From an uncultured archaeon (GTDB lineage: Archaea > Asgardarchaeota > Thorarchaeia > Thorarchaeales > Thorarchaeaceae): a stretch of DNA of 64,000 nucleotides. How positions within the stretch are numbered: position 1 is the stretch's first letter; each line of letters starts with the position of its first letter. The DNA is taken from positions 342,299 to 406,298 of the forward strand of contig CAZYLT010000001.1 in NCBI GenBank assembly GCA_964648855.1, given 5' to 3'. The notes beneath the pieces were generated by a model. The model saw only the letters and a list, made by a program, of their open reading frames with translations, ran no database searches and was not told where the DNA came from. This document shows, piece after piece, positions 1 to 64,000 of this stretch. The translations under genes and the position numbers were made by a program.

Positions 1-300
1 CTTGTTTTCAAAATCGAACCCCCCCTTTCGATCGGTTTCACATACCATGTCTAGATGACCTTGAAGAATCACCGATGGTGCGTTCTCCATGTCTGAATCA
101 GCTTGCTTCTTGATGAGGATGTTCCCTGCTTCATCCTCAGTCACATCAAGTTCTATTCCAAGTTCTTCTTCTTTTTTCGCAATCCACTCTTTTAGACGTC
201 GTCGAATTTTCTCCTCCTTTTTGGAGGGGCGCGGTGTTTTCGTAAAGACCTCCTCGAAAATATGCCAGACGTTCTTTGGCTTCAGCTTCTCAAGCACCAT
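1..300 (-). CDS. pepD: Aminoacyl-histidine (Xaa-His) dipeptidase, M20 peptidase family. Partial: N-terminal ~100 aa only, gene continues beyond the window start.
   Basis: My translation of the minus strand from the ATG at 300 is MVLEKLKPKNVWHIFEEVFTKTPRPSKKEEKIRRRLKEWIAKKEEELGIELDVTEDEAGNILIKKQADSDMENAPSVILQGHLDMV. This matches the PepD N-terminal pattern (LxPxxVWxxFxxIxxIPRPS ... GNIxIRK ... LQAHLDMV) as I remember it. It is not in the ORF track because it runs off the edge. Confidence 0.6.
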   Translation of the reverse strand, partial: MVLEKLKPKNVWHIFEEVFTKTPRPSKKEEKIRRRLKEWIAKKEEELGIELDVTEDEAGNILIKKQADSDMENAPSVILQGHLDMVCETDRKGGFDFENK

Positions 301-412
301 GTTGTTCAATCTCCAGTGTTTTAGAAAAAAGAGAGCCGTCTAATAGTCTTTACCGAAGAAACGCTAACCTTTTGACTGGGTTCTCAAATCCATTTTGGGT
401 GAGAGGAAAGCA

Positions 413-1288
413 ATGGTATTTGATCCAGCATTGACAAACGCGCTTCGTGAGGCGCTCCCGTGGGCAGGTCCATTCTTCTTGGCAATCACTGAGCTTGGCT
501 CTGAAACCTTTTACGTAGCCCTCATTCTCGTGGGCTACTGGGCATTTCGAAAAACAGACTCTATCAAAGTAGCATACGTCCTTCTCGCGTCAGTAGTTTC
601 AAACTACTGGCTAAAACTCGCAATAGCAAACCCAAGGCCAGATCCATCGAACTGGTTGGGTGACTACGAGGCGAGTAACTATAGCACACCAAGCGGTCAT
701 TCTCAGAACTCAGCTACGCTGTTTGGATGGATGGCTGCAAAGGCGAAAACATGGTGGATGACAATTTTATCAGGAATCCTGATATTTCTCATCGGAATCT
801 CACGAGTGTATATTGGAGTTCACTACTTAGGTGATGTCCTGCTTGGGTGGGGCGTGGGAATCTTCACAGTCATTGTGCTTTATTTTGCTGAAGAGCCATT
901 ATCTAGATACTTTGAGAGAATGAATAGCACGCTCCTTTATGGGCTCCTATTCCTCTTCGGGCTCCTGGCTACACTTGTGTCATCGTTTCTACTGCCACTG
1001 CCACTAGGAGACAATTTCGGATCTCTGGGTGGACTAATCATGGGTTTAGCAATTGGTCTTCCTTTGGAGCAGCGCTATGTTGGATTTGACACTGCTGCAC
1101 CACAGGGCCAGAACTGGCGTGTGATACTTAGGATTCTCTTTGGTCTGATTATAGTTATTGGAGTGATGATTGGACTGGCGCCAATCTTGGCGACTGAGAA
1201 TATTTTCCTTAGAGCAGTGAGATATACACTTGTTGTCATTATTGGCTCATTTGCCTGGCCTCTGATATTCAAGAAGATTGGCATCTGA
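413..1288 (+). CDS. PAP2-superfamily phosphatase (phosphatidic acid phosphatase / undecaprenyl-diphosphatase-like), polytopic membrane protein
   Basis: The three PAP2 motifs are present: KLAIANPRP (KxxxxxxRP), TPSGHS (PSGH) and SRVYIGVHYLGDV (SRxxxxxHxxxD). There are multiple hydrophobic helices. The track start at 395 is a TTG; the first in-frame ATG is at 413. Confidence 0.75.
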   Translation: MVFDPALTNALREALPWAGPFFLAITELGSETFYVALILVGYWAFRKTDSIKVAYVLLASVVSNYWLKLAIANPRPDPSNWLGDYEASNYSTPSGHSQNSATLFGWMAAKAKTWWMTILSGILIFLIGISRVYIGVHYLGDVLLGWGVGIFTVIVLYFAEEPLSRYFERMNSTLLYGLLFLFGLLATLVSSFLLPLPLGDNFGSLGGLIMGLAIGLPLEQRYVGFDTAAPQGQNWRVILRILFGLIIVIGVMIGLAPILATENIFLRAVRYTLVVIIGSFAWPLIFKKIGI

Positions 1289-1339
1289 GCTGCAAATCAA
1301 TTAGGCTCGACAGATTCAATAGCAGGAACACAATTCAAT

Positions 1340-2077
1340 ATGAGAAGTGTGAGCACAATGGAAAGTAAATTCAGTAGTCCGTTAAGCAGTCCTCTGTATC
1401 CCCCTCCACCCTACCATTACGAGAATGCAAGATTGTTTCTTTCATTATTCTATCCATCAGAGGATTCAGTTCAAACCCTTCTGCCAAAGCCCCTAATGCC
1501 CTCACAACTTCCGCTCATGGCCTTGCTTGTTGCGGAACAGCCGTGCAAAGAAACAGGTACCTTCATGGAGGCAGGCATACTCGTACAATGCATGTTTGAC
1601 AATCGCGAGTCGGGTGAAGAAGAGGTGGGCGTCTACTTCGCTCAGAACTTCGTTGATTCGGATATCGCTCTGGCTGCAGGGAGAGAGATTTGGGGCTATC
1701 CGAGAAAGCTGGCGAATATCTCTTTAGATTTGAAAGGAGATATGCTGAATGCAAAAGTCGTGCGAAACGGCAATATCTTACTCGAAACAATGTGCGAGCT
1801 CACCGATGAAGGAGAATGGATTGATAGCGGCCCCAATATCAATGCCAAAATATTACCAGAAGTGGGTGGTTCCAGCCACTCCATATTATCTCTGACCGCC
1901 ACATATCTCACATATGATATAAAGAATGGGCGCTCTGGTGATGTGCAAATAGACATTCAAGGTACACCTGATAACGGACTTGATGTCATTGAGATTGAGA
2001 GTTCCATGATCGGACTCTATTTTGATTGCGACATAACTGTCCCAGCAGGAAAAGAAATCGCCAAGTTAGAGCTATAG
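1340..2077 (+). CDS. Conserved hypothetical, possibly acetoacetate decarboxylase-like (ADC family) fold
   Basis: 245 aa, soluble, no cofactor motif seen. The length and N-terminal YPPPPYHYENARLFL segment resemble the YPxxPW region of ADC-family proteins. This is recalled from memory only. Confidence 0.35.
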   Translation: MRSVSTMESKFSSPLSSPLYPPPPYHYENARLFLSLFYPSEDSVQTLLPKPLMPSQLPLMALLVAEQPCKETGTFMEAGILVQCMFDNRESGEEEVGVYFAQNFVDSDIALAAGREIWGYPRKLANISLDLKGDMLNAKVVRNGNILLETMCELTDEGEWIDSGPNINAKILPEVGGSSHSILSLTATYLTYDIKNGRSGDVQIDIQGTPDNGLDVIEIESSMIGLYFDCDITVPAGKEIAKLEL

Positions 2078-3790
2078 ATACTCGCTCGCGTCCATTTTAG
2101 CCAATTTCAGACCAGCAAGCCTAGTGTTACGCCTAAAGAGAAGGTAGCATATCAGTGCAAAACCGGGTAGAGCAAGGTATGTGTAAAGCACATTCATGGT
2201 CAGCCCAATCGAAATCATCCCGAAAATCCCAATATAGCCCAGTAGCAGAGGGAAAATCAGAGCTCGCACCAGACTCCATATTGATATCGGCATTTGGGTT
2301 GAAGAGCCGCGCTGTCTCTCGATTTGACGCTCTGCCTTGAATTCCCCTCCATCTGCTGCTGCATAAGCGGCACTCGCACCTGATGCCATTGTCAAGAATA
2401 GCAGACCAATTGTGATGGCAGGAAGATACAGTAGCAAAATAGGAGTCAGGAAGTAGATGAAGACCGAGGTTATGACTCCGGCACCAATGGTAAATGGAAG
2501 AGCACTATACACTTTTCCCTTGAGATAATCCTGCAGATTTACACTCGCAAGCTGAAGGTTCATAATGTTATCGCCCTCATAGACTGTTTCCAATCCAGCA
2601 AAGTAATAACCATATGCGAGAGCAATTGGAATCACTGCGGATATCATTAGGTAAGGAGTGAATGCAAATATCATTTCTCCGCCTGCAAATGCTGGTAGAA
2701 TTATCCAGATTACATATCTAATGGGACCTAGGAGATACTGAGTCAATACTCTCGCTTCTCGTCTTATGGTCGAGATATTGTACCATACTGATGCACTGAT
2801 CGTTTGATTGAACTTGATGCCCGGTATTGGCTGTGGATCCCAGGTGGAGTGGTCTACGGGTGCAGCTTTCTTGGGTGTGCGTTTCTCTGCTGATGCAAGC
2901 CAGCCACTGTAATGTGCTTTTTCGCTAGCGATAGCGGTTAGATAAAGAAGGCCAACCGAGAGAAATCCATAGAAAATCGCCATAGCCAAATCCTGAATCG
3001 GGATAGGGAGTCCTACAAGAGTACGTAGTGTTATTGAGCTTGCAGCGTAGCCGGGTGTGAGGTCTGATGAGAATCCTAAGGATTGGAGAATATCAAATAC
3101 ACCCGTGAAGAGTCCAAATCCAAAACCGCCATCGGAAAGATAGAATGATGCATACCAAAGTGTACCACCGATTATCCCAGCAGCAGTGAGTATAGCATAG
3201 CCAACCTGTTTCAGTCTTCTTCGCCCCGCCACTAGCCTAGAAACCCCGAGGCCAAGTAGTCCACCAAAAGATACCCCAATAGCTATCAGCAAATACATTG
3301 ACAGAAGAAATACAGGAATAGATATGAAAGCAAAGAGAGCTGGAGACAGTATACTAAACCCAGCAAAAATCGACCCTCCAATCACCAACCAGAAAATGCT
3401 GTTGTAGAATACCGTAATGATGACCTTCTCCAAGAACAGAGTTCGGAGAGAGATGGGCATAACCATCAGATACTCCATTCGAGAGCTATTCGCAACTGTT
3501 GAAGCCATGACAGCAGTAGAGCCCAGAAAAGAGAATAACATGAGTGTGTTGAAAATTGTTGCTCCAAGCCCAGGATTTTCAGTAGCAACAGAACGTGCCA
3601 AGGGCCACAATGGTCTCCCGGGAAAAACAATGAAGAGTGTGATGATTACTGCGATAGCAATAGCTATCACCAATCTCGAAGATCTCTTCCAAAGAGGCTC
3701 AAGTTCAGTGCGTTTTCCGCCAGGATTCATAAAACGAAATGTTCTGGACAAATCTTGCCTGAGGAGGAAAATCAAATCAGATATGTTCAA
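2072..3790 (-). CDS. ABC-2 type transporter permease (multi-spanning membrane protein)
   Basis: 572 aa with more than 10 predicted hydrophobic helices. Its start overlaps the stop of the upstream ABC ATPase by 4 nt. The track start is TTG; the first ATG is at 3730. Confidence 0.6.
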   Translation of the reverse strand: MNISDLIFLLRQDLSRTFRFMNPGGKRTELEPLWKRSSRLVIAIAIAVIITLFIVFPGRPLWPLARSVATENPGLGATIFNTLMLFSFLGSTAVMASTVANSSRMEYLMVMPISLRTLFLEKVIITVFYNSIFWLVIGGSIFAGFSILSPALFAFISIPVFLLSMYLLIAIGVSFGGLLGLGVSRLVAGRRRLKQVGYAILTAAGIIGGTLWYASFYLSDGGFGFGLFTGVFDILQSLGFSSDLTPGYAASSITLRTLVGLPIPIQDLAMAIFYGFLSVGLLYLTAIASEKAHYSGWLASAEKRTPKKAAPVDHSTWDPQPIPGIKFNQTISASVWYNISTIRREARVLTQYLLGPIRYVIWIILPAFAGGEMIFAFTPYLMISAVIPIALAYGYYFAGLETVYEGDNIMNLQLASVNLQDYLKGKVYSALPFTIGAGVITSVFIYFLTPILLLYLPAITIGLLFLTMASGASAAYAAADGGEFKAERQIERQRGSSTQMPISIWSLVRALIFPLLLGYIGIFGMISIGLTMNVLYTYLALPGFALICYLLFRRNTRLAGLKLAKMDASEYL

Positions 3791-4560
3791 TTCCTCTCAC
3801 CAGAATCTTCAAGGTAACTCGCAATTAATTGCATATCGGGTCCACCAGTAAGCTCCAGGAAAATTTCTTCAAGAGAAGACTGACCTTCAGCCTTTTCGCG
3901 CAGCTCATCCAGAGTACCTTCGGCAATCATCTTGCCATCTTTAATTATTCCAACTCTATCGCACATTTGTTCTGCAATCTCTAGCACATGAGTAGACATG
4001 AGAATTGATGCCCCTCGCTTTCGCAGACCGTTGAGAATTTCTTTGACAGTTGCCGCACCCCGAGGATCTATACCTGCTTGTACTTCATCTAGAATCAAAA
4101 CCTGAGGTCTATGAACGAGAGCAGCAACCAAGCTTACCTTCCGTGTCATACCCTGTGAATATGTTTCAATGAGGTCATCGCTGGCATCCATGATATCAAG
4201 CAGTTCGAGGAGTTCCTCAATGTCTTCCGTTCTTTCTTCTCCTCGCTTGACCCTCCAAATATCTGCCACATAATTCACATATTCCCAACCAGTTAAGCGC
4301 TCAGGGAGTACGGGGTTTTCTGGAACATATCCTGTAACCCTCTTTGCCTTTACAATTTCATCCCTTATGCCATGACCGTTTATTTTGGCTGTTCCCTCTG
4401 TCGGCTTAAGCAGGCCTAGAAGCATTCGCATCGTCGTTGATTTGCCAGACCCATTTGGCCCGAGTAGGCCGTAAATTTCTCCAGAATTTACTGTGAACGA
4501 GAGATGGTCTACCGCGACAAAGTCCCCAAACTTCTTTGTAAGCTCAACAGCCTCAATCAT
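3787..4560 (-). CDS. ABC transporter ATP-binding protein
   Basis: Walker A GPNGSGKST, ABC signature YSQGMTRKVSL (LSGGQ-like), Walker B VLILDE, H-loop STHVLE. ATG start at 4560. Confidence 0.85.
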   Translation of the reverse strand: MIEAVELTKKFGDFVAVDHLSFTVNSGEIYGLLGPNGSGKSTTMRMLLGLLKPTEGTAKINGHGIRDEIVKAKRVTGYVPENPVLPERLTGWEYVNYVADIWRVKRGEERTEDIEELLELLDIMDASDDLIETYSQGMTRKVSLVAALVHRPQVLILDEVQAGIDPRGAATVKEILNGLRKRGASILMSTHVLEIAEQMCDRVGIIKDGKMIAEGTLDELREKAEGQSSLEEIFLELTGGPDMQLIASYLEDSGERN

Positions 4561-4638
4561 TGAATCTCACCGCCGAATCTGGGCTAATCACATAAATGGT
4601 TTGAGTTTCAGGTTAATTGTTTATTGGGCGTTTCAAAA

Positions 4639-4646
4639 GTATAAAA
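4639..4646 (+). promoter_or_regulatory. Archaeal TATA box (GTATAAAA) with upstream A-rich BRE-like segment. A GAGGAG Shine-Dalgarno sits at 4677-4682, 8 nt before ATG 4691.
   Basis: The TATA box lies about 48 nt upstream of the radical-SAM gene ATG, and the purine-rich SD is correctly spaced. Both seen directly in sequence. Confidence 0.35.
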
Positions 4647-4690
4647 AGAGAGTCTAAATCCTCAGAGAGCACGTCAGAGGAGTATTGGCA

Positions 4691-5818
4691 ATGGCAAGTG
4701 AGGCGTCTGAAGAGAAAAGAAAGAACCAAAGCAAAGAATCGCCCGAGTATGTTAGGACGAGTCTTGCTGCCGCAATGACCATGAACAAGCTCCCAGGAAA
4801 ATTCTATCGTGATGCAAAACTCTACTGCATCAATCTCCTTTTGACTTATGATGAAGGATGCCATGCAAGATGTGCGTATTGTGGTCTCTCAAACTCTCGA
4901 GAAGTGGATACGGATTGGGTGGACAACAGCTTCATCAGGGTTGACTGGCCAATTTATCCTCTCAACGAAGTGAAAGAGGCACTATCAGATGGAACTTGCC
5001 CGCATGTAGAGAGAGTCTGTGTCTCGATGATAACACTAGGTTGTGCTCGAGAGGACTGTTTTAAGGTCGTTTCAGAGTTAAGAGAGGTAATCCCGCAGAT
5101 TTCGGTCTTAATCACACCGACCATTTTGAATGAGAATTGGCTGATTAGAGCCAAGGAGGCTGGAGCAGACAAGGTGGGTATCGCAGTAGATGCTGCCACT
5201 CCAGAACTATTTGAGAAGCTGCGGGGAAACGGAGTCAACGGCCCCCACAAGTGGAAGAAATATTGGCAAACCGTTGAGGAAGCAGTTGAAGTATTTGGTA
5301 AAGAGAATGTTGGAATTCATTTGATAGTTGGAGTTGGAGAGACCGAAAAGGAGATGGTTGATGCAATACAACGTGCCCAAGACCTTGGCGCTGACACCCA
5401 TCTCTTTTCTTTTTTCCCAGAAGAGGGTTCAGATATGCAAGACGATCCACAGCCACCTCTGGGTACGTACCGTCGGATTCAGGCTGCACGATATCTGATA
5501 AATAACGAATTAACCTCTGCAAAGAGAATGCAATTCAATAATCAAGGTCAGATTACAGATTTTGGCATCAGCAAGACCGAGTACAATCAAATGATGTCTG
5601 AGGGAAAGGCATTCATGACCTCGGGTTGCAACGGAACAACCATGGATAATGCATGCAATCGACCCTTTGGAAATTGCACCCCCTATCAGGCCTATATTGG
5701 ACACTGGAGGAACTTCCCGCTATCCCCTGATAAGGACGATTTGAAAAAGATTGCAGAACAGATACGAGACTACTCATTGAGCTATGAGATGGACGATGAC
5801 TATTTTGAAGATGAATGA
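4691..5818 (+). CDS. Radical SAM protein, biotin-synthase-related; candidate archaeal two-component lipoyl synthase subunit (LipS1/LipS2 type)
   Basis: CHARCAYCGL CxxxCxxC radical-SAM cluster motif. There is a second Cys-rich region (CNGTTMDNACNRPFGNC). It sits directly upstream of, and overlapping, a second radical SAM gene and two LplA genes. Track start 4685 is TTG; ATG at 4691. Confidence 0.6.
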   Translation: MASEASEEKRKNQSKESPEYVRTSLAAAMTMNKLPGKFYRDAKLYCINLLLTYDEGCHARCAYCGLSNSREVDTDWVDNSFIRVDWPIYPLNEVKEALSDGTCPHVERVCVSMITLGCAREDCFKVVSELREVIPQISVLITPTILNENWLIRAKEAGADKVGIAVDAATPELFEKLRGNGVNGPHKWKKYWQTVEEAVEVFGKENVGIHLIVGVGETEKEMVDAIQRAQDLGADTHLFSFFPEEGSDMQDDPQPPLGTYRRIQAARYLINNELTSAKRMQFNNQGQITDFGISKTEYNQMMSEGKAFMTSGCNGTTMDNACNRPFGNCTPYQAYIGHWRNFPLSPDKDDLKKIAEQIRDYSLSYEMDDDYFEDE

Positions 5819-6806
5819 GAGTCTTCTTGAACAGTGCTTCGAAGCAGAGGAGTATGATCTTAAGCCACTCTTTGAGATGGCTTTTGAATTGTCAAGAAAG
5901 AAGTTCTCAGAGGACATTATCTTCTATTCTCCAGGAATGATTCATTATCAGACCGAATTTCATGAGGCAACTGACCCATTTAGGTTTCCAAGCATCTCAA
6001 TAACTGGTAATTCTTGTGCCATTGGCTGCGAGCATTGTAGAGGAAGGCTTCTAGAAAGCATGATACATGCCACTACTCCAGAGGATCTCTGGAGAATCTG
6101 TGAAGAAATTGTCAGAAAGGGAGGCTCAGGGTGTCTGATAAGCGGTGGTTCAACTTCGCGAGGCAACACACCCTTGGAGCAGTTCATACCAATAATAGAG
6201 AGAGTAAAATCCGACTTAGACCTCAATGTCGTTGTCCACACAGGAATAGTATATCCCGAGATTGCTGAGGAACTTGGTCGAGCGGGAATAGATGGAGCCA
6301 TGCTTGATATTATTGGCTCACACCAAACCTTGGAAGAGATTTACCACCTCGATATGCCAGTGAGCATATTTGAGGACTCCATGCGACTTCTTAATGAGTA
6401 TAATGTTCCAATGATGCCACATATTATTGCTGGGCTATACCATGGGAAGCTCAATGGTGAGGACCAGGCAATCCGAATGATTGGAAAATATAATCCGGAT
6501 TCAATAGTGATTGTTGCCTTTATGCCGCTCGATGACACCCCAATGGAAAAAACGAATCCAGCGACACCCATGGATATAGCGAGGGTGGTACTTGGAGCGC
6601 GGTTGTACATTCAGGACCGCCCAGTCGTTCTTGGGTGTGCACGACCTCTTGGTCTACATCGTAGAAGCCTAGACCGACTTGCTATCGATGCGGGAGTGAA
6701 TGCCATAGCCTACCCTACTGAAGAAGGATACTCCTATGCAAAGAAGAGAAACCTATCAATCGGTTTATCGGACCAATGTTGTTCCTTGATAACTAAAAAA
6801 CTGTGA
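5784..6806 (+). CDS. Radical SAM protein, second candidate lipoyl synthase subunit (LipS1/LipS2 type)
   Basis: CAIGCEHC CxxxCxxC motif. It overlaps the upstream radical SAM gene by 35 nt at ATG 5784, or by 8 nt if the ATG at 5811 is used. That ATG is embedded in gATGAATGA, a classic translational-coupling overlap. 340 aa. Confidence 0.6.
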   Translation: MRWTMTILKMNESLLEQCFEAEEYDLKPLFEMAFELSRKKFSEDIIFYSPGMIHYQTEFHEATDPFRFPSISITGNSCAIGCEHCRGRLLESMIHATTPEDLWRICEEIVRKGGSGCLISGGSTSRGNTPLEQFIPIIERVKSDLDLNVVVHTGIVYPEIAEELGRAGIDGAMLDIIGSHQTLEEIYHLDMPVSIFEDSMRLLNEYNVPMMPHIIAGLYHGKLNGEDQAIRMIGKYNPDSIVIVAFMPLDDTPMEKTNPATPMDIARVVLGARLYIQDRPVVLGCARPLGLHRRSLDRLAIDAGVNAIAYPTEEGYSYAKKRNLSIGLSDQCCSLITKKL

Positions 6807-6810
6807 TAGC

Positions 6811-8439
6811 ATGAACAGAAATGACTTCGACAAATGGCGTCTCATTGACACAGGCATTTTGACAGGTGCCCAAAATATGGCCCTTGACGACGTCATCCTC
6901 GAGTGCCATGCGTACGAGAATACTCCGAATACCATAAGATTCCTTCAGTTCAATCCATCCACTGCATTGGTAGGATATCACCAATCGATTGAACAAGAAA
7001 TCAGAATCGATTTTTGTAAACACCATGGCATAGATATAAACCGACGACTTACGGGAGGAGGAGCCATCTTGTTTACGCCGACATGTCTTGGTTGGGAAGT
7101 CTTCGCAGATAAGTCGGTGTCAAGGATTAGAGATTTGAGAACTGACCTCGATAAACTTGCCCAATTAATCTGCGAAGGAACAGTAAGAGGACTTCAAGAA
7201 TTGGGAATAGAAGCAGAGTTCAGACCCAAGAATGATATCGAGGTCAATGGACGAAAAATCTCTGGGACTGGGGGGACTGAACGAGAGGATTCGTTCATGT
7301 ACCAGGGAACATTACTCGTAGATTTTGATGTCGAGCTGATGCTAAGAGCGCTTAGAATTCCTGTAGAGAAACTGCAGGATAAGGAAATTGAAAGCGTGAA
7401 AGAGAGAGTGACATGTCTGAAGTGGGAGTTAGGCCGGGTTCCACCGTTAGCGGATATTAAGCGAGCGATAGCTGATGGATTTCAGGAGGTTCTTGACATT
7501 CAACTGCAGGACAGGGGATTGTATCCAATTGAGTCGGAAATGTATAATCAAAAACTCCCCGAATTCGAATCTGAAGATTGGATAAACATGGTGAGAAAGC
7601 CTCTTGACTGGGCGGGAACCGTAAGCACGATGCGAAAGACCCCAGGAGGATTGATCAGGGCGTCTCTTTCAATAGATATCCCAGGCAACTATATTGTGAG
7701 TTCCTTCATTACAGGAGATTTCCAGGTATTTCCCCAGAGAGCTATCATGGACTTGGAGTCAACGTTAAAGAATTCAGACGCAAGCTATGCATCCATCAGA
7801 AACAACATACTGGACTTTTTCGAGTCTTCAAGAACCAGAATTTTCGGAATACCTCCTGAAATCGTAGCAGATACGATAATTGAAGCAGTGAAGAAAAAGT
7901 CCTTCGTCAACTACGGCTTTACATTGGATGACTCAAATCAATTGATGACCGTGAACTTCTTGCCTGATGAGTTGGAACAACAGCATTTTGATTTCGTGTT
8001 GTTGCCGTATTGTGCTAAACTCCTAGGCTGCGAGTATCGGTTTGTCGAAGGATGTTCAATGTGTGGCGGATGTTCTACCAACGATGTCTATAAACAGATT
8101 ACCGAGCTGAATGTCCCCGTTAGAACAATCCAGAACTTCGAAGATCTTGTGGAGACAGTTCACGAGTTTAAAGAAAAGGGGGCGCGTGGCTACGTTGGTT
8201 CTTGCTGTGATGCCTTCTACAGTAAGCATTACCAGGATTTCGTTGACATGGGCGTACCTGCTCTTCTAGTTGACGTAGATGATTCGACATGTTATGACTT
8301 AGGAGAGGAAGAAAAGGCATACGAAGGAACTTTCGAGGGACAGACGGTGCTGAAAACTGACCTAATATTGAAGGTTATCAATACGCTAACAAATATGGGA
8401 ATACTCCACAGTGGGGTGGTTCAACATCGCTCAGTATGA
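6811..8439 (+). CDS. lplA: Lipoate-protein ligase A family enzyme with a ~170-aa C-terminal Cys-rich extension
   Basis: BPL/LPL catalytic-domain motifs RRLTGGGAILF (RRxxGGGAV) and the lysine in GRKISGTGG. 542 aa against ~340 for canonical LplA. The extension contains CxxxxC, CxxCxxC and CC clusters (CAKLLGCEYRFVEGCSMCGGC ... GSCCDAF). Confidence 0.7.
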   Translation: MNRNDFDKWRLIDTGILTGAQNMALDDVILECHAYENTPNTIRFLQFNPSTALVGYHQSIEQEIRIDFCKHHGIDINRRLTGGGAILFTPTCLGWEVFADKSVSRIRDLRTDLDKLAQLICEGTVRGLQELGIEAEFRPKNDIEVNGRKISGTGGTEREDSFMYQGTLLVDFDVELMLRALRIPVEKLQDKEIESVKERVTCLKWELGRVPPLADIKRAIADGFQEVLDIQLQDRGLYPIESEMYNQKLPEFESEDWINMVRKPLDWAGTVSTMRKTPGGLIRASLSIDIPGNYIVSSFITGDFQVFPQRAIMDLESTLKNSDASYASIRNNILDFFESSRTRIFGIPPEIVADTIIEAVKKKSFVNYGFTLDDSNQLMTVNFLPDELEQQHFDFVLLPYCAKLLGCEYRFVEGCSMCGGCSTNDVYKQITELNVPVRTIQNFEDLVETVHEFKEKGARGYVGSCCDAFYSKHYQDFVDMGVPALLVDVDDSTCYDLGEEEKAYEGTFEGQTVLKTDLILKVINTLTNMGILHSGVVQHRSV

Positions 8440-9478
8440 TGTCGTCGTAGTTGGAGGAGGCCCCTCCGGCGCAGTTACTTCGCTTCTTCTGGCAAAAGAT
8501 GGCATGAAGGTCCTCCTACTTGAAAAGGGACATGAAAAAAGGCACAAAGCCTGTGGAGGAGTATTGCCTTCTGTTGCCCCTGATACCATTGAAGACATAA
8601 TAGACTCGGAAATTCCTGAGGAGGTTTTCGAAAATCCGAGAGAATTGGGTCTCTACTACGTTCCTCCAAGCGGGCCTAATAGTGGAGGTAGAGTTCGAAA
8701 CTACACCATTCATAATATAAATCGAACCCGTTTCGATTTTTGGTTACGCGAGTTAGCTGAAGAGGCAGAAGTGGAAATCCGATACAACACAAAAGCCACT
8801 TCAGTTTCAATAAATGAGAAGTCAACTAGGGTATCAATTCAGGGGCAGAAGGCAACTATCGAAACGCCTATTCTGGTTGGTGCAGATGGAGTAAGGTCGA
8901 CTGTTCGTAAATCCCTTTTTTCCGACACCAATGTTCCAATCATGGTCGTGGGCCAAGAGAAATGGATTGCGAAAGGAGATTTTGAAGACTGCTTTTACGG
9001 ATTCTTTCATGACAAATATTCAGTAGCTTATGCATACCTGATACCCAAACAAGATAGTATCCTCATTGGTCTTGGTGTGGAACCAAACAGAAAGCCAAGT
9101 TATGCGGAATCGCTAGATAGCTTTCGTTCAATGCTAATTGATGAGTTCTCGTTTGCCCCTGAAAAGATTGTTCGAAGGGAAAGTTGGGCAATTCCATTTG
9201 GATATTTCATGCCAGGTAAAGAGAATGCGATACTGGTCGGTGATGCTGCAGGGCTCTGTAATCCATTGTCTGGAGAGGGGATTAGATTGGCAATTGAGTC
9301 AGCGGAGTCAGCAGCCAATATCATTGCACATGCAGATCAATCTAAAATCATAGAAGATTATCAGCATGAGGTGAAAGGACTAGCTGATATGATTAATGAC
9401 CTCAATGATTTTGTAAGAGGGCTTGATAACGAAAAACGCGAACAATTTGTCTCAGAGGAACTATCAAGAGGATTCTGA
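8411..9478 (+). CDS. FAD-dependent oxidoreductase of the geranylgeranyl reductase (GGR) family
   Basis: N-terminal Rossmann DVVVVGGGPSGA, the GGR-type conserved Cys motif KACGGVLP, and a C-terminal GD motif LVGDAAGLCNPLSGEGI. GTG start overlaps the upstream LplA by 29 nt. Confidence 0.7.
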   Translation: MGWFNIAQYDVVVVGGGPSGAVTSLLLAKDGMKVLLLEKGHEKRHKACGGVLPSVAPDTIEDIIDSEIPEEVFENPRELGLYYVPPSGPNSGGRVRNYTIHNINRTRFDFWLRELAEEAEVEIRYNTKATSVSINEKSTRVSIQGQKATIETPILVGADGVRSTVRKSLFSDTNVPIMVVGQEKWIAKGDFEDCFYGFFHDKYSVAYAYLIPKQDSILIGLGVEPNRKPSYAESLDSFRSMLIDEFSFAPEKIVRRESWAIPFGYFMPGKENAILVGDAAGLCNPLSGEGIRLAIESAESAANIIAHADQSKIIEDYQHEVKGLADMINDLNDFVRGLDNEKREQFVSEELSRGF

Positions 9479-9526
9479 TAGCAAGAGATATAGTTGCCAA
9501 TCGCACACATTCTTTTTGTGTCCACT

Positions 9527-10618
9527 ATGAAAGAGCGATGGCGATTACTTGATTTGGGCGCTATTGAACCGCTTGAAACACAAATTATCTATGATATGGT
9601 TGCTCAAGGGATTACAGAGGGAGAATCACAGAATACAATCATCATTTGCTGGCCCGCTGAGCCCTTAGTTAGTGTAGGCTATTTCCAAGAGATTGAGAAG
9701 GATATAGACCTTGCATTTTGCCGGAAAAACGATATTGTGGTGACACGCCGTGTAATCGGGGGTGGAGGAGTCTACCTAGATGATGGACAGCTATTCTACC
9801 AATTAATTGGGCGAGTTGATAGTCCAACTACGCCAAAGCCCATTGATGCCTATTATCGGAAATTTCTCAAAGCACCAGTTCAAGCATATAGGAATCTTGG
9901 CATTGAAGCTGAATTTCGACCAGTTAATGATATTCAGGTCAATGAAAAGAAAATATCAGGAAATGGAGCAGGAGATGTTGGTGATGCTCGCATTCTCACC
10001 GGCAACATAATTTTAGATTTTGACTTCGAAATGATGGTGAAGGTTCTTCGAGTACCAAGTGAGAAATTTCGGGATAAAGTATACAAGAGCCTCAAAGACC
10101 GGCTGTCAACAATTCTACTTGAAACTGGATCAATGCCACAAAAAGACGAGATTAAAACCGACCTAATCAGGCTTTACGAGGAAACCCTTGACATTGAACT
10201 TGAGAAGGGCAAGTTATCTTCATGGGAAAAGAGCAGGATGTCAGAGCTCCGCTCCAAATACAAGTCAAATGAGTGGCTTCACTGGAGGAGTGGAGGCAGA
10301 CTTGATGCTCGAACTGTTAGAATATCCGCAACAGCCTCTGTTGGTACAGCGAGCCATAAGGCCGAAGGCGGGTTGATTCGGGTGACTGCAGAGGAGATAG
10401 AAAATGAGATCAATGAAATTGTCATTAGTGGAGATTTCTTCATGCTTCCGTCCACAGCAATCGGAGAACTTGAGAACAACCTGAAGGGCTCTACTCTTTC
10501 TAGAGACGCGATACTGGAAAGAATTAAGGAAAGCTATACTCAGCTGGATATTGATTCGCCAGGAGTCAAGCCAGAAGATATTGCTGATGCGATTGAGTTG
10601 GCCTTCGAACAAAAGTAA
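9527..10618 (+). CDS. lplA: Lipoate-protein ligase A (second LplA-family paralog, catalytic plus C-terminal accessory domain)
   Basis: RRVIGGGGVYL and NEKKISGNGAG lysine motif. ~364 aa from the ATG at 9527; the track start at 9494 is TTG. Confidence 0.75.
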   Translation: MKERWRLLDLGAIEPLETQIIYDMVAQGITEGESQNTIIICWPAEPLVSVGYFQEIEKDIDLAFCRKNDIVVTRRVIGGGGVYLDDGQLFYQLIGRVDSPTTPKPIDAYYRKFLKAPVQAYRNLGIEAEFRPVNDIQVNEKKISGNGAGDVGDARILTGNIILDFDFEMMVKVLRVPSEKFRDKVYKSLKDRLSTILLETGSMPQKDEIKTDLIRLYEETLDIELEKGKLSSWEKSRMSELRSKYKSNEWLHWRSGGRLDARTVRISATASVGTASHKAEGGLIRVTAEEIENEINEIVISGDFFMLPSTAIGELENNLKGSTLSRDAILERIKESYTQLDIDSPGVKPEDIADAIELAFEQK

Positions 10619-10675
10619 AGCGAAGGACCAATGAGGAATTTAACAAATCGCGTAAAGCCTTGAGGTGAACCAATC

Positions 10676-11761
10676 ATGCCGTCGGATGTTAGCTTTTCTG
10701 CGATTGCGCCCGGAAGAGTCTGCATCTTTGGAGAACACAGTGACTACTTGGGACTAGATGTGATTCCCGCAGCAATTAGCATGCATATCGAGATTTCTTG
10801 TTCACCACGCGATGATCGTCTAATGGATATCAGATATTCGGATTTGGGAACAAAGGATACGTTCGAGATTGATACAAAAATCGATTATGCCCATGAGAGG
10901 GACTATGTTAGAAGTGCATTTAATGTACTTAGAAGGCAGGGACTTACTCTCTCTTCAGGATGGTCAATGTATGTTAGAGGAAACATACCAATTGCAGGAG
11001 GACTATCCAGCTCGTCAGCATTAGCTGTCGCATCAGTCCTGGCATATTCTAGAATGGCTGGAGAATCCCTGAATCCCAAAGCATTAGCCGAGCTTGCATT
11101 CCAGGCTGAGGTCAAGGAATTTGGAGAAAGCGGAGGTATGATGGATCATTATGCATCTGCGTACGGTGGAATCATACACTTGACTACAAAACCTAAGATA
11201 GAGGTGACCAGAATCCCTACATCCATTAGTGGGTTCGTCATTGGTGACTCGGGGGAGGAGAAGAAAGATACCGTGGGAGATCTGGAAGAAATCCGCAATT
11301 TGGCTGAGAAGGGATACAACAAACTAGCACAGTACGTAGACAATTTCGACCAAACCAAAACAGCCCTTGAGAAGGTTCAACCATTCCTGAAACGGCTTTC
11401 CTCAAGAGAGCAGACAGTGGTGGAAACGACCATCAAAAATAGGGACTTAACACAGCGTGCATATGATACTCTAAAGTCTAGTAACTACGAACCTGAAGAG
11501 TTAGGCTCAATGATTGATCAACATCATATCTATTTGCGTGATGGTCTGAAGCGATCGACCAAGAAAATAGAAAAGATGATACGAGCTGCAAAGAAAGCAG
11601 GAGCTTTGGGCTGCAAAATCAACGGAAGCGGTGGAGGAGGAACGATGCTAGCATATTGTCCAGGAAAGGTGGATGTTGTTTCATCAGCTATAGAGAGAGC
11701 AGGGGGGACACCATATGTGGTCAGTATTGGACAGGGCGCCCACCTGAGCGTCCAAGATTGA
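10676..11761 (+). CDS. GHMP-family sugar/small-molecule kinase (galactokinase-like signature)
   Basis: N-terminal APGRVCIFGEHSDYLG (galactokinase-type GRxNxxGEHxDY), GHMP ATP-binding loop PIAGGLSSSSALAVA, and a C-terminal GSGGGG. Confidence 0.7.
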   Translation: MPSDVSFSAIAPGRVCIFGEHSDYLGLDVIPAAISMHIEISCSPRDDRLMDIRYSDLGTKDTFEIDTKIDYAHERDYVRSAFNVLRRQGLTLSSGWSMYVRGNIPIAGGLSSSSALAVASVLAYSRMAGESLNPKALAELAFQAEVKEFGESGGMMDHYASAYGGIIHLTTKPKIEVTRIPTSISGFVIGDSGEEKKDTVGDLEEIRNLAEKGYNKLAQYVDNFDQTKTALEKVQPFLKRLSSREQTVVETTIKNRDLTQRAYDTLKSSNYEPEELGSMIDQHHIYLRDGLKRSTKKIEKMIRAAKKAGALGCKINGSGGGGTMLAYCPGKVDVVSSAIERAGGTPYVVSIGQGAHLSVQD

Positions 11762-11766
11762 AGAGG

Positions 11767-13329
11767 TTAGTCGCTCGATGCAAGATCTTCCATTCTGCGT
11801 TCAACTATGCCAAGTATTTCGTCTTTGAGATTCTCGCTCTCTTCAATGAGCTCCTCAACTTCCTTTCGAATGTTCTTGACGAATTTCTCGTCCTTAATAT
11901 TGTCAAGATTTATTCTGACATTGAGAGATGCTGCCTTGATTGCGGCTGAGAGTGCATATGCAGCGCCGCCAGCATCAGTTATGGCATTGATATTGCCCTT
12001 CTCTGCAGCAACTTTTGCATGAGTGAGTGCCTCATATGATTGCTTCATGGTTTCTAATGGAATCTCAGCAGCATGAATTGTTGCTTCCTCTACGGCTTCT
12101 TCTTTCGTTTGTTTTTCCTCTTCATTTCCTTCAGGAAGCTTATAAGTTTCCATCACTTTTTCAAAGGCTTCAGAGTCCTTCTCAACCATGTCCAGCAGAA
12201 CACCCCTGTTTGTTTCACAGGCATGTCGATGATCAAGCATCTCCTTTTTGATTGCAGCAAATTTTCTTCCAGTCAATGAGAGACCTGTGACCATGCATAC
12301 AAGAGCCGCGCCATAAGAGCCCATAACTGCAGCAACACTTCCTCCACCAGGAGTTGCTCTGGCTCGTCGCACCTGATTCCCGAATTCGATTAAGGACATT
12401 TCAGTGAACGACTTCTCAGTGGGCTCTTCAGCACCACCAAGATAATACAAATCGAGAATCATTGATTCATCGAGATTCTCTGGTTGCAGATAGTACTTGA
12501 GAGCGTCAATCAAAGCGAAGAGAGGTACCATTCCAATAATCTCGGTTTCAACGACAGTGGCACCAAAACGTTTCGCTTCGTTCCTCACAACTTCAAGAAC
12601 CTGATGTATCTTGGTTCTCTTGGGATGGGTGAGATTGCATGAAACCTGAACCATTCCCTTATCCGGCAAGTCCAGGCCAATACCTTGCACATACACAAAG
12701 CCACCAGTGGTTGCTCTAACTGCATTCGCACAGACCTTTGCTACCTCAACATTAGTTGTATTAAGGTTGAAATTGATTGCAATCAGGAAGAATCGTGCTC
12801 CGGTAGCAGTGGCACCAGCTGTTGGATTGATTTTGTTAGGGCCATAATCAGGAGTCCTACTCTCATCCTCTCCGATGGTTTCACGAAGCCCTTCAAATTC
12901 TCCTTGACGAATATTAGGCAATTCTTCTCGTTCAGGACGCGTTGCGGATTTCTCATAGAGGTATACGGGTACATCATGCTTCTCAGAATATTCCTTGGCG
13001 AATTCTTTTGACAGCTCTATACACTCGCCAATGGTTACTCCGTGTAGCGGAATGAAAGGAACAACATCAACTGCGCCCATTCGAGGGTGAGCTCCCTCGT
13101 GTTTGCTCATGTCAATTCGTTCTACTGCAACATCCGCTGCCTTCAGAGCTGCCTGTTTAACCTTCTGTGGTTCTCCTATGAATGTGAATACCGACCTGTT
13201 GTGATCAGGGTCATATTCAACATTAAGAAGACGAACACCATCAACGCTCTTGATGGCATCAGCCAATTCATCAATTACCTCTTTTCGACGACCCTCGCTG
13301 AAATTGGGTACACATTCGACAACCTTCAT
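11767..13329 (-). CDS. ftcD: Bifunctional glutamate formimidoyltransferase / formimidoyl-THF cyclodeaminase
   Basis: N-terminus MKVVECVPNFSEGR is the hallmark start of the formiminotransferase domain. The C-terminal ~200 aa are helical, consistent with a cyclodeaminase domain. ~520 aa. Track start 13341 is TTG; ATG at 13329. Confidence 0.75.
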   Translation of the reverse strand: MKVVECVPNFSEGRRKEVIDELADAIKSVDGVRLLNVEYDPDHNRSVFTFIGEPQKVKQAALKAADVAVERIDMSKHEGAHPRMGAVDVVPFIPLHGVTIGECIELSKEFAKEYSEKHDVPVYLYEKSATRPEREELPNIRQGEFEGLRETIGEDESRTPDYGPNKINPTAGATATGARFFLIAINFNLNTTNVEVAKVCANAVRATTGGFVYVQGIGLDLPDKGMVQVSCNLTHPKRTKIHQVLEVVRNEAKRFGATVVETEIIGMVPLFALIDALKYYLQPENLDESMILDLYYLGGAEEPTEKSFTEMSLIEFGNQVRRARATPGGGSVAAVMGSYGAALVCMVTGLSLTGRKFAAIKKEMLDHRHACETNRGVLLDMVEKDSEAFEKVMETYKLPEGNEEEKQTKEEAVEEATIHAAEIPLETMKQSYEALTHAKVAAEKGNINAITDAGGAAYALSAAIKAASLNVRINLDNIKDEKFVKNIRKEVEELIEESENLKDEILGIVERRMEDLASSD

Positions 13330-13468
13330 GCGTGTCACCAAGCCCGTCGGATAAGTTCAAGCAAAAAAGCATTTGGGAATCGGGGGTTTAGTCGAAAAAT
13401 GATGTCAGATAGGCAAAAAAGAGACGCGAATTGCACATCTGGTCATTTCTTGTTCCAAGCAGCTAGGG

Positions 13469-14404
13469 TTAGCTTGTATATCCACCATAATCTATGGCGT
13501 CGACAATGAAGACATTGGTCTGGTTCTGCAGATACGTATAGGCTGCAAGTACATTTCTGAGTAACATGGCAATAGTCATTGGCCCCACACCACCAGGTAC
13601 CGGAGTAATGTAAGATGCTTTCTCCTTAACAGTTTCAAAATCGACATCACCCTTTGGCGTAGCCACATCTATGACAATTGCACCCTCTTTAACCATCTCT
13701 TCAGTGATAAAATACGGGTCGTCATTGGATTCCCGAAGTCCAACCGCAGTGACAAGAATATCTGCTTGCTTAGTCATACTTGAGATGTCCTTGGTCTTCG
13801 AATGGCAAACGGAAACCGTAATGTCTCTGTCAAGCAACATGAAAATTAGTGGTTTGCCGACTATAGTAGATCGGTTAATGATGACCGCGTCTTTTCCTTT
13901 CAAATCAACCGGTAGTAAATCCAGCATCGTGACAATACCTTGAGGAGTCGCAGCACTCAAGAATTCATTCCCATGGAATAACCGATATATGTTCCTCGGG
14001 GAAAATCCATCAACATCTTTACCAGGCGATATTGCATCAATAACCTCCTCTTCATCGATATGACTTGGCAGAGGCAACTGTACGAGTATACCATGAACAT
14101 CACGGTCTTGATTGAGTTCCTGTATCAGGTCGATAAGCTCCTCTTCGGTCGTGTTCCCCGGTAAATCATGGGTTTCGGAAAGAATACCGGCCTTTTCACA
14201 GGCTCGCTGTTTCATACGCACATACATTTTGGACCCTGGGTCCTCACCAACAATAATGGCGACTAGCTTTGGCGGTGTTCCGTGTACCTCAGTCAGATGC
14301 TGAACTTCTTCCTTGATGTGCTGTCGTATCTTTTTTGCCAGAGTCTTGCCGTCAATGACTTTTCCTTCTACGAATTCCTCAAGTGCAATGTCGTATTCGC
14401 TCAT
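13469..14404 (-). CDS. folD: Bifunctional 5,10-methylene-THF dehydrogenase / 5,10-methenyl-THF cyclohydrolase
   Basis: VIDGKTLAKKIRQHIKEEVQ ... PKLVAIIVGEDPGSKMYVRMKQRACEKAGI ... HGILVQLPLP ... GGVGPMT are all FolD hallmarks. 311 aa. Confidence 0.85.
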   Translation of the reverse strand: MSEYDIALEEFVEGKVIDGKTLAKKIRQHIKEEVQHLTEVHGTPPKLVAIIVGEDPGSKMYVRMKQRACEKAGILSETHDLPGNTTEEELIDLIQELNQDRDVHGILVQLPLPSHIDEEEVIDAISPGKDVDGFSPRNIYRLFHGNEFLSAATPQGIVTMLDLLPVDLKGKDAVIINRSTIVGKPLIFMLLDRDITVSVCHSKTKDISSMTKQADILVTAVGLRESNDDPYFITEEMVKEGAIVIDVATPKGDVDFETVKEKASYITPVPGGVGPMTIAMLLRNVLAAYTYLQNQTNVFIVDAIDYGGYTS

Positions 14405-14415
14405 GTTGAATCCTC

Positions 14416-16011
14416 CTAAAATACGCCTGATATGTTGCCATCCTCATCTATGTCCATCTCTTCTGCCGCGGGATCAGATGGGAGTCCAGGCATCAACATG
14501 ACATCTCCAGTGTACACAATAACAAAACCAGCACCAGCGCTGACATCAGCTCCACGTACGGTTAAGACGAAATCTTCCGGTCGCCCCTTCTTGCGAGGAT
14601 CATCACTGAGGCTGAATTGTGTCTTCGCCATGCATATTGGGAGCTCACCATGCCCACGTTTCTTCAACGACCATAGTTCTCCATTGGCATTATCTATGTA
14701 CCTGACACCCTTTGCTCCATAGATACTCTTGGCAACCTTCTCAATTTTCACTTTGAGGTCTTCATCGACATCATAGGTGTAATTCACTTCGTTTCGAGTT
14801 CCTGTAATATCAAGTACTGCCTTCGCCATATCCTTTCCACCCTCGCTACCCTTGGCAAATACCTCTGAAACCTCCATCCTCCATCCCTTTTTCTCGCAGA
14901 ATTCCCGTACTTCTGCAATCTCCCCATCAGTATCATCAGGGAATCGGTTCACAGCAATTGCAAATGAAGGACCAAAGTTTTGGATGTTCTCTGCATGTTT
15001 CGCCAGATTTGGTAAGCCCTTCTTGAGGTCATCATCACCCTGCTCTTTCAGGGCTCTTATGCTGGTGATGATCACAACTCCGTCGACATTAAGGTTGCCA
15101 GCACGAGTGACGATGTTCATAAATTTCTCAGCACCGAGATCTGCTCCAAATCCTGCCTCGACTACCACATAGTCAAATAGACGCAGTGCAATGTCAATCG
15201 ACATTATTGAGTTCGTTCCATGGGCTATGTTTGCAAAGGGGCCGATGTGAATGAGGGCTGGTGTTCCCTCAGATGTCTGTACCAGATTCGGCTTTAGGGC
15301 ATCCTTCAACAAGACAGCCATTGCACCGTTCGCATTGATATCTTTGGCATATACTTCATTGAGGTCGTAATCTCGAGAGAGCAAAATATTGCCAAGCCGC
15401 TCCTTTAGGTCGGTATAGCTATTTGCCAAAGCCATTATTGCCATGATTTCGGAGGCAGCTGTAATTACATAGCTATCCTCTCTTGGAAACCCATTGTCCT
15501 TTCCGCCAAGGCCGACAACGACTTTTCTTAACGCCCGGTCATTCATGTCTATCGTTCTTGTCCAGTAGACTCTTCGTGGATCAATGCCTGCTTCATTCCC
15601 TTTGTTCACATGATTATCCAGCATTGCAGACAGAAGGTTGTGTGCTGCGGATATAGCTGGAAAATCCCCGGTGAATAGGAGGTTAATCTTCTCAAAAGGA
15701 TGAACTTCTGATTTACCACCGCCAGCGGCACCGCCCTTGATTCCAAAAACGGGACCCAGTGATGGTTCACGAAGTGTCACCACTGCGCTCTTCCCGAGAG
15801 CATTGAGCGACATAGACAAGCCTATAGAGTTTGTAGTCTTACCCTCTCCCGCGGAGGTCGGAGTGGTGGCAGTTACAAGAATCAGTTTTCCTTTCCGTTC
15901 TCCAAGCTCCTTCCGAATATTGAGATTGATTTTGGCCATGTGTTTTCCATAGGGTTCGAGATACTTTTCAGGAATTCCTGCCTCTTCTGCGACTTCAGTA
16001 ATGGGTTTCAT
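14416..16011 (-). CDS. fhs: Formate--tetrahydrofolate ligase (formyl-THF synthetase)
   Basis: PTSAGEGKTT P-loop variant typical of Fhs, plus GIKGGAAGGG. ~530 aa. The likely start is the ATG at 16011 (MKPITEVAEEAGI); the track start at 16113 is TTG. Confidence 0.85.
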   Translation of the reverse strand: MKPITEVAEEAGIPEKYLEPYGKHMAKINLNIRKELGERKGKLILVTATTPTSAGEGKTTNSIGLSMSLNALGKSAVVTLREPSLGPVFGIKGGAAGGGKSEVHPFEKINLLFTGDFPAISAAHNLLSAMLDNHVNKGNEAGIDPRRVYWTRTIDMNDRALRKVVVGLGGKDNGFPREDSYVITAASEIMAIMALANSYTDLKERLGNILLSRDYDLNEVYAKDINANGAMAVLLKDALKPNLVQTSEGTPALIHIGPFANIAHGTNSIMSIDIALRLFDYVVVEAGFGADLGAEKFMNIVTRAGNLNVDGVVIITSIRALKEQGDDDLKKGLPNLAKHAENIQNFGPSFAIAVNRFPDDTDGEIAEVREFCEKKGWRMEVSEVFAKGSEGGKDMAKAVLDITGTRNEVNYTYDVDEDLKVKIEKVAKSIYGAKGVRYIDNANGELWSLKKRGHGELPICMAKTQFSLSDDPRKKGRPEDFVLTVRGADVSAGAGFVIVYTGDVMLMPGLPSDPAAEEMDIDEDGNISGVF

Positions 16012-16295
16012 TTTTCCTACACCAGTGAAAGTAAACTTTTGATTAGTTGTTCCAATCAGTGCAAGTATTGACTGATAAAATGCACCGTATGGCTGTAGAG
16101 GCGGTTTGGTCAATCATGGTTGTGTCAGAAATGCACTCTTTTACAAAAGGTCTTGGCAATTATTACTGAAAAAAAGATGAGGCAGGGTGTTTATCCGCCT
16201 ATTGGGCTGAGAAATATGAATAGGCTTCCTCTCGAGGCACTGCCAGATGCATTGCCAGATGAAATTGATGTCGAAAAATATGTGATTTGCACGTA

Positions 16296-16421
16296 TTATG
16301 TAGGATTACCCCCGTTTATGTCTGCGATGAAAATCTCGTCGGAGTCGTCAAAACAAGCAAGCGTACGAACTGCTACGCTGCCAACTATTCCACAACCACC
16401 AACGACTACATCACGTGACAT
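16296..16421 (-). pseudogene. Possible remnant of an FAD/NAD-binding oxidoreductase (N-terminal Rossmann segment only)
   Basis: Minus-strand ORF encodes MSRDVVVGGCGIVGSVAVRTLACFDDSDEIFIADINGG followed by a stop. This is a GxGxxG beta-alpha-beta start with nothing after it. It lies in a ~500-bp region with no other convincing gene. Confidence 0.2.
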
Positions 16422-16621
16422 GTTTAGTGTGAGCTTTAATCGCTCCATAGAGATATGGCGAGCATAATCCAATTTGATGAAAAATCTGAAAGATTCTGGG
16501 ATGAAAATTTCGCATAGAATCAAACGCTACTTGAAGAAAGATTGATTGGACGATTGCTCACGACTTTGCCTGCCGGGTCTGCATCAGCAAATGGCTACTT
16601 GGAGAGAAAGCAGTGCATTGA

Positions 16622-17380
16622 TTAGCTTTCTTCAATCCTTATGGGCTGACCAACGGACAGTCGAAGCTCCTGAACAGCACTTGCATTCTTTGCGGCAATC
16701 TCGAGGGTATCGTAGCTGCCAGTGACCAAGAAGAGACCTTCGTCAGGGCCCTCGGAATACGTCGGATACCAATTCAGATCCCACTTCAAGTCAGAGGTTT
16801 CAATCCTGTATTCCTTGGCATTTGCATGGGGAATATTGGTGATGATGTTTCCAAATCTATCAATCCTCACTATCATGCCATCGCGGTCATGCAGAGGAAA
16901 CTCCAATTTCACACTTAATTCTGATTTGAATCCTCCAAGTACCTGACCTGCCTGACCACGACCCATATACCCTGCGGCTCTAGCAAATACATCTCGACCA
17001 TGAAACGTTCTTGACGCATTATCTTCAATTACTAGTGTGGAAACACTCTTTATTCCGTCCTGTTTTACCGCTGGATACATCAGACCATTATCAGGCCCAA
17101 TGAAAGAGTAATTCTTCGTTCTCACATAGATAGGGTCGCGTCCTGTTCCAACTCCCGGGTCAATTACACAGACAAAGATAGTATTCCGCGGAAACTGTGC
17201 GAAAGCCTGTAACAAGACCCAAGCACCCTCACAAATTGACTGCGGTCGAATCGAGTGTGTTAGGTCAACAATTCTAGAACTAGGACTCAAAGAGATGATG
17301 ACACCCTTCATTATCCCAACATATTCAGATTCTCCGAAGTCAGTCAAAAGCACAACAAGTGGAGGGTTCCTCATAGCCAT
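16622..17380 (-). CDS. S-adenosyl-L-methionine hydroxide adenosyltransferase family protein (DUF62 / SAM hydrolase, fluorinase-like fold)
   Basis: N-terminal LVVLLTDFGESEYVG and the DPGVGT region are characteristic of the DUF62 SAM-cleaving family. ~252 aa from the ATG at 17380; the track start is GTG. Confidence 0.7.
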   Translation of the reverse strand: MAMRNPPLVVLLTDFGESEYVGIMKGVIISLSPSSRIVDLTHSIRPQSICEGAWVLLQAFAQFPRNTIFVCVIDPGVGTGRDPIYVRTKNYSFIGPDNGLMYPAVKQDGIKSVSTLVIEDNASRTFHGRDVFARAAGYMGRGQAGQVLGGFKSELSVKLEFPLHDRDGMIVRIDRFGNIITNIPHANAKEYRIETSDLKWDLNWYPTYSEGPDEGLFLVTGSYDTLEIAAKNASAVQELRLSVGQPIRIEES

Positions 17381-17396
17381 GGCGCTCACCCGCTTT

Positions 17397-18554
17397 CTAT
17401 TCGATTTTTACTAATCTTATTTCATTGTAATCTGTCAAGACACGAATATAGCCTCTCAACATTTCATCCACACTACTATCTCCGGTGTCAACCTTAAGTG
17501 TCCCACCCTCAATGCCCTTGAGCTTTGAAGGCGTGCTCATTACAATGATGTCATCTCGTTCGACTTTCTCAATTATTTTGGGACTGATTTGCTGATTACC
17601 CCTACCAAATAACATCCCTTGATGTCCTATGGGTGACACAATGATTTTGGTCTTGCTGAAGTCTTCCACCAAGTCTAGTATCTGGTCTTCATTGAGATCG
17701 TTATGAACCTCTCCGTCTTTGTACAGGTCGACCCCTAACGTTGTCTTTTCTATATCAAGTAGGTCTGCCACACTCTTTACGGTGGTTCCCGGACCGAGTA
17801 CATAGGTCCCATACTCATCCATGTTTTCAACAATGTATCGTGCAATTGCCTCCTGAGCTTCTCTCTCATCCACTGTTTCGGGGCTGGCTTGCTTGGCACC
17901 TTGAAAGCGTGCAGGAACTGATGGCCCTTTCATATAGCCGTAGAGCCGAATTTCCAGTTTATCATTCCGGAAGGCTTCTTCATCAATATCCATTATTTCG
18001 AATTCTGTTTCGCCCGTCTGCCCCTCCTCAATCAGACGAATGACCTCTGCAGCGTCGCGAGGATTCAGAACAAAAATAGCGCTATACATCTTGACGCCAG
18101 CTGGAATACCAATAACCAAGAGGTCCTCAAGACCATACTCTTTGATTGCATCTAAGATATCTCTGGCAGTACCGTCGCCACCAACAAAAGCAATTATCTC
18201 AACGCCTGCATCAGCCAATGCCTTCACGCATCGCTTAGTATCTTCAGCAGTGGTTTCATCGGAGATGTCCACGTCTATTGTTTCGAAGGGAATATTCTCA
18301 TTCTTGCATTCATTGCCCCCCATATCACCAGGACAGGCAGTCAAGGTGGGGTCATGTTTATTGTCATCGAAAAGGGGAGAAAGAGCATTGAGAAAGTCCT
18401 GTGCTCGGTTTGGAGACACCGGCTCTGCGCCCAATTCTCTTGCCGTATCTACGACTCCGTCTGTTCCCTTAAGACCAACACGACCGCCCATCCCAGCAAT
18501 AGGATTCACTATGAAACCAATGTGCAACAATGTCAATTCATCCCTATGTAACAT
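17397..18554 (-). CDS. ATP-NAD kinase-like / polyphosphate-or-ATP kinase family protein (COG3199-like)
   Basis: IVNPIAGMGG and the FVGGDGTARD GGDGT motif of the NAD-kinase/diacylglycerol-kinase fold. 385 aa with a C-terminal extension. It ends 8 nt from the SAM hydrolase gene, so they are probably an operon. Confidence 0.55.
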   Translation of the reverse strand: MLHRDELTLLHIGFIVNPIAGMGGRVGLKGTDGVVDTARELGAEPVSPNRAQDFLNALSPLFDDNKHDPTLTACPGDMGGNECKNENIPFETIDVDISDETTAEDTKRCVKALADAGVEIIAFVGGDGTARDILDAIKEYGLEDLLVIGIPAGVKMYSAIFVLNPRDAAEVIRLIEEGQTGETEFEIMDIDEEAFRNDKLEIRLYGYMKGPSVPARFQGAKQASPETVDEREAQEAIARYIVENMDEYGTYVLGPGTTVKSVADLLDIEKTTLGVDLYKDGEVHNDLNEDQILDLVEDFSKTKIIVSPIGHQGMLFGRGNQQISPKIIEKVERDDIIVMSTPSKLKGIEGGTLKVDTGDSSVDEMLRGYIRVLTDYNEIRLVKIE

Positions 18555-18864
18555 ATATCTGTATAATCTACACTATAGGGCTTTTGATAGATTCATTTCT
18601 AAGGCGTCTACTTCTGGTTGGGAAAAGATACGAGTACATAGAATCCTTCAAGTCTGTTTATCGAACAGACGCATGCCAACGTATTTTACATTTTCATGAC
18701 ATAAAAAGTGCCAGGTGCGTTTCATCTTGGATATCAAAGGACTTGGCATTATTCTCGTGTTAGTTCTAGCAATTAGCTCTCCCGGGCCTATTGTCTATCC
18801 TAGATACCAATTCCCATAATTCTCATCATAATCTTGCTAAGGAGAAAGCATGCTTAACCTAGAA

Positions 18865-19989
18865 TTAGTAGTTAAAATCTATCATGAATTCAGATGAGAT
18901 TCTCCATGACTTTGATTTCTCGTCAAATGTTTCAGGCCATATTCCATAGACCTCAGTGTTCTCATAGTCAACCATAGAAACCATAAGGTCGGAGCTATTG
19001 CCATGAACGTACTCTAATACACGCGACATGTGAGAAGGTGGCAATCTCAGGTACCAGAACAAGAATTCATCCGCAATTTTCAGTGTTGACCTGAAGGGAA
19101 TAGGATTGGAAAGCATCTTCGCCTGTAGCTCCAAAGCAAATCTCTGTTCCACATTAGCGGTAAGAATCACATTGCTATAGAGATCAAATGCCTCTGGGTC
19201 TATGAAGACATGATATCCTTGTATGAAGTGATCCTGCAATAACTTTAGTCGACGAGAGAATTCCTGTGATGAGAATTCTATACCTCTTTTGGATAATTTG
19301 TCAATTATCGCCTTCTGCTTTCTTCGAGCTCCATGAACCAGGTCGCTGAGAATATACATATCGTTCTTGGAAAGCAAGTCCAGCCTTGGAACGCTTTGCC
19401 TAGGTTTCTTCACAGACGGAATCTCGATTGTGGATTCAATCCAAGAAGACCAATCAAAACCCCATGTGAAAGAATTGTTGTCCCAATGTTCTAATCGGGC
19501 TATACTAAAGATTGGCGCCGTGTTGGTAGTTGGCAGTATCCAAAAACTATCTAGGTGATTCTCATCGACCTTTGACTCAAGCAGAGTCCTTAGCTGATTC
19601 TGAGAGCCAAGCGGAATACGGAATTGTGCGAATAGTCCCGGAAAACCTCCATAGGATCGTGCACGATATTTCGTGTAGGGATGTGCATCACAGAGCTGCT
19701 CCAAATTCCTAATGGAATCGTAATTATCCGTCTTGAGGAATACCTCAACTGTATAGAGTGCTAAAGCTGCTTCATCAAATTCTGGCACAACTCTGAAGAA
19801 CTTCTTTGGAGAGTCATTTGATTTACCATCCAGCCACTTCAGGTATTTGGACACGGTCGAGCGAGAGAAATCTACTCGGTGAGACAAGTCCTTGGTTGTC
19901 TCTAATGGTCCTTCCTGTAGTGCCAGCAGCAGGCTCAAATGCTTACCTGTCAGTCTGAATGTCTCCAATAAATTACCCTCTGAAATCAA
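18865..19989 (-). CDS. Hypothetical protein with an N-terminal winged-helix DNA-binding domain and a possible second wH around residue 215
   Basis: LTGKHLSLLLALQEGPLETTKDLSHRVDFSRSTVSKYLKWL is HTH-like. The second helix-rich segment is MYILSDLVHGARRKQKAIIDKLSKRGIEFSSQEFSRRLKLL. No enzymatic motif. TTG start. Confidence 0.5.
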   Translation of the reverse strand: MISEGNLLETFRLTGKHLSLLLALQEGPLETTKDLSHRVDFSRSTVSKYLKWLDGKSNDSPKKFFRVVPEFDEAALALYTVEVFLKTDNYDSIRNLEQLCDAHPYTKYRARSYGGFPGLFAQFRIPLGSQNQLRTLLESKVDENHLDSFWILPTTNTAPIFSIARLEHWDNNSFTWGFDWSSWIESTIEIPSVKKPRQSVPRLDLLSKNDMYILSDLVHGARRKQKAIIDKLSKRGIEFSSQEFSRRLKLLQDHFIQGYHVFIDPEAFDLYSNVILTANVEQRFALELQAKMLSNPIPFRSTLKIADEFLFWYLRLPPSHMSRVLEYVHGNSSDLMVSMVDYENTEVYGIWPETFDEKSKSWRISSEFMIDFNY

Positions 19990-20012
19990 GATTCTCAGTT
20001 TGTGATTTCACA

Positions 20013-20483
20013 TTATAGCACAGTGACCGTGATATGCGGGTCGCCTGCTCCAGAACCGGTTGGTGGGTCGAAGTCATAGCTGTCTGTTGTATACCCATAG
20101 ACCGATCCGCCAAAAGCTAACGCATCAATCAAGACATTATACCAACCAGACTCCCACGCAGAATCAAACCAAGTCAGACGAATTCTGATTGAATCGAATT
20201 TGCCCACGAGTGTAACCATAGCCAATAACTCAGCGCCAGATGGCAGAGTAAGTGTGAAATAGAAGTCGGTCTTCTGTGGGCTCTTGTAGCCTTCAGTGAC
20301 TTCACAGAGATATTCTATTATTATGTCATCTTCTTGACCGTCGGCGTCAACATCGGCGTAGTATGCATTCTCTATAGTGACTTGGAATCTGGAACTGACA
20401 GCTGAAACCCCTTGAACCATTGATAGAAAAATCAATGGTAGCAATGCTAGTGCTAAGAGTCTTGCTTTGTTTCCATATTTCAT
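20013..20483 (-). CDS. Small secreted or exported protein of unknown function
   Basis: N-terminal signal peptide MKYGNKARLLALALLPLIFLSMVQGVSAVSS followed by a beta-rich ~125-aa domain. Directly downstream of the subtilase gene. Confidence 0.5.
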   Translation of the reverse strand: MKYGNKARLLALALLPLIFLSMVQGVSAVSSRFQVTIENAYYADVDADGQEDDIIIEYLCEVTEGYKSPQKTDFYFTLTLPSGAELLAMVTLVGKFDSIRIRLTWFDSAWESGWYNVLIDALAFGGSVYGYTTDSYDFDPPTGSGAGDPHITVTVL

Positions 20484-20559
20484 AGTTTGGGAAAATGTAA
20501 AGCGTCTTATATATGTCTTCGGAAATTAAAAAAAGAAGGGGGATGAGGGAGTTCCCTCA

Positions 20560-22563
20560 TCAAATTGTAAATGTTTCTGATGTTTCGACGTTGGCCGTGG
20601 CGTCGTAGGTATAACTACTATGAGCTACATTCGTGACGGTCACTGTATATGTGCCCTGGGGAGATCTCCCTAGGTCAAAAATGGCCACACCATTTGTTCC
20701 GGTGGTTGCAGTATAGGTACTGATGCTTCCGTCAGGATATTCCAAGTCTATGGTAACTTCCGCACCACTCACTGCATTTCCATTTGAGTCAACAACTGTA
20801 ATTTCAATTGTCAACCAAGCATGTGGACCTCGATAGGTCGCAGAGTACGAAATATCTGCAACATGCATGCTTCCGTCACTGCTTCCGCCATCATTACTTA
20901 CCGTAACTCCTACGCTATCTGAAGCAGTCTGACTGGCTGTGTCAGTGACTCGAGCGTTAATGGTATGGTCACCATCTGCTACACCTGTTGTGTCCCAGTC
21001 ATAGTAGTAATAACCATCCGAATCGACATTGTTAGTTATGTCAATCCAGTTCCCACCATCGATGTTCACTTCAACCGTGGAAACACCATTGTCGTCGCTG
21101 GCTGATACCTTGATCCTGTACGTACCACTCACTGTCTCTCCTTCTGTTGGAGCGTGAATTGATGCAGTTGGTGGGTTGTCAGTGGGTTCAGTTCCGCCAC
21201 CAGTAACATAGTCCAAGGCGTCCTTTGCTTGTGCTATGCCCCAGCCGTATGTGTTGTCTTCTCCTTCCTCACCCATATCCATGGCTGTTGTCTTAAGTAC
21301 CTCTTTGACATTGAAGGAAGTTAGACCAGAGTCGGCTTGTCGAAGTAGTGCGCCAATTCCGGCGGCCATGGGCGTAGCCATAGAGGTTCCGCTGTAAGTA
21401 ACATATCCGCTTCCACTATTGGCCTCGGCTGCAGTTATGGATGAACCGGCAGCACAAATTTCGGGTTTTATTCTTCCATCACCAGTCGGACCCTCATTGC
21501 TGAAGCTTGAGTGGGTTCCGTCATCATTGACAGATCCTACTGTAATTGCGTAGCGTGATGCCGATGGACATCCTATGGTGTTATACCCATACAGACGTTC
21601 AGGGTGACCGTGATTGCCTGCAGCAACAAAGAGAGCAATGTCGTTCTCCATTATGGAGTCTGCCATCAAACAAATCTCACCTGTACCATCGGATGAACTA
21701 GATGGGTTGGTTGATAGACTCATTGAGGCGATATTGATGTTGTAGGTTGTCCGGTAATCAATAATCCACTGCATGCCAGCAAGAACACCTTCAAGGGTTC
21801 CACCGCCGCCAGAGTCAAGGACCTTAACTCCGACTAGCTGAGCAGCATATGCAACTCCGCGATATCTGGAATCACCCTCTCCAGTCCCAGCAGCGATGCT
21901 TGAACAATGGGTTCCATGTCCATTATCATCGTATGCTACAACAGGAGTTGATAAGTCATCTTGACCGTTCACTACATCCTTGAAGGCGACGACTTTGTAG
22001 GTGTTGTATGGATCATCGTCATCCAGGTCAACATGGGTATTGTCGATTCCCGTGTCTAGGACAGCGATAACCATTCCTTCTCCGCGATAATCGTAGGATT
22101 GATATGCTTCAGGAACCTGCACAATGGGCAGTCCGCTATCAAGTGTTGCCTGTACCTCAATATTTGCATCAGATATTCTGATGACATCTTGTGAAGCACT
22201 GAGGTATTTCATGTTTCGTCGTGGGATATCTATCGATAGAGCCCCGATTGCGTCGTACCTGTATCTGACTTTTGCATCCAGCATGGGGAGCATATCTTCC
22301 AAGCTTGGAGAGGCAGTCACAATTACAGATACGCGTTCGTTTTGTTTCAGCTCTGCTAATTTTGGCTCAAATTCATCAACAATCTTGTTACCGTTCTGGT
22401 CCCAGCTATGGGTTACAATAGTGGTGCCCTTAGGTTGGGCTATAACTAGACCGGCAATCGCCACTGTCAAGAATAAGAACGCAAAGGAGCAAGCTAGATA
22501 CTTGTATCCGCGTTTTTTCAAATCTCTCACATCCAGAGGCCTTTCAAAATAGGCCTCAGGCAT
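20560..22563 (-). CDS. Secreted subtilisin-like serine protease (peptidase S8) with C-terminal Ig-like/beta-sandwich domains
   Basis: Catalytic triad motifs VIAVLDTGID (Asp), HGTHCSSIAAG (His) and GTSMATPMAAG (Ser). N-terminal signal/TM segment. The C-terminal ~230 aa are Thr/Ser/Gly-rich repeated beta strands. Track start GTG at 22584; ATG at 22563. Confidence 0.85.
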   Translation of the reverse strand: MPEAYFERPLDVRDLKKRGYKYLACSFAFLFLTVAIAGLVIAQPKGTTIVTHSWDQNGNKIVDEFEPKLAELKQNERVSVIVTASPSLEDMLPMLDAKVRYRYDAIGALSIDIPRRNMKYLSASQDVIRISDANIEVQATLDSGLPIVQVPEAYQSYDYRGEGMVIAVLDTGIDNTHVDLDDDDPYNTYKVVAFKDVVNGQDDLSTPVVAYDDNGHGTHCSSIAAGTGEGDSRYRGVAYAAQLVGVKVLDSGGGGTLEGVLAGMQWIIDYRTTYNINIASMSLSTNPSSSSDGTGEICLMADSIMENDIALFVAAGNHGHPERLYGYNTIGCPSASRYAITVGSVNDDGTHSSFSNEGPTGDGRIKPEICAAGSSITAAEANSGSGYVTYSGTSMATPMAAGIGALLRQADSGLTSFNVKEVLKTTAMDMGEEGEDNTYGWGIAQAKDALDYVTGGGTEPTDNPPTASIHAPTEGETVSGTYRIKVSASDDNGVSTVEVNIDGGNWIDITNNVDSDGYYYYDWDTTGVADGDHTINARVTDTASQTASDSVGVTVSNDGGSSDGSMHVADISYSATYRGPHAWLTIEITVVDSNGNAVSGAEVTIDLEYPDGSISTYTATTGTNGVAIFDLGRSPQGTYTVTVTNVAHSSYTYDATANVETSETFTI

Positions 22564-22708
22564 AGTGTTTGGGAAAATGTACACTAGCTTATAAGTATAT
22601 CTAGAAATTTCCCGCTTTGACTGTCATGGACGAAAATGCTAGACGGAATAACACATCACCTTCGTACTGGTCGAACATAACATCAAAATCACAGAAACTC
22701 ACATCTAC

Positions 22709-23299
22709 TCAGGTAGGCAGATGCAGAGCACCCACATCAGACGCGGATTGAATCCAAAAACAGACTCGAACAAGTACTTCCTCAAGAAAGCGAGGCCGGT
22801 CACTTGGCTTGGCATCCTTCGGCCACCGATTACGTCTGTACTCGTCGAACTTCTGGAATGTTCGCCCGTATTTGGTGGTCATCGGTATCTCGACGTAGCG
22901 ATCACATACTGTCGTGAGGGCACGGATAAGAGGCGCATATTCAAACTTGATCCGTAATAACCACTTCGTGATGGCACGGAAGAATGCGCGGTCATCGGTG
23001 CCTTCCCACGGAATATCCATCATCCCTTCGCGATCTTCACCACGAACCCTCTGGCTGTTGAAGTCGCAGTCGCTGCTGTGAGTGCAACGAGCTCTCACAA
23101 ACACCTTTTTGTCGGTAAACCACAGAACTACTCTATGGTCCCCCTTTTTCTGAAGAAGCTCTTTATGGTCGCCGGCAGGAAAGATCAACTCTATCGTTCC
23201 CGGGTCTTTGAATTTGAAATCCTTCTTGAAGTATAATTGCATGGCCCAGGTGATAGGAGGGATAGTATTTACTGGATAGAGCTCGCTTCGGTCAGTCAT
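22709..23299 (-). CDS. Hypothetical protein (196 aa), co-oriented and immediately downstream of the Rab-like GTPase
   Basis: ATG start, no recognisable motifs. Cys/His-containing segment RARCTHSSDCDFNSQ. 110-bp spacer to the GTPase gene. Confidence 0.5.
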   Translation of the reverse strand: MTDRSELYPVNTIPPITWAMQLYFKKDFKFKDPGTIELIFPAGDHKELLQKKGDHRVVLWFTDKKVFVRARCTHSSDCDFNSQRVRGEDREGMMDIPWEGTDDRAFFRAITKWLLRIKFEYAPLIRALTTVCDRYVEIPMTTKYGRTFQKFDEYRRNRWPKDAKPSDRPRFLEEVLVRVCFWIQSASDVGALHLPT

Positions 23300-23408
23300 G
23301 TCTACTCAGCTGGCTGTTTCTTAATGGATAATAGGATAGAATCCAGTGGTCTTGCTAATCTAAGTCTTGTCCTCCATGAATTGGACCATGAGATAGAACA
23401 CAGCGAAA

Positions 23409-23951
23409 TTATTCGCTTGAGCGTCTAGTACTAACGAGTGTCTTTCCAAGATTCTCGAAGATGTCAACGATACCCTCGCCCGTCTTTGCAGATGACTCCA
23501 CGTAGGGCATGCCGTGTGCATCAGCGAATTCCCTGCCCTCCTTTGGCTCAACCACACGGTCAGGCAAGTCCGTCTTGTTTGCAACTAGCACCAAGGGAAT
23601 CTTTTTCTTAATCGCCTTTTCCAATTCATTGAGCCACTCATCAAGCAGAAGGAATGTTCGGCGTCGGGTGACATCGAATACGAGCACGCCGCCGCTTGAA
23701 CCTCTATAGTACATTGGTCTCAAAATCTGAAAGCGGCTCTGCCCCGCCACGTCCCAGATTTGCAGCTTCACAGTCAGGTTTTCACGGCTCTCACGTATAT
23801 CGATATTCTTGACAGCGAACTGAGAGCCTATCGTTGTCTTGTAATCGGTACGGAAGAAGCCATGAGAGAAGCGAGTGACGATTGCAGTTTTTCCTACTGC
23901 ACCCTCTCCGAGAATGACCACTTTAAACAGGTAATCGTACGTACTGCTCAT
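23409..23951 (-). CDS. Small GTPase of the Ras superfamily (Rab/Arf-like, eukaryote-type)
   Basis: G1 GEGAVGKT, G2 YKTTIGSQF (switch I Thr), G3 WDVAGQSRF (DxxGQ), G4 VANKTDL (NKxD) and G5 ESSAKTGEG (SAK). ~180 aa from the ATG at 23951. Confidence 0.85.
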   Translation of the reverse strand: MSSTYDYLFKVVILGEGAVGKTAIVTRFSHGFFRTDYKTTIGSQFAVKNIDIRESRENLTVKLQIWDVAGQSRFQILRPMYYRGSSGGVLVFDVTRRRTFLLLDEWLNELEKAIKKKIPLVLVANKTDLPDRVVEPKEGREFADAHGMPYVESSAKTGEGIVDIFENLGKTLVSTRRSSE

Positions 23952-23996
23952 CAGATTCAATTCCGACTCTTGTTTTGAGTGAAACGGTTGGGCTCA

Positions 23997-24012
23997 ACCT
24001 AACGCGTTAGGT
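23997..24012. promoter_or_regulatory. Perfect 16-bp palindrome ACCTAACGCGTTAGGT upstream of the GTPase gene
   Basis: Seen directly in sequence. It lies in the 113-bp spacer between the hydrolase stop and the GTPase start, about 45 nt upstream of ATG 23951. Confidence 0.25.
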
Positions 24013-24073
24013 GCGCAGGCATCTAATAAGGTTTCGTTAGACCTAGAACTCTGCTATTGTATTAGCGATCCCA

Positions 24074-24916
24074 CTACTTCTTTTTCTCAAGAATTACCTC
24101 TGTGTCTTTCAGTCGTTGGCGGTCGAGGTCACCCTGAGCCCACTTCATAAATTTCTTGAGTAACCGATTGAAATTTTCTGGCTGCTGAACCATGGGGGAA
24201 TGGTCGGCATTTCTTATGACTGCGATATCAGCTCGGGGAAGGGATTTCTCGAGCTCCCAAGCAACATTTGGGGGGATAATGTCATCATCATCTCCAACAA
24301 TGACCAAGGCAGGCATTTTGATTTCATCAAGTCTGTCAGAGATATTGAAGTCATCACAAACGTCCAAATCGCGGAAAATGCTCTTGGCGTTGAATTTTGT
24401 CACCGTCTCTTGAAACTTGTTGAGAGAAAAAGTCTTGAAGTCTACATCGAGCGCTTCGGTTTCATAGGGTGGACTGTGGTCTTCAAATGCTTCAATGATG
24501 AGGCCTTTCACCAGTTTTCGAAGATTTAGGTCGGAAGAGGTGCCCACTAACACAATGGCATACGGAAGAGACACATCATGGCGTAGACAATATGCCATGA
24601 CAATACCTCCACCCATTGAGTGTCCAATAAGGGCGAAGTCATCTATCTCAAGGTGGTCTATCAGGGCGGCGACCTGGTCGGTGAATCCGTTTTCTATGGA
24701 GGGAGGCTTTGCAAACCTGTCACTCAGCCCATGACCGGACATGTCCAAGGCAATCACACGGTAGTCTTCCTTGAGTTTCAGTAACTGCAAGCTCCAAATC
24801 AGATGAGAAGAGCCAGCTCCATGTATGAAGATCAAGACGGGAGTATCCTTCTGTTCATGCCGATCATCAAAATCGACATAATGGAGTCTGCAACCTCGGA
24901 ACTCAAAATATGGCAT
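24074..24916 (-). CDS. Alpha/beta-fold hydrolase (esterase/lipase/peroxidase-like)
   Basis: Nucleophile elbow GHSMGGG, HGAGSS oxyanion region, and C-terminal Asp/His (NADHSPM). 280 aa. Confidence 0.75.
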   Translation of the reverse strand: MPYFEFRGCRLHYVDFDDRHEQKDTPVLIFIHGAGSSHLIWSLQLLKLKEDYRVIALDMSGHGLSDRFAKPPSIENGFTDQVAALIDHLEIDDFALIGHSMGGGIVMAYCLRHDVSLPYAIVLVGTSSDLNLRKLVKGLIIEAFEDHSPPYETEALDVDFKTFSLNKFQETVTKFNAKSIFRDLDVCDDFNISDRLDEIKMPALVIVGDDDDIIPPNVAWELEKSLPRADIAVIRNADHSPMVQQPENFNRLLKKFMKWAQGDLDRQRLKDTEVILEKKK

Positions 24917-25042
24917 GTGATGACCTCGTGTCTTTTCCCATAGAATACGAGCACTGCATATATTCGTTCTCTGGATAGTTGGCTGGGCTCATCGTCAGTT
25001 ACCTTTTTCTTTCAGTGGCGAGATGAAGGGCATGTGAAAAGA

Positions 25043-26422
25043 ATGGCAGAAAAATTGTTTGGAACAACGGGTATACGGAAAATATACGGCTCCGAATTCA
25101 CCCTAGATATGGCAATGAAGTTGGGGAGAGCACTAGGCACATATCTCCAAACAGGAAGAATACTCATTGCAAGGGACACCCGAACAACAGGGAAAATGGT
25201 TGTCGATGCATTCGTATCAGGGGTACTCTCAACGGGCATCGATGTGACCCGGCTGGGTATAGTTCCAACACCGACATTGGCATACCTGACCAGAAAAAGG
25301 GTATTTGATGCGGGCGTGATGGTAACCGCGTCCCATAACCCCCCAGAATATACAGGCATAAAATTTTGGCATAAGGATAGCATGGGATACACTTCAGAGA
25401 TGGAGAGAGAAATCGAGAGGCTCTACCAATCACAAGAATTTCAGGTAGCACCGTGGAACGAGCTGGGTCAAGAAGCTGTCTTGGAGGATGCAGTAGAGGA
25501 ACATATCTCTGACATCATCGACCACTGTGATAGTGAAGCCATCAGTCGCCAAGAGTTCAAGGTCATTGTCGATCCCGGAAATGGAGCAGCATGTGTCTTG
25601 ACTCCGTATCTTATGCGGAAACTAGGTTGTAAGGTTATCACAATCAATGGGCAGCCAGATGGGCATTTTCCTGGAAGAAGGTCTGAACCAGAAGAGGAAA
25701 CTCTACAAGACCTCATTCATATGGTGAAAAAGCAGGGAGCGGATCTGGGAATCGCTCATGATGGAGATTCCGATCGAGGAGTATTTGTGACTGAAACAGG
25801 AGAAGTCGTAAGAGGAGACAGAACCATTGCCCTACTTGCAAAGACACTCTTGAAGAATGCCAAAACGGGCGTAGTTGTAACCACAGTGGATAGTTCAAAG
25901 GTTCTCGACGAAACGGTTCAGAGGGCTGGCGGGGATATTGTTCGGACACCAGTTGGCGACATCCAGGTTGCAGTCAAGCTAAAGGAGCTTGAAGGTATTA
26001 TGGGAGGAGAAGCCTGTGGAGTGTTCATATTTCCTTCATTTCACATTGCACCAGAGCCTTTCCTGGCTGCTTGCAAGATACTGGAGATGATGGCTCACGT
26101 CGGAAAAAGCTTTGGCGAGCTGGTTTCTGAGATTCCGGTATACCCGTTATTGAAAACAAAGCTTGAGGTGGCGAATAATAGGAAGGAACCGGTCATGAAG
26201 GAACTCTCAAAGATGTTACCAAAAAAGATAGATGGAATTCAAGATGTGATTACGGTAGATGGCATCGGATTAGTCCTAGATGATGGGTGGATTCTTGTAA
26301 GACCATCAGGAACGGAACCGGTCATAAGGATAACTTGCGAAGCATCAACTGACGACCGAGCTCACGAAGTACTGGACTCATGTAAGCGAGTTGTAAAGAA
26401 GACAATCTCTTCCCAGAAATAA
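25043..26422 (+). CDS. Phosphohexomutase family enzyme (archaeal phosphoglucosamine / phosphomannomutase / phosphoglucomutase)
   Basis: GTTGIRK N-terminus, active-site TASHNP, and the DGDSDR metal-binding loop. ~459 aa from the ATG at 25043; the track start is GTG. Confidence 0.8.
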   Translation: MAEKLFGTTGIRKIYGSEFTLDMAMKLGRALGTYLQTGRILIARDTRTTGKMVVDAFVSGVLSTGIDVTRLGIVPTPTLAYLTRKRVFDAGVMVTASHNPPEYTGIKFWHKDSMGYTSEMEREIERLYQSQEFQVAPWNELGQEAVLEDAVEEHISDIIDHCDSEAISRQEFKVIVDPGNGAACVLTPYLMRKLGCKVITINGQPDGHFPGRRSEPEEETLQDLIHMVKKQGADLGIAHDGDSDRGVFVTETGEVVRGDRTIALLAKTLLKNAKTGVVVTTVDSSKVLDETVQRAGGDIVRTPVGDIQVAVKLKELEGIMGGEACGVFIFPSFHIAPEPFLAACKILEMMAHVGKSFGELVSEIPVYPLLKTKLEVANNRKEPVMKELSKMLPKKIDGIQDVITVDGIGLVLDDGWILVRPSGTEPVIRITCEASTDDRAHEVLDSCKRVVKKTISSQK

Positions 26423-26505
26423 TAAGGGCAGAATAGCTTGGTCCTGTGCAAACAAGCTTTATAGCCCAAACGAAATAAACGGTACAAAGAACGGAGCCAA
26501 ATCCA

Positions 26506-26937
26506 ATGGCTGAAGACGATGACGATTTCATCATGGAGGAATTTGAATGGGCCCTAAAGGACCCAACAGAAGAAAAGCTACGTCAACTCGGTGAAGTAGT
26601 CAGCATCATAACAGGAAAAATTGTTGATGCCATAGGTCAACTTGAAAACCGTATTAGTTCGTTAGAAGAAAATGTCAGTAACATGAGTTCTCGCATATCA
26701 TCTCTAAGCTCGAGAGCGAGCAGTGCTAGTGCAGAACCCGCTGCGGAAGCAGTAGAATCCACACCCAGTCCACCAACATCGCCAAGCGTTGGTGGTGCCC
26801 CAGAACCAGCATCAGCCAGTGCAGGAGGCGGAGGGCCACCTGGAGGCGGAGGTGGTGGAATGACAATGATGGGGGAGCTCAAAGCATTGTTGGCGGCGAG
26901 AAGAAAGAAAGTAGAAGGCGGAGAAAAACAGGCTTAG
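26506..26937 (+). CDS. Small acidic coiled-coil protein with a Ser/Pro/Gly-rich linker and a C-terminal basic amphipathic helix (function unknown)
   Basis: 143 aa. The N-terminal ~75 aa form a heptad-like helix. Then SSRISSLSSRASSASAEPAAEAVESTPSPPTSPSVGGAPEPASASAGGGGPPGGGGGG, then MTMMGELKALLAARRKKVEGGEKQA. TATA-like TTTATAG lies ~45 nt upstream. Confidence 0.5.
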   Translation: MAEDDDDFIMEEFEWALKDPTEEKLRQLGEVVSIITGKIVDAIGQLENRISSLEENVSNMSSRISSLSSRASSASAEPAAEAVESTPSPPTSPSVGGAPEPASASAGGGGPPGGGGGGMTMMGELKALLAARRKKVEGGEKQA

Positions 26938-27596
26938 GTCAATAATTTACGACTGTTCTTTTTGTAGAAAGGGCCTGCGTGGCGGGGCATAGAAACAGTG
27001 AACGCCTCTGCGCGCGAACAAGCGCCTTGGACGCCTCTCAGTTTTGTTCGAGCATCATAGAAAGTCAAGTAGAAGCCTTCAGCTTTTGAAATCTGAGATT
27101 CGTGTTTCTTCAGTGCCAATAAGCTCTCATCGTAGGACGTGGTGATATCCACTATAAAGTGAGGATGTGAATGGAGAGTGTTGATTTCCATCTGTAGCAT
27201 GCGATCCACTCTATGAGGTTCTTCGAACATTGTCTTGTGCGATGCCCATTCGATAGATTCCATAACAAGCTCCGCACAGATTCTGTGGTTACGATTGTAG
27301 TCCTCGCTAGAGTGCGTGATTATGATATCGGGACGGGACTGGAGGATAACCTCAATTACTGAGTCGGAAAGACTTCTATCGATTTCAAAGTCCCCTCGAT
27401 TGGAAGGGTATATCTTTCTGACACCCAATATGTCACAAGCATTTGCAAGCTCCTCATTTCGTTTGTCATTTCCGGTTAAGCAAAGGACATCTACTGGAAT
27501 GTCCGCCTTGGTATGATTTCTGATTGTCCCTCCAGCACCAAGACATTCGTCATCGGGATGTGCGGTAATCACAAGAATAGAATCCAAATCTGCCAT
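26934..27596 (-). CDS. bshB: PIG-L / LmbE-family N-acetylglucosaminyl deacetylase (BshB/MshB-like)
   Basis: LVITAHPDDECLGAGG is the AHPDDE zinc-binding motif. ~220 aa from ATG ~27596. The track TTG at 27626 would overlap the divergent neighbour. Confidence 0.75.
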   Translation of the reverse strand: MADLDSILVITAHPDDECLGAGGTIRNHTKADIPVDVLCLTGNDKRNEELANACDILGVRKIYPSNRGDFEIDRSLSDSVIEVILQSRPDIIITHSSEDYNRNHRICAELVMESIEWASHKTMFEEPHRVDRMLQMEINTLHSHPHFIVDITTSYDESLLALKKHESQISKAEGFYLTFYDARTKLRGVQGACSRAEAFTVSMPRHAGPFYKKNSRKLLT

Positions 27597-27710
27597 ACAG
27601 GTTACTCGGAGATGGTCACTAATCAAGTTTTACCAATGCTTCAGGGGTATATTCCCGCACCAAGCACCTTAAAGGTAGGTAGTCTTGATACGATACAAGA
27701 GTTGACAAGG

Positions 27711-28874
27711 GTGAAAATTGGAGTCAATCTATATCCTTCAGTCGGTGGTTCAGGATATCTTGCCACTCGACTAGGCCAGCATCTAGTTGAGAGAGGACAC
27801 ATAATCCATTTCATAACATATCAAAGACCTTTCTCATTAGTGTGGGAAGATACGCGAGGAGCATTTGTGGACCTAGTTGACACTATCGACTATCCATTAT
27901 TCAAGGACATCTGCCCGCCCTATTCAATGGCGCTAGCTTCGAAGATTGTCCAAGTTTCTCAAAACTCCCAACTGGATTTGATTCATTCACACTATGCCAT
28001 CCCACATGCACTATCTGCATACATGGCAAGAGAAATTGTGGGGATACCTTATGTCATTACGATGCATGGCTCAGATGTACACTCGTTAGGTCTGGACCCA
28101 GCATATCAACCAGTAGTAAAACACACAGTTCAACAAGCAAGTGCGGTCACCACGGTAGCGGCCTTTCTCCGAGATAGTGCTTACGAAAAGTTAGGTATTG
28201 ATAGAGAAATTCATGTTATTCCAAATTTCATTGATGTTGAGAAGTACAAACGGAAAGAGGGTATACGACTTGTAGTTGAAAGCGGTTGTGTATCGGTGAG
28301 AACAGAGGAGGATGCCGAGGCCATCAACCCAGATCAGAGAGTCCTACTCCATGTTTCAAACTTCAGGAAAGTCAAGCGAGTCGTTGAACTGATAGAAATA
28401 ATGAAAATGGTAGTGGATGAGAAGCCAGATACCCGGCTTGTTCTCGTAGGAGATGGACCAAAGAGAGTAGAGGTTGAGCGTAAGATAGAGGAGCTAGATC
28501 TTTGCCAAAAGGTACACCTTCTAGGAATCAGAAGCAATGTACATGAAATCATGTGTTCATCTGATATGCTCTTGATGAATTCCTTGCAGGAAGGGATGCC
28601 ACTTGTTATCCTAGAGGCCATGGCATCGCAATTACCTGTTGTTACGACACCAGCTGGTGGAATACCGGAATTAGTAAGACCCGGAAAGGATGGGTGGGTA
28701 ACTGAAGGTTATGAAAAGGAAGAATTTGCTCATGCGATTCTAACCCTTCTTGATGATGACGCAAAACTGAAGAAATTTGGACATACTGGATGGAAGAGAG
28801 TCAAGGAGAAATTCTCAGCAGACATAATTGTACCAAAATATGAACAGGTCTTCCAAGAAGCAGTTCAAAAATAG
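27711..28874 (+). CDS. bshA: GT4-family retaining glycosyltransferase resembling BshA/MshA (N-acetyl-alpha-D-glucosaminyl L-malate synthase-like). A PIG-A-like GlcNAc transferase is the alternative reading.
   Basis: N-terminus VKIGVNLYPSVGGSGYLATRLGQHLVERGHIIHFITYQRPFSL closely resembles the BshA start (KIGITCYPSVGGSG...HFIT) as I recall it. C-terminal EX7E motif EGMPLVILEAMASQLPVVTTPAGGIPE. The GTG at 27711 gives a BshA-like N-terminus; in-frame ATGs further upstream (27636, 27513) would overlap the divergent deacetylase gene. Confidence 0.75.
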   Translation: MKIGVNLYPSVGGSGYLATRLGQHLVERGHIIHFITYQRPFSLVWEDTRGAFVDLVDTIDYPLFKDICPPYSMALASKIVQVSQNSQLDLIHSHYAIPHALSAYMAREIVGIPYVITMHGSDVHSLGLDPAYQPVVKHTVQQASAVTTVAAFLRDSAYEKLGIDREIHVIPNFIDVEKYKRKEGIRLVVESGCVSVRTEEDAEAINPDQRVLLHVSNFRKVKRVVELIEIMKMVVDEKPDTRLVLVGDGPKRVEVERKIEELDLCQKVHLLGIRSNVHEIMCSSDMLLMNSLQEGMPLVILEAMASQLPVVTTPAGGIPELVRPGKDGWVTEGYEKEEFAHAILTLLDDDAKLKKFGHTGWKRVKEKFSADIIVPKYEQVFQEAVQK

Positions 28875-28885
28875 GAGAGTATTGA

Positions 28886-30604
28886 GTGACCAAGAGAAGC
28901 ATTACACAGGCATACTTGGACTATATTTGGAAGTCCAAACACGAGGAGTTGGCATCTGAACTCTACAACGACCCACCTATTTTGATGAACGACTTGAGAA
29001 AGCGCGCAGTCAATTTGAGAAAGACGTATGCTGAGCAAGACTGGCATACAGATGATAGGACTGAGAGATTGCAGAGGGCGTTGACAAGGATTAACCGTGA
29101 GCTAGGTTGTCTAAGTCCGAAAGTCAAGAAAAGCATTGAGAAACTACATGAGGGCGCTGTTGAGGCAGCTCATCAAAGCGTTGTATTAGGCGGCCCTTGC
29201 TATATTCTGAACAAGGCCATCACAGCAGAAAGATTGGCGGTCCTGAACTCGACCGAGCAGACATCTCTTGTCCCATTTTATTGTATTGCTGATTATGATA
29301 TAGTTCAGAGTGAGTTGACCCATACGAGAACGCCCTTGATGGGACCAAGTGGAAATATAGTGAGCATACCGGTTCCTGATGAATACGAGTTCTCACCTGT
29401 GAGTGTTGTGCCTTTACCCGAATATCATTGGTATGAGGAAGCGGAGGAGAGTATTAGAACGGGGTATAGCCCATTGTTCAAAGTACTTGAAGGAAATACA
29501 CGAAAGCTCTTTGACGAAAGGCTTGAATATGCACTTTCCATAACCAGACAAGCATTTCTTAACTCCGAAACTCTGGGGGAATGGGCACAAAGGATTATTG
29601 CAAGGATTGTGAACATTGAAGGAAACCTAGGACTACCTCTAGTTCCAGCTTCTGACGATGAGATACGAAAACTATGGGCGCTTGGCATGGAATTTCTTCT
29701 CTCCAAAGAGATACGAGAGAATTTCGTTCAGATGTACGGTCAAGCCACGAAAAGAATTCAGAATAACGGGTTTGAGCCAGGTGCAGGAGGAAGGGATAGC
29801 GCGTATGTCCCATTCTTCTATGAATGCCAAACAGAATCATGTAATCGGGCTAGAACAGAGCTGTTCTATGAATTGGATGGGTCGAAAGCATTACTCAGAG
29901 GAGAATGTCCTCTTTGCAACGAAAAAATCCAATTAGAAGTCGATGCGGAAACTCCAGATCTATCAGACCAAGCTACGTTTCTATCACCCAGAGTTGATTC
30001 TCGACAATTTGCAGTCGATTCCTCGATCCCTATCATAGCTCATGCGGGAGGGCCGGGAGAGACTGCGTATTATGCGCAAGTCATACCGATTGCAAGAAAA
30101 TTGAAGATACCATTTCCTATGTTTGTGAAATACCCTCGTGTCTTTTTCAATACCCCATGGAGCGAAGATATGGCTAACCAGCTAAAGACAAGCGAGATTC
30201 CCGTGCTTCACAGAGGTGAGATGTTTCGGGCCATGGGACAAGTTACTCGAAATAGAAACAAAGAGAACTATGACGAGATGAATGGGGCAATCCAGGATCT
30301 TGCAGGAATCATTTGGACGACACATGATGAGCTGTTAGAATCTTTGCATAAACTTGAGAAGGAGATTGAGGAAACCGAGGAGCATGTAGAGGAAGACAGA
30401 CTAGAGCTGAAATTCAAAATTGAAACCTATCTGTCTTGGGCATATGGTCGGTATGCAAAGGGAAAGAATGCACAGGAGTCATCTTGGTCATGGATTGAAT
30501 GGGTACTAAATGCGGGACTTGGTGATTTATTTGGACCGTACGAGCGGGCCTATATGCAACAAATGAAGAATGGAGCAACGCTTTTTGTAAATTTCATGGT
30601 ATGA
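28886..30604 (+). CDS. Large conserved protein, candidate BshC-like enzyme (third gene of a bacillithiol-type pathway), with an internal Cys4 zinc-ribbon
   Basis: 572 aa with a GTG start 12 nt after the bshA-like stop. Segments SVVLGGPCYIL, VPFYCIADYD and IIAHAGGPGETAYYAQV resemble conserved blocks of BshC (YllA) as I recall them (VVGGQQAGLLTGP / IPIFWVAGEDHD / IAGPGE). The memory-based match is uncertain. Zinc-ribbon is CQTESC ... CPLC. The C-terminal ~130 aa are coiled-coil-like. Confidence 0.45.
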   Translation: MTKRSITQAYLDYIWKSKHEELASELYNDPPILMNDLRKRAVNLRKTYAEQDWHTDDRTERLQRALTRINRELGCLSPKVKKSIEKLHEGAVEAAHQSVVLGGPCYILNKAITAERLAVLNSTEQTSLVPFYCIADYDIVQSELTHTRTPLMGPSGNIVSIPVPDEYEFSPVSVVPLPEYHWYEEAEESIRTGYSPLFKVLEGNTRKLFDERLEYALSITRQAFLNSETLGEWAQRIIARIVNIEGNLGLPLVPASDDEIRKLWALGMEFLLSKEIRENFVQMYGQATKRIQNNGFEPGAGGRDSAYVPFFYECQTESCNRARTELFYELDGSKALLRGECPLCNEKIQLEVDAETPDLSDQATFLSPRVDSRQFAVDSSIPIIAHAGGPGETAYYAQVIPIARKLKIPFPMFVKYPRVFFNTPWSEDMANQLKTSEIPVLHRGEMFRAMGQVTRNRNKENYDEMNGAIQDLAGIIWTTHDELLESLHKLEKEIEETEEHVEEDRLELKFKIETYLSWAYGRYAKGKNAQESSWSWIEWVLNAGLGDLFGPYERAYMQQMKNGATLFVNFMV

Positions 30605-30616
30605 AAACAAGAACGG

Positions 30617-30653
30617 GGCACCAGAGCCGAGTTTCTGGTGCCTTTGCGTTTTT
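30617..30653. terminator. Bidirectional intrinsic-terminator-like hairpin with flanking T-tracts between convergent genes
   Basis: Stem GGCACCAGA, loop gccgagtt, stem TCTGGTGCC, followed by TTTGCGTTTTT. The minus strand also reads into a T-rich run. It lies between the stop at 30604 (+) and the stop at 30652 (-). Confidence 0.4.
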
Positions 30654-31926
30654 ACTCTAGCTGTTCTGATAGAAGATTGCCAAGCTTCTCAATACCTTCG
30701 GATATCACATCTGGTTCAGCATAGGAGTATCCTAACCTCATCGTGTTAGGCTGTGGTGAGGTTGGCTTTAACTCGTTCCCATTTTCCGTCAGGTCGTATC
30801 CGGTAATGGGGTAGAATGGGCCACCAGGAACATAGATAATATCATTTGGGAGCGCTACATCCATCATGAATTTCTTGCTATCAAAATCGGGTTTCTCGCT
30901 TTCCCACCAGATGAAGAAGCCACCTGTGGGATCAGTTCTCTTGCCAGTGGGGAATGATGAGTCTATTGCTTTTGCCATTGCTTTGTATCGCTTTTCGTAC
31001 TCGGGAATTGCGACCTTCATGGCCTCGTCAATGTAGTTCATGTAGTACTCGTTCAAGATTCGCTGAACTAAGGTGGACGTACATAGGTCAAGGTAGCCTT
31101 TATCCTTCAGAACTTGTTCTCGAACATTGGTTGGCATCACAGAATATCCGACTCTAAGAACGGCAGCCTCTTTGCTTGTAGTTGCAAGGTATGCTACTCT
31201 CGTGTTCTCTTTATCAAGTGTCTTAATCGCCTTTGGATTCTCTTTGAATTGAATTTCGGCGTAAGCGGAGTCTTCTATCAAGAGAATATCGTGGCTCTCG
31301 CAGATGTCAAATAGAGCCCTCCGACGTTTCATCGGGATTGTAGTACCCTTTGGATTATCTGAATCGGGAACAACATAGAGGATATCAGGAACTTTACCAA
31401 ACTTGATTTTTGAAACATGAACCGCTTTCTCAACATATTCAGGAATCATACCATCAAGGTCTGTCGGTACAGTTATGATACGCCCGCCAAGCTTGACAGC
31501 AGGCACTAGGAATCCAAGGTAAGCCGGGGACGGAGTGATTATTACATCACCAGGGTCAATGAGAGTATCGAGGAGCGCATAAAGCGCCTGTTGTGAGCCA
31601 TTTGTAATGGATATTTGTTCCCATTCTCCATCATCACAATCAATAGGTATTCCACGAACCTCACATAGTCTCTGAGCAAGCGTGTTTATAAACCAAGGCT
31701 GACCACCTGTTGGCCCGTAGTTAAAATCCTCTAGTGCCATCTTTGGATTTTCTTTGTACCTTTCGCTCAAATCGGCCATAATATCAGCGAAGATATCTGT
31801 GGGAATTATGCCGGGTTTGCCGCCAGCATAATAATAATCCACATGATACTCCAAGAGAGCTCGGATTTGAGATTCTTCGATAAACGAAGTCCAACTCGAA
31901 AAACTATATCCATCTTTATCTGCCAT
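30652..31926 (-). CDS. PLP-dependent aminotransferase, class I/II (fold type I)
   Basis: 424 aa. TSKEAA contains the probable PLP-lysine in the SxK context, and the overall length and layout match AAT-like aminotransferases. ATG start. Confidence 0.75.
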   Translation of the reverse strand: MADKDGYSFSSWTSFIEESQIRALLEYHVDYYYAGGKPGIIPTDIFADIMADLSERYKENPKMALEDFNYGPTGGQPWFINTLAQRLCEVRGIPIDCDDGEWEQISITNGSQQALYALLDTLIDPGDVIITPSPAYLGFLVPAVKLGGRIITVPTDLDGMIPEYVEKAVHVSKIKFGKVPDILYVVPDSDNPKGTTIPMKRRRALFDICESHDILLIEDSAYAEIQFKENPKAIKTLDKENTRVAYLATTSKEAAVLRVGYSVMPTNVREQVLKDKGYLDLCTSTLVQRILNEYYMNYIDEAMKVAIPEYEKRYKAMAKAIDSSFPTGKRTDPTGGFFIWWESEKPDFDSKKFMMDVALPNDIIYVPGGPFYPITGYDLTENGNELKPTSPQPNTMRLGYSYAEPDVISEGIEKLGNLLSEQLE

Positions 31927-32084
31927 TAGAACTCATTCCATCAACTACGATATGGTCATGTACACTTTTGTACAGCAGTTCGAGAATATGTGCCAATTCC
32001 CTTTATCTGTTTCTGATTATGAGATGGAAAAAGCGGTCTCTTCCGACCCAGTATGTACACTTCCGTACATCTTGTTGGTGCAAT

Positions 32085-32873
32085 CTACTGCATGGTTTGT
32101 TCGGCTATGGTTCTCGCAGCCTCAGTAGGATTATCAGCATTAATTATGGAACGTGCAACAATAACATATTCTGCTCCAGCTTGTATTGCATCACTAGCGG
32201 ACCCTCCCTGAGCTCCAACTCCAGGCGAGAGTATTGGTACCGTATCACCAAGAATGTTCTTGACTTCGGTGATCCGTTCCGGATAGGTTGCCCCCACAAT
32301 CACTCCGTCCGCCTCCCACTTCTTTGCACGCCGTGCAAATTCGATGTAGAGTGGCTCCCACTTCTTTCCCTTTTCATCCAGCGCGACCTTTAGGCCATAT
32401 CCCTCTTCTGACCCAGGATGAGACATATAGCACAGACTGATGATTCCCTTAGACCGTTCAGTGGCAACTTTGAAAACTGAATCAAGACCTCCGTCCCAAC
32501 CCACAAAGGGATTAACAATGACAGCATCGAAGCCGGCATCCAAATAATACTTGGCGATTACTTCGTTTGAGTGACCGATATCGTTGATTTTGCAGTCCAT
32601 GATAGCTGTCAGGCCTAAGTCATGGATTGACTCAATCATACCAGGGATTTCGTCATAAAGACCCAAAGGCAATACGAGATGTCGGTTGAATTTGTATGCG
32701 ATTACATGATCAGAAGTCTGGCGGATGATACTGCGAGCCTTCTCTGCTAGCCTTTTTCTCTCGTCAATGCGGGCTTCACTTCTATAGAGTGTTGTATTTG
32801 CTACAAGATCCAATCCGAGGATGAGTCTGCTTTTCCTGACAAATTTGGCGGCTGCAAGTTTTCTCTTATACAC
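32085..32873 (-). CDS. pyrF: Orotidine 5'-phosphate decarboxylase
   Basis: LILGLDL N-terminal strand, DxKxxDIG motif (IMDCKINDIGHSN), 262 aa TIM-barrel length. GTG start. Confidence 0.65.
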   Translation of the reverse strand: MYKRKLAAAKFVRKSRLILGLDLVANTTLYRSEARIDERKRLAEKARSIIRQTSDHVIAYKFNRHLVLPLGLYDEIPGMIESIHDLGLTAIMDCKINDIGHSNEVIAKYYLDAGFDAVIVNPFVGWDGGLDSVFKVATERSKGIISLCYMSHPGSEEGYGLKVALDEKGKKWEPLYIEFARRAKKWEADGVIVGATYPERITEVKNILGDTVPILSPGVGAQGGSASDAIQAGAEYVIVARSIINADNPTEAARTIAEQTMQ

Positions 32874-32973
32874 GGCGAAAAACTCCTAAATACCTTACAT
32901 CTCCTTGGTCGAGGACACTTATATTAAATGCGGAATCCAGAACAATAGCGTGATTGAGTTGAGTCCGGACTGG

Positions 32974-34002
32974 ATGGAAACACGATTGGTTGTTGTCGCC
33001 ACTGCGATTCTGGGGTCAATCTATTTCTTCCTACTCATGTTCATCTTACCATTCACGTTGAGTCCGTTTACCGACCCGTTGCACAACGAACTATTTCACC
33101 ATGTAGTGACTCCACTCGTTTTCTCTGCACCCTGGCTCGGGATAATCTACAACTCTAGATACAGATTTGCCAACACTATTCACCATATGCATGACTCAAC
33201 TAGTTCCGTACCCTTAAGATGGAGAGTATTCTATGGCACAAATGCGGCATTTGTTCTTGCCTTTTTCGTACTGCCAATTGTAACTCCACCGCTTGCAATT
33301 CTTGGGGGGTTGTATGTTGCCGGAGTGGTATTCTATCGCGTCGGGGTTGGAAAACTTGGCGGAGGTAGATTGGCATCAGCCTTGGCGGTTCTGATTGCTA
33401 TTGCCTTATGTATTCTTCCTACAATTATACTACTCCAGTTCATACCAGAGTATGTGTTGGTTTGGCAGGAAATACTAGCAGCATGGAGCTCTTTTTGGGT
33501 GAAAGTCGTATACGGGATCGCCCAATGTCTAGTGAATGCTCTAAGCTTCGGGGCACCGGTCTACTTCCTCTATTTCGCAGCCCAAGAATACGACAAGGGA
33601 GTCTACGGGGAGATATATACGGCAACGCCTACAAAATGGATTTGGATTGTAGAGTCCATCATTTTCTTGATTTTCATCGCCCTATATTTGCCACCGGTTC
33701 CAACTCCATTGGGAGCAATACCATTCCTAGACCGGTCGGACCTCTTTAATCAGTACATAAACTGGATATCTCTCGGAGTAGTTGTTATTCTCACTCTGGT
33801 GAAAAAATTGCTTGGAGTTGAGAATGACACCACATTGGGAGGCCCCTCTAACATTATCATCGTTGGATTGTTTCTGGTAGTGGAGCTCTTCTTCAAAACG
33901 GATTTACTCATTGTCACTCTGATAATCTGGCTGGCATTCATGTTATACGCTACCGTTTTCTTAGCGAACTTCCTCAGAGCATCACCACGGGAGATGTACT
34001 AG
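32974..34002 (+). CDS. Polytopic integral membrane protein of unknown function
   Basis: ~10 predicted TM helices, no motifs. Track TTG at 32905; first ATG at 32974. Confidence 0.5.
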   Translation: METRLVVVATAILGSIYFFLLMFILPFTLSPFTDPLHNELFHHVVTPLVFSAPWLGIIYNSRYRFANTIHHMHDSTSSVPLRWRVFYGTNAAFVLAFFVLPIVTPPLAILGGLYVAGVVFYRVGVGKLGGGRLASALAVLIAIALCILPTIILLQFIPEYVLVWQEILAAWSSFWVKVVYGIAQCLVNALSFGAPVYFLYFAAQEYDKGVYGEIYTATPTKWIWIVESIIFLIFIALYLPPVPTPLGAIPFLDRSDLFNQYINWISLGVVVILTLVKKLLGVENDTTLGGPSNIIIVGLFLVVELFFKTDLLIVTLIIWLAFMLYATVFLANFLRASPREMY

Positions 34003-34051
34003 CATTGATTATGATTCCGTCGCTCTCTAGCCAAATGTGGTGATTCATTTA

Positions 34052-34333
34052 TCATTCGTCTTCAGAAGCAAAATGCATTTCTTCTTCGCTTGAATGGGTT
34101 TCTTCCAAGTGAGCGGCCCTTCTCTTCGTACGTTTTGTAGTGCACCGAACAGCACGCATTGCTAGTGTAATGATAAGCACAAAACTCAGTATGATGACAA
34201 AGACATCCACCGTGTCGTTCACATCTATTAGTGCAATCCATATCACAATCAACGCGGCTGGAACTGCCACAACGACCATTCCGAGGATCGTTATGACGCA
34301 AGAAGACGGCGACTCATCAATGAACCCAGTCAT
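34052..34333 (-). CDS. Possible small membrane protein (93 aa, two TM helices, basic/acidic C-tail)
   Basis: The C-terminal part of the 307-aa minus ORF is MTGFIDESPSSCVITILGMVVVAVPAALIVIWIALIDVNDTVDVFVIILSFVLIITLAMRAV...EEEMHFASEDE. The remainder of that ORF is low-complexity and overlaps the NUDIX gene on the other strand. Confidence 0.25.
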   Translation of the reverse strand: MTGFIDESPSSCVITILGMVVVAVPAALIVIWIALIDVNDTVDVFVIILSFVLIITLAMRAVRCTTKRTKRRAAHLEETHSSEEEMHFASEDE

Positions 34334-34427
34334 ATGTATGGTGTGGAATGTGGGCAAGAACAGTTCTCTGTCAACATCCGAATATGTTATGACGGAGAAC
34401 ATTGCTTGCCATGAAGAGGATTCCTCA

Positions 34428-34898
34428 ATGAAACAAAAGAGAACTGGGAAAAGAAGAAACTGGCATAACCCAAACCCAACGGTTGATATTGCGATTACAG
34501 ATGGCCGTCGAGTTGTACTCATCCAGCGTGCGAATGAACCGTTTAAGGGACAGTGGGTATTTCCGGGAGGGTTCGTTGAGTATAATGAGCGAGTAGAAGA
34601 TGCGGCTATCAGGGAAGCAAAAGAAGAAACCTCGCTGGATGTAAAGCTGGTTGACATTCTCGGGGTATATAGTGACCCCCATAGAGACCCCCGAGCACAC
34701 AATATATCGGTTGTTTTTGTTGCGAGATGGCTAGAGGGCGAAGTAATGGGTGGAGATGATGCGGCCGCAGCAGAATGGAGAGATCTGAAAGACCTGATGC
34801 CAGATGATTTAGCATTTGACCATGGCCTTGTTTTGCAGGACCTAAAGTCCTGGTTGAAAGATTCATCAATGACTTTCTGGTCAGCTAAAGAAAGATGA
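34428..34898 (+). CDS. NUDIX hydrolase
   Basis: Nudix box GGFVEYNERVEDAAIREAKEETSL (Gx5Ex7REUxEExGU). 156 aa from the ATG at 34428. The upstream part of track ORF 34140..34898 starts at GTG and is low complexity, so it is probably not translated. Confidence 0.75.
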   Translation: MKQKRTGKRRNWHNPNPTVDIAITDGRRVVLIQRANEPFKGQWVFPGGFVEYNERVEDAAIREAKEETSLDVKLVDILGVYSDPHRDPRAHNISVVFVARWLEGEVMGGDDAAAAEWRDLKDLMPDDLAFDHGLVLQDLKSWLKDSSMTFWSAKER

Positions 34899-34919
34899 AG
34901 CTTGATGAGTATCTCGTAA

Positions 34920-35324
34920 TTAAATATCCAATATCTCGAGTTTCTCTTCCAGTCTGATAATAGGCAAATGTACAATCATTGGTTCAGATTCAAAGGCATC
35001 AACAAACTTCAGAGATTCTTTTGGACGCGCCTTGTATGCCAAAAAATTGCCTTCTGGTGGTTCGTCGGCCTCATAGTAAATCCACAGAGGCATACCATAG
35101 TATTCGTAGTAACCGTGGTTGGAAATCATTGTACCATAAACGTGCTTCCCCTTGTGTTCGAAGTACAGCATACTTGCAGGACGGTCTCGTTGAGACCATG
35201 ATACAAGCATTCTAGCCAAATCGGTCATGGAAGATAGTTTTAGGTTCACAGGAGGGCGAATATCTTCTTTGCTCATTTTGACACCAGTTTCAATGCAAAA
35301 TTCAGTCCTTATAAGGCCATTCAT
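34920..35324 (-). CDS. Hypothetical protein (134 aa) immediately downstream of the HerA-like ATPase
   Basis: No motifs recognised (KGKHVYGTMISNHGYYEYYGMPLWIYY). 9-nt spacer to the upstream ATPase gene, so probably an operon. Confidence 0.45.
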   Translation of the reverse strand: MNGLIRTEFCIETGVKMSKEDIRPPVNLKLSSMTDLARMLVSWSQRDRPASMLYFEHKGKHVYGTMISNHGYYEYYGMPLWIYYEADEPPEGNFLAYKARPKESLKFVDAFESEPMIVHLPIIRLEEKLEILDI

Positions 35325-35333
35325 GCAGGGCAG

Positions 35334-37502
35334 CTAGGATAAGGATCGAAGTCGGTTTGCGAGATTCATGATTGCCTTCTTCTCAGGACTGACCAATGCA
35401 ATAGCTACACATGCATATGATGGAGTTGTTGCTGCAGATATTGAAGCACGAGCGTTCATTGACCCCATGAGGATATAGGAAAACGAATCGTCTTGGGGAG
35501 CCCTAATGATATCGAATCCCGCAGTTTTGAGTATAGACACTACACGCTCTAGCAAGGTCTTCGCATCAAGGTGTTTACTAACAATAGCAATGGAGTCTCT
35601 TTCACGAATATCTGAACTGAATAGAAAGTCGTGCGAAGGGGGTGCATACAGAACCTTTCTCATCATGGCCTTCCTGAGAACTGAGGGAGAGAGATTTTTG
35701 AACGTACGAATTGACAATTTCAGCGAGCTCAAATCATAGCCAGGCAGTTCCTTTGTCAGATCGAATGGGCTATCCTCTAGTAGTGCCTTAGATTCTTCTT
35801 CATGGACATGAGAAGGCTGTACATGAGGTGGCTCTTCATCTGTTATAGTGTACTCTTGTAGTCGCTCCTCAAAGAGCCTCTCCACATAATTCTTCATCCA
35901 ATCATCAAGAACTGCCCAATCCTCTTTGCTCAATTTCAGAGGCGGCCGAGGAATATCAGGCAACTCAGGTGCTTCAGCAGATTCTTCTTCAACAGCCATT
36001 TCATCATCTACTTGGTCAGGGGCCAATGCCGCAGCTTGAAAGATTCCAGAGAGACGATCTGCGCCACCATGTTGTGACATTCTAGGACGCACCTGCATGA
36101 TGAAGGCACGTTTATTCTCTGTGCTTTGATCAAATACCAAAGCAACACCTCTCGGTAGGCTGCTGATGAATAACTTGTCCTTGAACTGATTTGGCATAAA
36201 TGCGGGAGCTCTCTGATGCAATGCTCGAATGTCATTGTCGTGGGATAGCGAATGAGAGAGCACGATATCAGCCTGAGAAATTGCTTCATCAGCTACGGCA
36301 GAGGGTTGTTGTGTACAGAGTATCAGACTACATCCGAATCGTCGACCAAGCTTGGCATATCCAACAATAGCATCCTTCGCAGGTGTATTTCCCGTCCGTG
36401 GAACAAGGGTGTGAGCCTCGTCGATAATGAGCCAAGTGGGAGGCAGTTCTTCTCTGGCACTAGTACCTTCCTCAGTCCAAGCCATGCGATAGGTGAGAAC
36501 CTGTCGAGAGAGCATGTTGGTAAGAATTGCAAGCACTGCTTCTGCATTAGCCCCGAGGGGAGCCACATCGATGATTGATATTTGCCCTCCAATAGCGAGG
36601 TCCTGAGCACTTGTCCCTCCAGTGTGAAATACACCGAGTCGATCCGCTCTACGGAGCCTTTGGATAAGTGCGGTCTTAGATGATGTTTGGTATAGCTCAT
36701 CAATTGCCGGATTGTTTTCTATGCAGTTGATCATGTCAGCTATACTGAAATCACGTTTCCGTTTCACTTGCTCGCCCGAGTCAAGAGTGTAACCTTTTCT
36801 CATACTCTCCAAGACGTCCCCAATTAGATTAGTCATTGAGGTACTGAGCTGTCCCCCTCGTTCTAATACGTAGCCCCATTCACTCGCCGTAAGTTCCCTA
36901 GGACTTATTGCAAGAGGCAGTAGTCGAGCTTTCTTTTTCACTTCATCAGGCAAAGACAAGTATGTCTTTCTAGGAATGTATACGGACACAGGGAAACTTC
37001 TTGCCTCTAGCCCCCACTTTTTCAGCAGCTGTTTTTGGTCAGCATTTTCTTCAACCATCTGTCGAAAGACATCGACCGTATCAACGATGACCCCCGCAAC
37101 TTGTATCTCATTCCGTTCCATTGAGAGAGCCAATGCCTCTGCAAAAGTACCAAGGGTATAGCTCTTGCCAGAACCTCTTTTGCCAGCAACAAAGACCACG
37201 TGCGGGCTCATGAGGTCCATGAGCACAGGCACACCAAATAGAGAGGATGAATCATCATCTGCTACCTCTGAAACCGCCCCAATCAACCCCAAGCCCGAAG
37301 AGCCAAACTTTTCATGAAACTTCGCAGAACGTCCAAGAATGACTCCATTATCAAGGTCGAGATGGAGGTCTAAGTCATGACCGACCCTTGGTGTGAAATC
37401 TACATCCGACGGTGAAAGAACTCGCTCTAATTCGAGCGGCTTTTTGTAATCTTCGCCGGCTTCAGCGTTGTCAGGCATATCGCTCGGATGTTCGCTATCC
37501 AT
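35334..37502 (-). CDS. HerA/FtsK-superfamily P-loop ATPase (DUF87/AAA_10-like) with N- and C-terminal extensions
   Basis: Walker A VFVAGKRGSGKSYTLG, Walker B WLIIDEAH, and CTQQPS (sensor/arginine-finger region typical of HerA/VirB4-like ATPases). ~722 aa from the ATG at 37502. The track ATG at 37574 would overlap divergent trmI. Confidence 0.65.
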   Translation of the reverse strand: MDSEHPSDMPDNAEAGEDYKKPLELERVLSPSDVDFTPRVGHDLDLHLDLDNGVILGRSAKFHEKFGSSGLGLIGAVSEVADDDSSSLFGVPVLMDLMSPHVVFVAGKRGSGKSYTLGTFAEALALSMERNEIQVAGVIVDTVDVFRQMVEENADQKQLLKKWGLEARSFPVSVYIPRKTYLSLPDEVKKKARLLPLAISPRELTASEWGYVLERGGQLSTSMTNLIGDVLESMRKGYTLDSGEQVKRKRDFSIADMINCIENNPAIDELYQTSSKTALIQRLRRADRLGVFHTGGTSAQDLAIGGQISIIDVAPLGANAEAVLAILTNMLSRQVLTYRMAWTEEGTSAREELPPTWLIIDEAHTLVPRTGNTPAKDAIVGYAKLGRRFGCSLILCTQQPSAVADEAISQADIVLSHSLSHDNDIRALHQRAPAFMPNQFKDKLFISSLPRGVALVFDQSTENKRAFIMQVRPRMSQHGGADRLSGIFQAAALAPDQVDDEMAVEEESAEAPELPDIPRPPLKLSKEDWAVLDDWMKNYVERLFEERLQEYTITDEEPPHVQPSHVHEEESKALLEDSPFDLTKELPGYDLSSLKLSIRTFKNLSPSVLRKAMMRKVLYAPPSHDFLFSSDIRERDSIAIVSKHLDAKTLLERVVSILKTAGFDIIRAPQDDSFSYILMGSMNARASISAATTPSYACVAIALVSPEKKAIMNLANRLRSLS

Positions 37503-37625
37503 TGTACTCCCTCTATGGCTCGTTTTTTCGTAGCCGAATAAAGGTTTGTAGTGGCAGGCTATAATCTGAATCATATCATCGTACCGTTAGCAAGACTCAA
37601 AACATCCTTTCCCGAATCATCACGT

Positions 37626-38405
37626 ATGCCAACCACAATTGAAGACGGCGACAATGTGTTCATTTTCTTGGATGTAAAAAGAAACTGGATACGAAAGGTG
37701 AAAGCAGGCAGTAAATTTCATTCGAATAAGGGCATAATCGAATACGATGATCTCATCGGGCGTCCATATGGCATCAAGGTGGAGAGTCATTCTGGAACAA
37801 TGTTTCAGATTCACAAACCAAGCCAGAATGATATTCAGATTTCCATGGGGAGAGCAACTCAAATCATCTATCCAAAGGATGCAGCAACGATTGTGAACGA
37901 GGCAGGTATTTGCGCCGGCTCTCGGGTTGTTGAAGCAGGAACAGGATCAGGCTCTCTGACCTGGGTACTCTCAAGAATTGTAGGATCAGAGGGGCAAGTG
38001 TACACGTACGAAGTCAGGGAGGATATGTACAACCAGGCACAGAAGAACCTGAAGCGGTTTGCTGACATGGACTGCATCACGATGTACAACAAAGATGTTC
38101 TAGACGGAATTGAGGAACAAGACGTCGATGCTGTCGTGTTTGATTTAGCGACGCCTTGGTTGGCAGTGAAAGAGGCTCATGCCGCCCTCAAACCCAGTCG
38201 ATTTGTTGTGAGCTACAGCCCAACCATTGAACAAGTCATGAAAACCTGCAAGGAATTAGGAGCAGAGGGAAAGTGGGGAATGGTCAAAACACTAGAGATT
38301 CTTGAGCGCGAAATAATGGTTAGAGAGGGAAAGACACGACCTCCTACTTGGATGGTTGGACATACTGGGTATATCTCCTTTGCACGAAAGCTAGTTGCGT
38401 GTTAG
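37626..38405 (+). CDS. trmI: tRNA (adenine-N1)-methyltransferase, TrmI/Gcd14 family (m1A57/58)
   Basis: SAM-binding VVEAGTGSGSLT, catalytic-region FDLATPW, ~260 aa. Track GTG 37551; ATG at 37626. Confidence 0.8.
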   Translation: MPTTIEDGDNVFIFLDVKRNWIRKVKAGSKFHSNKGIIEYDDLIGRPYGIKVESHSGTMFQIHKPSQNDIQISMGRATQIIYPKDAATIVNEAGICAGSRVVEAGTGSGSLTWVLSRIVGSEGQVYTYEVREDMYNQAQKNLKRFADMDCITMYNKDVLDGIEEQDVDAVVFDLATPWLAVKEAHAALKPSRFVVSYSPTIEQVMKTCKELGAEGKWGMVKTLEILEREIMVREGKTRPPTWMVGHTGYISFARKLVAC

Positions 38406-38852
38406 GATTGTAGCATTATGCAGATCTCATTAATATCCCCAATGAGTGACACTATCAGAGAGTTCGATTTAGACCCCCATTTCTTCGTCTAGATTGACCT
38501 TTTCTGACCGATTGAGTGAACTCAACGTGTCTGAACCTCCTCTTTCATGAGGTTTGTCGCAACACGCTAAACTATCACAGAGGGGTTCGAAAAACGGAGA
38601 AGTTGGTAGAGTTCCACCTGAAGAGGAGACTCGGAGAGATGCATCACAAGGAAAACATTTTGGAAATAATAGGGAACATACTCATCCTGAAACTCGATGA
38701 GTTTTGGCAATACCCCCGCTAATGATGACCCCTTGATTGTCGTGATACCGAAGAGTATCCTAGTAGTACGACGACATGTAGATAAGCAAACCATTAAGAG
38801 GTTATTTCCTGTTGCAACAAGATTATTAGTCAGGCGGCAATGAAGCGGAGGA

Positions 38853-40643
38853 ATGGTTCCGATGATTTCAATATCACCTGAACTGGCAATCGTTTTCATG
38901 ATCCTAGCCGTGACAATCGGAATGTTCATCAAAGGTGACTGGCGGTATGACATCACCGCTCTATTTGCCTTGTTGGCTGTTGCAATCACGGGAATAGTTC
39001 CACTCAATGAGATTTTCTTGGGTTTCGGTCACCCTGCAGTGATAACGGTTGCAGCTGTGTTAGTTATGAGCCGCGGCCTCATTAACTCAGGATTTGTCGA
39101 TTTGATTGCGAAATGGACGTCCCGCGTTGGCGATGGCACAATAGTGCAAATTCTGACACTGTCCGGGCTGGTGATTGTGCTTTCGGCATTCATGAACAAT
39201 GTGGGTGCCCTAGCACTTTTGATGCCCGTAGCGATTCGTATGGCTAAACGAACCGGCAAGTCCCCTTCGCTTCTTCTCATGCCCCTTGCCTTTGGATCCA
39301 TGCTTGGAGGTCTGATAACATTGATTGGCACTCCTCCAAACATTATAATATCAACCTTCAGGGCTCGGAACGGCTCTGCACCATTTCTTATGTTTGACTT
39401 CGCGCCAGTCGGATTGGGAGTGGCAATAGCTGGAGCTCTGTTCCTCTCTCTGGTGGGTTGGCGGTTGGTTCCTTATCGTGAGGGAAAGGCAGATGATTCT
39501 GTTTTCAAAGTTGAAGATTACATCGCTGAAGTCTTTGTACCTGAGGGCTCCAAGATGGATGGAAAACGAATATACCACGTTGAATCCTCAGCGGAGGCTG
39601 ATGTGTCAGTAATAGCTCTTGTCCGAAAGGGTGAACGAATTAGCGCCCCTTCTAGATTGAGGGGATTGAAAGCGGATGATAGCCTGATTGTCAGAGGTGA
39701 GCCTGCGGACCTGAAGCTTCTAATTGATGCCACTGGGCTTCAAGCGGTTGAACCCAAAAAGGACGACGAGAGTCTTCTGGAGTCAGACGAACTAGATGTT
39801 GTGGAAGCCGTTGTAACAACAAATTCGTCTCTAGACGGTAGAACTGCACGAGGACTTCACTTACGCAGTCGCTTCGGGGTAATCCTCCTTGCTGTTTCAC
39901 GTCAGGGTCGGCGTCTGAGAGCTCGAATCGGCGACATCCGATTGCGTACGGGCGACGTATTGCTACTGCAGGGACCCAAAGAGGAATTGCCCGAAACGCT
40001 AACTGAGATCGGTTGCCTGCCGCTAGCTGAGCGCGACATAAGACTTGGAAAAAAGTCTAAGGTTATTCCGGCGGTTGTGATTTTTGGAATCGGACTCGCA
40101 CTCTCCGCCTTGGGTGTTTTGCCGGTCCAAGTTTCTTTTGTGCTTGCTGCTGTAGCCATGGTTGCTGTTGGGCTCGTGTCGCCGGATGAGGCCTACAAGA
40201 GTATCGATTGGTCTGTAATCGTTCTGCTGGGAGCCATGATCGGTGTTGGAAAAGCACTAGAATTTAGCGGTGGTGCTGAGCTGATAGCAAGTGCATTAGT
40301 TGGAATGGGAAGCACGTTCCCGCCCATTGCGTTTCTTGCAATGATATTGGTCGTTACGATGCTTCTATCGGCAGCAATCGACAACATATCCGCAGCAGTT
40401 CTCATAGCTCCCATAGCGATGAACATGGCAGTCGCACTGGGCACGTCATTGGATCCGTTCCTGATGGCCGTTGCTGTTGGCGCGTCAACTCCCTTTCTTA
40501 CCCCTATAGGCCACCAGTCCAGTACCTTGGTAATGGGACCTGGAGGGTATAGGTTTGCAGACTATGCACGTGCCGGTCTACCATTACAGATCCTTGTAAT
40601 CCTCTTGGCAATCCCCTTGATTGCATTCTTTTGGCATTTCTAG
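38853..40643 (+). CDS. Anion/cation permease of the ArsB/NhaD/DASS (SLC13-like) superfamily with two central TrkA-C regulatory domains
   Basis: The N- and C-terminal halves are each ~6 TM helices with re-entrant GS-rich loops (GSMLGG, GTPPN). Between them are two ~70-aa soluble repeats (FKVEDYIAEVFVPEGSKMDGKRI... and ESDELDVVEAVVTTNSSLDGRTAR...) typical of TrkA_C. Confidence 0.75.
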   Translation: MVPMISISPELAIVFMILAVTIGMFIKGDWRYDITALFALLAVAITGIVPLNEIFLGFGHPAVITVAAVLVMSRGLINSGFVDLIAKWTSRVGDGTIVQILTLSGLVIVLSAFMNNVGALALLMPVAIRMAKRTGKSPSLLLMPLAFGSMLGGLITLIGTPPNIIISTFRARNGSAPFLMFDFAPVGLGVAIAGALFLSLVGWRLVPYREGKADDSVFKVEDYIAEVFVPEGSKMDGKRIYHVESSAEADVSVIALVRKGERISAPSRLRGLKADDSLIVRGEPADLKLLIDATGLQAVEPKKDDESLLESDELDVVEAVVTTNSSLDGRTARGLHLRSRFGVILLAVSRQGRRLRARIGDIRLRTGDVLLLQGPKEELPETLTEIGCLPLAERDIRLGKKSKVIPAVVIFGIGLALSALGVLPVQVSFVLAAVAMVAVGLVSPDEAYKSIDWSVIVLLGAMIGVGKALEFSGGAELIASALVGMGSTFPPIAFLAMILVVTMLLSAAIDNISAAVLIAPIAMNMAVALGTSLDPFLMAVAVGASTPFLTPIGHQSSTLVMGPGGYRFADYARAGLPLQILVILLAIPLIAFFWHF

Positions 40644-41126
40644 GTCGATACACTTTTCCCCCTCATCACTACTAGCAGCAAGATTATCGAATCTGGAATT
40701 TTTATTGCCCAAATGAGTTCTGACGTGAAAGGAATTCACAAGAGGTTCAGAAGAGCTAACAGCTAGAACCAAAACGAGTATGATTCCAAGTCCTTTGAAA
40801 TCTGAGATAGGGTGCACCCATGACATTTGATGGTGTAATAATCTGAAATGATCTTGGCACTACCCATTTGGAAAATTGCAGCATGAGCATTCGGTGCACA
40901 GTTTTTTGATATGAGATACGGTAAGCCAGTGCTTCTGAAGGGAATCGAGGATACAATATTCAGCATTGAAGACATATATGCGGCAAGCAATCTAATAGAG
41001 AGAGCCCGCTTGCTATTTAGACTGCCCCCATGACGCAATGGAAATCTCTTCTGATAAGGAAGTACGATAAGCTATTTCTTGGAACAGCCTTGCAAACGTT
41101 TATAACAGTCCGCGAGTCCCCAATGC

Positions 41127-41160
41127 TGTCGATTGTTGTCTATTATTGTCGATTGTTGTC
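41127..41160. repeat. Tandem direct repeat: TGTCGATTGTTGTC, then TATTAT spacer, then TGTCGATTGTTGTC (20-bp period); candidate operator
   Basis: Seen directly. Preceded by TATA-like TTTATAAC at ~41099-41106. It overlaps the 5' end of the small ORF (TTG 41146 / ATG 41173). Confidence 0.5.
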
Positions 41161-41172
41161 GGTGAACTCGGG

Positions 41173-41547
41173 ATGACGTATAGCCATAAGCGCAAGAAAT
41201 GCGCCAAAGAAACTAAGGAAATTCTTGAAAATGTAATCAGAGGCCATAAGGCAAAGTACGCCTTTATCAATGAGGGACAAACTGTAGTTGTTTCAAATCC
41301 CATAGAGAGGGTAGCGAAAGACGCAGGGAAAATCAACGTACTAGAAACAAAACCTGAACATGGTTTGGAGAAAGAAGTGGAGATTGAGGACAAATCAAAA
41401 TCAGAACCCTCTGAAACGGAAGGCATGGAAAACTATCAGCCTAATCGAGAAGTTGGAGACCCCAGATCGGAGATTAAGAAGGTCGTACAACGGGATCGGA
41501 AAAGACGAAACTATGTCAACCTTAGGGATGAATACGAGAGTAAGTAG
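41173..41547 (+). CDS. Small Lys/Glu-rich hypothetical protein
   Basis: 124 aa from the ATG at 41173 (track TTG at 41146). Charged and low-complexity in the C-terminal half, no motifs. Confidence 0.35.
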   Translation: MTYSHKRKKCAKETKEILENVIRGHKAKYAFINEGQTVVVSNPIERVAKDAGKINVLETKPEHGLEKEVEIEDKSKSEPSETEGMENYQPNREVGDPRSEIKKVVQRDRKRRNYVNLRDEYESK

Positions 41548-41556
41548 GTGAGATTG

Positions 41557-41937
41557 ATGGCAAAACCATCAGAAGTGGACGTTCTAAAAGACGAGATAAG
41601 AGAACTGAAAGAAACCGTCAGCACTCTGACCAAGACAGTCAATGAATTGTCTTCAAAGATACGAGTTCCAGAAAAGAGAGATGCAAAGTCAGTTGCACCT
41701 GGGCACTATAGGATTTTCAACGAGGGCGAAAGCGTCATTATGGAAGATGCCAGTTGGAATCGACTGTTGACTCTATTGGAGAATGCACAGAAGGGACTAA
41801 CCACTTCTGAATTGGCCAGGAAGTGGGGTAAGTCCAGGTCTAGGACAAGTGAAGTACTGAACCAGCTTGCTGATGATGGACATCTAGTAAAGTACCGCGA
41901 CGGAAGACGAATGAAATTTAGATCGCTAGATGAATGA
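41557..41937 (+). CDS. Winged-helix transcriptional regulator with N-terminal coiled-coil
   Basis: The N-terminal heptad helix is EVDVLKDEIRELKETVSTLTKTVNELSSKI. The C-terminal wHTH is LTTSELARKWGKSRSRTSEVLNQLADDGHLVKYRDGRRMKFRS. ATG at 41557; the track start is GTG at 41548. Confidence 0.5.
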   Translation: MAKPSEVDVLKDEIRELKETVSTLTKTVNELSSKIRVPEKRDAKSVAPGHYRIFNEGESVIMEDASWNRLLTLLENAQKGLTTSELARKWGKSRSRTSEVLNQLADDGHLVKYRDGRRMKFRSLDE

Positions 41938-42065
41938 TTACTGCTTTTACTGGTGTGATTATCTCACTCTTCTCTATCTTGATGTGTTTTGAGTATAGTC
42001 AGGACTATTCTTAAGTAGAATACAGACAAATGTAGCTTCAGTTAATAGGAACTGAGGTTGTCCCA

Positions 42066-44384
42066 TTGAGCAATACGATTTCAAAAGGGAAGTCAAATAC
42101 GGATTCAAAGGAAATCGAGGTCTATACCAAGCACCTCTTTGAATTGAATAAGACATCCCAAGAAGCCGTCTTTGATTTTGCACTCCACGATATTGATGAC
42201 AAAGAAGGACTCGAAAAGAAACGGATTGCAATGCATGATGCATTTACTGAACTCTACAATGCCACTGCATCCCTCGGTGAAATAATAATGGGTCAGGACT
42301 TTGACATTGCGTACTTGAGAAATAGACTGCTGCAAGCCGAAGGGGAAGCTCGAGAACAGCTTGAAGAGGCCATGAAACAGCTTCAGGAACAAGTCCAAGA
42401 GAGTCTTTCCGAGATTTGGATGGCTAAAGTCATGGCTTGGTTGCATCAAGCCGCTGCTGCAAGTGGACCATTCGTAGAGAAAGAACATGCCGACAAGGTA
42501 GAGAACGCATCTGCAGTTCTTGCTTCGGTCTATACTATGCTCGAAAGACCATTTGTCGCAGTTCCTTCAAAGGTTGATGGAACCCAGAAACTGAGAAGGG
42601 TGGCGCTAGGATACAAGGCCTATAGCCTCCTGGAAGAGTCTGCAAAGAAGAACGAAGATGAGTTGGCAAGTGTCCTGGGAAAGAATAAGGCAGCAGAGGC
42701 AGAATTCTATGACGAGTTTCTCAATGAACTAATACAAGAAGAGAGCACATTCCGGCAGGCATTCAATCCATTTGATGAAATCATATGGAGAGATATCCTC
42801 AGCTCATTCATTTTCGAGCAGGCAACGGACCTCTACAATGAAGCATTGGCAGATTTGAAAAAGGCAAGAAAAGACAACGAATCCATCATCTCAAGGATAA
42901 CATCTTGGAAACATAATACAGCGGGACTTAGCGAAGTCTATCTCGCCATGACCTATGACGACATTGCTGATACTCAGCTGAGAGATGGTAACTTGGAGGA
43001 TGCTGCAAAGCTCTATCAATCATCATCTGATGCTTTTGCACGAGCTGAGAGTGTTTTCAACGAAGTCATAGCTCTGAGAAGAAATGCAGAACAATCCGGA
43101 AAGGACAAAGAACACAGGAAAGCCCAATCCCTCTTTTGTAAAGCCGAAACCTCTCTCAAAGTATTATCTGACCTTCTTGAAGTTGAGAACGTGGATGGAG
43201 CACAAGAAGTGCTGGGAGATATCGATAAGAATCTGAAAAAGGCAGAGAAGCTGGCTGGAACCAGAGAACTCATCTCAGCGATTAAGGAAGACCTCAGAAT
43301 TGTCTCGTATGTTGGGGGTCTCATGAAGAAGGAGGAGAGAAGGGCAAGAAGTATTGCTGAACAGATAGACTTCGCAAAGGACCTTAGAAAGACTGGGCTA
43401 ATACAAGACGTCAATAAATCCCTTGATGATGCAAGTAACCAGCTGGGGAAAGAACCATCTGATGCTCTCGACTCAATTCGTGAAGCACTGAACAGTCTCG
43501 GTATTCTCCTAAATCTTGACTCAGAAGATGAAGAGGTTACATTACTCAGAAATCGAACTCTGGCGTTACTCAACAATGCGAAATATGTAATCCAGTTCCA
43601 ATTGAGCTCACAACTCCAACATGGTGTGAAATTCATTATGTCTCGGATTTTGGAGAACCTTCATGCAGCTGATGCAGCAAAGTACTACAAGATACTAGGA
43701 AATGACGAGACCGCCAAAGAACTAACTGATTTGGGTAAGCTCGCTGTTGCAACAGCTTATGCCTCGGAGGCGCAAGTATTTGCACGGCAATCCGAGCAAT
43801 GGGCATTTCGGTCACAGATTGAGAGAGGAAATATGATTCAGAATATCGATGACGCTCTACTGGAATTGGATGATAGCAATGTAATTGAGAAGGGAGTCGA
43901 TGTTCATAATGAGGCAATTCTAAGAATAAGGCATGCCATTGCTTCATTCGATGCAGCCTCAGAAGCACTAGACAGCGTACAAGGAAAAGTAATCCGCAAG
44001 AAGAATAGCGTGGATGCCCAAGTGAAGCAATTGAAAGCAGTTGTGATGAAGTTTCAAGGCGATCTATCTCGACTACAAGGTGCTAGGAGCGATTTCATTG
44101 CTGAGTTTATGTCCAGGCAGGGTGAGAATACCAAGGCGCAAAGACATTATGATGATGCTAAGGACATGCTCAGAGAAGCGGTTGGCAATTATACCGTAGC
44201 AGCACAAGTGTTTCAAGAAGTAGGAGATGCACAGTCGGCGCAGAGTGTTGATAGACGGGCAAAAACAGCAGATTTGCTAGCACGAGGTATGTGGGACAAT
44301 AGACAACGTCTGAGTCGCGACCAAGACCCCCAGTACAAGAGCGATCAAGAGCTTGCAGCGCTCTACCTTGGTGGAACTGGCTAA
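42066..44384 (+). CDS. Large (772 aa) all-alpha coiled-coil / TPR-like repeat protein of unknown function
   Basis: Continuous helical heptad-like sequence, rich in E/K/A/L/Q, with no TM helix and no enzymatic motif. TTG start with a GAGGT SD 13 nt upstream. Confidence 0.55.
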   Translation: MSNTISKGKSNTDSKEIEVYTKHLFELNKTSQEAVFDFALHDIDDKEGLEKKRIAMHDAFTELYNATASLGEIIMGQDFDIAYLRNRLLQAEGEAREQLEEAMKQLQEQVQESLSEIWMAKVMAWLHQAAAASGPFVEKEHADKVENASAVLASVYTMLERPFVAVPSKVDGTQKLRRVALGYKAYSLLEESAKKNEDELASVLGKNKAAEAEFYDEFLNELIQEESTFRQAFNPFDEIIWRDILSSFIFEQATDLYNEALADLKKARKDNESIISRITSWKHNTAGLSEVYLAMTYDDIADTQLRDGNLEDAAKLYQSSSDAFARAESVFNEVIALRRNAEQSGKDKEHRKAQSLFCKAETSLKVLSDLLEVENVDGAQEVLGDIDKNLKKAEKLAGTRELISAIKEDLRIVSYVGGLMKKEERRARSIAEQIDFAKDLRKTGLIQDVNKSLDDASNQLGKEPSDALDSIREALNSLGILLNLDSEDEEVTLLRNRTLALLNNAKYVIQFQLSSQLQHGVKFIMSRILENLHAADAAKYYKILGNDETAKELTDLGKLAVATAYASEAQVFARQSEQWAFRSQIERGNMIQNIDDALLELDDSNVIEKGVDVHNEAILRIRHAIASFDAASEALDSVQGKVIRKKNSVDAQVKQLKAVVMKFQGDLSRLQGARSDFIAEFMSRQGENTKAQRHYDDAKDMLREAVGNYTVAAQVFQEVGDAQSAQSVDRRAKTADLLARGMWDNRQRLSRDQDPQYKSDQELAALYLGGTG

Positions 44385-44467
44385 CCAACAAATTAGATGT
44401 CAGGTCAATTCGTTGGATTCGATGGTAGACTCACATCCAGTTTGGGGGAAGCATATAGACAAAATCA

Positions 44468-44782
44468 CTAACTTTTCCTGGTAGGCCCTTTGACAAATAC
44501 ATAATTGTTTCTGCAAGAATGTTGAGAGAGAAGAATTGCAAGGATTTCTGGTGTGGGAGCCCTCTGACCAGATATTTCGATCACAGTACCATAGTACGTT
44601 TGCTTGAGTGTCTTCATGGAATCATCATATGAATTGGATTGCATGATAGATTCATAGTCTTTGACGATTAGGACACGGGATAGACTGCCCCAGATTCGGG
44701 TATTGATGTTCCCATACTCTGCCGCACCGTCGTAGATGTTCAATCGGTTCCAGCCTCTGACTATGATGACCTGCGGCTGCAT
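44468..44782 (-). CDS. Hypothetical small protein (104 aa)
   Basis: ORF only. It sits in a ~490-bp gap between two plus-strand genes and has no motifs. Confidence 0.25.
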   Translation of the reverse strand: MQPQVIIVRGWNRLNIYDGAAEYGNINTRIWGSLSRVLIVKDYESIMQSNSYDDSMKTLKQTYYGTVIEISGQRAPTPEILAILLSQHSCRNNYVFVKGPTRKS

Positions 44783-44872
44783 TAGTTGTCAGTTGATATA
44801 CTCTTCATGACTTGACGGTCTAATAGATAGAGGATAAGAGAATTATCAACATTCAAATAGTAGGGGATAACA

Positions 44873-45475
44873 TTGTTTTCTAGGTTTGGTGAGATGAACG
44901 AGAAAGAAATCCAGTCCAATGAAGAACGTTTGTTTGATATCGGAGCACTGTTTCGGAGTTCGGCAATAATCACTCTTGTCGTCCAGATAGTGTCTGTCAT
45001 TGTCATGCTAGGTTCGATTTCCGCATTTTATCTAGACGAGTTCATTCCCGGGCTGAGCGAAGATATCCGAGTTCTTCTGCTTTTGGTTGGCAGTATCATC
45101 ACACTGATGATTTTCCTTATTGCTTTCAGTTTCTTCTGGCGCTTTTCTAGAAGAATCAGTAACGCTGTGATTGGGCCGGGAGTAGAAGTAGTTGATGTTG
45201 ATAAGCCACGAGTCAAAAGTGTAGTGTACACATATGGTCTAATGGTTGGTTTGGTCGGAATTACAGGCATATACCTGTGGTACCTAATCCATAAGTACTA
45301 CTTGGCACCCTGGGCCGCATCTTATGACTCTATATCGCTATTGGTATTTAGTCTGGCTTTGGGAGCATTCTTCATTGCACTTCTCATTCAGATTATTATA
45401 GCAATAGTAGGTCGCACTGCCTCAAGAATAATCTTCGAGGTCCTCGATTCGGATGACTCTGAGTTCCTAGAGTAG
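44873..45475 (+). CDS. Membrane protein of unknown function (4-5 TM helices)
   Basis: Hydrophobic segments (IITLVVQIVSVIVMLGSI, VLLLLVGSIITLMIFLIAFSFFW, etc.). No motifs. Confidence 0.4.
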   Translation: MFSRFGEMNEKEIQSNEERLFDIGALFRSSAIITLVVQIVSVIVMLGSISAFYLDEFIPGLSEDIRVLLLLVGSIITLMIFLIAFSFFWRFSRRISNAVIGPGVEVVDVDKPRVKSVVYTYGLMVGLVGITGIYLWYLIHKYYLAPWAASYDSISLLVFSLALGAFFIALLIQIIIAIVGRTASRIIFEVLDSDDSEFLE

Positions 45476-45878
45476 TAGCTCTAGGACTCGTCATCTTCTT
45501 AGGAAGGAGATTGTATGTCTTCAAAGATTACTTCTTCAGATGGCATTCTATGTTAGCCTGCTTCAAGCATTTTCTTCTCTTTTACTCATAGAGCCTTGTG
45601 TGTTGTGTAGATGCCTATAACAAGAACAAATTCTACCAATGCTCCAATTTGACCTGCAATAACTTGACCCGCAAAGAGAAGGGCTATCAATAGACGGGGC
45701 AGCTATAATCTCACTGCTATCAGTCGTCCTACTACAGCAAGGTTTCTTCCGCTCGCTTCTTCATCGCTCACAGTGTATTTCATATTATCAAGAACAATAA
45801 CGGTTTTGTCCAGTTACGAAAATGCATCTTAGTGAATATTTTTCTGTTACTAAAACACATGTACCGTGTGGTTACTTG

Positions 45879-47165
45879 ATGAAAGTCAGTCTTGCATATG
45901 GAAGAGAAAAGGTAGAACTTGAGATTCCTAAGAAGAATCTTGCAGATGTTATTGAACCAAGGAATCCCGAAACCATAGCTGATGTGGAGGAGGAACTGAA
46001 TCGTGTTCTTGACAATCCACATGGCCCGATGCTTGAGGATCTCAGTCGTGGGAAGAGTGTCTGCGTCCTCGTAGAAGACCATACACGTGATGAGCCACAT
46101 TGGGAACTTCTGAATACGACCGTTCCACGCCTAAAGGATGCAAGTATGGTCCAATTCATTATCACTACTGGATCGCACGAGGTCAAGCATACAGGAAATC
46201 TCGAAATAGTGGAGATGATTCATCGAGCAGCACGCTCAGCCAAGTTAGAAAACTATGATGTGGTCATCAACGATTGCCAAAGTGAAGATGTGACAGACCT
46301 AGGAACGACATCAAGAGGAACTCCCGTCATAATAAATGATGCAGCAGTAGGTCACGGACTCTTCGTGCCTCTTGCAGACATGAAGGCACACTATTTCGCT
46401 GGTTACTCTAATGCTCTGAAGGACTTCTTACCAGGTATCTGCGCGTTTGACAGCATAGAAGCGAATCACTCCATGGCACTTGATGTCAATTCCACTTTTG
46501 GCCGTCATCCCTATCACCCCAATGAAGATAGAAGAAATAACCCACTGGCTGATGATATGAGAGAAGCGTTTGAGATGATTACGAAGGATGCACGGGTCTT
46601 TACGTTGTCAGTCATTTCAGCAGGTGAGGAGATAGCATGGGCCGATGCCGGTGAAGTAAAACCGGTGATTGCTAGCGGAATTGAGGTGTTGGACGAAACT
46701 ACAAGTTTCACCATCAAGCCAACCCCTAGGATAGTCGTATCTCCAGGCGGTTATCCGCAGGACAAGAGCTTGTATCATGCACAGAGGGGATTAGAGCTTA
46801 CCAAGAATGCTGTATCCGATGGAGGAGAGATTCTGTTCCTAGCAGAGTGTAGAGATGGTATTGGTCCCGGCTCTGCAATTGAGAATTTCTACAACAAACT
46901 GACGATGCCACTTGATCGAGTGATAGATAGCATAAGTGACGAGTACAAACTCTATCAGCATAAGGCGTACAAATTTGCCCAATTGCTCAAACGCGTAAGC
47001 TCCATAGACATGTACACAGACTTGGAAAAGGATGATGTGGAAGCTGCTCATCTCAATAAGGTTTTCAATCCACAGGAAACTATTGATAGGTGGCTTGAAG
47101 AAGATCCTGATGTGAAGGTCACAGTTTTGGATAAAGCTAACAAAATAGCAGTCTACGCGTCTTAG
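45879..47165 (+). CDS. LarA-like (DUF2088) lactate racemase family protein
   Basis: N-terminus MKVSLAYGREKVELEIPKKNL matches the LarA_N pattern (MxIxLPYGKExIExxIPExNL), and the length is ~430 aa. The family assignment rests on recalled N-terminal domain similarity; LarA-family conserved His residues were not positionally verified. Track ATG 45822; alternative ATG 45879. Confidence 0.5.
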   Translation: MKVSLAYGREKVELEIPKKNLADVIEPRNPETIADVEEELNRVLDNPHGPMLEDLSRGKSVCVLVEDHTRDEPHWELLNTTVPRLKDASMVQFIITTGSHEVKHTGNLEIVEMIHRAARSAKLENYDVVINDCQSEDVTDLGTTSRGTPVIINDAAVGHGLFVPLADMKAHYFAGYSNALKDFLPGICAFDSIEANHSMALDVNSTFGRHPYHPNEDRRNNPLADDMREAFEMITKDARVFTLSVISAGEEIAWADAGEVKPVIASGIEVLDETTSFTIKPTPRIVVSPGGYPQDKSLYHAQRGLELTKNAVSDGGEILFLAECRDGIGPGSAIENFYNKLTMPLDRVIDSISDEYKLYQHKAYKFAQLLKRVSSIDMYTDLEKDDVEAAHLNKVFNPQETIDRWLEEDPDVKVTVLDKANKIAVYAS

Positions 47166-48682
47166 ATGTTGTCCAGTCTTATTTCAGATATCGCACGGTA
47201 TAGTCGCCTATATTTTTCATAGGCTCTATCATAGACCGCCCTATTTTCGGTGGTTGGCTTCAGTTGGTCTTTTGGTCGAACCATCTCTCGCGCCGCATCT
47301 GGAATCGATTTGAAGATGCCAACACCATAGCAAGCAAGAATTGCGGCGCCTAAGGCGGTTGCCTCCTCCAATTCAGTCCTGATTACGGGAACACCAAGCA
47401 CATCAGCCTGTATTTGCATCCATGTTTCACTGCGTGCTGCACCACCAGTCACTCTGACTTCATCGGATGGTATTCCAAGGGACCTCATCACCTTTAGATT
47501 GGCACGAATCTCATAGCAAACGCCTTCCAAAACGGAGCGAATCATGTGGCTGCGAGTATGCCCTAGAGCGAGTCCAGCAAAGACACCACGGGCATGTGGA
47601 TTCCAGTAGGGCGCGCCCGCTCCAACAAGGTGAGGTATGTGGATTACTCCCTCTGAGCCCGGGGCTATTTGCTCAGCTTCAGCGGTCATAATGTCATATG
47701 GGTCCATGTTCCTCTTTTCTGCAATATTGCACTCTTCTGTAGCAATATTATCCCGCACCCAACGAAGAGCTGAACCAGTCGTGAACATGCTTGCCTCCAC
47801 GACATATGACCCTGGAACCACGTGGCGACTACAGAGAACCCTTCTCTCGTTGTCCAACCGAATCCTATCAGAATGGGCAAGAATGAAGGTTCCTGTCCCT
47901 GTTGTAGCCTTTATCATTCCCTCTTCAACAACTCCAACACCCAAAGCAGCACACTGCTGATCGCCGCCTCCTGCGATAATGGGCGTCCCTGCCTCGATAC
48001 CCATTGAGCCAGCAGCGTCAGTGGTAAGCTCCCCCGCTTTTGTACCAGGAGACATTGGTATGGGCAGCTTTTTGCTGGGTATCTCCAGCTCATCTAACAT
48101 TAGATCAGACCATTGAGATGTATCTATATTAAAGAGAAGTGTACGACTTGCATTCGAGTAATCAGTGACAAAGTTTCCTGTCAACTTGTGAATGAGGTAA
48201 TCATGAACAAGGAGAAATTTATGCGTCTTGTGGAAAACCTCTGGTTCGTTGTCTTTGATCCACAGGATTTTCGGTGCAGAAAAATAGGGATCTACTGTCA
48301 ACCCAGTTGTTTCATAGATTTTCTCAGCGGGAATCGTTGCGCGGATTGCATCACATTGTACAGTGGTTCTTCGATCCTGCCAAACTATAGCGTTTCTGAG
48401 AGGAACACCACTTTCATCAACGGGAACGATTGTTTCTCTCTGATTCGTGATACTGATTCCAACGATGTCCTCACCTGAGAGTTTGCTTTCCTTGAGTGCG
48501 AGCTGGGTTGTACCTGTTGCTGTTGACCACCAAGCATTGGCGTCTTGCTCCACCCATGAGGGACGTGGATACATGCTCGTGAATTCATCATAAGCGCTCG
48601 CCTTCACTTCACCATTTGTATCAAAAATGATGGAACGTACGCCGGATGTACCAGCATCAATGGCTAGGACATATTCGACCAT
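47162..48682 (-). CDS. FGGY-family carbohydrate kinase (glycerol kinase / xylulokinase-like)
   Basis: N-terminal LAIDAGTSGVRS, PRPSWVEQDANAWW, and the conserved C-terminal GGGAR-type segment (VRVTGGAARS). Its stop overlaps the convergent LarA-like stop by 4 nt. Confidence 0.8.
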   Translation of the reverse strand: MVEYVLAIDAGTSGVRSIIFDTNGEVKASAYDEFTSMYPRPSWVEQDANAWWSTATGTTQLALKESKLSGEDIVGISITNQRETIVPVDESGVPLRNAIVWQDRRTTVQCDAIRATIPAEKIYETTGLTVDPYFSAPKILWIKDNEPEVFHKTHKFLLVHDYLIHKLTGNFVTDYSNASRTLLFNIDTSQWSDLMLDELEIPSKKLPIPMSPGTKAGELTTDAAGSMGIEAGTPIIAGGGDQQCAALGVGVVEEGMIKATTGTGTFILAHSDRIRLDNERRVLCSRHVVPGSYVVEASMFTTGSALRWVRDNIATEECNIAEKRNMDPYDIMTAEAEQIAPGSEGVIHIPHLVGAGAPYWNPHARGVFAGLALGHTRSHMIRSVLEGVCYEIRANLKVMRSLGIPSDEVRVTGGAARSETWMQIQADVLGVPVIRTELEEATALGAAILACYGVGIFKSIPDAAREMVRPKDQLKPTTENRAVYDRAYEKYRRLYRAISEIRLDNI

Positions 48683-49025
48683 CTAAACCACTGACTTGTC
48701 TAAGCGTTCACCCTTGATAAGAAGTATTCGAATTCTCTCAAGAAATGAGACACTCATTTGATGGATTAAGGTTACTTGTTATGTTTCAATGAATGAGAGC
48801 TCGTATGATTTGACTGTGAATAGTTGATTCTTTTGTGCTTTATCAGTGATGGTCTTCTCTGAAAGCAATCTGATGGTCGGTACAGCTTAGTAGACTGGTT
48901 AATGGGTCAGTGGACTGCTCTCCTGAACCAGCATTTGAACACCATATTGTTTCATTCAAGGTTGAGGAGGACCACCGATGAATGATGCAGTGTATGGCAG
49001 GTCATGTGGCAATATCAAGCCTGGA

Positions 49026-51920
49026 TTACATAGTTCTTTTTTTCATTTGTTCCTGCACAAATTTTCTAATCTCATCTGCAAAGAAAATCGAACTGGATAC
49101 TGAGATGATTACCATCCAATCCCACATAGATAGCGCGGTGGTCCCTAGTACCGCCTGGAAGAAGGGTAGAATAGTGGTTAAAACCAGCAACAATACAGAA
49201 GTCATTATTGCAATATAGAGGTATTTGTTAGTCAGAAGCCCAAGGCTAAAGAACGATTTGGTCCGTGACCTGCAGTTAAGGGAGTTAAATACTTGGAACA
49301 TAGCTAGGGTCGTGAACCCGAGGGTCTGTGCTCTGATAAGCCCTCCAGTGGCGTAACCTTCAGCAAAGACCCATAATGTTCCAATAACCATGAAGACGCT
49401 TGCGTAGAGGATGTTTAGGAGAATCTCTCCATTCACTATATTGGTAGTAGGATCCCTCGGAGGTTCTTTCATGACATCGTCTTCTTTGGGTTCCATAGCT
49501 AGAGTAACATCAAGAATTCCGTCTGTAACTAGGTTTACCCAGAGTATCTGTATGGGAGCAAGAATCAAGGGGGTAGCAGGCAGGAGAATCAGGGCCACTA
49601 GTATTATCAAATCCTCTCCAATATTCGTGCTGAGAAGATATTTCACAACTTTCTGTATGTTTTTGAATACCACACGCCCTTCTTCGACTGCACTGACTAT
49701 GCTGGCAAAGTTGTCGTCAGTTAGCACCATATCAGCAGTTTCTCTCGTGACATCTGTTCCAGTGATGCCCATGGCGATGCCGATTTCGGCTGCCTTTAGA
49801 GCAGGTGCATCATTTACTCCGTCTCCGGTCATAGCCACAATGTGGCCCCTTCGCTCAAGGGACTCAACGATTCTATACTTGCTTCCAGGAGATACCCGAG
49901 CGAAGACGGATGTTTCATCAACCACAGCATCCAACTCTTCCTCGCTCATCTTGTCTAATTCCGATCCGGTAATAACCTTAGACCCATGCTCCAGAATTCC
50001 AACTTCCCTCGCAATTGCTTCTGCAGTCAAATGATGGTCTCCAGTCGCCATAATAACCTTGATTCCTGCGTCTTTGCATTGTTTGACTGCGTCTTTCGCC
50101 ATCGGCCTCGGCGGATCAATCATTCCTACAAGACCAACGAAAATTAGCTCGGGATTTCCATATTGTATACGCTCCTTGAAATCCTCTACAGATTCTCGCT
50201 CTGTCGTCTGATGTGCAAATGCTAGAACCCTTAGTGCCTCACTTGCCATCTGTGTATTTTCCTCTCGGATTCGCCTCCGTTTCTCTGGTGTTAACTCTTG
50301 GACCTTCCCGTCCTCAAAGAAGTGCGAACACATCCGGAGTACATCTTCAGGTCCCCCTTTCACGAATGCTCGAATGCTTTCACCAGAAGACTCATGGAAA
50401 GTCGCCATGTACCGATACTTGGAGGTAAACGGAATCTCGTCTACCCGAGGATAGTCGTTTTCCAGTTCGTGTTTCTCAAGTCCAGCCTTTCTCGCGGCAA
50501 TCAACAGAGCGCCCTCGGTTGGTTCGCCCTGTATAGTGAACCGATTTCTCTCATTGCTCTCTTCTTGACTCAGGCGGGCATCGTTGCATAGAGTTGCGAT
50601 TTTCAATAGAAGTGTGAGAGCTCGATTTTCTCCGTGGTCTATCGGTTCATTCCCAACTTCAAAATGCCCTTCGCGAGTATAGCCAACACCAGTTACGCCG
50701 ACTATTCTGTTATCGGACAGAATCTTTCTCACCGTCATTTGATTGGTTGTCAGAGTTCCGGTCTTGTCAGCACAAATTGCTGAAGCTGAGCCCAAAGTGT
50801 CAACTGCCCGGAGCTTTCTAATGATTGCATTGCGTTTGGCCATTCTCCGAACTCCAATGGTTAGTGCAACTGTTGTAACTGCGGGCAGACCTTCGGGTAT
50901 AGAGGAAACTGCAGATGCCAATGAGTAGGCGAGTATATCATTGAAGTTGAGTAGGCGCAAGATACCGATTAGCAAAGTCAGTCCTGCAACGAGAATTACC
51001 AAGACCCCTAGGTACCTGCTAAGAGAATTAATCCGCTTCTGAATCGGAGTTTCAGACTCATCAGTTTCTCTCACAAGCTCCGCTATTCGTCCCATCTCAG
51101 TTTCCATGCCAGTGCTAACCACGATGCCTTTTGCTCTGCCGTGTGTCACTAGGGTGCCAGAGAAGACCATGTTTTTCCGATCTGCAATAGAGAGGTCCTC
51201 CTCAATCACACCAACTCCTTTCTCCACTGGGGTAGACTCACCAGTTAGCAAAGACTCATCTGTTTCAAGATTCATAGAATCATACAGGCGAATATCTGCA
51301 GGAACCTTGTCTCCCTTGTTCAGGAGGACTAAATCACCAGGGACTAGTTCTTTTGAATTGATACTAATTTGGATACATTTGCCGTCGTCACGGCACTCTC
51401 TAATCACCTCAGCTTTCGGGGCAGCCATCGATTTTAATGACTGGATGGCAGTTTCAGCTTTGTATTCTTGAGAGAAACCGATGACGCTGTTGACGCCTAT
51501 GATAATGGTGATGACAAGTGCATCAATGGATTTGCCGGCGGCTAACGAAACTAATGCAGCTACAACTAGCACTCCAATGAGAGGATTTCTGAGCTGGTTG
51601 ATTAGTAACGCCGCCTTGCTAATCTCTTCCTCCTCTTGTATCTTGTTGGTGCCGTATTCTGCTAGTCGCCTTTCAGCCTCCTCATTGGTCAGCCCTTTTT
51701 TGCTAGTTTCGAGTCTTTCGAATACCTCTTGAATCTCTAACGCGTGCCAAGGAATCTTCGGATCCAGGATAACATCACCCGTCTTCTTTGTACAGTGATG
51801 AATGCCGCCATGACAAAATAACACTTCTTCTATGCCTAATGTGACGCAGACAAGCTGGGTGTGTTGGAATGCTATATCGCCGCTCTCAGAATCATAATGA
51901 CAAAGTACTAGAAACGACAT
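49026..51920 (-). CDS. P-type ATPase, type IIA/IIB cation (Ca2+/Mg2+-like) transporter
   Basis: Phosphorylation site CADKTGTLT, TGES (TGESTPV), hinge MTGDGVNDAPALK, MATGDH. ~10 TM helices, ~964 aa. The N-terminal ~35 aa preceding the canonical WHALEIQEV start carries CHYDSE...CHGGIHHC. Confidence 0.9.
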   Translation of the reverse strand: MSFLVLCHYDSESGDIAFQHTQLVCVTLGIEEVLFCHGGIHHCTKKTGDVILDPKIPWHALEIQEVFERLETSKKGLTNEEAERRLAEYGTNKIQEEEEISKAALLINQLRNPLIGVLVVAALVSLAAGKSIDALVITIIIGVNSVIGFSQEYKAETAIQSLKSMAAPKAEVIRECRDDGKCIQISINSKELVPGDLVLLNKGDKVPADIRLYDSMNLETDESLLTGESTPVEKGVGVIEEDLSIADRKNMVFSGTLVTHGRAKGIVVSTGMETEMGRIAELVRETDESETPIQKRINSLSRYLGVLVILVAGLTLLIGILRLLNFNDILAYSLASAVSSIPEGLPAVTTVALTIGVRRMAKRNAIIRKLRAVDTLGSASAICADKTGTLTTNQMTVRKILSDNRIVGVTGVGYTREGHFEVGNEPIDHGENRALTLLLKIATLCNDARLSQEESNERNRFTIQGEPTEGALLIAARKAGLEKHELENDYPRVDEIPFTSKYRYMATFHESSGESIRAFVKGGPEDVLRMCSHFFEDGKVQELTPEKRRRIREENTQMASEALRVLAFAHQTTERESVEDFKERIQYGNPELIFVGLVGMIDPPRPMAKDAVKQCKDAGIKVIMATGDHHLTAEAIAREVGILEHGSKVITGSELDKMSEEELDAVVDETSVFARVSPGSKYRIVESLERRGHIVAMTGDGVNDAPALKAAEIGIAMGITGTDVTRETADMVLTDDNFASIVSAVEEGRVVFKNIQKVVKYLLSTNIGEDLIILVALILLPATPLILAPIQILWVNLVTDGILDVTLAMEPKEDDVMKEPPRDPTTNIVNGEILLNILYASVFMVIGTLWVFAEGYATGGLIRAQTLGFTTLAMFQVFNSLNCRSRTKSFFSLGLLTNKYLYIAIMTSVLLLVLTTILPFFQAVLGTTALSMWDWMVIISVSSSIFFADEIRKFVQEQMKKRTM

Positions 51921-52482
51921 CAAAATAAAGAGTAGAAAAGATGAATCTAACCAGATTTCTACAAGCTACACCTCAATCAGTTCGGAAGAGTCCTCGAAAG
52001 ACAAAGCGAAGCCCCATCCTCCTCTCTATTGAATACGGTCCTTCAGTCAATACCAACAAAACCACGACCGCCACTTGTTCCTTTTTGCCCTTTGATAGCG
52101 GATTATGAGAATCTCTGTCTTGGCCAAAACCAGACCCAATCATATCATGAAAAATTATACCATTGGACTATCAGCATAGTCTGTAGAGATATCACTCCAC
52201 CCTTCAGCATATTCAAGGATCTCCCCAATGACTGCCCAGTCCATCTCAGAATTCTCTTGCACTCCAACAAACAATGTGGCTAGCGAAACCATGCCATAAG
52301 AGAATGTCAACGTATTAACAAAAAAGACCTCTTCAGCTTGAGTCGTTCGGAGTGCCATCGTATGCATGCACCAACAGCTTTCTCGCTTGAGGAGCTATAC
52401 CCATTTTTTTGGGTCATAAGGTTGAAACATTTCAAAAGAACTCGGCCGGCAACTGATAGGACATAGGAAACTTGGTGACTGT

Positions 52483-52770
52483 CTATTTGTAGCTCTCCTC
52501 GGTAGCAATTACCTCTCTAATATCGCGCCGTGCGCCGATGAGACTCATCTTGAGTTTGCGATTGTTCTTAATCTCCAGTTCTCTCTGCATCGCCTCTGAC
52601 CGTGTTTCAAACTGCTCAAGATGCACCAAATACTTTGGCTTGTGCATCCGAAGATAGGCTGCTCCATGAGAATCACTATGGACGTGTTCTTTAAGCCTAC
52701 GAGACAAGTCGTTGGTCTGACCAGTGTAGTAAGTACCATCTTCCGTTTCTACTATGTACAGGAAGTACAT
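52483..52770 (-). CDS. GIY-YIG domain nuclease (small stand-alone URI-domain protein)
   Basis: MYFLYIVETEDGTYYTGQTNDLSRRLKEH matches GIY-(x10)-YIG plus the conserved Arg and Glu. 95 aa from the ATG at 52770; the track start is GTG. Confidence 0.7.
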   Translation of the reverse strand: MYFLYIVETEDGTYYTGQTNDLSRRLKEHVHSDSHGAAYLRMHKPKYLVHLEQFETRSEAMQRELEIKNNRKLKMSLIGARRDIREVIATEESYK

Positions 52771-53012
52771 GCTGGCAACCACGAATGATTATGGTTGAAA
52801 CAGGAATATAGAACTTTGGCATTCGTTCGACAGATGAGGGCTTGATAGCTGCTCCTAATCATGATAGATGACATGAAAACAAAAGCCGACTACCGTGAAA
52901 CTATGTATTCCAGTAACGCTGAAAGATGTCACTAATTATCTAAGCGAAAGCACCTCCACTGAGAAACAGTTAAGGGCACTACTCAGAAGGATTACTGCAG
53001 GAGTCACTGGAT

Positions 53013-53966
53013 TTGATGAAGGCCATAGTAACTGGCTGCGCAGGATTCATCGGTAGCCATCTTGCTGAGGAGTTATTGAGACGAGGGTATTCAGTTCTTG
53101 GGATAGATAACTTCAGAACAGGAACTAGGCAAAATATGGCATCATTTCAGGAAGATAGTCATTTCCACTTCTTAGAAGGGGATATAACCAACCTCGATAT
53201 TAGGGAGCAAATCAGTGGAGATTATGATTTTCTTTTTCATCTGGCTGCTGTTTCATCGGTAAGACTGTCATGCGAAGAACCTCTAAGTGTCCATGCAATA
53301 AACACCACAGGCACACTCATGATGCTTGAGCTTGCCAGATCGTGTGGAATGCCTCGCGTTGTGTTCAGTTCCAGTGCTGCAGTCTATGGAAAACCCAGTA
53401 CCTTGCCAGTAAGAGAAGAGGAGTCAACACATCCACTTAGCCCCTATGCGGCCTCCAAGTTATCAGCCGAGAACTACCTTGCAGCATACCAGGAAGCATA
53501 TCAGCTTGAAATGACAATCCTTCGATACTTCAATGTTTTTGGACCTAGACAAGCGTATTCAGAATACAGTGGCGTAATCTCAATATTTCTGAATCAAGCA
53601 ATAAAGGGTAAGCCATTGACGGTAGAGGGAGATGGAAAACAGACGCGCAGCTTCATCTATGTTGATGATGTCGTAGATGCAACGATGAGAGCAGCTGAAA
53701 AGAAAGAGGCTTTGGGAGAGGTTTTCAATATATCTGGCACCGAGAGAATCAGTATTCGAGAACTCGCCAGAACAATCGATGATATGGTCGCCAATATGAA
53801 TCTCGGAATTGTGCATGAACGCGCACGGCCGGGTGACATTAAGGATAGCATCGGATCCATAGGAAAAGCCCAGAATCTTCTCGGATTCAGGCCAACGAAG
53901 ACATTGAAAGACGGCTTATCCGACACCTTATCGTGGTACCGCGAGCAAGCGGAACAATATGACTAG
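53013..53966 (+). CDS. NAD-dependent nucleotide-sugar epimerase/dehydratase (extended SDR, UDP-GlcNAc/UDP-Glc 4-epimerase-like)
   Basis: GCAGFIGSH Rossmann motif, catalytic YAASK (YxxxK), 317 aa. Confidence 0.85.
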   Translation: MMKAIVTGCAGFIGSHLAEELLRRGYSVLGIDNFRTGTRQNMASFQEDSHFHFLEGDITNLDIREQISGDYDFLFHLAAVSSVRLSCEEPLSVHAINTTGTLMMLELARSCGMPRVVFSSSAAVYGKPSTLPVREEESTHPLSPYAASKLSAENYLAAYQEAYQLEMTILRYFNVFGPRQAYSEYSGVISIFLNQAIKGKPLTVEGDGKQTRSFIYVDDVVDATMRAAEKKEALGEVFNISGTERISIRELARTIDDMVANMNLGIVHERARPGDIKDSIGSIGKAQNLLGFRPTKTLKDGLSDTLSWYREQAEQYD

Positions 53967-56900
53967 GTGACCGTCAACATGAGACTCAGCTGGTCCTCGA
54001 TGCCTTCCTCACTTCGAAGAGTAATGACCACCAAGTATTGAGCCAATACAATGCCATCAGGTAGATATGCTGTCACGGATGGATTTGTTCCATAATAGTC
54101 GCCGGGGCCCACTGTTCCAATATTGAGTGAAAATGTACTGTTCGAAGGGGAAATGGTAGGTTCAACTTCTGTACCGTGCCAAAATACAGAGAAGTTGCCA
54201 GCTGCAACCGTGATATCAACAGTCAAGTTATGTTCAATATTGTCATTGTTCCGCAGTATCATAGACAGTCTCGAAAGTTCTCCCGATTCAATAGTAATGG
54301 GATTAAAGGCAGCATTCTCTATCCCAACCTCTCCCTCCTCAATGGCAGTACGGTTCAAAAGCCCAAACATCTTGTAGTATGCTTCAATAACATTGTCACC
54401 TAGGGTAACTCTTTCTCCTGTACGTGCATCAACTAGTCCAACACCACCAAGCTTCTGAATTACTCTATCTATCGATGTTTCAACGACTAGAAACACTGGA
54501 ATTACAAAGAATAGGTCACCACCAAGATGGTAGATAAGCCGATTTCCAATACGATATTCGCCCCAGAGCTGCAATTGAGTGCGTACTTCGTCACTGGTTT
54601 CAAATGCCTGAACAGCAGCGTTTGGCCCAAGTAACGTAGAAAATCCTTGGCTTGAAGCACTGTAGAATTGCAACTTGCCGAAATCCCTGTTCCCACAGCC
54701 CACCATATATATCCCCGCAAGATTTCGTCCTGCAGAGTTTAAGAACTCAGAATTATGGGTTGCAACAAATCTATCAACTCCACCTATACGTATCACGATG
54801 TAACGAGTGTCCGAATCTTCCGGTGATTCATGGAAATCATTCCCGCCCTTCCAGAGGAATCCATCGGTCACATGATAGATGTATGCCACCTCAAGCTGAC
54901 GTTCATACAAGTCCTCAGGCCACTTCATCTGCCTTTGAAGCCACTCGGGTGGAGCCCGCCAGTCATAATGATCATAGAATGTCTTGTCGATGAAAAAGGA
55001 CGAGTCTCCCGATGGCTGGCTATAGAACTGCATATCCCCATTTTCGATATCAACGAGTGCGACTCCGATGAAGCGCAGATACTTCTCGTGGGCATATCCG
55101 GTGGCAAGCCTATAATCAGCATATATCGATACGGCATAACTCAAAGACCCGTTCGGGGCCACTACGATGTAGGGGTCGTTGTCCACCCGGAGCCCCTGTA
55201 ACAAGATGTTTTGAACACGGGATAAGACATTTCTTTCAATAAGAATATCCATCTCCTGTCCGAGGAATGACCAAGCTTCCGGACCCTGAGTTAACATATA
55301 ATAAAAGGACTCAAAACCACGTAGCATATAATCTGCCTCCCCCTGAAATGAGGTGCTGCCAATCTCTTGAACAGATGGAACATTGGGAAACACGTGCCCT
55401 CTGAACCCAATGCCCTCACCGTAATACATCGTTACAGGCCGTGTCCTGTTAAATAGAGCTACTAAGGAATCTCCTTCTATGATATCGCCGCTATACGCAT
55501 CTAATACCACCATCCCTTCAGTGTGCGTGTAGATGAGCCTATGATTAATGAAACTGGTTGATATTGTGGCATAGTCAAATGTCAGGGGAGCGACCCAATA
55601 CTCATGCCCGTTCAAATAAACAATATCCGAATCAGCAATTTGCATCCAGTTTGTTCCAATCTGATTCTTCATGCGAAGACTACTTGCTTCTTCATCCCAC
55701 TGCCGCACGGATGTGAGGGCGTCCACCTCGCTCTCGGGGGTTGCATTTGATATCAGATCATCGATTTTGAGTTGCTCAATATCAGTTACACCTGCAGCCC
55801 AATTGGTTATGGCAATCTCTTTTCTGGTTTCGTAGTTGAACTTCCATTCAATGTATTTGTCGCCCTGCATCTGAATGCCATAGTACAGTCCTTGGATAAC
55901 AGGTAATACAACTACCATGACGATGAGAATACCAGCTAACAAACCGAATTTTCGAGGAGAAGTGCCAAGCGGTAAGAGCCTTTCCAGTTTCAATCGCCGC
56001 AATTCATTGCCTATATTAGAGCGATCCTCCATAAGCATCGAGACCCTTCGTCGGTACTCTTCCATGGAAAGAGACCCCGATTCATATTCGGAGCGAACGG
56101 AAATCAGCTCTCCTTGTAGTCTTGCTAGGTTCTCCTCCAATTGCTGAATCTTGCTTCGCAGTCGTTGATATGCATCTCCTGCATGTAGCCGCATTATTAG
56201 GAATGCAAAGGCTCCGATGAGGGCAGCAGCTAGTCCTATAATGAGAGCTAGATAGCTCATCCAAGTTCCGGCATTAGCTGTCCACATGGGAACACTAAGA
56301 ATTTCCAGTACAATGATGAGAGAAACAATGAACAACGCCTTCGAAATTATGGCGTACGAGTCACGTCGCGGAGCCAGGTAATCTACTGCTATTGAGAGAC
56401 CAATCCGACCAGCAGTGAACACAATGAATGTAGCTATCAATCCAAGATAGAGCTGATATGCCTCCAAAGCCGGCATCAACTGAATGATTGCGTCTGACGG
56501 TGTGCCGGGGTAGAATGGAAGGGAGAATAAGGTGGAAATGTCCTGCTGTGACAATGCTATTGACCCATCTCCAGTGAGCATCATGAGAAATGCAACATTC
56601 TGTCCCGTAACAGAAAATCCTCCACTTGAGATGTAGAATAGAAACAGGCATCCAAATTGTATCAATCTCCAGACGATTGCATGTGATAGCTTGAGTCTTT
56701 TGACTACTGGTCCTGTCTGAGAGAGCGCTGAAACAAATGAAATGAATGTTGATCGCTGAGGTAGCGTGATTACGCTTAGGACTGCAAGAAGAATGGAGGC
56801 ATAGAATACGTTATTCTCTAGAGTCCAGGTAGCCCAGTAATCTACACCTGCCTTCGACGAGTACGTAGATTGGTATATTGATTGTCCCAACAGCCAGCCG

Positions 56901-56974
56901 TAGAGTGTAACGATAGTGGCAGCGAGAACAGCAATGGTAATCAGTGTAGCAAATATCAGCCGGGCATGTTTCAT
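53963..56974 (-). CDS. Large (~1000 aa) polytopic membrane protein with a big extracytoplasmic domain (UPF0182-like architecture?)
   Basis: The N-terminal ~330 aa contain 8-9 TM helices. A long coiled segment follows (LRSKIQQLEENLARLQGELISVRSEYESG), then one more TM and a ~600-aa soluble domain. The family name is a guess from the architecture. Track TTG 56989; ATG 56974. Confidence 0.55.
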   Translation of the reverse strand: MKHARLIFATLITIAVLAATIVTLYGWLLGQSIYQSTYSSKAGVDYWATWTLENNVFYASILLAVLSVITLPQRSTFISFVSALSQTGPVVKRLKLSHAIVWRLIQFGCLFLFYISSGGFSVTGQNVAFLMMLTGDGSIALSQQDISTLFSLPFYPGTPSDAIIQLMPALEAYQLYLGLIATFIVFTAGRIGLSIAVDYLAPRRDSYAIISKALFIVSLIIVLEILSVPMWTANAGTWMSYLALIIGLAAALIGAFAFLIMRLHAGDAYQRLRSKIQQLEENLARLQGELISVRSEYESGSLSMEEYRRRVSMLMEDRSNIGNELRRLKLERLLPLGTSPRKFGLLAGILIVMVVVLPVIQGLYYGIQMQGDKYIEWKFNYETRKEIAITNWAAGVTDIEQLKIDDLISNATPESEVDALTSVRQWDEEASSLRMKNQIGTNWMQIADSDIVYLNGHEYWVAPLTFDYATISTSFINHRLIYTHTEGMVVLDAYSGDIIEGDSLVALFNRTRPVTMYYGEGIGFRGHVFPNVPSVQEIGSTSFQGEADYMLRGFESFYYMLTQGPEAWSFLGQEMDILIERNVLSRVQNILLQGLRVDNDPYIVVAPNGSLSYAVSIYADYRLATGYAHEKYLRFIGVALVDIENGDMQFYSQPSGDSSFFIDKTFYDHYDWRAPPEWLQRQMKWPEDLYERQLEVAYIYHVTDGFLWKGGNDFHESPEDSDTRYIVIRIGGVDRFVATHNSEFLNSAGRNLAGIYMVGCGNRDFGKLQFYSASSQGFSTLLGPNAAVQAFETSDEVRTQLQLWGEYRIGNRLIYHLGGDLFFVIPVFLVVETSIDRVIQKLGGVGLVDARTGERVTLGDNVIEAYYKMFGLLNRTAIEEGEVGIENAAFNPITIESGELSRLSMILRNNDNIEHNLTVDITVAAGNFSVFWHGTEVEPTISPSNSTFSLNIGTVGPGDYYGTNPSVTAYLPDGIVLAQYLVVITLRSEEGIEDQLSLMLTVT

Positions 56975-57086
56975 TCTTAATCCTCGCAATCGTGTAGCTT
57001 AAGGAGAAATAGAGCGAGAACATATGAGCGTTGTCTATAGGACACTATCACTTAGAACATACGAATGCAGAATCATCGAGAAAAGG

Positions 57087-57590
57087 CTAAGTCAAGATTC
57101 TCTGATGTTCAGAACGAAGAGAAAAGGACTTGGAATCTTTCGCTCGCTGTACCGCGAGAATACCGTCAAGATGGTCAATTTCATGCTGTAAGAGTTCAGA
57201 CATATCGTCTGAATATTCAATCTGCACTTGGTTCCAGTTCATATCCCTATACTGCACAACAATATTTCGATAGCGCTCGACCTTCACCAACAAATCTGGG
57301 AATGACATACAATCATCCCACAATTCAAATGTTTCCTTGCCATGTTGTACAATCTGGGGATTAAGGAGAACTATGGGCGCATCTATGTTGACATATACAA
57401 GCCGCTTGAATTCATTAATCTGGGGGGCAGCAATCGCCCTGCCCACGCCATATTCAGCTCGGAATGCCATCAACGTGTCATGTAGATCGTCAACCACATT
57501 CTGTAGGTGTTCAATCTCATCTTGAGAAACAGGAGAAGAGGCGTCGTATAGCTTAGGGTTACCCAAGAGAAGTATCCGTCGTCTTGTCAT
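57087..57590 (-). CDS. def: Peptide deformylase-like metallohydrolase
   Basis: Motif I GVGRAIAAPQI (GxGxAAxQ), motif II Cys in DDCMSFP (EGCLS-like), motif III HEIDHLDG (HExxH). 167 aa. Confidence 0.7.
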   Translation of the reverse strand: MTRRRILLLGNPKLYDASSPVSQDEIEHLQNVVDDLHDTLMAFRAEYGVGRAIAAPQINEFKRLVYVNIDAPIVLLNPQIVQHGKETFELWDDCMSFPDLLVKVERYRNIVVQYRDMNWNQVQIEYSDDMSELLQHEIDHLDGILAVQRAKDSKSFSLRSEHQRILT

Positions 57591-57666
57591 TTTGAAACCT
57601 AATTACTCGGATGTGCCGCTCCAGTCTATTAATTTGCCTGTCGCCTCTCAATAACGAGGTCGGTTT

Positions 57667-58416
57667 CTACTGGATAGTCATTCCGCCATCTATGATAATC
57701 AATTGCCCTGTGATGTAGGAGGATTCCTCTGATGCCAGAAAGGCGACCAGGTTCGCTATGTCTTCTGGTTTTCCGAGTCTTTTTAACGGAATAGAAGCGA
57801 TTGTCGCTTGTCGTGTTTCTTCATCCATAATCTCTTTGACTGTAGGAGTTTCGATTGCACCTGGAGCAATCGCATTTACTCTTATACCGTCCTCTGCAAG
57901 CTCAACCGCGGCGCTTCGAGTGAATCCGCTCATGCCTGCTTTAGATGCGCTATAGTGAGCTAGTTGATTGTATCCTACCGTTGTGCCAGCAATGGATGAT
58001 ATATTGATAATGCTTCCACCATGTTCGCGCATGTTCTGCAAGACGCCACTTACACAATTGAACATACCCTTCAGATTGATATCTATCACCTTGTCCCAGT
58101 CGGCTTCGGTCATTTCTTTGAGTGCCTTGTAAGGATATATCCCAGCATTATTGACTAATATGTCAACACGTCCCCAGCGTTCTATGACATTGCTCACCAT
58201 CTTCTCGACGTGATCTTTGTCAGACACGTCAACAACAACATACATTGTTTCCTCTTCTTTCCCAATATCTGTGGCTACACGCACGACATCCTCATTTATG
58301 TCACTGAGGGCAACTTTCACACCTCTCATTGCGAGCTCTTCTGCAATTCTGCGCCCGATTCCCTGTGCAGCACCGGTCACAATAGCAACTTTATCCTTCA
58401 ATGAATTATTAACCAT
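57667..58416 (-). CDS. Short-chain dehydrogenase/reductase (FabG-like 3-oxoacyl reductase family)
   Basis: VAIVTGAAQGIGRRIA (TGxxxGIG), NNAG, and the S-YxxxK catalytic triad (SSIAG ... YSASKAG). 249 aa. Confidence 0.85.
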   Translation of the reverse strand: MVNNSLKDKVAIVTGAAQGIGRRIAEELAMRGVKVALSDINEDVVRVATDIGKEEETMYVVVDVSDKDHVEKMVSNVIERWGRVDILVNNAGIYPYKALKEMTEADWDKVIDINLKGMFNCVSGVLQNMREHGGSIINISSIAGTTVGYNQLAHYSASKAGMSGFTRSAAVELAEDGIRVNAIAPGAIETPTVKEIMDEETRQATIASIPLKRLGKPEDIANLVAFLASEESSYITGQLIIIDGGMTIQ

Positions 58417-58562
58417 AGTTATCTACATATATGCATGGGCGTTTCTCCTCATAAGTGCTACGACAAGTGAATTGTCGAAGCAAAATAGGTGGCAGTATGC
58501 AATCAAACATTTTCATATGCAAATCGATAGTAATATCAGGACAAATCTGAAGGAAACGGGAT

Positions 58563-59384
58563 ATGGGTACTCCACTCTGGCTTGTCGAGATAATAAAGAA
58601 GACATTTCCTAACCGAAGCCTGATTGCAAAACTTACACATCTACCAGTCCTTGGCACCATTGCAGAGAAGCTGCTCTTTGAAGGAGATGATATCATGTAT
58701 CTCCCCAAGGACGACGTGATCACCATCAATGTTAACCAAAGTGTGGATATGCCTGTAGAAACAGCCCTTCCCTCAAAAGTCATACATGATTTCATCGACA
58801 AGGCAAACTTCCATTGGGTCATGAGCAAATGTATCTGTCGAGATGCATCTCAATGTGAAGACTATCCTATTGATTTGGGCTGCCTGTTTCTCGGTGAGGC
58901 GGCAAAAGGAATCAACCCTGCATTGGGTCGACAAGTGAGCAAAGAGGATGCTCATGAGCATGTCAGAAAATGTAGAGAGGCGGGTCTGGTCCATCTCATC
59001 GGGCGAAATAAATTGGACTCGGTATGGCTGAGCGTGAAGCCAGGAGAGAAGCTTCTGACCATATGCAATTGCTGTCCTTGCTGTTGTTTATGGAAGATGT
59101 TGCCTGACGTGGAAAGCAGGATTGGTAGACAGATTACAAAGATGCCCGGTATTTCTATTCACGTAACAGAGGACTGCATTGGTTGTGGAAGATGTACTGA
59201 GGACGTCTGCTTTGTTGACGCCATAACTCTAAGAAACGGAAAGGCGGTCATAAGTGACCAATGCAGAGCATGTGGAAGATGTGTTGCAGTTTGTCCCCAG
59301 AACGCAATCAGAATTGATGTGGACGACAATCTCTATATCGAGAAGTCGCTTGAAAGACTAGCAAAAGTCGTGGACGTGGAATAG
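58563..59384 (+). CDS. Iron-sulfur protein: two C-terminal 4Fe-4S ferredoxin-type motifs plus an unusual CNCCPCCC cysteine cluster
   Basis: CIGCGRCTEDVC...CRACGRCVAVCP are two Cx2Cx2Cx3C ferredoxin motifs. Upstream is CNCCPCCCLWKML, with additional Cys at CICRDASQCEDYPIDLGC. 273 aa. Confidence 0.6.
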   Translation: MGTPLWLVEIIKKTFPNRSLIAKLTHLPVLGTIAEKLLFEGDDIMYLPKDDVITINVNQSVDMPVETALPSKVIHDFIDKANFHWVMSKCICRDASQCEDYPIDLGCLFLGEAAKGINPALGRQVSKEDAHEHVRKCREAGLVHLIGRNKLDSVWLSVKPGEKLLTICNCCPCCCLWKMLPDVESRIGRQITKMPGISIHVTEDCIGCGRCTEDVCFVDAITLRNGKAVISDQCRACGRCVAVCPQNAIRIDVDDNLYIEKSLERLAKVVDVE

Positions 59385-59512
59385 ATACGATTAGACTCGT
59401 TCGGAATTGATTTCTTCGTACAAAAATCCCAATAGAGCAAGCTTTTTGAAGCCAGCTTAGCCGCATCATGATTATTCACTATATGCTGAATAAGGCATAA
59501 TGAGGTTACACC

Positions 59513-60856
59513 ATGACCACAAAGATTGTAGTAATTGGAATGGGATATGTAGGGATTCCCGCCGCCGCACTCTTGGCAGATGTCGAGGGTTTTTCGGTCA
59601 CAGGTCTTCAGAGACGTTCTAAACGTTCAGGATGGAAAATTGACGTTCTCAATAGTGGGAAATCTCCTTTCGAAGGTGACGAGCCTGGTCTTGATGACCT
59701 TATTTCCAGGGTTGTAAAGAAGGGAACTTTCAAGGTTACTGATGATATTGATATTCTGAAAGACGCCGACATCATTCTGATTGATGTACAGACCCCAACA
59801 GATGCACAGAATATGCCGCGGTATGAGTCTCTACGAGAGGTCAGCAAGAACATCGGACAACGGTTAAAGAAAGGTGCATTTGTGATCGTGGAATCCACTG
59901 TTGCCCCCGGAACAACAGAGAATGTAGTCCAAGAAATCATCGAGAGAGAGTCCGGGTATAAGGGCGGCGAGGACTTCGATCTTGCATTTTCATATGAAAG
60001 AGTGATGCCCGGAAAACTCTTGGAGTATATCACTGACATGCCTCGAGTAGTGGGTGGAATCACTCCAAAGAGTACTCAAAGGGCTCTGGACCTCTATTCA
60101 AAGATTGTGAATGAAAAAATCTATACCACAGATACGCTGAGTGCAGAGCTTTCCAAAACCATTGAAAATGCGTATCGTGATGTTAACATTGCCTTTGCGA
60201 ACGAAATGGCACTTGTATGCGAGAGTCTTGGTGTTAACATCTATGAAATCATTGAATTAATCAATGCGCGTGATGATAGGCATATGCATATCCCAGGCGC
60301 GGGAGTGGGCGGTCATTGTTTGCCGAAAGATCCGTGGCTGCTAAGATACGGTCTCTACGAATATGGCACCTGGAAGGTGGAACCAGAATTCATTGCTCTC
60401 GCACGGAGAATAAACAATCACATGCCCATTCATATGTCAGACTTGGTTGAAAATGCCCTCAGAGCAAAAGGAGTATCCATCCACGGGGCGAAGGTAACGA
60501 TTCTTGGAGTGGCATACTTGGAAGATTCTGATGATACAAGAAATACACCCGCAGCCACCTTAGCGGCTTCATTGCAGGCGAAAGGCGCAGATGTTATTCT
60601 ACATGACCCATATGTCCGAGAATGGGAATTCGGTCCACAAGAAATCACAAGAGACATCGAAGAGGCTGCAAAGGGGTCTGACTGTCTTGCCCTTGTTACA
60701 AAACATAAGATGTACTACGACCTAGACCTTGAGAAGCTAAAAGGAATCATGCGAAATCCGACTATTGCAGATGGTCGGAATGTCTTCGATAAGGGGGAAG
60801 TAGAGGCAAAAGGATTCGAGTATCGCTGTGTGGGGAAGGCCGGAATCAGGAGGTGA
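59513..60856 (+). CDS. Nucleotide-sugar dehydrogenase (UDP-glucose / UDP-N-acetyl-hexosamine 6-dehydrogenase family)
   Basis: N-terminal Rossmann VIGMGYVGIP, central catalytic Cys region GGHCLPKDP, and a C-terminal UDP-binding domain. 447 aa. ATG with GAGGT SD. Confidence 0.85.
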   Translation: MTTKIVVIGMGYVGIPAAALLADVEGFSVTGLQRRSKRSGWKIDVLNSGKSPFEGDEPGLDDLISRVVKKGTFKVTDDIDILKDADIILIDVQTPTDAQNMPRYESLREVSKNIGQRLKKGAFVIVESTVAPGTTENVVQEIIERESGYKGGEDFDLAFSYERVMPGKLLEYITDMPRVVGGITPKSTQRALDLYSKIVNEKIYTTDTLSAELSKTIENAYRDVNIAFANEMALVCESLGVNIYEIIELINARDDRHMHIPGAGVGGHCLPKDPWLLRYGLYEYGTWKVEPEFIALARRINNHMPIHMSDLVENALRAKGVSIHGAKVTILGVAYLEDSDDTRNTPAATLAASLQAKGADVILHDPYVREWEFGPQEITRDIEEAAKGSDCLALVTKHKMYYDLDLEKLKGIMRNPTIADGRNVFDKGEVEAKGFEYRCVGKAGIRR

Positions 60857-60907
60857 GGCCATAGGGTTTCAAGCGTTGCTTGACGCTCGTTTAATCTCTC
60901 TTGAAGG

Positions 60908-62149
60908 CTAGGCTCCAAACTTCTCAATATGTCCCGAGTAACCAAGAAGCATTGGAAGAAGCTCTTTCCCACGCAATCCGAGAAGTGCCCCCTTCATTGC
61001 CTCGCTTTCTCCAAATCGGGTCGTTGCGTCTTTTCTCACAGGAGAACCCCATAGTACAAGAGGGACAGGGTCACAAGTGTGTTCGCCAACGGTAACTGGA
61101 GAAGAATGGTCCCCGGTCACAGCAATGACAATCTCTTCGCCCACACCATCGATTATCAGCCCCACCATCTCATCGGCTCGTTTGATTGCCTCTCTCTTCT
61201 GTTCTGGATCGAAATCATGACTTGCGTTATCGGTGGCCTTGATGTGAATGAAGAGAAAATCATAGTCTCTCTTGATGCAATCTATTGCTTTGCTGGCGAC
61301 ATTACCAAAGTCAGTATCGATTGTTCCATCCTGTCCCTCAACGTCAATTTCATCCATCCCCACATATTTCGCAGTTCCAATATAGAGGGCTCCACCTGCT
61401 AGAACAGCAGACTTGATGTTGTACTTCTCTTCGAGGGACGGAATGGTTCCATGCTGTCCTGCGCCACGAAGCAATAGAATATTGACAGGATATAATCCGC
61501 GTTCCTTCCGACTTTCATTCAGATCCATGTCTTTGAATAGACGATGCGATTCAGCTACCAGATTGTTGACTATTCTTGCTGTTTTCTCTGCCTCCGGGAT
61601 ATTCGCTTCGCATTTCAAAATCTTTTCTCCAGTTTCATGCGGATCGACTTCGGTTATTTCTCCGGAGAGCCCTTCGCCCTCTAGAACCACTGCACCCCTA
61701 TGTTGAGTGGTAGGAACAAAATGGACAGTGATGTCTTCAATCTTCAGACCGTCAATGGCATTCCTGAGTGCCTTATGTTCGTCTTCAGTAAAGTCCCGTC
61801 CCGCCCGACGATCAACTACAACAAAATCATCATCCACTGTTCCGAAATTGGACCTGAAAGCGACACTCCCAGGTTTTGATGGGAGACCTGCACCCAGCGC
61901 CTCAAGAGGACCTCTCCCCGGGTAGTGGTCCAAGGGGTCATAACCAAAGAGAGCGAGATGAGCAGTATCGCTTCCGGGCGTAATTCCGGGTGAGATGACA
62001 TCCATAAGCCCAGTCTGTCCCTCTGCAGCCAAACGGTCTAGGTGCGGAGTTTCAGCAGCTTCCAAAGGCGTACGACCATCCAGTTTCGGTACTGCTCGAT
62101 CACCAAGCCCATCAAGGACGACAAGAACTGCTTTCTTTTTCGCAGCCAT
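60908..62149 (-). CDS. apgM: 2,3-bisphosphoglycerate-independent phosphoglycerate mutase, archaeal type
   Basis: N-terminus KAVLVVLDGLGDR plus metal-site segments (TGDHSSP, HFVP) typical of archaeal iPGM. 413 aa. Its ATG directly abuts the enolase stop. Confidence 0.85.
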   Translation of the reverse strand: MAAKKKAVLVVLDGLGDRAVPKLDGRTPLEAAETPHLDRLAAEGQTGLMDVISPGITPGSDTAHLALFGYDPLDHYPGRGPLEALGAGLPSKPGSVAFRSNFGTVDDDFVVVDRRAGRDFTEDEHKALRNAIDGLKIEDITVHFVPTTQHRGAVVLEGEGLSGEITEVDPHETGEKILKCEANIPEAEKTARIVNNLVAESHRLFKDMDLNESRKERGLYPVNILLLRGAGQHGTIPSLEEKYNIKSAVLAGGALYIGTAKYVGMDEIDVEGQDGTIDTDFGNVASKAIDCIKRDYDFLFIHIKATDNASHDFDPEQKREAIKRADEMVGLIIDGVGEEIVIAVTGDHSSPVTVGEHTCDPVPLVLWGSPVRKDATTRFGESEAMKGALLGLRGKELLPMLLGYSGHIEKFGA

Positions 62150-63451
62150 CTATTGATAGTCCCTCCAACTAGTTCGGAAGTCTGGTCCAGGGTAATCGCA
62201 TTCGCCATCAAGAATACTGTAGATTTCCAGCAGTCTGTTGTATTTCTCTACGCGGTCACTCCTTGCGGGAGCACCGGTCTTAATCTGACCACTAGAAAGC
62301 GCCACAGCAAGGTCTGCAATGAATGTGTCACCAGTTTCTCCGCTTCTATGACTGACAACAACAGGCCAGTCAGCGGAATAAGCAACGTCAGCCGCCTCAA
62401 TTGCCTCAGTTACTGTTCCAATTTGATTCAATTTTAGGAGAAGTGCATTGCCTGCACGCATGTCAATAGCCTTCTTGAGACGTTTCGGATTGGAAACTGT
62501 GAGATCATCCGTCACGATTTGATTAGTACTTTTCTTGGCATGCTCAGCAAAATCATCAAACTCCTCCTCATCGAATGGATCCTCGATAGTGCGGAGAGGG
62601 AATGTCTTCTCAAGTTCAAGATAGTAGTCTAATAACTCTCCAGAGTCTAACTCCTTTCCATCAACGTGGTATTTTCCGTCCTTTAGAAATCCACTTGCCG
62701 CTGCATCAATGCCAAGAACAATCTCTGACCCAGGCTGGTAGCCAGCTTCTTCCGCCGCGAGCACGATTTCCTCAAAGGCCTGGTACGTATTATCAAGGCC
62801 GTAACCGCAAAATCCACCCTCATCTCCAATGTGTTTTGCCATTCTACCATATTTTTCAACCATCTGTTTGCCGAGAACGTGATAGACCTCACTGATACAT
62901 CGAATGCCCTCGCGAATATTGGATGCGCCTATTGGGAGAACCATAAATTCCTGGATAGCAAGCTTGTTGCCGGCGTGGGCGCCACCATTAATGACATTGG
63001 ACATCGGGACAGGTTGAAGATACTTCTCAGGCCGTTCAATTACCCTTGTCTTCAGGTATTTGAATAAGGGCATTTCCAGGCTAGAGGCTGCTGCGACAGC
63101 GGTTGCCATTGAAACCGAAAGTATGGCATTAGCACCCAACTCACTCTTTCCTTTGCTTGGATCCAACTCTAACATCTTGTAGTCGATATCTGTTTGGTTC
63201 AAAGGGTCAACTGAGCCCAACGCTTTAGCAATAATTTCATTCACATTGGATACTGCCTTTGTCACACCTTTGCCCATGTATCGTTTGCCGCCATCTCGAA
63301 GCTCTACAGCCTCGTGGACTCCAGTGGATGCACCGCTGGGAACCCTCGCAACTCCCGAGCTTCCATCAGATAGTTTCACTTTCGTCATCACCGTGGGATT
63401 GCCGCGGGAGTCCAGAATCTCCATTGCCTTTATTGACTGAATCTTAACCAT
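62150..63451 (-). CDS. eno: Enolase (phosphopyruvate hydratase)
   Basis: IKAMEILDSRGNPTV ... SGASTGVHEA ... and the DDLTVSNPKRL ... SHRSGETED-like segment (SHRSGETGD). ATG at ~63451. Confidence 0.9.
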   Translation of the reverse strand: MVKIQSIKAMEILDSRGNPTVMTKVKLSDGSSGVARVPSGASTGVHEAVELRDGGKRYMGKGVTKAVSNVNEIIAKALGSVDPLNQTDIDYKMLELDPSKGKSELGANAILSVSMATAVAAASSLEMPLFKYLKTRVIERPEKYLQPVPMSNVINGGAHAGNKLAIQEFMVLPIGASNIREGIRCISEVYHVLGKQMVEKYGRMAKHIGDEGGFCGYGLDNTYQAFEEIVLAAEEAGYQPGSEIVLGIDAAASGFLKDGKYHVDGKELDSGELLDYYLELEKTFPLRTIEDPFDEEEFDDFAEHAKKSTNQIVTDDLTVSNPKRLKKAIDMRAGNALLLKLNQIGTVTEAIEAADVAYSADWPVVVSHRSGETGDTFIADLAVALSSGQIKTGAPARSDRVEKYNRLLEIYSILDGECDYPGPDFRTSWRDYQ

Positions 63452-63639
63452 TAATCTCATCCTCTCTCATTATCTTCATACATATCTATACAGAAGTAAT
63501 GGGTTCTAAGATTTATGTTAATCCATATGAAACATATTTCAGGCAGATACGATGCCATTATAGCTACAGCATATGCATCACCTCTATGATAGAAGGATAG
63601 CGGTTTTCAATAGGATGATTATGTGCCGAGGTTCCACAA

Positions 63640-64000
63640 ATGACTAAGAAACAAACAAGGTCTAAGATTGTTTGCACAATAGGGCCCGCTTCCCGCGAAG
63701 AAAAAATTCTCATCGGGATGATTGATGCGGGGATGGATGTGGCTAGAATCAATCTCTCACATGAGGACCACTCCACTGCCCGAGAAACACTGGACCGAAT
63801 CCGGTCTATTGACGAAACTGTAGCGATTCTTTTTGATCTGCAGGGGCCTAAGATCAGATTGGGAGATATGGATGGGCAATACGAGCTGGAAGAGGGACAA
63901 GAATTCATTCTCACCACCAATGATATTGTAGGTGACCAATCAAAGGCGTGCGTATCCTATGAAAATATTACTGATGATGTAAAGCCGGGAAATGTCATTG
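63640..64000 (+). CDS. pyk: Pyruvate kinase (partial, N-terminal 120 aa; continues beyond the window end)
   Basis: My translation from the ATG at 63640 is MTKKQTRSKIVCTIGPASREEKILIGMIDAGMDVARINLSHEDHSTARETLDRIRSIDETVAILFDLQGPKIRLG. These are canonical pyruvate kinase N-terminal motifs. Confidence 0.8.
   Translation, partial: MTKKQTRSKIVCTIGPASREEKILIGMIDAGMDVARINLSHEDHSTARETLDRIRSIDETVAILFDLQGPKIRLGDMDGQYELEEGQEFILTTNDIVGDQSKACVSYENITDDVKPGNVI

Follow-up and report, generated by a model that had tools for sequence, protein, structure and literature searches.

The canonical route to the lipoyl cofactor relies on LipA, a single radical-SAM enzyme with a sacrificial auxiliary cluster and N-terminal Cx4Cx5C and RSSY motifs, together with LipB or LipM, which draw on acyl-ACP. 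In T. kodakarensis the chemistry is divided between two radical-SAM proteins: LipS2 (TK2248) works on the octanoyl group at C8, and LipS1 (TK2109) then works at C6, each carrying one Cx3Cx2C motif plus three cysteines and a histidine for an auxiliary [Fe4S4] cluster (Neti 2022, PMC9585515). The typical archaeal gene order is lipS2-lplA-lplB-lipS1, without LipT or DUF116 (PMC10332631). In the sLpl(AB)-LipS1/LipS2-LipT pathway (PMC6067878, PMC10332631), a ligase and two radical-SAM sulfur insertases are clustered with an FAD protein resembling geranylgeranyl reductases (GGRs). This protein, LipT, is the proposed electron donor, its use of NAD(P)H being a proposal only, and the lipS1-slpl(AB)-lipT-lipS2 set suffices to lipoylate LbpA in E. 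coli (Tanabe 2023, PMC10332631). In the accompanying survey, two Thorarchaeia genomes scored for LipS1, and one of the two also for LipS2.

We analysed a 64-kb stretch of DNA (the window) from an Asgard archaeon. Five co-oriented genes at 4685-10618, which are overlapping or closely spaced by ORF reading, very probably constitute a LipS1/LipS2-type lipoyl-cofactor assembly operon of a Thorarchaeota-like genome. The locus has the same set of ligase, sulfur insertases and GGR-like FAD protein as the sLpl(AB) clusters. However, its host is an Asgard archaeon, its gene order is S2-S1-Lpl-T, no sHdr, LbpA, TusA or DsrE genes lie near the operon, and its ligase ends in a DUF116 domain in which eight cysteines are invariant. 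It differs from the typical archaeal order in having both LipT and DUF116. The operon thus represents the described two-enzyme route, flavoprotein included, and the LplA::DUF116 fusion is its one undescribed element.

Gene layout and the two radical-SAM proteins

4640-4647, + strand: TATA-box-like element TATAAAAA, found by eye against the archaeal TATA consensus
4677-4682, + strand: GAGGAG, Shine-Dalgarno-like, found by eye against the consensus
4685-5818, + strand: g1, LipS2-like radical-SAM protein, predicted C8 sulfur insertion (NCBIfam NF053743)
5784-6806, + strand: g2, LipS1-like radical-SAM protein, predicted C6 sulfur insertion (NCBIfam NF053742)
6811-8439, + strand: g3, LplA-type ligase (catalytic and accessory domains) with C-terminal DUF116 (Pfam)
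6868-7485, + strand: g3 LplA catalytic domain, residues 20-225, catalytic Lys149 in GRKISGTGG
7618-7905, + strand: g3 accessory (LplB-equivalent) domain, residues ~270-365 (NCBIfam LplB and 3r07_C matches)
7990-8400, + strand: g3 DUF116 domain, residues ~394-530, Cys-rich (Pfam PF01976)
8411-9478, + strand: g4, LipT-like FAD flavoprotein of the GGR superfamily (TIGR02032)
9494-10618, + strand: g5, second LplA-type ligase, probable start ATG 9527, 363 aa (Pfam)

An earlier reading made from the letters alone (the sequence-only reading) had proposed a five-gene operon at 4685-10618 preceded by a TATA box and a GAGGAG Shine-Dalgarno sequence, and all five ORFs and, by eye, both signals are present as it described, on the + strand. 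The TATA-like element TATAAAAA sits within a 124-nt divergent intergenic region. GAGGAG lies 8 nt upstream of ATG 4691, which is therefore a likelier start for g1 than TTG 4685. A scan for sigma-70 sites, a model that is not archaeal, found 13 against 13.3 expected, no excess. The first two genes overlap by 35 nt (8 nt if ATG 5811 starts g2), g2 and g3 are 4 nt apart, and g3 and g4 overlap by 29 nt, GTG 8411 being the sole in-frame start before the FAD motif of g4. The gap between g4 and g5 is 15 nt (start TTG 9494) or 48 nt (ATG 9527).

The family matches are not chance, with HMM E-values of 1e-64 for LipS2, 7e-62 for LipS1, 8e-52 for the GGR superfamily, and 9e-46 and 4e-35 for the LplA catalytic domains of the two ligases. 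The protein g1 scores 218.9 bits on the LipS2 model (equivalog cut-off 270) and g2 scores 209.4 bits on the LipS1 model (cut-off 230), both below cut-off, and neither cross-matches the other's LipS model. BioB and PylB give 26 and 27 bits with g1, and BioB gives 35 bits with g2; the LipS models lead by more than 170 bits, with BioB/PylB at 35 bits or less. The pair is thus LipS1/LipS2-like, as had been suggested.

Exactly one Cx3Cx2C motif occurs in each protein (C59x3C63x2C66 in g1, C78x3C82x2C85 in g2), as the sequence-only reading had noted, together with three more invariant cysteines and an invariant histidine. Across 60 orthologs of g1, C112, C315, C324, H188, H212 and H239 are invariant; its C-terminal cysteine pair is Cx8C, whereas that of T. 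kodakarensis LipS2 is CxxC. In g2, the invariant C285, C332, C333 and H213 have offsets identical to those of the auxiliary-cluster ligands C230, C276, C277 and H159 of T. kodakarensis LipS1. A motif search found neither Cx4Cx5C nor RSSY in g1 or g2, in agreement with the claim that neither is LipA-like.

The ligase-DUF116 fusion and its cassette

The ligase encoded by g3 matches Pfam LplA-B_cat with 156.8 bits, and its full-length relatives at or above 48% identity number more than 120. All of 91 sequences compared retain R78, R79, G82-G84 and K149. LplB of T. acidophilum (chain 3r07_C) matches the accessory region, as does NCBIfam LplB at residues 276-359 (29.8 bits, cut-off 65). This region is modelled as a beta-sheet with helices in the AlphaFold2 prediction of g3 (pLDDT 89, pTM 0.85).

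The C-terminal region matches DUF116 (PF01976) above cut-off (27.4 bits versus 25, residues 394-496), and the Cys-rich fusion domain proposed for one LplA is therefore real. Its eight cysteines (C401, C407, C415, C418, C421, C465, C466 and C494), which include CxxCxxC, are invariant in the same 91 sequences, and its predicted fold is flavodoxin-like. The sequence-only reading had given this domain passing mention only. Canonical DUF116 proteins (arCOG02078, COG1852) share the PF01976 match, CxxCxxC and predicted flavodoxin-like fold. However, they have two N-terminal transmembrane helices and their genes lie next to those for ATPases or for sulfite or nitrite reductases (PMC5898192), whereas the g3 subfamily is soluble and LplA-fused. 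Makarova 2015 independently predicted that the family binds metal and transfers electrons (PMC5898192). The fusion to a ligase is not mentioned in Cao 2018 (PMC6067878), Tanabe 2023 or the supplements of the latter (PMC10332631).

The flavoprotein g4 had been described as no known component of lipoate metabolism. This does not hold: its match is LipT in the published lipS1-lpl-lipT-lipS2 clusters (Tanabe 2023, PMC10332631), and g4 shares 29% identity (E 7e-22) with the LipT found in a sulfur-oxidiser cluster. It exceeds the GGR superfamily cut-off (176.8 versus 158.8 bits on TIGR02032), scores only 67 bits versus 580 on the archaeal lipid reductase model, and has a GGGPSG motif at residues 15-20; its Cys48, within KACGG, is invariant. 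Pfam GGR_cat gives no match to g4 at E <=0.01, although the protein P0159 and the LipT of cluster L083, both described below, do match.

The genes lipS2, lipS1, lpl::DUF116 and lipT form a four-gene cassette that is conserved in archaea and bacteria. The fusion occurs in Asgard, Bathyarchaeia, Nitrososphaeria, Chloroflexota, Desulfobacterota and Bacillota, and a profile of the g3-type DUF116 subfamily has 211 representatives among 1.84 billion, nearly all full-length ones being LplA fusions. Synteny was compared in 80 loci of many phyla. The gene immediately 3' of Lpl::DUF116 encodes LipT in 67 of 70 loci (66 by tblastn and L070 by ORF reading), with a median ORF-based gap of -14 nt. Both LipS genes accompany the fusion in 39 of the 41 loci with enough flank, and a GcvH-family gene lies within 8 kb in 16 loci. 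The sequence-only reading had asked for the gene order in Asgard relatives, and had held that it would fail if the order were kept in no relative or if BioB or PylB scored best. The organism belongs to the Asgard archaea and its relatives include Thorarchaeota. Gene order is conserved, g5 excepted, and the LipS models lead over BioB and PylB; neither test refutes the proposal.

Rarer proteins join further modules. P0159 is LplA-DUF116-LipT in one polypeptide, a single representative in which an assembly frameshift could have joined two overlapping genes, and P0242, P0253 and P0247 are LplA-DUF116-CdhB-like proteins. Both P0159 and P0242 are located in TusA/DsrE clusters with radical-SAM genes, and some such redox-module fusions are located in sulfur-oxidiser LbpA clusters. 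L083, the cluster that contains P0242, additionally encodes LipT, a LipY-like protein and a GcvH that is LbpA-like. In P0242, the first ligase module shares 46% identity with the LplA portion of g3.

A possible electron path and its alternatives

Probably, the ligase octanoylates an acceptor and LipS2 and then LipS1 insert sulfur; LipT with DUF116 may supply the electrons. Family membership, the conserved lysine and the accessory domain suggest that the LplA part of g3, and g5 separately, would use ATP to activate octanoate or lipoate in its free form and then load it onto the lipoyl-lysine of an acceptor, for instance a GcvH-type protein, rather than draw on acyl-ACP as in the LipB/LipM route. 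No GcvH or E2 acceptor gene was found in the 64-kb window. From the HMM matches and the ligands conserved with the T. kodakarensis enzymes, g1 would put sulfur at C8 and g2 then at C6, both enzymes relying on a radical-SAM [4Fe-4S] cluster together with an auxiliary cluster that is sacrificed. This order, given in the sequence-only reading, agrees with Neti 2022 (PMC9585515). The end product and type of chemistry would be those of canonical LipA.

Synteny, domain fusions and the cysteine pattern are the grounds on which we propose the electron step. One electron per SAM cleavage would pass from LipT (g4, FAD) to an Fe-S centre on the eight DUF116 cysteines and on to LipS, and the ligase fusion would hold this reductase chain near the acceptor-binding platform. 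That the domain may feed electrons to the sulfur-inserting enzymes in this way is a tentative assignment from sequence features. The proposed logic, from flavoprotein reductase through Fe-S carrier to radical-SAM lipoyl synthase, is that of the human system, in which FDXR is the flavoprotein reductase feeding FDX1 and LIAS is the synthase. Human lipoylation reportedly depends on the ferredoxin FDX1 (PMC10470009). However, the proteins are unrelated: the window has a GGR-family flavoprotein and DUF116 in place of FDXR and a [2Fe-2S] ferredoxin, and its presumed carrier is fused to the ligase. The Thioalkalivibrio ligase was said to be without even a small C-terminal domain (Cao 2018, PMC6067878); Tanabe 2023 later argued for an LplB domain in it, and its lipS1-slpl(AB)-lipT-lipS2 set functions in E. 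coli (PMC10332631). This ligase apparently has no DUF116 domain, and if so, DUF116 is not universally required alongside LipT. GGR-family enzymes can accept electrons from ferredoxins, and if that direction applies to LipT, the proposed electron flow is reversed.

It is rather unlikely that DUF116 serves as an Fe-S cluster or sulfur donor that rebuilds the LipS1/LipS2 auxiliary clusters at each turnover, with LipT powering reductive cluster assembly. The auxiliary cluster of E. coli LipA is rebuilt by NfuA or IscU. Eight invariant cysteines could bind a labile or transferable cluster, and the tight co-occurrence with LipS suits any obligate helper. By analogy with classical lipoyl synthase the LipS1/LipS2 auxiliary clusters would be consumed, and their mapped [Fe4S4] ligands are required for sulfur attachment (PMC9585515). 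However, Pfam and NCBIfam show no similarity of DUF116 to Nfu, IscU, SufU or A-type carriers, its fusion partners are flavin/nucleotide-binding modules (LipT, CdhB-like) and not cysteine desulfurases or scaffolds, and CxxCxxC in a flavodoxin-like fold was taken as electron transfer by Makarova 2015 (PMC5898192).

Quite unlikely is a scheme in which LipT is a true substrate reductase, perhaps acting on the lipoyl disulfide or on the double bond of an unsaturated C8 acyl precursor, with DUF116 as ferredoxin-like electron input and a general cellular ferredoxin or flavodoxin reducing the radical-SAM enzymes. Methanosarcina GGR requires a neighbouring ferredoxin, and at the position of the retained Cys48 GGRs presumably have their catalytic cysteine, next to the flavin. 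The superfamily score of g4 also fits, and the substrate of the archaeal LipM homologs, hence the acyl source there, is left unresolved by Tanabe 2023 (PMC10332631). Against this, the known pathway has no step requiring C=C or disulfide reduction, LipT is preferred as electron donor in the same work (PMC10332631), and g4 fails to match GGR_cat. The same cassette also occurs in Chloroflexota, Desulfobacterota and Bacillota, which are expected to make fatty acids the ordinary way.

DUF116 as a zinc-binding structural, docking or redox-sensing domain, which recruits LipS1, LipS2 and LipT or gates the ligase with no electron or cluster transfer, is improbable. The low-confidence Cys-rich loops (pLDDT 64-75 in the domain model) suit zinc as well as Fe-S, fusion to a ligase suits a scaffold, and the pTM of 0.85 suggests that the domain sits at a fixed place relative to the ligase. 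However, eight invariant cysteines with CxxCxxC and a CC pair exceed the need of a simple zinc knuckle, and the recurrent flavin/nucleotide partners point to redox chemistry. Finally, sub-equivalog scores, former annotation of LipS1/LipS2 as biotin synthases (PMC9585515) and a biotin synthase as closest PDB radical-SAM match of g2 (E 0.0036) could suggest another BioB-like sulfur-insertion or maturation pair (biotin, PylB, HydE-like) coincidentally beside a ligase, but this is highly improbable given the bit-score lead, the LipS-ligase linkage in 39 of 41 loci of several phyla, the frequent GcvH in the same cluster and the scoring of LipS1/LipS2 in Thorarchaeia (Tanabe 2023, PMC10332631).

The second ligase

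The sequence-only reading had regarded two LplA genes in one operon as unusual and offered a ligase plus an octanoyltransferase, or two ligases. Both proteins are probably ligases, but g5 is not part of the conserved module. An octanoyltransferase is unlikely because both paralogs keep the catalytic lysine and the accessory C-terminal domain needed by ligases; neither g3 nor g5 matches the LipM or LipB models. The protein g5 (LplA-B_cat 122 bits, Lip_prot_lig_C 31.9 bits) is 31% identical to g3 and has orthologs of 364-365 aa across Asgard. It is a resident Asgard ligase beside which the four-gene cassette lies. A g5-type ligase is present without the cassette in one Thor locus (L086), and it adjoins GcvH in L085, annotated as Lokiarchaeia, and in L087, an Asgard-type metagenome contig.

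A probable five-gene lipoylation locus with a LipS1/LipS2-like pair

A six-frame ORF listing of the window contains five co-oriented genes, to which families were assigned by NCBIfam and Pfam HMM scans. The corrected annotation is lipS2, lipS1, lpl::DUF116, lipT and lplA:

4685–5818 (+), 377 aa: g1, lipS2
5784–6806 (+), 340 aa: g2, lipS1
6811–8439 (+), 542 aa: g3, lpl::DUF116 (ligase with a fused DUF116 domain)
8411–9478 (+), 355 aa: g4, lipT (GGR-like flavoprotein)
9494–10618 (+), 374 aa: g5, lplA (second ligase)

The location agrees with that in an earlier sequence-only reading of this DNA, as do the junctions: g1 and g2 overlap by 35 nt (or 8 nt), g2 and g3 are separated by 4 nt, g3 and g4 overlap by 29 nt, and g4 and g5 are 15 or 48 nt apart. 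The sequence TATAAAAA at 4640–4647 and GAGGAG at 4677–4682, both judged by eye, lie upstream of g1. The spacing of the GAGGAG favors ATG 4691 as the g1 start, and g5 likelier starts at ATG 9527 because its orthologs are 364–365 aa long. The GC content is even throughout the region (0.42–0.46). A scan for sigma-70 promoters and intrinsic terminators, which is ill-suited to archaea, gave no excess relative to shuffled sequences.

LipS2 is the best family for g1 by more than 160 bits (NF053743, 218.9 bits, E 1e-64), with the next radical-SAM families at 56 bits or less (BioB 26, PylB 27). The best family for g2 is LipS1 (NF053742, 209.4 bits, E 7e-62), followed by BioB at 35 bits. In the HMM scan g1 does not match the LipS1 model and g2 does not match the LipS2 model. 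Both proteins score under the strict NCBIfam equivalog cut-offs (270 bits for LipS2, 230 bits for LipS1) and are therefore diverged members. The LipS1/LipS2-like identity proposed from sequence alone is thus upheld, and assignment to BioB or PylB is rejected (26–35 bits against 225 for TIGR00433; 18–27 bits against 348 for TIGR03910). LipA is rejected as well, as the sequence-only reading had anticipated: regex searches find a single Cx3Cx2C in each protein and neither Cx4Cx5C nor RSSY, and the HMM scan gives no match to a LipA model. A PDB sequence search returned no match for g1 and only marginal matches for g2, to a GGGP synthase fragment and a biotin synthase.

Ligand conservation was assessed in an alignment of about 60 orthologs taken from loci related to this one. 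In g2, C78, C82 and C85 are present, and C285, C332–C333 and H213 are invariant at +200, +247/248 and +128 relative to the third radical-SAM cysteine. The auxiliary-cluster ligands of Thermococcus kodakarensis LipS1 are C230, C276, C277 and H159 (PMC9585515), at the near-equal offsets +196, +242/243 and +125. Like LipS1, g2 therefore combines Cx3Cx2C with an auxiliary-cluster ligand set that includes a CC pair. In g1, C59, C63 and C66 are present, and C112, C315, C324, H188, H212 and H239 show no variation among 60 orthologs. The auxiliary [Fe4S4] ligands of T. kodakarensis LipS2 (TK2248) are C85, C276, C279 and H178 (PMC9585515). Compared by number and order, three cysteines and one histidine of g1 could correspond to these; however, the C-terminal pair is Cx8C in g1 and CxxC in TK2248.

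LipS2 works first, on the octanoyl group at C8, and LipS1 follows at C6 with 8-mercaptooctanoyl as its substrate (Neti 2022, PMC9585515), a division of labor that the earlier reading had given correctly. By homology, g1 is LipS2-like and predicted to insert sulfur at C8 of an octanoyl-lysyl substrate, and g2 is LipS1-like and would insert sulfur at C6 after the C8 step. Proteins of Thorarchaeia were scored as LipS1 by the HMM of Tanabe 2023, whose supplement includes Thorarchaeia genomes, and LipS1/LipS2 are reportedly commoner than LipA in Asgardarchaeota (PMC10332631).

A lipoate ligase fused to DUF116 and followed by LipT

The flavoprotein g4 belongs to the GGR superfamily (TIGR02032, 176.8 bits, above the cut-off of 158.8) and has GGGPSG at residues 15–20. 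It aligns with the LipT of L083, a locus with an LbpA-type cluster of the kind found in sulfur oxidizers (29% identity over 305 residues, E 7e-22). Like LipT, it is an FAD-binding GGR-superfamily protein inside a lipS1/lipS2/lpl cluster. Since lipS1-slpl(AB)-lipT-lipS2 clusters have been described (Tanabe 2023, PMC10332631), the sequence-only reading was mistaken in placing this flavoprotein outside known lipoate metabolism. An archaeal digeranylgeranylglycerophospholipid reductase is rejected (NF041080, 67.3 bits against a cut-off of 580), as is a lipid reductase tied to the adjoining GHMP kinase, given that score of 67/580 bits and the occurrence of the gene beside the ligase in bacteria too.

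The pathway and the flavoprotein are thus already known, and the undescribed element of the locus is the LplA::DUF116 fusion. The LplA catalytic domain of g3 matches PF21948 at 156.8 bits, and K149, R78, R79 and G82–G84 are invariant in the g3 family. Its accessory domain scores 29.8 bits with LplB (below the cut-off of 65), matches 3r07_C and is a folded domain in a confident AlphaFold2 model of the protein (pLDDT 89, pTM 0.85). Residues 394–496 match Pfam DUF116 (PF01976/arCOG02078) over profile positions 41–143 of 155 with 27.4 bits (cut-off 25), and scores in g3 relatives reach 50 bits. Eight cysteines show no variation across 91 sequences (C401, C407, C415, C418, C421, C465, C466 and C494), in the context LLPYCAK...C...GCxxCGxC...G(S/C)CC...TCY, with C415, C418 and C421 forming CxxCxxC. 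In the model the domain folds as a parallel alpha/beta sandwich, and its Cys loop is unstructured.

Canonical DUF116 proteins stand alone and have two N-terminal transmembrane helices. In contrast, the g3 domain directly follows the LplA accessory domain and leaves profile positions 1–40 unmatched. For the membrane-anchored stand-alone form, Makarova 2015 predicted a metal-binding, flavodoxin-like, electron-transfer protein (PMC5898192). This was the only paper we found that discusses DUF116, and none in the literature searched links the family to lipoate. Neither Cao 2018 (PMC6067878), nor Tanabe 2023 with its supplements (PMC10332631), nor the other literature searched was found to mention the fusion, and public databases label g3 relatives 'DUF116 domain-containing protein'.

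The fusion family comprises more than 120 full-length clusters at 48% identity or above. In a scan with one genome per species, all of the best 80 loci have a g3 relative, and in 78 the match extends into DUF116, to query residue 500 or further, the other two being cut by contig ends. These 80 loci come from Thorarchaeota (63–79%), Bathyarchaeia, Nitrososphaeria, Thermoplasmata, Baldr- and Jordarchaea, Chloroflexota, Desulfobacterota and Bacillota. A word-index search that used only the DUF116 domain as query (12 candidates, three matches) was uninformative on stand-alone DUF116 and was replaced by an exhaustive profile search, in which a profile of the fused domain recovered just 211 representatives from 1.84 billion proteins. 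Almost all full-length matches are about 500–560 aa with the domain at about 370–525, and shorter ones look like fragments. This rarity, together with the LplA-fusion architecture, identifies the fused DUF116 as a distinct LplA-bound subfamily.

Several of the profile matches carry further domains. P0159 (825 aa) is LplA-DUF116-LipT in a single polypeptide and adjoins a radical-SAM gene, TusA and DsrE. In P0242 (1117 aa), P0253 and P0247 a CdhB-like module (PF02552) follows DUF116; the CdhB fold probably binds a nucleotide cofactor. P0242 and P0159 retain all eight cysteines. The context of P0242 is TusA-DsrE-TusA-DsrE-GcvH(LbpA)-rSAM-P0242-LipT-rSAM-Toluene_X, which corresponds to the sulfur-oxidizer maturation cluster of Cao 2018 (PMC6067878) and Tanabe 2023 (PMC10332631), including a LipY-like transporter. 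In the Thermoplasmata locus L046, where GcvH and LipS2 lie upstream of Lpl::DUF116, LipT is replaced by four genes (9819–14032) that look by motif like HdrC, HdrB, NuoE/HdrA-like and NuoF. These fusions and contexts indicate that DUF116 repeatedly partners flavin- or nucleotide-dependent redox modules.

A widespread four-gene core beside a resident ligase

Synteny was counted by tblastn of the window proteins against related loci. ORF-based counting was rejected because in high-GC bacteria spurious antisense ORFs displaced the real gene and LipT was undercounted. Of the 70 loci with enough downstream sequence, 66 have a LipT-like gene beginning no more than a few dozen bases from where Lpl::DUF116 ends; a tblastn-negative locus, L070, has a LipT-like gene overlapping by 29 nt, bringing the count to 67/70. 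The median ORF-based gap, -14 nt, points to translational coupling. Of the 41 loci with sufficient sequence on either side, 39 contain both LipS genes. The order is mostly S2-S1-Lpl-T in archaea and mostly Lpl-T-S2-S1 in bacteria. Gene order is therefore clearly conserved among relatives, and the sequence-only reading is not refuted by the absence of conservation that it had named as a refuting result. The four-gene core with a DUF116-fused ligase is widespread, and we found it nowhere described as such, whereas the layout with five genes is confined to a subset of Thorarchaeota.

In 16 loci a GcvH-family gene occurs no more than 8 kb away, in many cases as part of the cluster itself, which supports protein lipoylation as the function. 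Relatives of the cassette in 15–16 lineages (L030, L033, L035, L046, L049, L051, L052, L056, L058, L059, L061, L071, L073, L074, L078 and L080) have four further types of gene within 8 kb. These are a GcvH-family gene with the lipoyl-Lys motif LETGKW, one or two HdrD/GlcF-like genes (Fer4 dicluster and two CCG domains) and, in 11 and 7 loci respectively, genes for a GlcD-like FAD oxidase and an OsmC-like protein. Such neighborhoods look like a dedicated lipoyl-protein redox system, and their gene content differs from that of published sHdr-LbpA clusters.

The second ligase, g5, has an LplA catalytic domain (PF21948, 122.2 bits) with EKKISG and RRVIGGGG aligned to Thermoplasma acidophilum LplA, and an accessory domain (Lip_prot_lig_C 31.9 bits, cut-off 24; LplB 62.8 bits). 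Both g3 and g5 thus have the lipoyl-AMP-binding Lys and RRxxGGG of an LplA catalytic domain, plus the LplB-equivalent accessory domain on which adenylation depends. With TIGR00545 (equivalog cut-off 280) g3 scores 138.7 and g5 150 bits, both distant from the E. coli-type seed; the closest PDB entries are T. acidophilum LplA/LplB and a streptococcal ligase.

The sequence-only reading had left a choice between a ligase plus an octanoyltransferase and two ligases. HMM scans of g3 and g5 gave no LipM or LipB match and both keep accessory domains, which argues against the octanoyltransferase. Nor is g5 a recent duplicate, as its identity to g3 is 31% and orthologs of its own occur throughout Asgard archaea. 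At 63% identity or above, about 100 protein clusters are orthologous to g5, the named ones nearly all from Thorarchaeota, and orthologs at 45–50% identity occur in Loki-, Jord-, Hod- and Helarchaea. One lies directly after a GcvH gene in L085, annotated as Lokiarchaeia, and in L087, a metagenome contig.

The Thor genome locus L086 shares the surroundings of g5 in the window but lacks the other four genes: PAP2, acetoacetate-decarboxylase-like, membrane protein and ABC ATPase genes lie on one side of the ligase, and GHMP kinase, FTCD, FolD and FTHFS follow on the other. The four genes come after the ligase in L008, the ligase is missing in L004 and L011, and the four genes occupy an unrelated context in L001. 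From these arrangements we infer that the four genes are a cassette placed beside a resident ligase, g5. Two ligases of different origin, probably with different roles, are thus the better fit; possibly g5 serves resident GcvH-directed salvage and g3 cassette-coupled octanoylation.

A possible electron supply, and neighboring genes

Published assays of LipS1/LipS2 were run on dithionite, and electron supply by LipT from NAD(P)H has been put forward only as a proposal (PMC10332631). A ligase-fused eight-Cys domain, nearly always immediately upstream of LipT and sometimes fused to LipT or a CdhB-like module, is a testable candidate for the physiological link. Judging from family features, g3 (and g5) would ligate octanoate or lipoate onto an acceptor. 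Sulfur insertion at C8 by g1 and then at C6 by g2 would follow, by homology and ligand conservation with the Thermococcus proteins, for which alone these steps are shown. Synteny, the fusions and the Cys pattern suggest that electrons might pass from LipT(FAD) through DUF116(Fe-S) to the radical-SAM clusters.

Taken as a whole, it is possible, if on balance somewhat doubtful, that DUF116 is an iron-sulfur redox module forming with LipT a ligase-bound electron chain that reduces the LipS1/LipS2 radical-SAM clusters, a prokaryotic functional counterpart of FDXR/FDX1 feeding LIAS, within a four-protein machine spread as a cassette in anaerobic archaea and bacteria. Human lipoylation reportedly depends on FDX1 (PMC10470009), a functional analogy for such a relay. 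Against it, a LipT-containing gene set of Thioalkalivibrio works in E. coli (PMC10332631), and Cao 2018 (PMC6067878) described the Thioalkalivibrio ligase as lacking even the small C-terminal domain, a view later disputed by Tanabe 2023 (PMC10332631). If that ligase is without DUF116, as we presume, the domain is not universally required. The direction of electron flow could also be the reverse. As rivals to the relay, the domain may donate clusters or sulfur, provide the ferredoxin-like input of a substrate-reducing LipT, or act as a zinc scaffold. The relay role, if true, would give a first function to a DUF116 subfamily. The spread of the cassette over Asgard archaea, Bathyarchaeia, Nitrososphaeria, Chloroflexota, Desulfobacterota and Bacillota suggests that it may be a common anaerobe route to lipoyl proteins.

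The 64-kb window yielded no lipoyl acceptor: E. coli GcvH, an E2 lipoyl domain and BCCP gave no significant tblastn match, a weak match at 32145–32354 lies in an OMP decarboxylase, and Pfam scans of 37 further window ORFs gave no GcvH, GcvT, GcvP, E1, E2 or E3. Four sizeable ORFs have no Pfam match at E <= 1e-5: 42066–44384 (+, 772 aa), 32905–34002 (+, 365 aa), 34052–34975 (-, 307 aa) and 22709–23299 (-, 196 aa).

A GHMP-family kinase gene (10676–11761, +) with a strong GAGGTGA ribosome-binding site begins 57 nt after g5. It is below the cut-offs of both mevalonate-kinase and galactokinase models and has a galactokinase signature. In nine Thor loci the kinase gene comes immediately after the lip genes, even without g5, and it occupies the same place in L086, which has no cassette, so its position probably reflects conserved synteny rather than function. 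Just downstream, formiminotransferase-cyclodeaminase, FolD and formate-THF ligase genes stand in a row (11767–16113, -), in the same order as in other Thor loci. Although the window has no Gcv genes, this folate one-carbon trio might be connected with glycine cleavage or with reductive glycine metabolism. On the upstream side (2072–4560, -) are a divergent ABC ATPase (3787–4560) and a multi-pass membrane protein of 572 aa that matches no Pfam family (2072–3790), which adjoin the lip genes in eight Thor loci and are also found in L086 without the cassette.

Further along, at 27513–30604 (+), a GT4 glycosyltransferase gene is followed by one for a protein with the Rossmann-like domain of BshC, a bacillithiol biosynthesis protein (70 bits), which could be a sign that an Asgard archaeon has a pathway to a low-molecular-weight thiol resembling bacillithiol. 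A gene for the SAM-cleaving SAM hydroxide adenosyltransferase (16622–17389, -), followed by an NAD kinase gene (17397–18554), lies near the radical-SAM operon, probably by coincidence.

Follow-up and report, generated by a model that had tools for sequence, protein, structure and literature searches.

The window analysed here, a 64,000-nucleotide stretch from an uncultured archaeon of the family Thorarchaeaceae, carries on its forward strand a cluster of lip genes built around a single uninterrupted reading frame of 542 aa. Its product consists, in this order, of an LplA catalytic domain, an LplB-like accessory domain and a 178-aa C-terminal DUF116 domain (Table 1). The two genes upstream are best matched by the LipS2 and LipS1 models, in agreement with the initial annotation of this DNA, which had placed a two-component lipoyl synthase next to the ligase. 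The LipS2 candidate matched NF053743 with an E-value of 1e-64 and 218.9 bits (cut-off 270), the next family, radical SAM, reaching 55.6 bits, and the LipS1 candidate matched NF053742 with an E-value of 7e-62 and 209.4 bits (cut-off 230), as compared to 35.2 bits for BioB. Among the ORFs of the window, lipS1 overlaps lipS2, and the lipS pair overlaps or directly adjoins the gene for the ligase. The public gene calls begin at 4691 for the lipS2-like and at 5796 for the lipS1-like ORF.

Table 1. Coordinates of the lip gene cluster and of the features of the fusion protein within the window.
Feature	Position	Strand	Basis
LipS2-like radical SAM protein, 377 aa	4685..5818	+	NCBIfam LipS2 NF053743; Pfam Radical_SAM
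LipS1-like radical SAM protein, 340 aa	5784..6806	+	NCBIfam LipS1 NF053742
Lpl(AB)-DUF116 fusion protein, 542 aa	6811..8439	+	One frame; best 120 homologs with common architecture; AF2
LplA catalytic domain, residues 20-225	6868..7485	+	PF21948 (LplA-B_cat), E 9e-46
Catalytic Lys149 (predicted)	7255-7257	+	Lys of NGRKISG, aligned to T. acidophilum LplA 2ars
LplB-like accessory domain, residues 276-359	7636..7887	+	NF053749; PDB 3r07_C
C-terminal Cys-rich DUF116 domain, residues 365-542	7903..8436	+	Pfam match residues 394-496 = nt 7990-8298
First Cys cluster, C401-x5-C407-x7-C415-x2-C418-x2-C421	8011..8073	+	All five invariant
Adjacent Cys pair C465-C466, β-strand end (GSCCDAFY)	8203..8208	+	Invariant
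C494 in T-C-Y motif	8290..8292	+	Cys and motif invariant
LipT-like FAD oxidoreductase, geranylgeranyl reductase family	8411..9478	+	TIGR02032 GG-red-SF
Second, unfused Lpl(AB) paralog, 374 aa	9494..10618	+	PF21948, Lip_prot_lig_C; LplB 62.8 bits

Downstream, the lipT ORF starts 29 nt ahead of the stop of the fusion gene, an overlap that we regard as the strongest clue at this locus. The LipT-like protein scored 176.8 bits with TIGR02032, over the cut-off of 158.8, and retains K-A-C-G-G as a motif close to its FAD site. Pfam detected a single nucleotide-binding motif in it, at the N-terminus, and the presence of just one dinucleotide-binding motif makes a protein redox partner plausible. The initial annotation had overlooked this overlapping gene. 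It is followed by a second Lpl(AB) gene without the extension, which is present in only some Thorarchaeota loci; in a neighbour-joining tree which covered the orthologous second paralogs of five other Thorarchaeota loci and not the window copy, these fell outside the clade of the fused ligases. A Pfam search of the 46 larger ORFs of the window revealed no LbpA/GcvH, TusA or DsrE domains, no other sHdr markers and no lipoate acceptors.

The ligase part of the fusion protein

The fusion protein aligned with LplA chains of known structure with E-values of 1e-20 to 1e-22. K149 aligns with the second lysine of GEKKIMG in T. acidophilum LplA (2ars), which we take to be the catalytic one, and both K149 and G82-G84 are invariant in 70 homologs; the catalytic lysine and the RRxTGGG loop are thus present in the window protein. 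Among 77 fused proteins, the lysine is kept in 74 and the TGGG loop in 73. The putative LplB-type domain was matched by NF053749 with 29.8 bits, below the cut-off of 65, its fold was confidently modelled by AF2, and PDB 3r07_C, subunit 2 of LplA, matched the same region (E 6.6e-5). The ligase belongs to a divergent lineage: the NCBIfam equivalog TIGR00545 gave 138.7 bits, under its cut-off of 280. Identity with the bifunctional LplA-LipA family NF053790 was rejected, the window protein reaching 96 bits for a cut-off of 800 in a match confined to residues 48-331, that is, to the ligase part.

The LplB model match stops at residue 359, which puts the end of the canonical ligase near residue 360. 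The initial annotation had described an LplA with a Cys-rich extension of about 170 aa, lying beyond the canonical ligase at residues ~370-542, and this description was borne out, the extension proving to be a domain of 178 aa that follows residue ~364. Its start had been placed too early, at nucleotide 7830, corresponding to residue ~341 inside the LplB-like domain; the real start lies at about nucleotide 7903.

The best 120 full-length homologs all display the same architecture, with lengths of ~520-550 aa where they are not visibly cut, and the full-length AF2 model of the window protein reached a pLDDT of 88.3 and a pTM of 0.83.

Cysteines and predicted fold of the DUF116 domain

A DUF116-type domain had been tentatively suggested for the extension, and the profile search confirmed this. 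PF01976 (DUF116) scored 27.4 bits against the whole protein and 29.9 bits against its C-terminal part alone, above the gathering score of 25, and all 38 aligned members of the subfamily match the same profile (best E 9.6e-15). The Pfam match begins at profile position 41 of 155; what lies on its N-terminal side is the Lpl(AB) body.

The 178 residues of the domain contain exactly eight Cys (401, 407, 415, 418, 421, 465, 466 and 494), as compared to five in the 364 residues of the ligase part. The first five lie in CAKLLGCEYRFVEGCSMCGGC (residues 401-421) and the adjacent pair in GSCCDAFY (residues 463-470), so that the set includes a ferredoxin-like CxxCxxC as well as a CC pair. The initial annotation had reported at least eight Cys and both of these motifs correctly, except that the first spacing is Cx5C and not Cx4C. 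Each of the eight Cys is invariant across 70 full-length fusions of 47-80% identity and again across 38 domain sequences of 30-82% identity; the extension is therefore conserved, and its Cys pattern is beyond what chance would leave. Many homologs carry a third Cys at position 464 (consensus GCCCEAFY). Other residues invariant in both sets are Y400, K403, E444 and Y495, whereas H473 is shared by all 70 fusions and by ~95% of the 38 domain sequences. These residues hint at a ligand-binding or catalytic site, as opposed to a simple relay.

AlphaFold, suggested at the outset as a check, confidently predicted a flavodoxin-like α/β fold in which the Cys are located in loops following β-strands. The first cluster would sit in the loop after β-strand 395-399, a segment devoid of regular secondary structure with a pLDDT of ~80 in the full-length model, and the Cys-bearing loops are the lowest-confidence parts of that model. 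Structure comparison returned no close solved relative of the predicted fold of this domain. The domain shows no membrane-type segment, as its highest 19-residue Kyte-Doolittle mean is just 1.17. An HdrB-type CCG domain, suggested by the CC motif, found neither profile nor fold support, Foldseek matches to HdrA being weak and not significant (E 0.2, probability ~0.5). A classical ferredoxin was likewise rejected, none of the 38 members matching a Fer4 family at E≤1. Makarova et al. (2015, PMC5898192) independently predicted that DUF116 binds metal, has a flavodoxin-like fold and transfers electrons, and on the basis of the Cys pattern, the fold and that study we predict that the domain binds metal or Fe-S.

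Distribution, gene linkage and architectural variants

The DUF116 subfamily of the window is found in at least 227 species genomes, including Thor- and Bathyarchaeota, Thermoplasmatota, Chloroflexota, Sporomusa and others, groups which we take to be mainly anaerobic. A single-sequence search of 1.84 billion proteins yielded just 182 representatives, an indication that this subfamily is distant from canonical DUF116, and most of those listed are fusions by length and match position. Single-sequence and profile searches recovered this subfamily alone and did not return the canonical membrane-anchored DUF116 sequences. Candidate experimental hosts are Moorella sp. Hama-1 and Sporomusa species, the latter represented by genomes of isolates or by MAGs. 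A Moorella protein, P0308, is listed among the stand-alone DUF116 candidates.

We compared the 80 best loci from other genomes. LplA and DUF116 are fused in 77 of them, and where there was room to look (76 loci) lipT lies directly downstream on the same strand in 66, overlapping the stop codon of the fusion gene in 52 of these 66 with a median gap of -14 nt; it is missing in two loci only. LipS1 and LipS2 are both encoded within the locus in 36 of the 40 cases with full flanks. The initial annotation had proposed comparing fused with stand-alone forms in archaeal lip loci, and fusion is evidently the rule, a stand-alone domain gene being found in the lip operon of L089/L090. In this operon the gene for a DUF116 protein of 188 aa (P0156) closes the series GcvH-Lpl(AB)-LipT-rSAM-rSAM, the last two being LipS2/LipS1-like. 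The only other convincing separate genes are the proteobacterial P0350 and P0359. Several short "stand-alone" candidates from the 50% library were rejected: P0139 lies on a 1-kb contig and begins 26 nt from its end, many further hits lie on contigs of ~1-3 kb or are labelled partial, and L091 is fragmented.

The domain also occurs in other combinations. P0167 joins LplA, DUF116 and LipT in one chain of 825 aa, and in P0286 DUF116 is attached to the N-terminus of LipT. P0233 and P0248 carry after DUF116 a CdhB-type CO_dh domain (PF02552), a fold of the nucleotide/flavin-binding type. Loci of the Sporomusa type have a fused LplA from which the catalytic Lys and the GGG motif are gone, and an unfused copy of active type beside lipT. 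This retention with a dead LplA, together with the stand-alone gene of L089/L090, argues that the function of DUF116 is independent of ligase chemistry. Finally, two proteobacterial loci, L085 and L088, have DUF116 and Lpl(AB)-like genes in a ubiU-ubiV-ubiT operon, presumably, by the names of these genes, one for anaerobic ubiquinone synthesis; the stretches examined, that of L088 ending at the DUF116 gene, contain neither lipT nor lipS. L085 further encodes NRDD-family and radical-SAM proteins that we take to be an anaerobic ribonucleotide reductase (nrdDG), and a CRP/FNR-type regulator gene is present on the opposite strand or downstream in L085 and L087, in the latter beside a related gene.

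Discussion

What is observed at this locus and in its relatives is the identity of the C-terminal domain, its conservation, its predicted fold and its gene linkage. The best explanation, as far as sequence can tell, is that the 542-aa protein is a lipoate/octanoate-protein ligase, predicted to be active, with a soluble, anchor-free DUF116 domain. We tentatively favor a role for this domain as an Fe-S redox module that pairs with LipT and serves LipS1/LipS2 with the ligase as a scaffold. The domain would bind one or more iron-sulfur clusters via its eight invariant Cys and form a redox pair with the FAD protein LipT; the two would constitute a dedicated electron-supply chain to the radical-SAM proteins LipS1 and LipS2, and with the octanoylated carrier protein docked on the ligase body, acyl attachment, electron supply and sulfur insertion would come together in one complex. 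Metal binding, the redox role and complex formation we infer, as we do the direction of electron flow, which may run from LipT to DUF116 or the reverse.

The LipS1/LipS2 route calls for an in vivo reductant of the radical SAM clusters and for restoration of the sacrificed auxiliary clusters. A conserved eight-Cys domain that is fused to the ligase, encoded in overlap with lipT, sometimes fused to LipT itself and kept with a dead ligase is a concrete candidate for the missing component. T. kodakarensis LipS1 and LipS2 require an external reductant and perform only ~1-1.5 turnovers with a generic ferredoxin/reductase/NADPH system (PMC9585515), and electron delivery by LipT is a proposal already made in PMC10332631. 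According to the latter study, Thioalkalivibrio LipS1/S2-LipT clusters devoid of DUF116 function in E. coli, and DUF116 is thus not universally required. The location of DUF116 with ubiUVT in L085/L088, with no lipT or lipS in the examined stretch, counts against the relay, and the scaffold argument is our sole account of why the fusion partner of such a relay is the ligase, as opposed to LipT or LipS.

More broadly, DUF116 could represent an unrecognised class of Fe-S redox or cluster-delivery modules which, with LipT and tethered to LplA, makes LipS1/LipS2 catalytic in anaerobes, a proposal that we advance with added reserve. If true, the reading of DUF116 as a module serving LipS1/LipS2 would give a first functional anchor to a widespread archaeal and bacterial family without known role, and would also define the job of LipT.

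Second to the redox relay, and in our judgement rather unlikely, comes a carrier function, in which DUF116 would hold a transferable Fe-S cluster or persulfide sulfur and rebuild the sacrificed auxiliary [4Fe-4S] clusters of LipS1/LipS2, LipT giving the electrons to reduce S0 to sulfide. The model for such a donor is provided by the NfuA/NFU1 carriers, which rebuild the auxiliary cluster of LipA. According to PMC9585515, the auxiliary clusters of LipS1/LipS2 provide the sulfur, and a physiological reductant sustains no more than ~1 turnover, a limit that implies the need for a regeneration factor; the auxiliary-cluster ligands proposed for LipS1 include a CC pair. The tether to a substrate-binding ligase encoded inside lipS1/lipS2 clusters fits this function, as do the TusA and DsrE sulfur-transferase genes that flank the variant loci L002 and L003, although most loci, the window included, are without them. 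Known cluster carriers use a small number of Cys in each subunit, and their clusters are labile and often bridging, whereas eight invariant Cys in one small domain resemble fully ligated, stable centres; moreover, the closest genetic partner is a flavoprotein and not a cysteine desulfurase or scaffold. We rank the relay above the carrier because of these eight Cys, the near-obligate coupling to LipT and the fusions in which LipT or a CdhB-like domain is the partner.

It is improbable that DUF116 and LipT act instead as an enzyme on the acyl or lipoyl group held by the ligase, or on its precursor, for example by reducing an unsaturated C8 precursor or a disulfide/persulfide, with no electrons passed to the radical SAM proteins. 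Members of the geranylgeranyl reductase family reduce their substrates directly, and the K-A-C-G-G motif of LipT as well as the invariant Tyr, Lys and Glu and near-invariant His around the DUF116 Cys would suit such chemistry, as would the persistence of the LplA-fold association where the ligase is dead or lipT absent. Some bacteria have canonical DUF116 and polyprenyl synthetase in one fused protein, a link to lipid-chain enzymes (PMC5898192), and PMC10332631 leaves the archaeal source of octanoate open. However, homology points to no substrate, the stand-alone protein of L089/L090 needs no covalent ligase, and the strong co-occurrence with LipS1/LipS2 would be left unexplained.

We give as little credence to a structural or regulatory site, zinc or an O2-/redox-sensitive cluster, that would stabilise the protein or enable the ligase only under reducing, anoxic conditions. 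The presumed lifestyle of the hosts, the proteobacterial split version beside ubiUVT, the nrdDG-like genes and CRP/FNR-type regulators of the loci described above and the low model confidence of the Cys-bearing loops are all compatible with it, but an add-on of this kind would not survive a dead or lost ligase domain, LipT fusions would be unexpected, and the Cys pattern is unlike the classical paired CxxC zinc ribbon. An artefact, a frameshift or gene-calling error joining the ligase gene to a separate downstream gene, can be dismissed in spite of the two parts lying in different frames in L084, L086, L091 and the proteobacterial L085, L087 and L088, because the frame of the window is continuous, the identical 542-aa protein is recorded on 4 contigs, the ligase/DUF116 junction region is conserved in 70 aligned fusions, the two parts are modelled together with confidence and nearly all of the compared loci carry the same continuous fusion.

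Comparison with known systems

The redox module that we favor can be set against several known arrangements. The bifunctional LplA-LipA fusion (NF053790) likewise joins a ligase to a sulfur-insertion component, the partner there being the radical SAM synthase itself. NfuA/NFU1 offers a functional analogy, as a factor making a self-sacrificing sulfur-insertion enzyme catalytic; we know of no sequence or fold similarity between it and DUF116, and their Cys contents are very different. Bacterial LipA is served by flavodoxin or ferredoxin systems. Human lipoyl synthase relies on a dedicated ferredoxin, FDX1 (PMC10470009), another case of a small redox protein feeding lipoyl synthase, but FDX1, a ferredoxin of the [2Fe-2S] type, has an unrelated fold and is neither fused to nor encoded beside the ligase, so that the likeness is one of analogy and not of homology.

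Canonical DUF116 (PF01976 / COG1852 / arCOG02078, PMC5898192) shares with the window domain the globular Cys-rich domain, the CxxCxxC motif and the predicted flavodoxin-like fold. It is preceded by two transmembrane helices at the N-terminus and conserves at least six Cys, whereas members of the soluble subfamily found here share eight invariant Cys and are nearly always fused to LplA. The canonical form has been linked to genes for sulfite/nitrite reductase, an ArsA-like ATPase or polyprenyl synthetase (PMC5898192).

The closest parallel is the sLpl(AB)-LipS1/S2-LipT system (Cao et al. 2018, PMC6067878; Tanabe et al. 2023, PMC10332631), which, as described in the passages found of these papers, has the same gene set in a similarly tight operon: an archaeal-type ligase, two BioB-like radical SAM sulfur-insertion enzymes and LipT of the geranylgeranyl reductase family. 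These passages mention no extra domain on the sLpl(AB) ligase, whereas the window ligase carries the 178-aa DUF116 domain with lipT overlapping its end. The initial annotation was not aware of any description of the fusion, and it is indeed absent from the full-text mentions of DUF116 and from the passages found in lipoate-pathway papers. The window cluster is a variant of the known sLpl(AB)-LipS1/S2-LipT system, in which the fusion of the ligase to DUF116 is new.

A soluble DUF116 domain fused to a lipoate ligase

The sequence at 6811-8439 forms one reading frame of 542 amino acids, in which the Pfam LplA/LipB catalytic domain occupies residues 20-225 (E 9e-46) and DUF116 (PF01976) residues 394-496. 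The latter scored 27.4 bits when the full protein was scanned and 29.9 bits when only its C-terminal part was, above the Pfam gathering score of 25, so that the guess of a DUF116-type domain in the initial annotation was borne out; both cysteine strings quoted there are also found in this C-terminal part. Because matches to the NCBIfam LplB accessory-domain model (residues 276-359) and to the small Thermoplasma ligase subunit (PDB chain 3r07_C; residues 276-350) stop where they do, we place the end of the canonical ligase near residue 360. The additional domain begins at about nt 7903 and comprises 178 residues; the start originally proposed, 7830, is still within the LplB-like domain by about 25 codons. 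The 178 residues contain exactly eight cysteines (401, 407, 415, 418, 421, 465, 466 and 494), arranged as C-x5-C-x7-C-x2-C-x2-C ... CC ... C, and no segment hydrophobic enough to be a candidate membrane helix. In the ligase part, K149, the lysine of NGRKISG, aligns with the second lysine of GEKKIMG in T. acidophilum LplA, which we take to be the catalytic lysine, and judging from its sequence this part looks competent.

A frameshift joining two genes, raised as an alternative in the initial annotation, was rejected: four contigs on record encode the identical 542-aa protein, and the architecture of ligase plus extension is common to the best 120 of the 4,838 ligase relatives retrieved with the full-length fusion. 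Those of the 120 not visibly cut measure about 520-550 aa, with 48-80% identity, and most carry both Pfam domains; the named sources are Thorarchaeota, which include the closest named homologs, Bathyarchaeota, Chloroflexota, Anaerolineae and Thermoflexales. Conservation of the extension in orthologs, on which the earlier proposal depended, was confirmed: all eight cysteines are invariant in an alignment of 70 of these 120 homologs. Also invariant are H473, Y400, K403, E444 and Y495, together with the ligase residues K149 and G82-G84.

An exhaustive single-sequence search of 1.84 billion proteins with the 183-aa C-terminal region (E<=0.001) matched only 182 representatives. Of those listed, the majority measure 500-560 aa, are matched around residues 355-520 and, judged by this length and position, are fusions. 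Each of the 38 domain sequences in the alignment matches PF01976, which makes the window-type domain a separate, soluble DUF116 subfamily. A predicted 231-aa protein from a 988-bp ENA contig (P0002) does not contain the full domain, having only the last ~110 residues of DUF116 joined to an epimerase-like N-terminus; it is probably an assembly chimera.

AlphaFold2 models were obtained for the full-length fusion (pLDDT 88.3, pTM 0.83) and for the domain alone (pLDDT 89.5, pTM 0.87), and the DUF116 domain is predicted to adopt a three-layer α/β fold. In the full-length model, C401 comes after core β-strand 395-399. C407, C415, C418 and C421 are modelled in a 20-residue loop that has no regular structure; the CC pair terminates another β-strand, and C494 comes after the strand that succeeds it. 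Model confidence is lowest in these cysteine-bearing loops. A Foldseek search gave no match at E<=0.001 (best E 0.043). An HdrB-type CCG domain and a classical ferredoxin were both discarded, no support having been found for either.

Gene context and distribution

The fusion gene belongs to a tight series of genes on the same strand. LipS2 and LipS1 are by a wide margin the best NCBIfam matches of the two radical SAM proteins, both under the curated cut-offs; the LipT-like protein exceeds the NCBIfam cut-off for the geranylgeranyl-reductase family, and a single dinucleotide-binding motif was detected in it. A GHMP kinase gene also lies 3' of the lip operon in eight Thorarchaeota-type loci (L005, L007, L008, L011, L014, L018, L023 and L001, a copy of the window locus). 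This adjacency is probably lineage-level synteny only, because the other lineages lack it. The one-carbon cluster lies directly past the operon on the opposite strand. The window also encodes a Ras-family small GTPase; such genes are typical of Asgard archaea, in agreement with the closest named homologs of the fusion, and the window most probably derives from an Asgard archaeon of the Thorarchaeota. It further contains a GT4 glycosyltransferase gene followed on the same strand by a BshC-like gene; this pair could allow an archaeon to make a bacillithiol-like thiol of low molecular weight.

Genes of the lip operon and other features of the window
Feature	Coordinates	Strand	Spacing or content	Evidence
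LipS2-like radical SAM	4685-5818	+		NCBIfam
LipS1-like radical SAM	5784-6806	+	overlaps LipS2-like gene	NCBIfam
Lpl(AB)-DUF116 fusion	6811-8439	+	4-nt gap to LipS1-like gene	
LipT-like flavoprotein	8411-9478	+	29-nt overlap with fusion gene	
Second, unfused Lpl(AB)	9494-10618	+	15-nt gap to LipT-like gene	
GHMP kinase	10676-11761	+	57-nt gap to second Lpl(AB) gene	
Tetrahydrofolate one-carbon cluster	11767-16113	-	formiminotransferase-cyclodeaminase, FolD, formate-THF ligase	
Ras-family small GTPase	23409-23960	-		Pfam Ras, E 1e-48
GT4 glycosyltransferase	27513-28874	+		
BshC-like	28886-30604	+		Pfam Rossmann-like_BshC, E 2e-19

A pattern scan over 185,579 species, each represented by one genome, yielded 227 stretches encoding a relative, each in a species-representative genome. 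The best 80 of these come from archaea (Thorarchaeota, Bathyarchaeota, Thermoplasmatota, Altiarchaeales, Baldrarchaeota and the Nitrososphaeria member Terraquivivens) and further from Chloroflexota, Desulfosarcina, Sporomusa, Caldisericota, Cloacimonadota and Sumerlaeota; their ORFs were called and searched with the window's proteins. Comparing fused with stand-alone domains across loci, as the initial annotation had proposed, we found DUF116 fused to the LplA catalytic domain in 77 of the 80. The lipT gene directly follows the fusion on the same strand in 66 of the 76 loci with room for it, overlapping the stop codon in 52 of these 66 (median gap -14 nt); it lies elsewhere in the locus in 8 of the 76 and is absent from 2. 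Both LipS1 and LipS2 are present in 36 of the 40 loci with full flanks, and a GcvH-like acceptor is nearby in 17 of these 40. A Methanomassiliicoccales chromosome gave a tblastn match to the domain (L083 10001-10471), where stop-to-stop ORF calling found no intact ORF matching DUF116. In a rough neighbour-joining tree, built without the window's 9494-10618 copy, all 77 fused ligase parts form one clade, with the orthologous second paralogs of five Thorarchaeota loci placed elsewhere. This topology is consistent with one origin of the fusion, which would have spread together with the module.

Variant architectures

One protein, P0167, is a single 825-aa LplA-DUF116-LipT chain, with a LipS2-like gene, TusA and DsrE after it; in P0286, whose gene has LipS1- and LipS2-like radical SAM genes on either side, DUF116 is joined to the N-terminus of LipT. 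A CdhB-type CO_dh domain (PF02552) accompanies LplA and DUF116 in P0248, and also follows LplA-LplA-DUF116 in the 1,117-aa P0233 (L003 4965-8318), which is surrounded by LipS1, LipT, LipS2, an LbpA/GcvH-like gene, TusA and DsrE. In the Sporomusa/Bacillota loci (L039, L051, L062 and L084, ~8300-10530 in each) the ligase domain of the fused copy is degenerate: the catalytic lysine is lost, being replaced by Glu in three MAG loci and, by eye, by Gln in S. rhizae, and the GGG loop is altered. A frameshift splits the fused gene in the complete Sporomusa rhizae DSM 16652 genome. In these Sporomusa-type loci an unfused ligase of the same clade adjoins lipT. A genuine stand-alone DUF116 of 188 aa, present on seven contigs, comes last in an operon of the order GcvH-Lpl(AB)-LipT-rSAM-rSAM-DUF116 (L089 1-7567; L090 151-5345), the radical SAM genes being LipS2/LipS1-like. 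Together, the variants suggest that the function of DUF116 belongs to the LipS1/LipS2/LipT module, needs no ligase chemistry and can act in trans.

The L089 operon is preceded by genes for a GlcD-like FAD oxidase and a Fer4/CCG protein. An exception to the link with this module is found in a Burkholderiales MAG (L085 4052-9046), where the order is MnmL-like radical SAM gene, ubiU, ubiV, Lpl(AB)-like gene and separate DUF116 gene, with ubiT and a putative nrdDG after them. An Acidiferrobacteraceae MAG (L088 4338-8503) has the same rSAM-ubiU-ubiV-Lpl-DUF116 order, its contig ending at the DUF116 gene. No lipT or lipS was found in the stretches of these two loci examined; the context of the pair is anaerobic ubiquinone synthesis.

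Possible role of DUF116 in lipoate assembly

We tentatively favour a role for DUF116 as an Fe-S redox module that, together with LipT, would supply electrons to LipS1/LipS2. The cysteines are predicted to hold the Fe-S site, DUF116 would pair with LipT, electrons would pass to both LipS1 and LipS2, and the ligase body would be a scaffold holding the acyl-carrier protein. We lean this way because the eight invariant cysteines, probably fully ligating, sit on a cofactor-type fold, because DUF116 is coupled almost obligately to a flavoprotein with a single dinucleotide motif and is occasionally fused with it, and because another DUF116 fusion adds a CdhB-type CO_dh domain, whose fold is of a nucleotide/flavin-binding type. 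Some archaeal geranylgeranyl reductases take electrons from a ferredoxin, so by analogy DUF116 could donate electrons to LipT instead of accepting them.

The main rival, put forward in the initial annotation, is that DUF116 donates a cluster or sulfur. It is attractive because LipS1/LipS2 consume their auxiliary clusters and stall after ~1 turnover (PMC9585515), and we nonetheless consider it unlikely. That LipT-DUF116 is a catalytic enzyme acting on an acyl or lipoyl group, or that DUF116 is a structural or redox-sensing metal site, seems in either case slightly less likely still.

The pathway combining an archaeal-type ligase with LipS1/S2 and LipT is already known (PMC6067878, PMC10332631), and DUF116 is a known yet uncharacterised family. 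As a whole word, DUF116 occurs among the searchable full texts only in PMC5898192 and in a gene-list entry of a 2025 preprint; public annotation calls the fusion "DUF116 domain-containing protein" or "lipoate--protein ligase family protein". The initial annotation was aware of no prior description, and we found none in the literature mentioning DUF116; nor did a term search of the lipoate-pathway papers PMC6067878, PMC10332631 and PMC9585515 reveal any mention of the fusion, its lipT link or its variants. The fusion offers a well-supported lead, open to direct testing, as to the supplier of LipS1/LipS2 and the roles of DUF116 and LipT.

Makarova et al. (2015, PMC5898192) described the DUF116 family as having two N-terminal membrane helices and at least six conserved cysteines including CxxCxxC, predicted a flavodoxin-like fold and proposed a role in electron transfer from gene context; in contrast to that description, the subfamily of the window is soluble. 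Electron supply by DUF116 and LipT is favoured further because LipS1 and LipS2 need an external reductant (PMC9585515), and because human lipoyl synthase, which requires a dedicated ferredoxin (PMC10470009), is a precedent for the role proposed here.

Follow-up and report, generated by a model that had tools for sequence, protein, structure and literature searches.

Within the window, the 64,000-nucleotide stretch of DNA from an uncultured Thorarchaeaceae archaeon analyzed here, a flavoprotein of the geranylgeranyl reductase (GGR) superfamily is encoded inside a lipoate operon, and we consider it very probably dedicated to lipoyl-protein assembly. It has the GGR fold; judged by its sequence it is a member of a discrete clade and not a membrane-lipid reductase, and the lipoate genes around it are conserved across that clade. 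By gene context and co-occurrence it is a Thorarchaeota LipT-type protein, the function of LipT itself being predicted.

The lipoate gene cluster

The cluster runs in the order LipS2-like, LipS1-like, Lpl(AB)::DUF116, flavoprotein, Lpl(AB), with overlaps or gaps of at most 57 nt (Table 1). The TATAAAA element is a candidate for the sole promoter of the whole cluster, and is followed by GAGGAG immediately 5' of ATG 4691, the probable true start of gene A. A scan for sigma-70 promoters and terminators returned counts equal to those of shuffled sequence, the sigma-70 model being uninformative for an archaeon. Genes A and B share 35 nt; each scores below the cut-off of its top NCBIfam model, at 218.9 bits against 270 for LipS2 NF053743 and 209.4 bits against 230 for LipS1 NF053742, and both genes were found in 44 related loci. 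The flavoprotein gene shares 29 nt with the ligase::DUF116 gene, whose ORF ends at 8439, and 48 nt lie between its stop at 9478 and ATG 9527 of the second ligase; the mechanical ORF list starts that ligase earlier, at TTG 9494. These coordinates reproduce both spacings given in the earlier note on this DNA, and the co-transcription with the lipoate genes that it claimed is very likely. GTG 8411 is the sole in-frame start 5' of the flavoprotein's Rossmann strand, which begins at residue 9–10, and a database protein (P0001) is identical in sequence and length.

Table 1. Features of the lipoate cluster in the window.
Feature	Position	Strand	Basis and remarks
TATAAAA, TATA-box-like archaeal element	4641..4647	+	Sequence inspection; inside the 124-nt divergent intergenic region
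Radical-SAM gene A, LipS2-like lipoyl synthase subunit	4685..5818	+	Pfam Radical_SAM; LipS2 NF053743 top NCBIfam model
Radical-SAM gene B, LipS1-like lipoyl synthase subunit	5784..6806	+	LipS1 NF053742 top NCBIfam model
Lpl(AB) lipoate:protein ligase with C-terminal DUF116	6811..8439	+	Pfam LplA-B_cat 9e-46; DUF116 27.4 bits
GGR-superfamily flavoprotein (predicted FAD protein), LipT type	8411..9478	+	355 aa; HMM, fold, motifs, clade, synteny
Second Lpl(AB) lipoate:protein ligase, without DUF116	9527..10618	+	Pfam LplA-B_cat 3.5e-35, Lip_prot_lig_C
GHMP-family kinase	10676..11761	+	GHMP_kinases_N and _C; 57 nt 3' of second ligase

The second ligase adjoins the cluster only in part of the Thorarchaeota loci (L001-3, L005, L007, L009, L021, and L023). 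The GHMP kinase is kept downstream in 11 loci, every one Thorarchaeota-type, and falls short of the cut-offs set for mevalonate kinase and galactokinase models; its membership in the lipoate module is uncertain. No lipoyl-carrier, CCG, GlcD-like, or OsmC genes were found within the window.

A clade apart from the lipid reductases

The GGR-family assignment made in the earlier note is borne out by TIGR02032 (GG-red-SF), which the flavoprotein matches far better than chance would allow over profile positions 1–297 of 297 (176.8 bits, cut-off 158.8; E = 7.6e-52), and by an AF2 model (pLDDT 91) whose top PDB fold matches are the archaeal GGRs TaGGR 3oz2 and SaGGR 3atq (TM 0.82–0.84). Every motif which that note had listed (GxGxxG, the ACGG cysteine, LVGDAAG) was found, as GGGPSG at residues 15–20, K-A-C-G-G at 46–50, and LVGDAAG at 275–281, together with RTRFD at 105–109 and YAYLIP at 207–212. 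Motifs and fold suggest that the protein binds FAD. Cys48 and R105-x-x-F108-D109 correspond in the alignment to the cysteine and RDKFD of TaGGR and are 95–100% conserved in the clade, with Cys48 in 41 of 41 members.

This kinship would suit an ordinary membrane-lipid (DGGGPL) geranylgeranyl reductase whose gene stands beside lipoate genes by chance: the two top structural matches are both archaeal lipid GGRs, and 3oz2 also leads the PDB matches of the clade profile (E = 1.5e-27). However, the flavoprotein reaches only 67.3 bits on the DGGGPL-reductase equivalog NF041080, whose cut-off is 580, and falls short likewise on BchP/ChlP TIGR02023 (123.9 bits against 343.3), ChlP (61.4 against 505.3), MenJ (64.4 against 700), and the CbrA-type model PRK11445 (NF008519; 134.5 against 303), its second-best NCBIfam model. 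An exhaustive search returned 12,825 representatives with E < 1e-3 and just 46 with E < 1e-30, full-length scores falling from 179 to 127 bits at the clade edge, and a neighbor-joining tree places the clade apart from CbrA, BchP, and the remaining GGR-like proteins. The protein thus falls outside the DGGGPL-reductase group, as had been predicted. E. coli CbrA, a GGR-like flavoprotein of 354 aa linked to colicin M resistance, is about 28% identical and has no lipoate context.

The archaeal DGGGPL reductases (Thermoplasma Ta0516 3oz2; Sulfolobus GGR 3atq/4op*) share with the window protein its fold, GxGxxG, the K-x-C-G-G cysteine, RxxFD, a YxWxFP-type loop, and GDAAG, yet identity to the solved GGRs is about 20%, and at 355 aa against 397–453 it is 40–100 residues shorter. 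The differences extend to the substrate loop, which does not match the YxWxFP of GGRs: it is present as Y207-A-Y209-L-I211-P, with the defining aromatics replaced. Position 209 is Tyr in all 41 clade members (2% outside) and Trp in 89 of 104 other GGR-like representatives, while position 211 is Ile or Val in the clade where YxWxFP has Phe. A PPSG insertion, Asn284, Arg292, and Glu296 are further clade-specific features, the insertion and Arg292 likewise setting the window protein apart from the DGGGPL reductases, as does Cys283 (GDAAG-L-C-N-P), which occurs in 34 of 41 clade members and in none of the 104 others. As clade markers, Tyr209 in place of Trp, Cys283, and Arg292 seem to be new.

Conserved synteny and the ligase::DUF116 fusion

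To describe the neighborhood across genomes, loci were sampled solely by motifs of the flavoprotein itself and not by its neighbors; 41 had more than 4 kb of upstream flank, and 49 were scored for DUF116. Of the 41, 40 have the complete set of LipS2-like, LipS1-like, Lpl, and DUF116, in the order LipS2-like, LipS1-like, Lpl(AB)::DUF116, flavoprotein, and DUF116 lies immediately 5' of the flavoprotein gene in 48 of 49; lip linkage is also seen in an additional locus (L065). The loci come from Thor-, Loki-, Heimdall-, and Baldr-archaeota among the Asgard archaea, and beyond them from Bathyarchaeia, Caldarchaeales (Terraquivivens), Poseidoniia, Chloroflexota, and Desulfosarcina. In Odinarchaeia a LipS2-like gene lies 4 nt 5' of the flavoprotein gene, with no ligase nearby. 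Four relatives outside the clade (P0250, P0171, and P0168 of the sister clade, and the basal P0142) have no lip neighbors, so the linkage is specific to the clade. Co-occurrence with LipS1/LipS2 therefore reaches well beyond this genome, and the combination that the earlier note had set against its own proposal, grouping with the lipid GGRs and lip neighbors only here, was not what we found. Since the synteny includes bacteria, which make no archaeal lipids, it tells further against a lipid reductase placed by chance; with the NF041080 score and the tree it effectively refutes that identity, which we dropped as exceedingly improbable.

The DUF116 part of the ligase fusion occupies residues 371–542 (nt 7921–8436), its Pfam score standing above a cut-off of 25. 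Upstream of it, NCBIfam LplB NF053749 marks an LplB-like region on residues 276–359, at 29.8 bits and below its cut-off of 65; PF10437 (Lip_prot_lig_C) is a precomputed Pfam annotation on homologous fusions. Searches with the full fusion found this architecture in at least 120 database clusters; the DUF116 domain alone, used as query for homologs, gave 3 matches only. Eight DUF116 cysteines (401, 407, 415, 418, 421, 465, 466, and 494), which include Cx2Cx2C and CC arrangements, are 92–100% conserved among 50 aligned sequences (the window and 49 loci), a pattern that suggests metal binding. In an AF2 model of the fusion (pLDDT 84) the cysteine loops are of low confidence. A PDB sequence search with DUF116 found nothing, and a literature search, which mostly gave DUF1162 (VPS13) papers, held no link between DUF116 and lipoate.

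The ligase::DUF116 stop falls −10 to +24 nt from the codon of flavoprotein Asp10 in 37 of 37 evaluable loci, and the two genes therefore overlap or abut everywhere; this pairing of the flavoprotein gene with a ligase carrying an eight-cysteine DUF116 appears to be new. In many lineages GcvH-like carriers, HdrD-like CCG proteins, and OsmC stand beside the module. Altiarchaeales have a PyrK-like FAD/[2Fe-2S] protein encoded at the equivalent position, next to lplA-lplB and the flavoprotein gene, with no LipS genes within 7 kb. Given the eight-cysteine DUF116 and this PyrK-like protein, some Fe-S electron carrier would be a recurrent companion of the flavoprotein.

Relationship to LipT

Such gene clusters were first noted by Cao et al. 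(2018; PMC6067878), and Tanabe et al. (2023; PLoS Biol, PMC10332631) named LipT as the flavoprotein of lipS1-slpl(AB)-lipT-lipS2 clusters, "possibly" an electron donor to LipS1/S2. The novelty of the association that the earlier note implied therefore does not hold. Its suggestion that the flavoprotein might reduce an Fe-S partner agrees with the published LipT hypothesis. The other targets that it raised, an octanoyl or lipoyl intermediate and the dithiolane, are taken up below among the competing roles.

The window protein has the attributes by which LipT was recognized, namely a GGR-like oxidoreductase gene of FAD type among lipS1, lipS2, and lpl(AB), and co-occurrence with LipS1/S2, which were reported in 91% of lipT-bearing bacteria (PMC10332631). 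The LipT-positive LipS1/S2 phyla of that study (Asgard, Altiarchaeota, Thermoproteota, Thermoplasmatota, Desulfobacterota, and Chloroflexota) are those of our clade. The ligase here differs in carrying DUF116, which has 0 occurrences in that paper; the gene order here is lipS2-lipS1-lpl(AB)::DUF116-lipT, and the sHdr sulfur-oxidation context is absent. Likeness to the LipT of Thioalkalivibrio and Hyphomicrobium is drawn from gene context, phyla, and the S3 Table rather than from sequence comparison; tblastn against plasmids returned only BchP and CbrA for the flavoprotein as a probe for bacterial LipT, and only MSMEG_0568 radical-SAM genes for the LipS2-like protein. The S3 Table gives LipT = 1 to several Thorarchaeota species, as it does to Archaeoglobi without LipS, and 0 to SHMX01 sp008080745, yet locus L023 of that species carries the gene. 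The published LipT HMM thus misses at least one gene-bearing genome and detects the clade only patchily.

Proposed electron supply and competing roles

The best explanation, which we advance tentatively, is that the protein is an accessory flavoprotein of LipT type in the LipS1/LipS2-Lpl(AB) pathway, which builds the lipoyl cofactor on carrier proteins; that its job is electron supply for LipS1/S2 is a serious possibility, though short of probable. In such a pathway the ligase would octanoylate (or lipoylate) the target lysine, and the LipS2-like and LipS1-like radical-SAM enzymes would insert sulfur at C8 and C6, one low-potential electron being required per S-adenosylmethionine cleavage. The GGR-fold protein with its FAD would serve as the reductase of the module, swapping electrons with an Fe-S partner and thence with the radical-SAM clusters. 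Here that partner would be the eight-cysteine DUF116 on the ligase, whose gene the flavoprotein gene overlaps. Both the acceptor and the direction in which electrons would flow are inferred.

LipS1/S2 in vitro need an external reductant, dithionite or ferredoxin/FNR/NADPH (PMC9585515), and support by the latter resembles the job proposed for the window flavoprotein. Flavodoxin and ferredoxin reductase systems of radical-SAM enzymes, in which a flavoprotein and a small carrier lead to SAM cleavage, are functional analogues only, their fold being unrelated and an NAD(P)H site undemonstrated in the window protein. Closer in structure is FixC/EtfX with its FixX ferredoxin (7koe chain C), a GGR/PHBH-fold FAD protein with a dedicated Fe-S partner, which ranks near the top in both sequence and fold searches, at 23% identity; FixC differs from the window protein in that it reduces quinone as part of an electron-bifurcating complex, and it lacks both the clade motifs and a lip context. 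The GGR fold is not known to include a dedicated NAD(P)H domain, and a two-electron FAD couple is normally too positive for direct reduction of a radical-SAM cluster. LipT occurs in merely ~17% of archaeal LipS1/S2 genomes (PMC10332631) and the Thermococcus LipS1/S2 function without it (PMC9585515), so LipT is no general requirement of the synthase. Also counting against electron supply, the flavoprotein gene is linked more tightly to the ligase::DUF116 gene than to the synthase genes, and the protein keeps the residues with which lipid GGRs reduce their substrates (Cys48, RxxFD, and Y-x-Y-x-I-P as a form of YxWxFP), for which a simple electron carrier would have no obvious use.

Those residues and that linkage would fit a reductase acting at the level of the substrate, in which reduced FAD, fed by the Fe-S partner, reduces a bond of the acyl chain. 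That bond might lie in the ligase substrate, for example an unsaturated C8 acid reduced to octanoate in archaea without ACP-based fatty-acid synthesis, or in the protein-bound intermediate. The GGR catalytic frame is retained (Cys48, R105-x-x-F-D, the Y207-x-Y209-x-I-P loop aligning with YxWxFP of TaGGR, GDAAG), the clade-specific changes gather round the putative active site, a pattern to be expected if the substrate had changed and not been lost, and translational coupling is to the ligase rather than the synthase. Some lipid GGRs draw electrons from a dedicated ferredoxin, which the Fe-S or PyrK-like partner would resemble. The archaeal source of octanoate has been called unresolved (PMC10332631). 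We nonetheless regard such a reductase as unlikely: Cys48 and RxxFD do not discriminate, being kept by practically all of the 104 GGR-like representatives outside the clade, no unsaturated compound is known as a candidate substrate, most LipS1/S2 archaea do without the flavoprotein, and the Odinarchaeia gene follows a LipS2-like gene with no ligase near.

Slightly less likely still is a lipoyl/dihydrolipoyl redox enzyme whose substrate would be the dithiolane of lipoate, either free or bound to protein; with its Fe-S partner such an enzyme could take over the role of dihydrolipoyl dehydrogenase (E3) in anaerobes without E3. It would account for Cys283 as a second cysteine beside the universal Cys48, although 7 of 41 clade members lack Cys283, and for the Altiarchaeales arrangement, where lplA-lplB and a PyrK-like NAD(P)H/FAD/[2Fe-2S] subunit accompany the gene with no LipS near. 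By the published table, GcvH, E2, and LbpA-like proteins occur in almost every member of the Thor- and Sif-archaeia while E3 is absent (DHDL = 0), and Lokiarchaeia have E3 without LipT, but this E3 pattern tracks lineage and is phylogenetically confounded, and the LipT calls of the table are unreliable for the clade. Poseidoniia and Desulfobacterota normally possess E3, which also counts against a stand-in, and where lipoyl-carrier genes adjoin the cluster the HdrD-like CCG proteins are likelier disulfide reductases.

A further reading, less likely than electron supply but somewhat ahead of a substrate-level reductase, joins the flavoprotein and the DUF116 of the ligase in a dedicated two-part redox enzyme doing chemistry on the cofactor or its precursor. 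FAD and a cysteine-ligated metal cluster of an undescribed type may be physically coupled to the ligase, and the reaction may be reduction of an unsaturated C8 precursor or may engage Cys48 and Cys283 on the dithiolane, which would make the protein a non-canonical dihydrolipoyl oxidoreductase in E3-less anaerobes.

Significance

Glycine cleavage and the 2-oxoacid dehydrogenases cannot work without lipoate, and in many archaea, the Asgard relatives of eukaryotes among them, the LipS1/LipS2 route is the chief lipoyl synthase. The association described here was already published (PMC10332631), and a new kind of system has not been uncovered; what the analysis adds is that the GGR-like gene marks a clean, lip-specific clade. 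The clade, its coupling to ligase::DUF116, and its neighbors provide testable partners for the first biochemistry of LipT and DUF116. Any LipT activity demonstrated would be new enzymology, and should the two-part redox enzyme prove real, it would give DUF116 a function and the GGR fold a new reaction.

The flavoprotein gene and its operon

The ORF at 8411-9478 encodes a 355 aa member of the geranylgeranyl reductase (GGR) superfamily, identical in sequence and length to database entry P0001. GTG 8411 is the sole in-frame start ahead of the first Rossmann strand, and the Asp10 codon lies at 8438. The GGR hallmark motifs that an earlier note attributed to this protein (GGGPSG, K-A-C-G-G and LVGDAAG) were all found, as were the overlap of 29 nt with the upstream ORF and the spacing of 48 nt from the flavoprotein stop to the second ligase start, counted to ATG 9527. 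Six genes run along one strand from 4685 to 11761 with gaps or overlaps of at most 57 nt, and the sole long upstream spacer contains TATAAAA at 4641-4647 and GAGGAG ahead of ATG 4691. Given this tight same-strand packing behind a single promoter-like spacer, co-transcription of the flavoprotein with the lipoate genes is very likely, as the earlier note had supposed.

The source names of close homologs place the window in Thorarchaeota. Its lip cluster begins with the LipS2-like radical-SAM gene, followed by the LipS1-like gene. Since both products score under the NCBIfam equivalog cut-offs, this DUF116/LipT-linked pair would represent a divergent subgroup of the two-subunit lipoyl synthase LipS1/LipS2; the S5 Table of Tanabe et al. 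hints that Thorarchaeota possess further lip loci elsewhere (Tanabe et al. 2023, PMC10332631). The GHMP-family kinase falls under the cut-offs of the mevalonate kinase and galactokinase models; in 11 loci of the Thorarchaeota type its gene is conserved immediately 3′ of the cluster. A one-carbon/folate gene block (11767-16113) converges on the lip cluster from the minus strand.

Features of the lip cluster, its flank and the flavoprotein
Feature	Position	Strand	Remark
Radical-SAM protein, LipS2-like	4685-5818	+	Best NCBIfam model LipS2, 218.9 bits (cut-off 270)
Radical-SAM protein, LipS1-like	5784-6806	+	Best NCBIfam model LipS1, 209.4 bits (cut-off 230)
Lipoate:protein ligase fused to Pfam DUF116	6811-8439	+	Catalytic and LplB parts
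DUF116 domain	7921-8436	+	Residues 371-542 of ORF 6811-8439; C-terminal fusion to Lpl(AB)
Flavoprotein	8411-9478	+	355 aa
GGGPSG	residues 15-20		Flavoprotein motif
K-A-C-G-G	residues 46-50		Flavoprotein motif
RTRFD	residues 105-109		Flavoprotein motif
YAYLIP	residues 207-212		Flavoprotein motif
LVGDAAG	residues 275-281		Flavoprotein motif
Second Lpl(AB)	9494/9527-10618	+	
GHMP kinase	10676-11761	+	
Formiminotransferase-cyclodeaminase	11767-13341	-	
Putative FolD-like dehydrogenase/cyclohydrolase	13469-14404	-	311 aa; reading of translation alone
Putative formate-tetrahydrofolate ligase	14416-16113	-	565 aa; reading of translation alone
SAM hydroxide adenosyltransferase	16622-17389		Beyond folate block
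NAD kinase	17397-18554		Beyond folate block

A discrete clade within the GGR superfamily

The flavoprotein exceeds the cut-off of the GGR superfamily model TIGR02032 (176.8 against 158.8 bits) and reaches none of the characterized subfamily models, scoring 67 bits against a cut-off of 580 for DGGGPL reductase, 124 against 343 for BchP/ChlP, 61 against 505 for ChlP, 64 against 700 for MenJ, and 134 against 303 for the CbrA-type PRK11445. Its AF2 model, built with 22 homologs as input (pLDDT 91), has the archaeal lipid GGRs 3oz2 and 3atq/4op* as top PDB matches (TM 0.82-0.84, ~20% identity). In a clade-profile alignment, the flavin-proximal Cys, RxxFD, the YxWxFP-type loop and GDAAG of 3oz2 are all matched.

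An exhaustive HMMER search over 1.84 billion representatives returned 12,825 matches at E < 1e-3 and just 46 at E < 1e-30, with full-length scores dropping from 179 to 127 bits with no values between. In a neighbor-joining (NJ) tree of 149 sequences, the clade of the window protein is likewise separate from CbrA, BchP and most other GGR-like proteins, so that the protein lies outside the DGGGPL-reductase group, as had been predicted. Comparison of 41 clade members with 104 GGR-like representatives outside the clade revealed Tyr209 in place of the YxWxFP Trp (41/41 within, 2/104 outside), Cys283 (34/41 and 0/104) and Arg292 (39/41 clade members); further marks are a PPSG insertion at 85-88, Asn284, Glu296 and a C-terminal R-E-E-F-V motif. 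Cys48 occurs throughout, inside the clade and beyond it. The clade-specific residues 209, 283 and 292 lie near the presumed flavin site.

Conservation of the lip context and relation to LipT

A single scan of 185,579 species genomes, using two peptide motifs from the flavoprotein only, gave 55 loci, around which neighbors were detected by tblastn with the window's neighbor proteins. Where the upstream flank exceeds 4 kb (41 loci), LipS2-like, LipS1-like, Lpl and DUF116 are all present in 40, and DUF116 sits immediately upstream of the flavoprotein gene in 48/49 loci. These loci span Thor-, Loki-, Heimdall- and Baldr-archaeota, Bathyarchaeia, Terraquivivens, Poseidoniia, Chloroflexota/Dehalococcoidia and Desulfosarcina. 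Among distant clade members, an Odinarchaeia flavoprotein gene starts 4 nt after the stop of a LipS2-like gene, and that of locus L065 is overlapped by Lpl(AB)::DUF116. In an Altiarchaeales locus (L064, 5105-8041), the clade member is divergent from, and adjoins, lplA and lplB as separate genes (248 and 87 aa), accompanied by a PyrK-like FAD/[2Fe-2S] protein (NAD_binding_1 + DHODB_Fe-S_bind); neither DUF116 nor LipS was found within 7 kb, and the place of DUF116 is taken by another electron carrier, of Fe-S or flavin type. P0250, P0171 and P0168 from the sister clade, and the basal protein P0142, have no lip genes in their vicinity. P0171 is a GGR-like flavoprotein (L061/L062, 7001-8092) in a conserved cluster unrelated to lip, comprising genes for a short-chain dehydrogenase, biotin carboxylase and carboxyltransferase, a PEP-utilizing enzyme and a thiolase/ACP-synthase-III-like pair.

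The separate clade and the lip synteny across phyla therefore contradict, on both counts, the possibility raised in the earlier note of a membrane-lipid GGR ortholog linked to lip genes in this genome only. That a lipid GGR came to lie beside lip genes by chance is extremely improbable, and we consider it effectively excluded.

The earlier interpretation thus stands in that the protein is no lipid GGR and is conserved with LipS1/S2; the association was already in print, together with the leading hypothesis of electron donation to LipS1/S2, as LipT. Tanabe et al. described lipS1-slpl(AB)-lipT-lipS2 clusters and found LipS1/S2 in 91% of lipT-bearing bacterial genomes and only 22% of archaeal ones (PMC10332631). 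Their S4 Table lists LipS1/S2 with LipT in Asgard (10%), Altiarchaeota, Thermoproteota, Thermoplasmatota, Desulfobacterota (75 genomes) and Chloroflexota, the same phyla as our clade. Later papers go no further than "possibly" on the role of LipT. In their S3 Table, several Thorarchaeota species have LipT = 1, SHMX01 sp008080745 has LipT = 0, against the flavoprotein gene carried by its locus L023, and Archaeoglobi have LipT = 1 without LipS (PMC10332631). For this clade, the published LipT model therefore lacks both sensitivity and specificity, and the LipS-less Archaeoglobi scores show that it also matches other GGR paralogs.

Outside Thorarchaeota, the cluster is bordered (at L025, L028, L031-L034, L037, L039, L041, L045, L052 and L065) by genes for GcvH-like lipoyl carriers (10 loci with 17 copies in all, often two or three together), HdrD/GlcF-like Fer4 + 2xCCG proteins (19 copies, 11 loci), GlcD-like FAD oxidases (6 loci) and OsmC-like proteins (8 loci); none of these four was found in the 64-kb window. 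The arrangement has the look of dedicated maturation machinery for an undescribed lipoyl-carrier-based redox system, and it parallels sHdr-LbpA of sulfur oxidizers.

Coupling to DUF116 and proposed function

The closest linkage of the flavoprotein gene is to the ligase::DUF116 gene. In all 37 evaluable loci, and in every phylum, the two genes overlap or abut, with the ligase::DUF116 stop -10 to +24 nt from the flavoprotein Asp10 codon. Eight DUF116 Cys residues (C401-x5-C-x7-C-x2-C-x2-C421, C465-C466, C494) are kept at 92-100% in 50 aligned sequences (the window and 49 loci). The AF2 model of the fusion (pLDDT 84) contains an alpha/beta domain with low confidence at the Cys loops only, which may be the usual appearance of a cofactor site modeled empty. 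A search for a solved-structure relative of DUF116 identified none. The Lpl + DUF116 architecture occurs in at least 120 database clusters, and DUF116 is not mentioned in the LipS1/S2 literature consulted, including Tanabe et al. 2023 (PMC10332631). In P0095 (488 aa, from a 3.8-kb metagenomic contig), the ORF runs from the C-terminal part of DUF116 into the flavoprotein with no stop, being either a natural fusion or a frameshift artefact.

In vitro, LipS1/S2 depend on an external reductant (PMC9585515). We propose that the flavoprotein may serve a self-contained module for lipoyl assembly as its flavin reductase, and that the FAD would exchange electrons with an Fe-S partner, putatively the DUF116 domain on the ligase in the window and the PyrK-like protein in Altiarchaeales. 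Via this partner, electrons would power the reductive cleavage of SAM by LipS2 and LipS1. The analysis establishes the family, fold and clade of the protein together with its operon, synteny and gene coupling, and from these we infer the cofactors, the contacts between partners, and where and in which direction electrons flow. Against such electron supply, the majority of LipS1/S2 archaea lack the flavoprotein, its linkage is nearest to the ligase rather than the synthase, the residues of GGR substrate reduction are kept, and the flavin potential is unfavorable. Because of these arguments we retain two alternatives. It is unlikely that the protein is a substrate-level reductase whose target is the acyl chain or the substrate of the ligase. 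We give still less credence to a lipoyl/dihydrolipoyl redox enzyme, which is favored by the clade-specific Cys283 and by the published S3 Table, where Thor- and Sif-archaeia possess GcvH, E2 and LbpA-like proteins and almost never dihydrolipoyl dehydrogenase (E3); Lokiarchaeia are listed with LipM, LipS1/S2 and E3 (PMC10332631). Overall, what is still of interest is the universal coupling of a LipT-type gene to the uncharacterized DUF116 domain, and the clade-specific active-site changes of the LipT-type flavoprotein.
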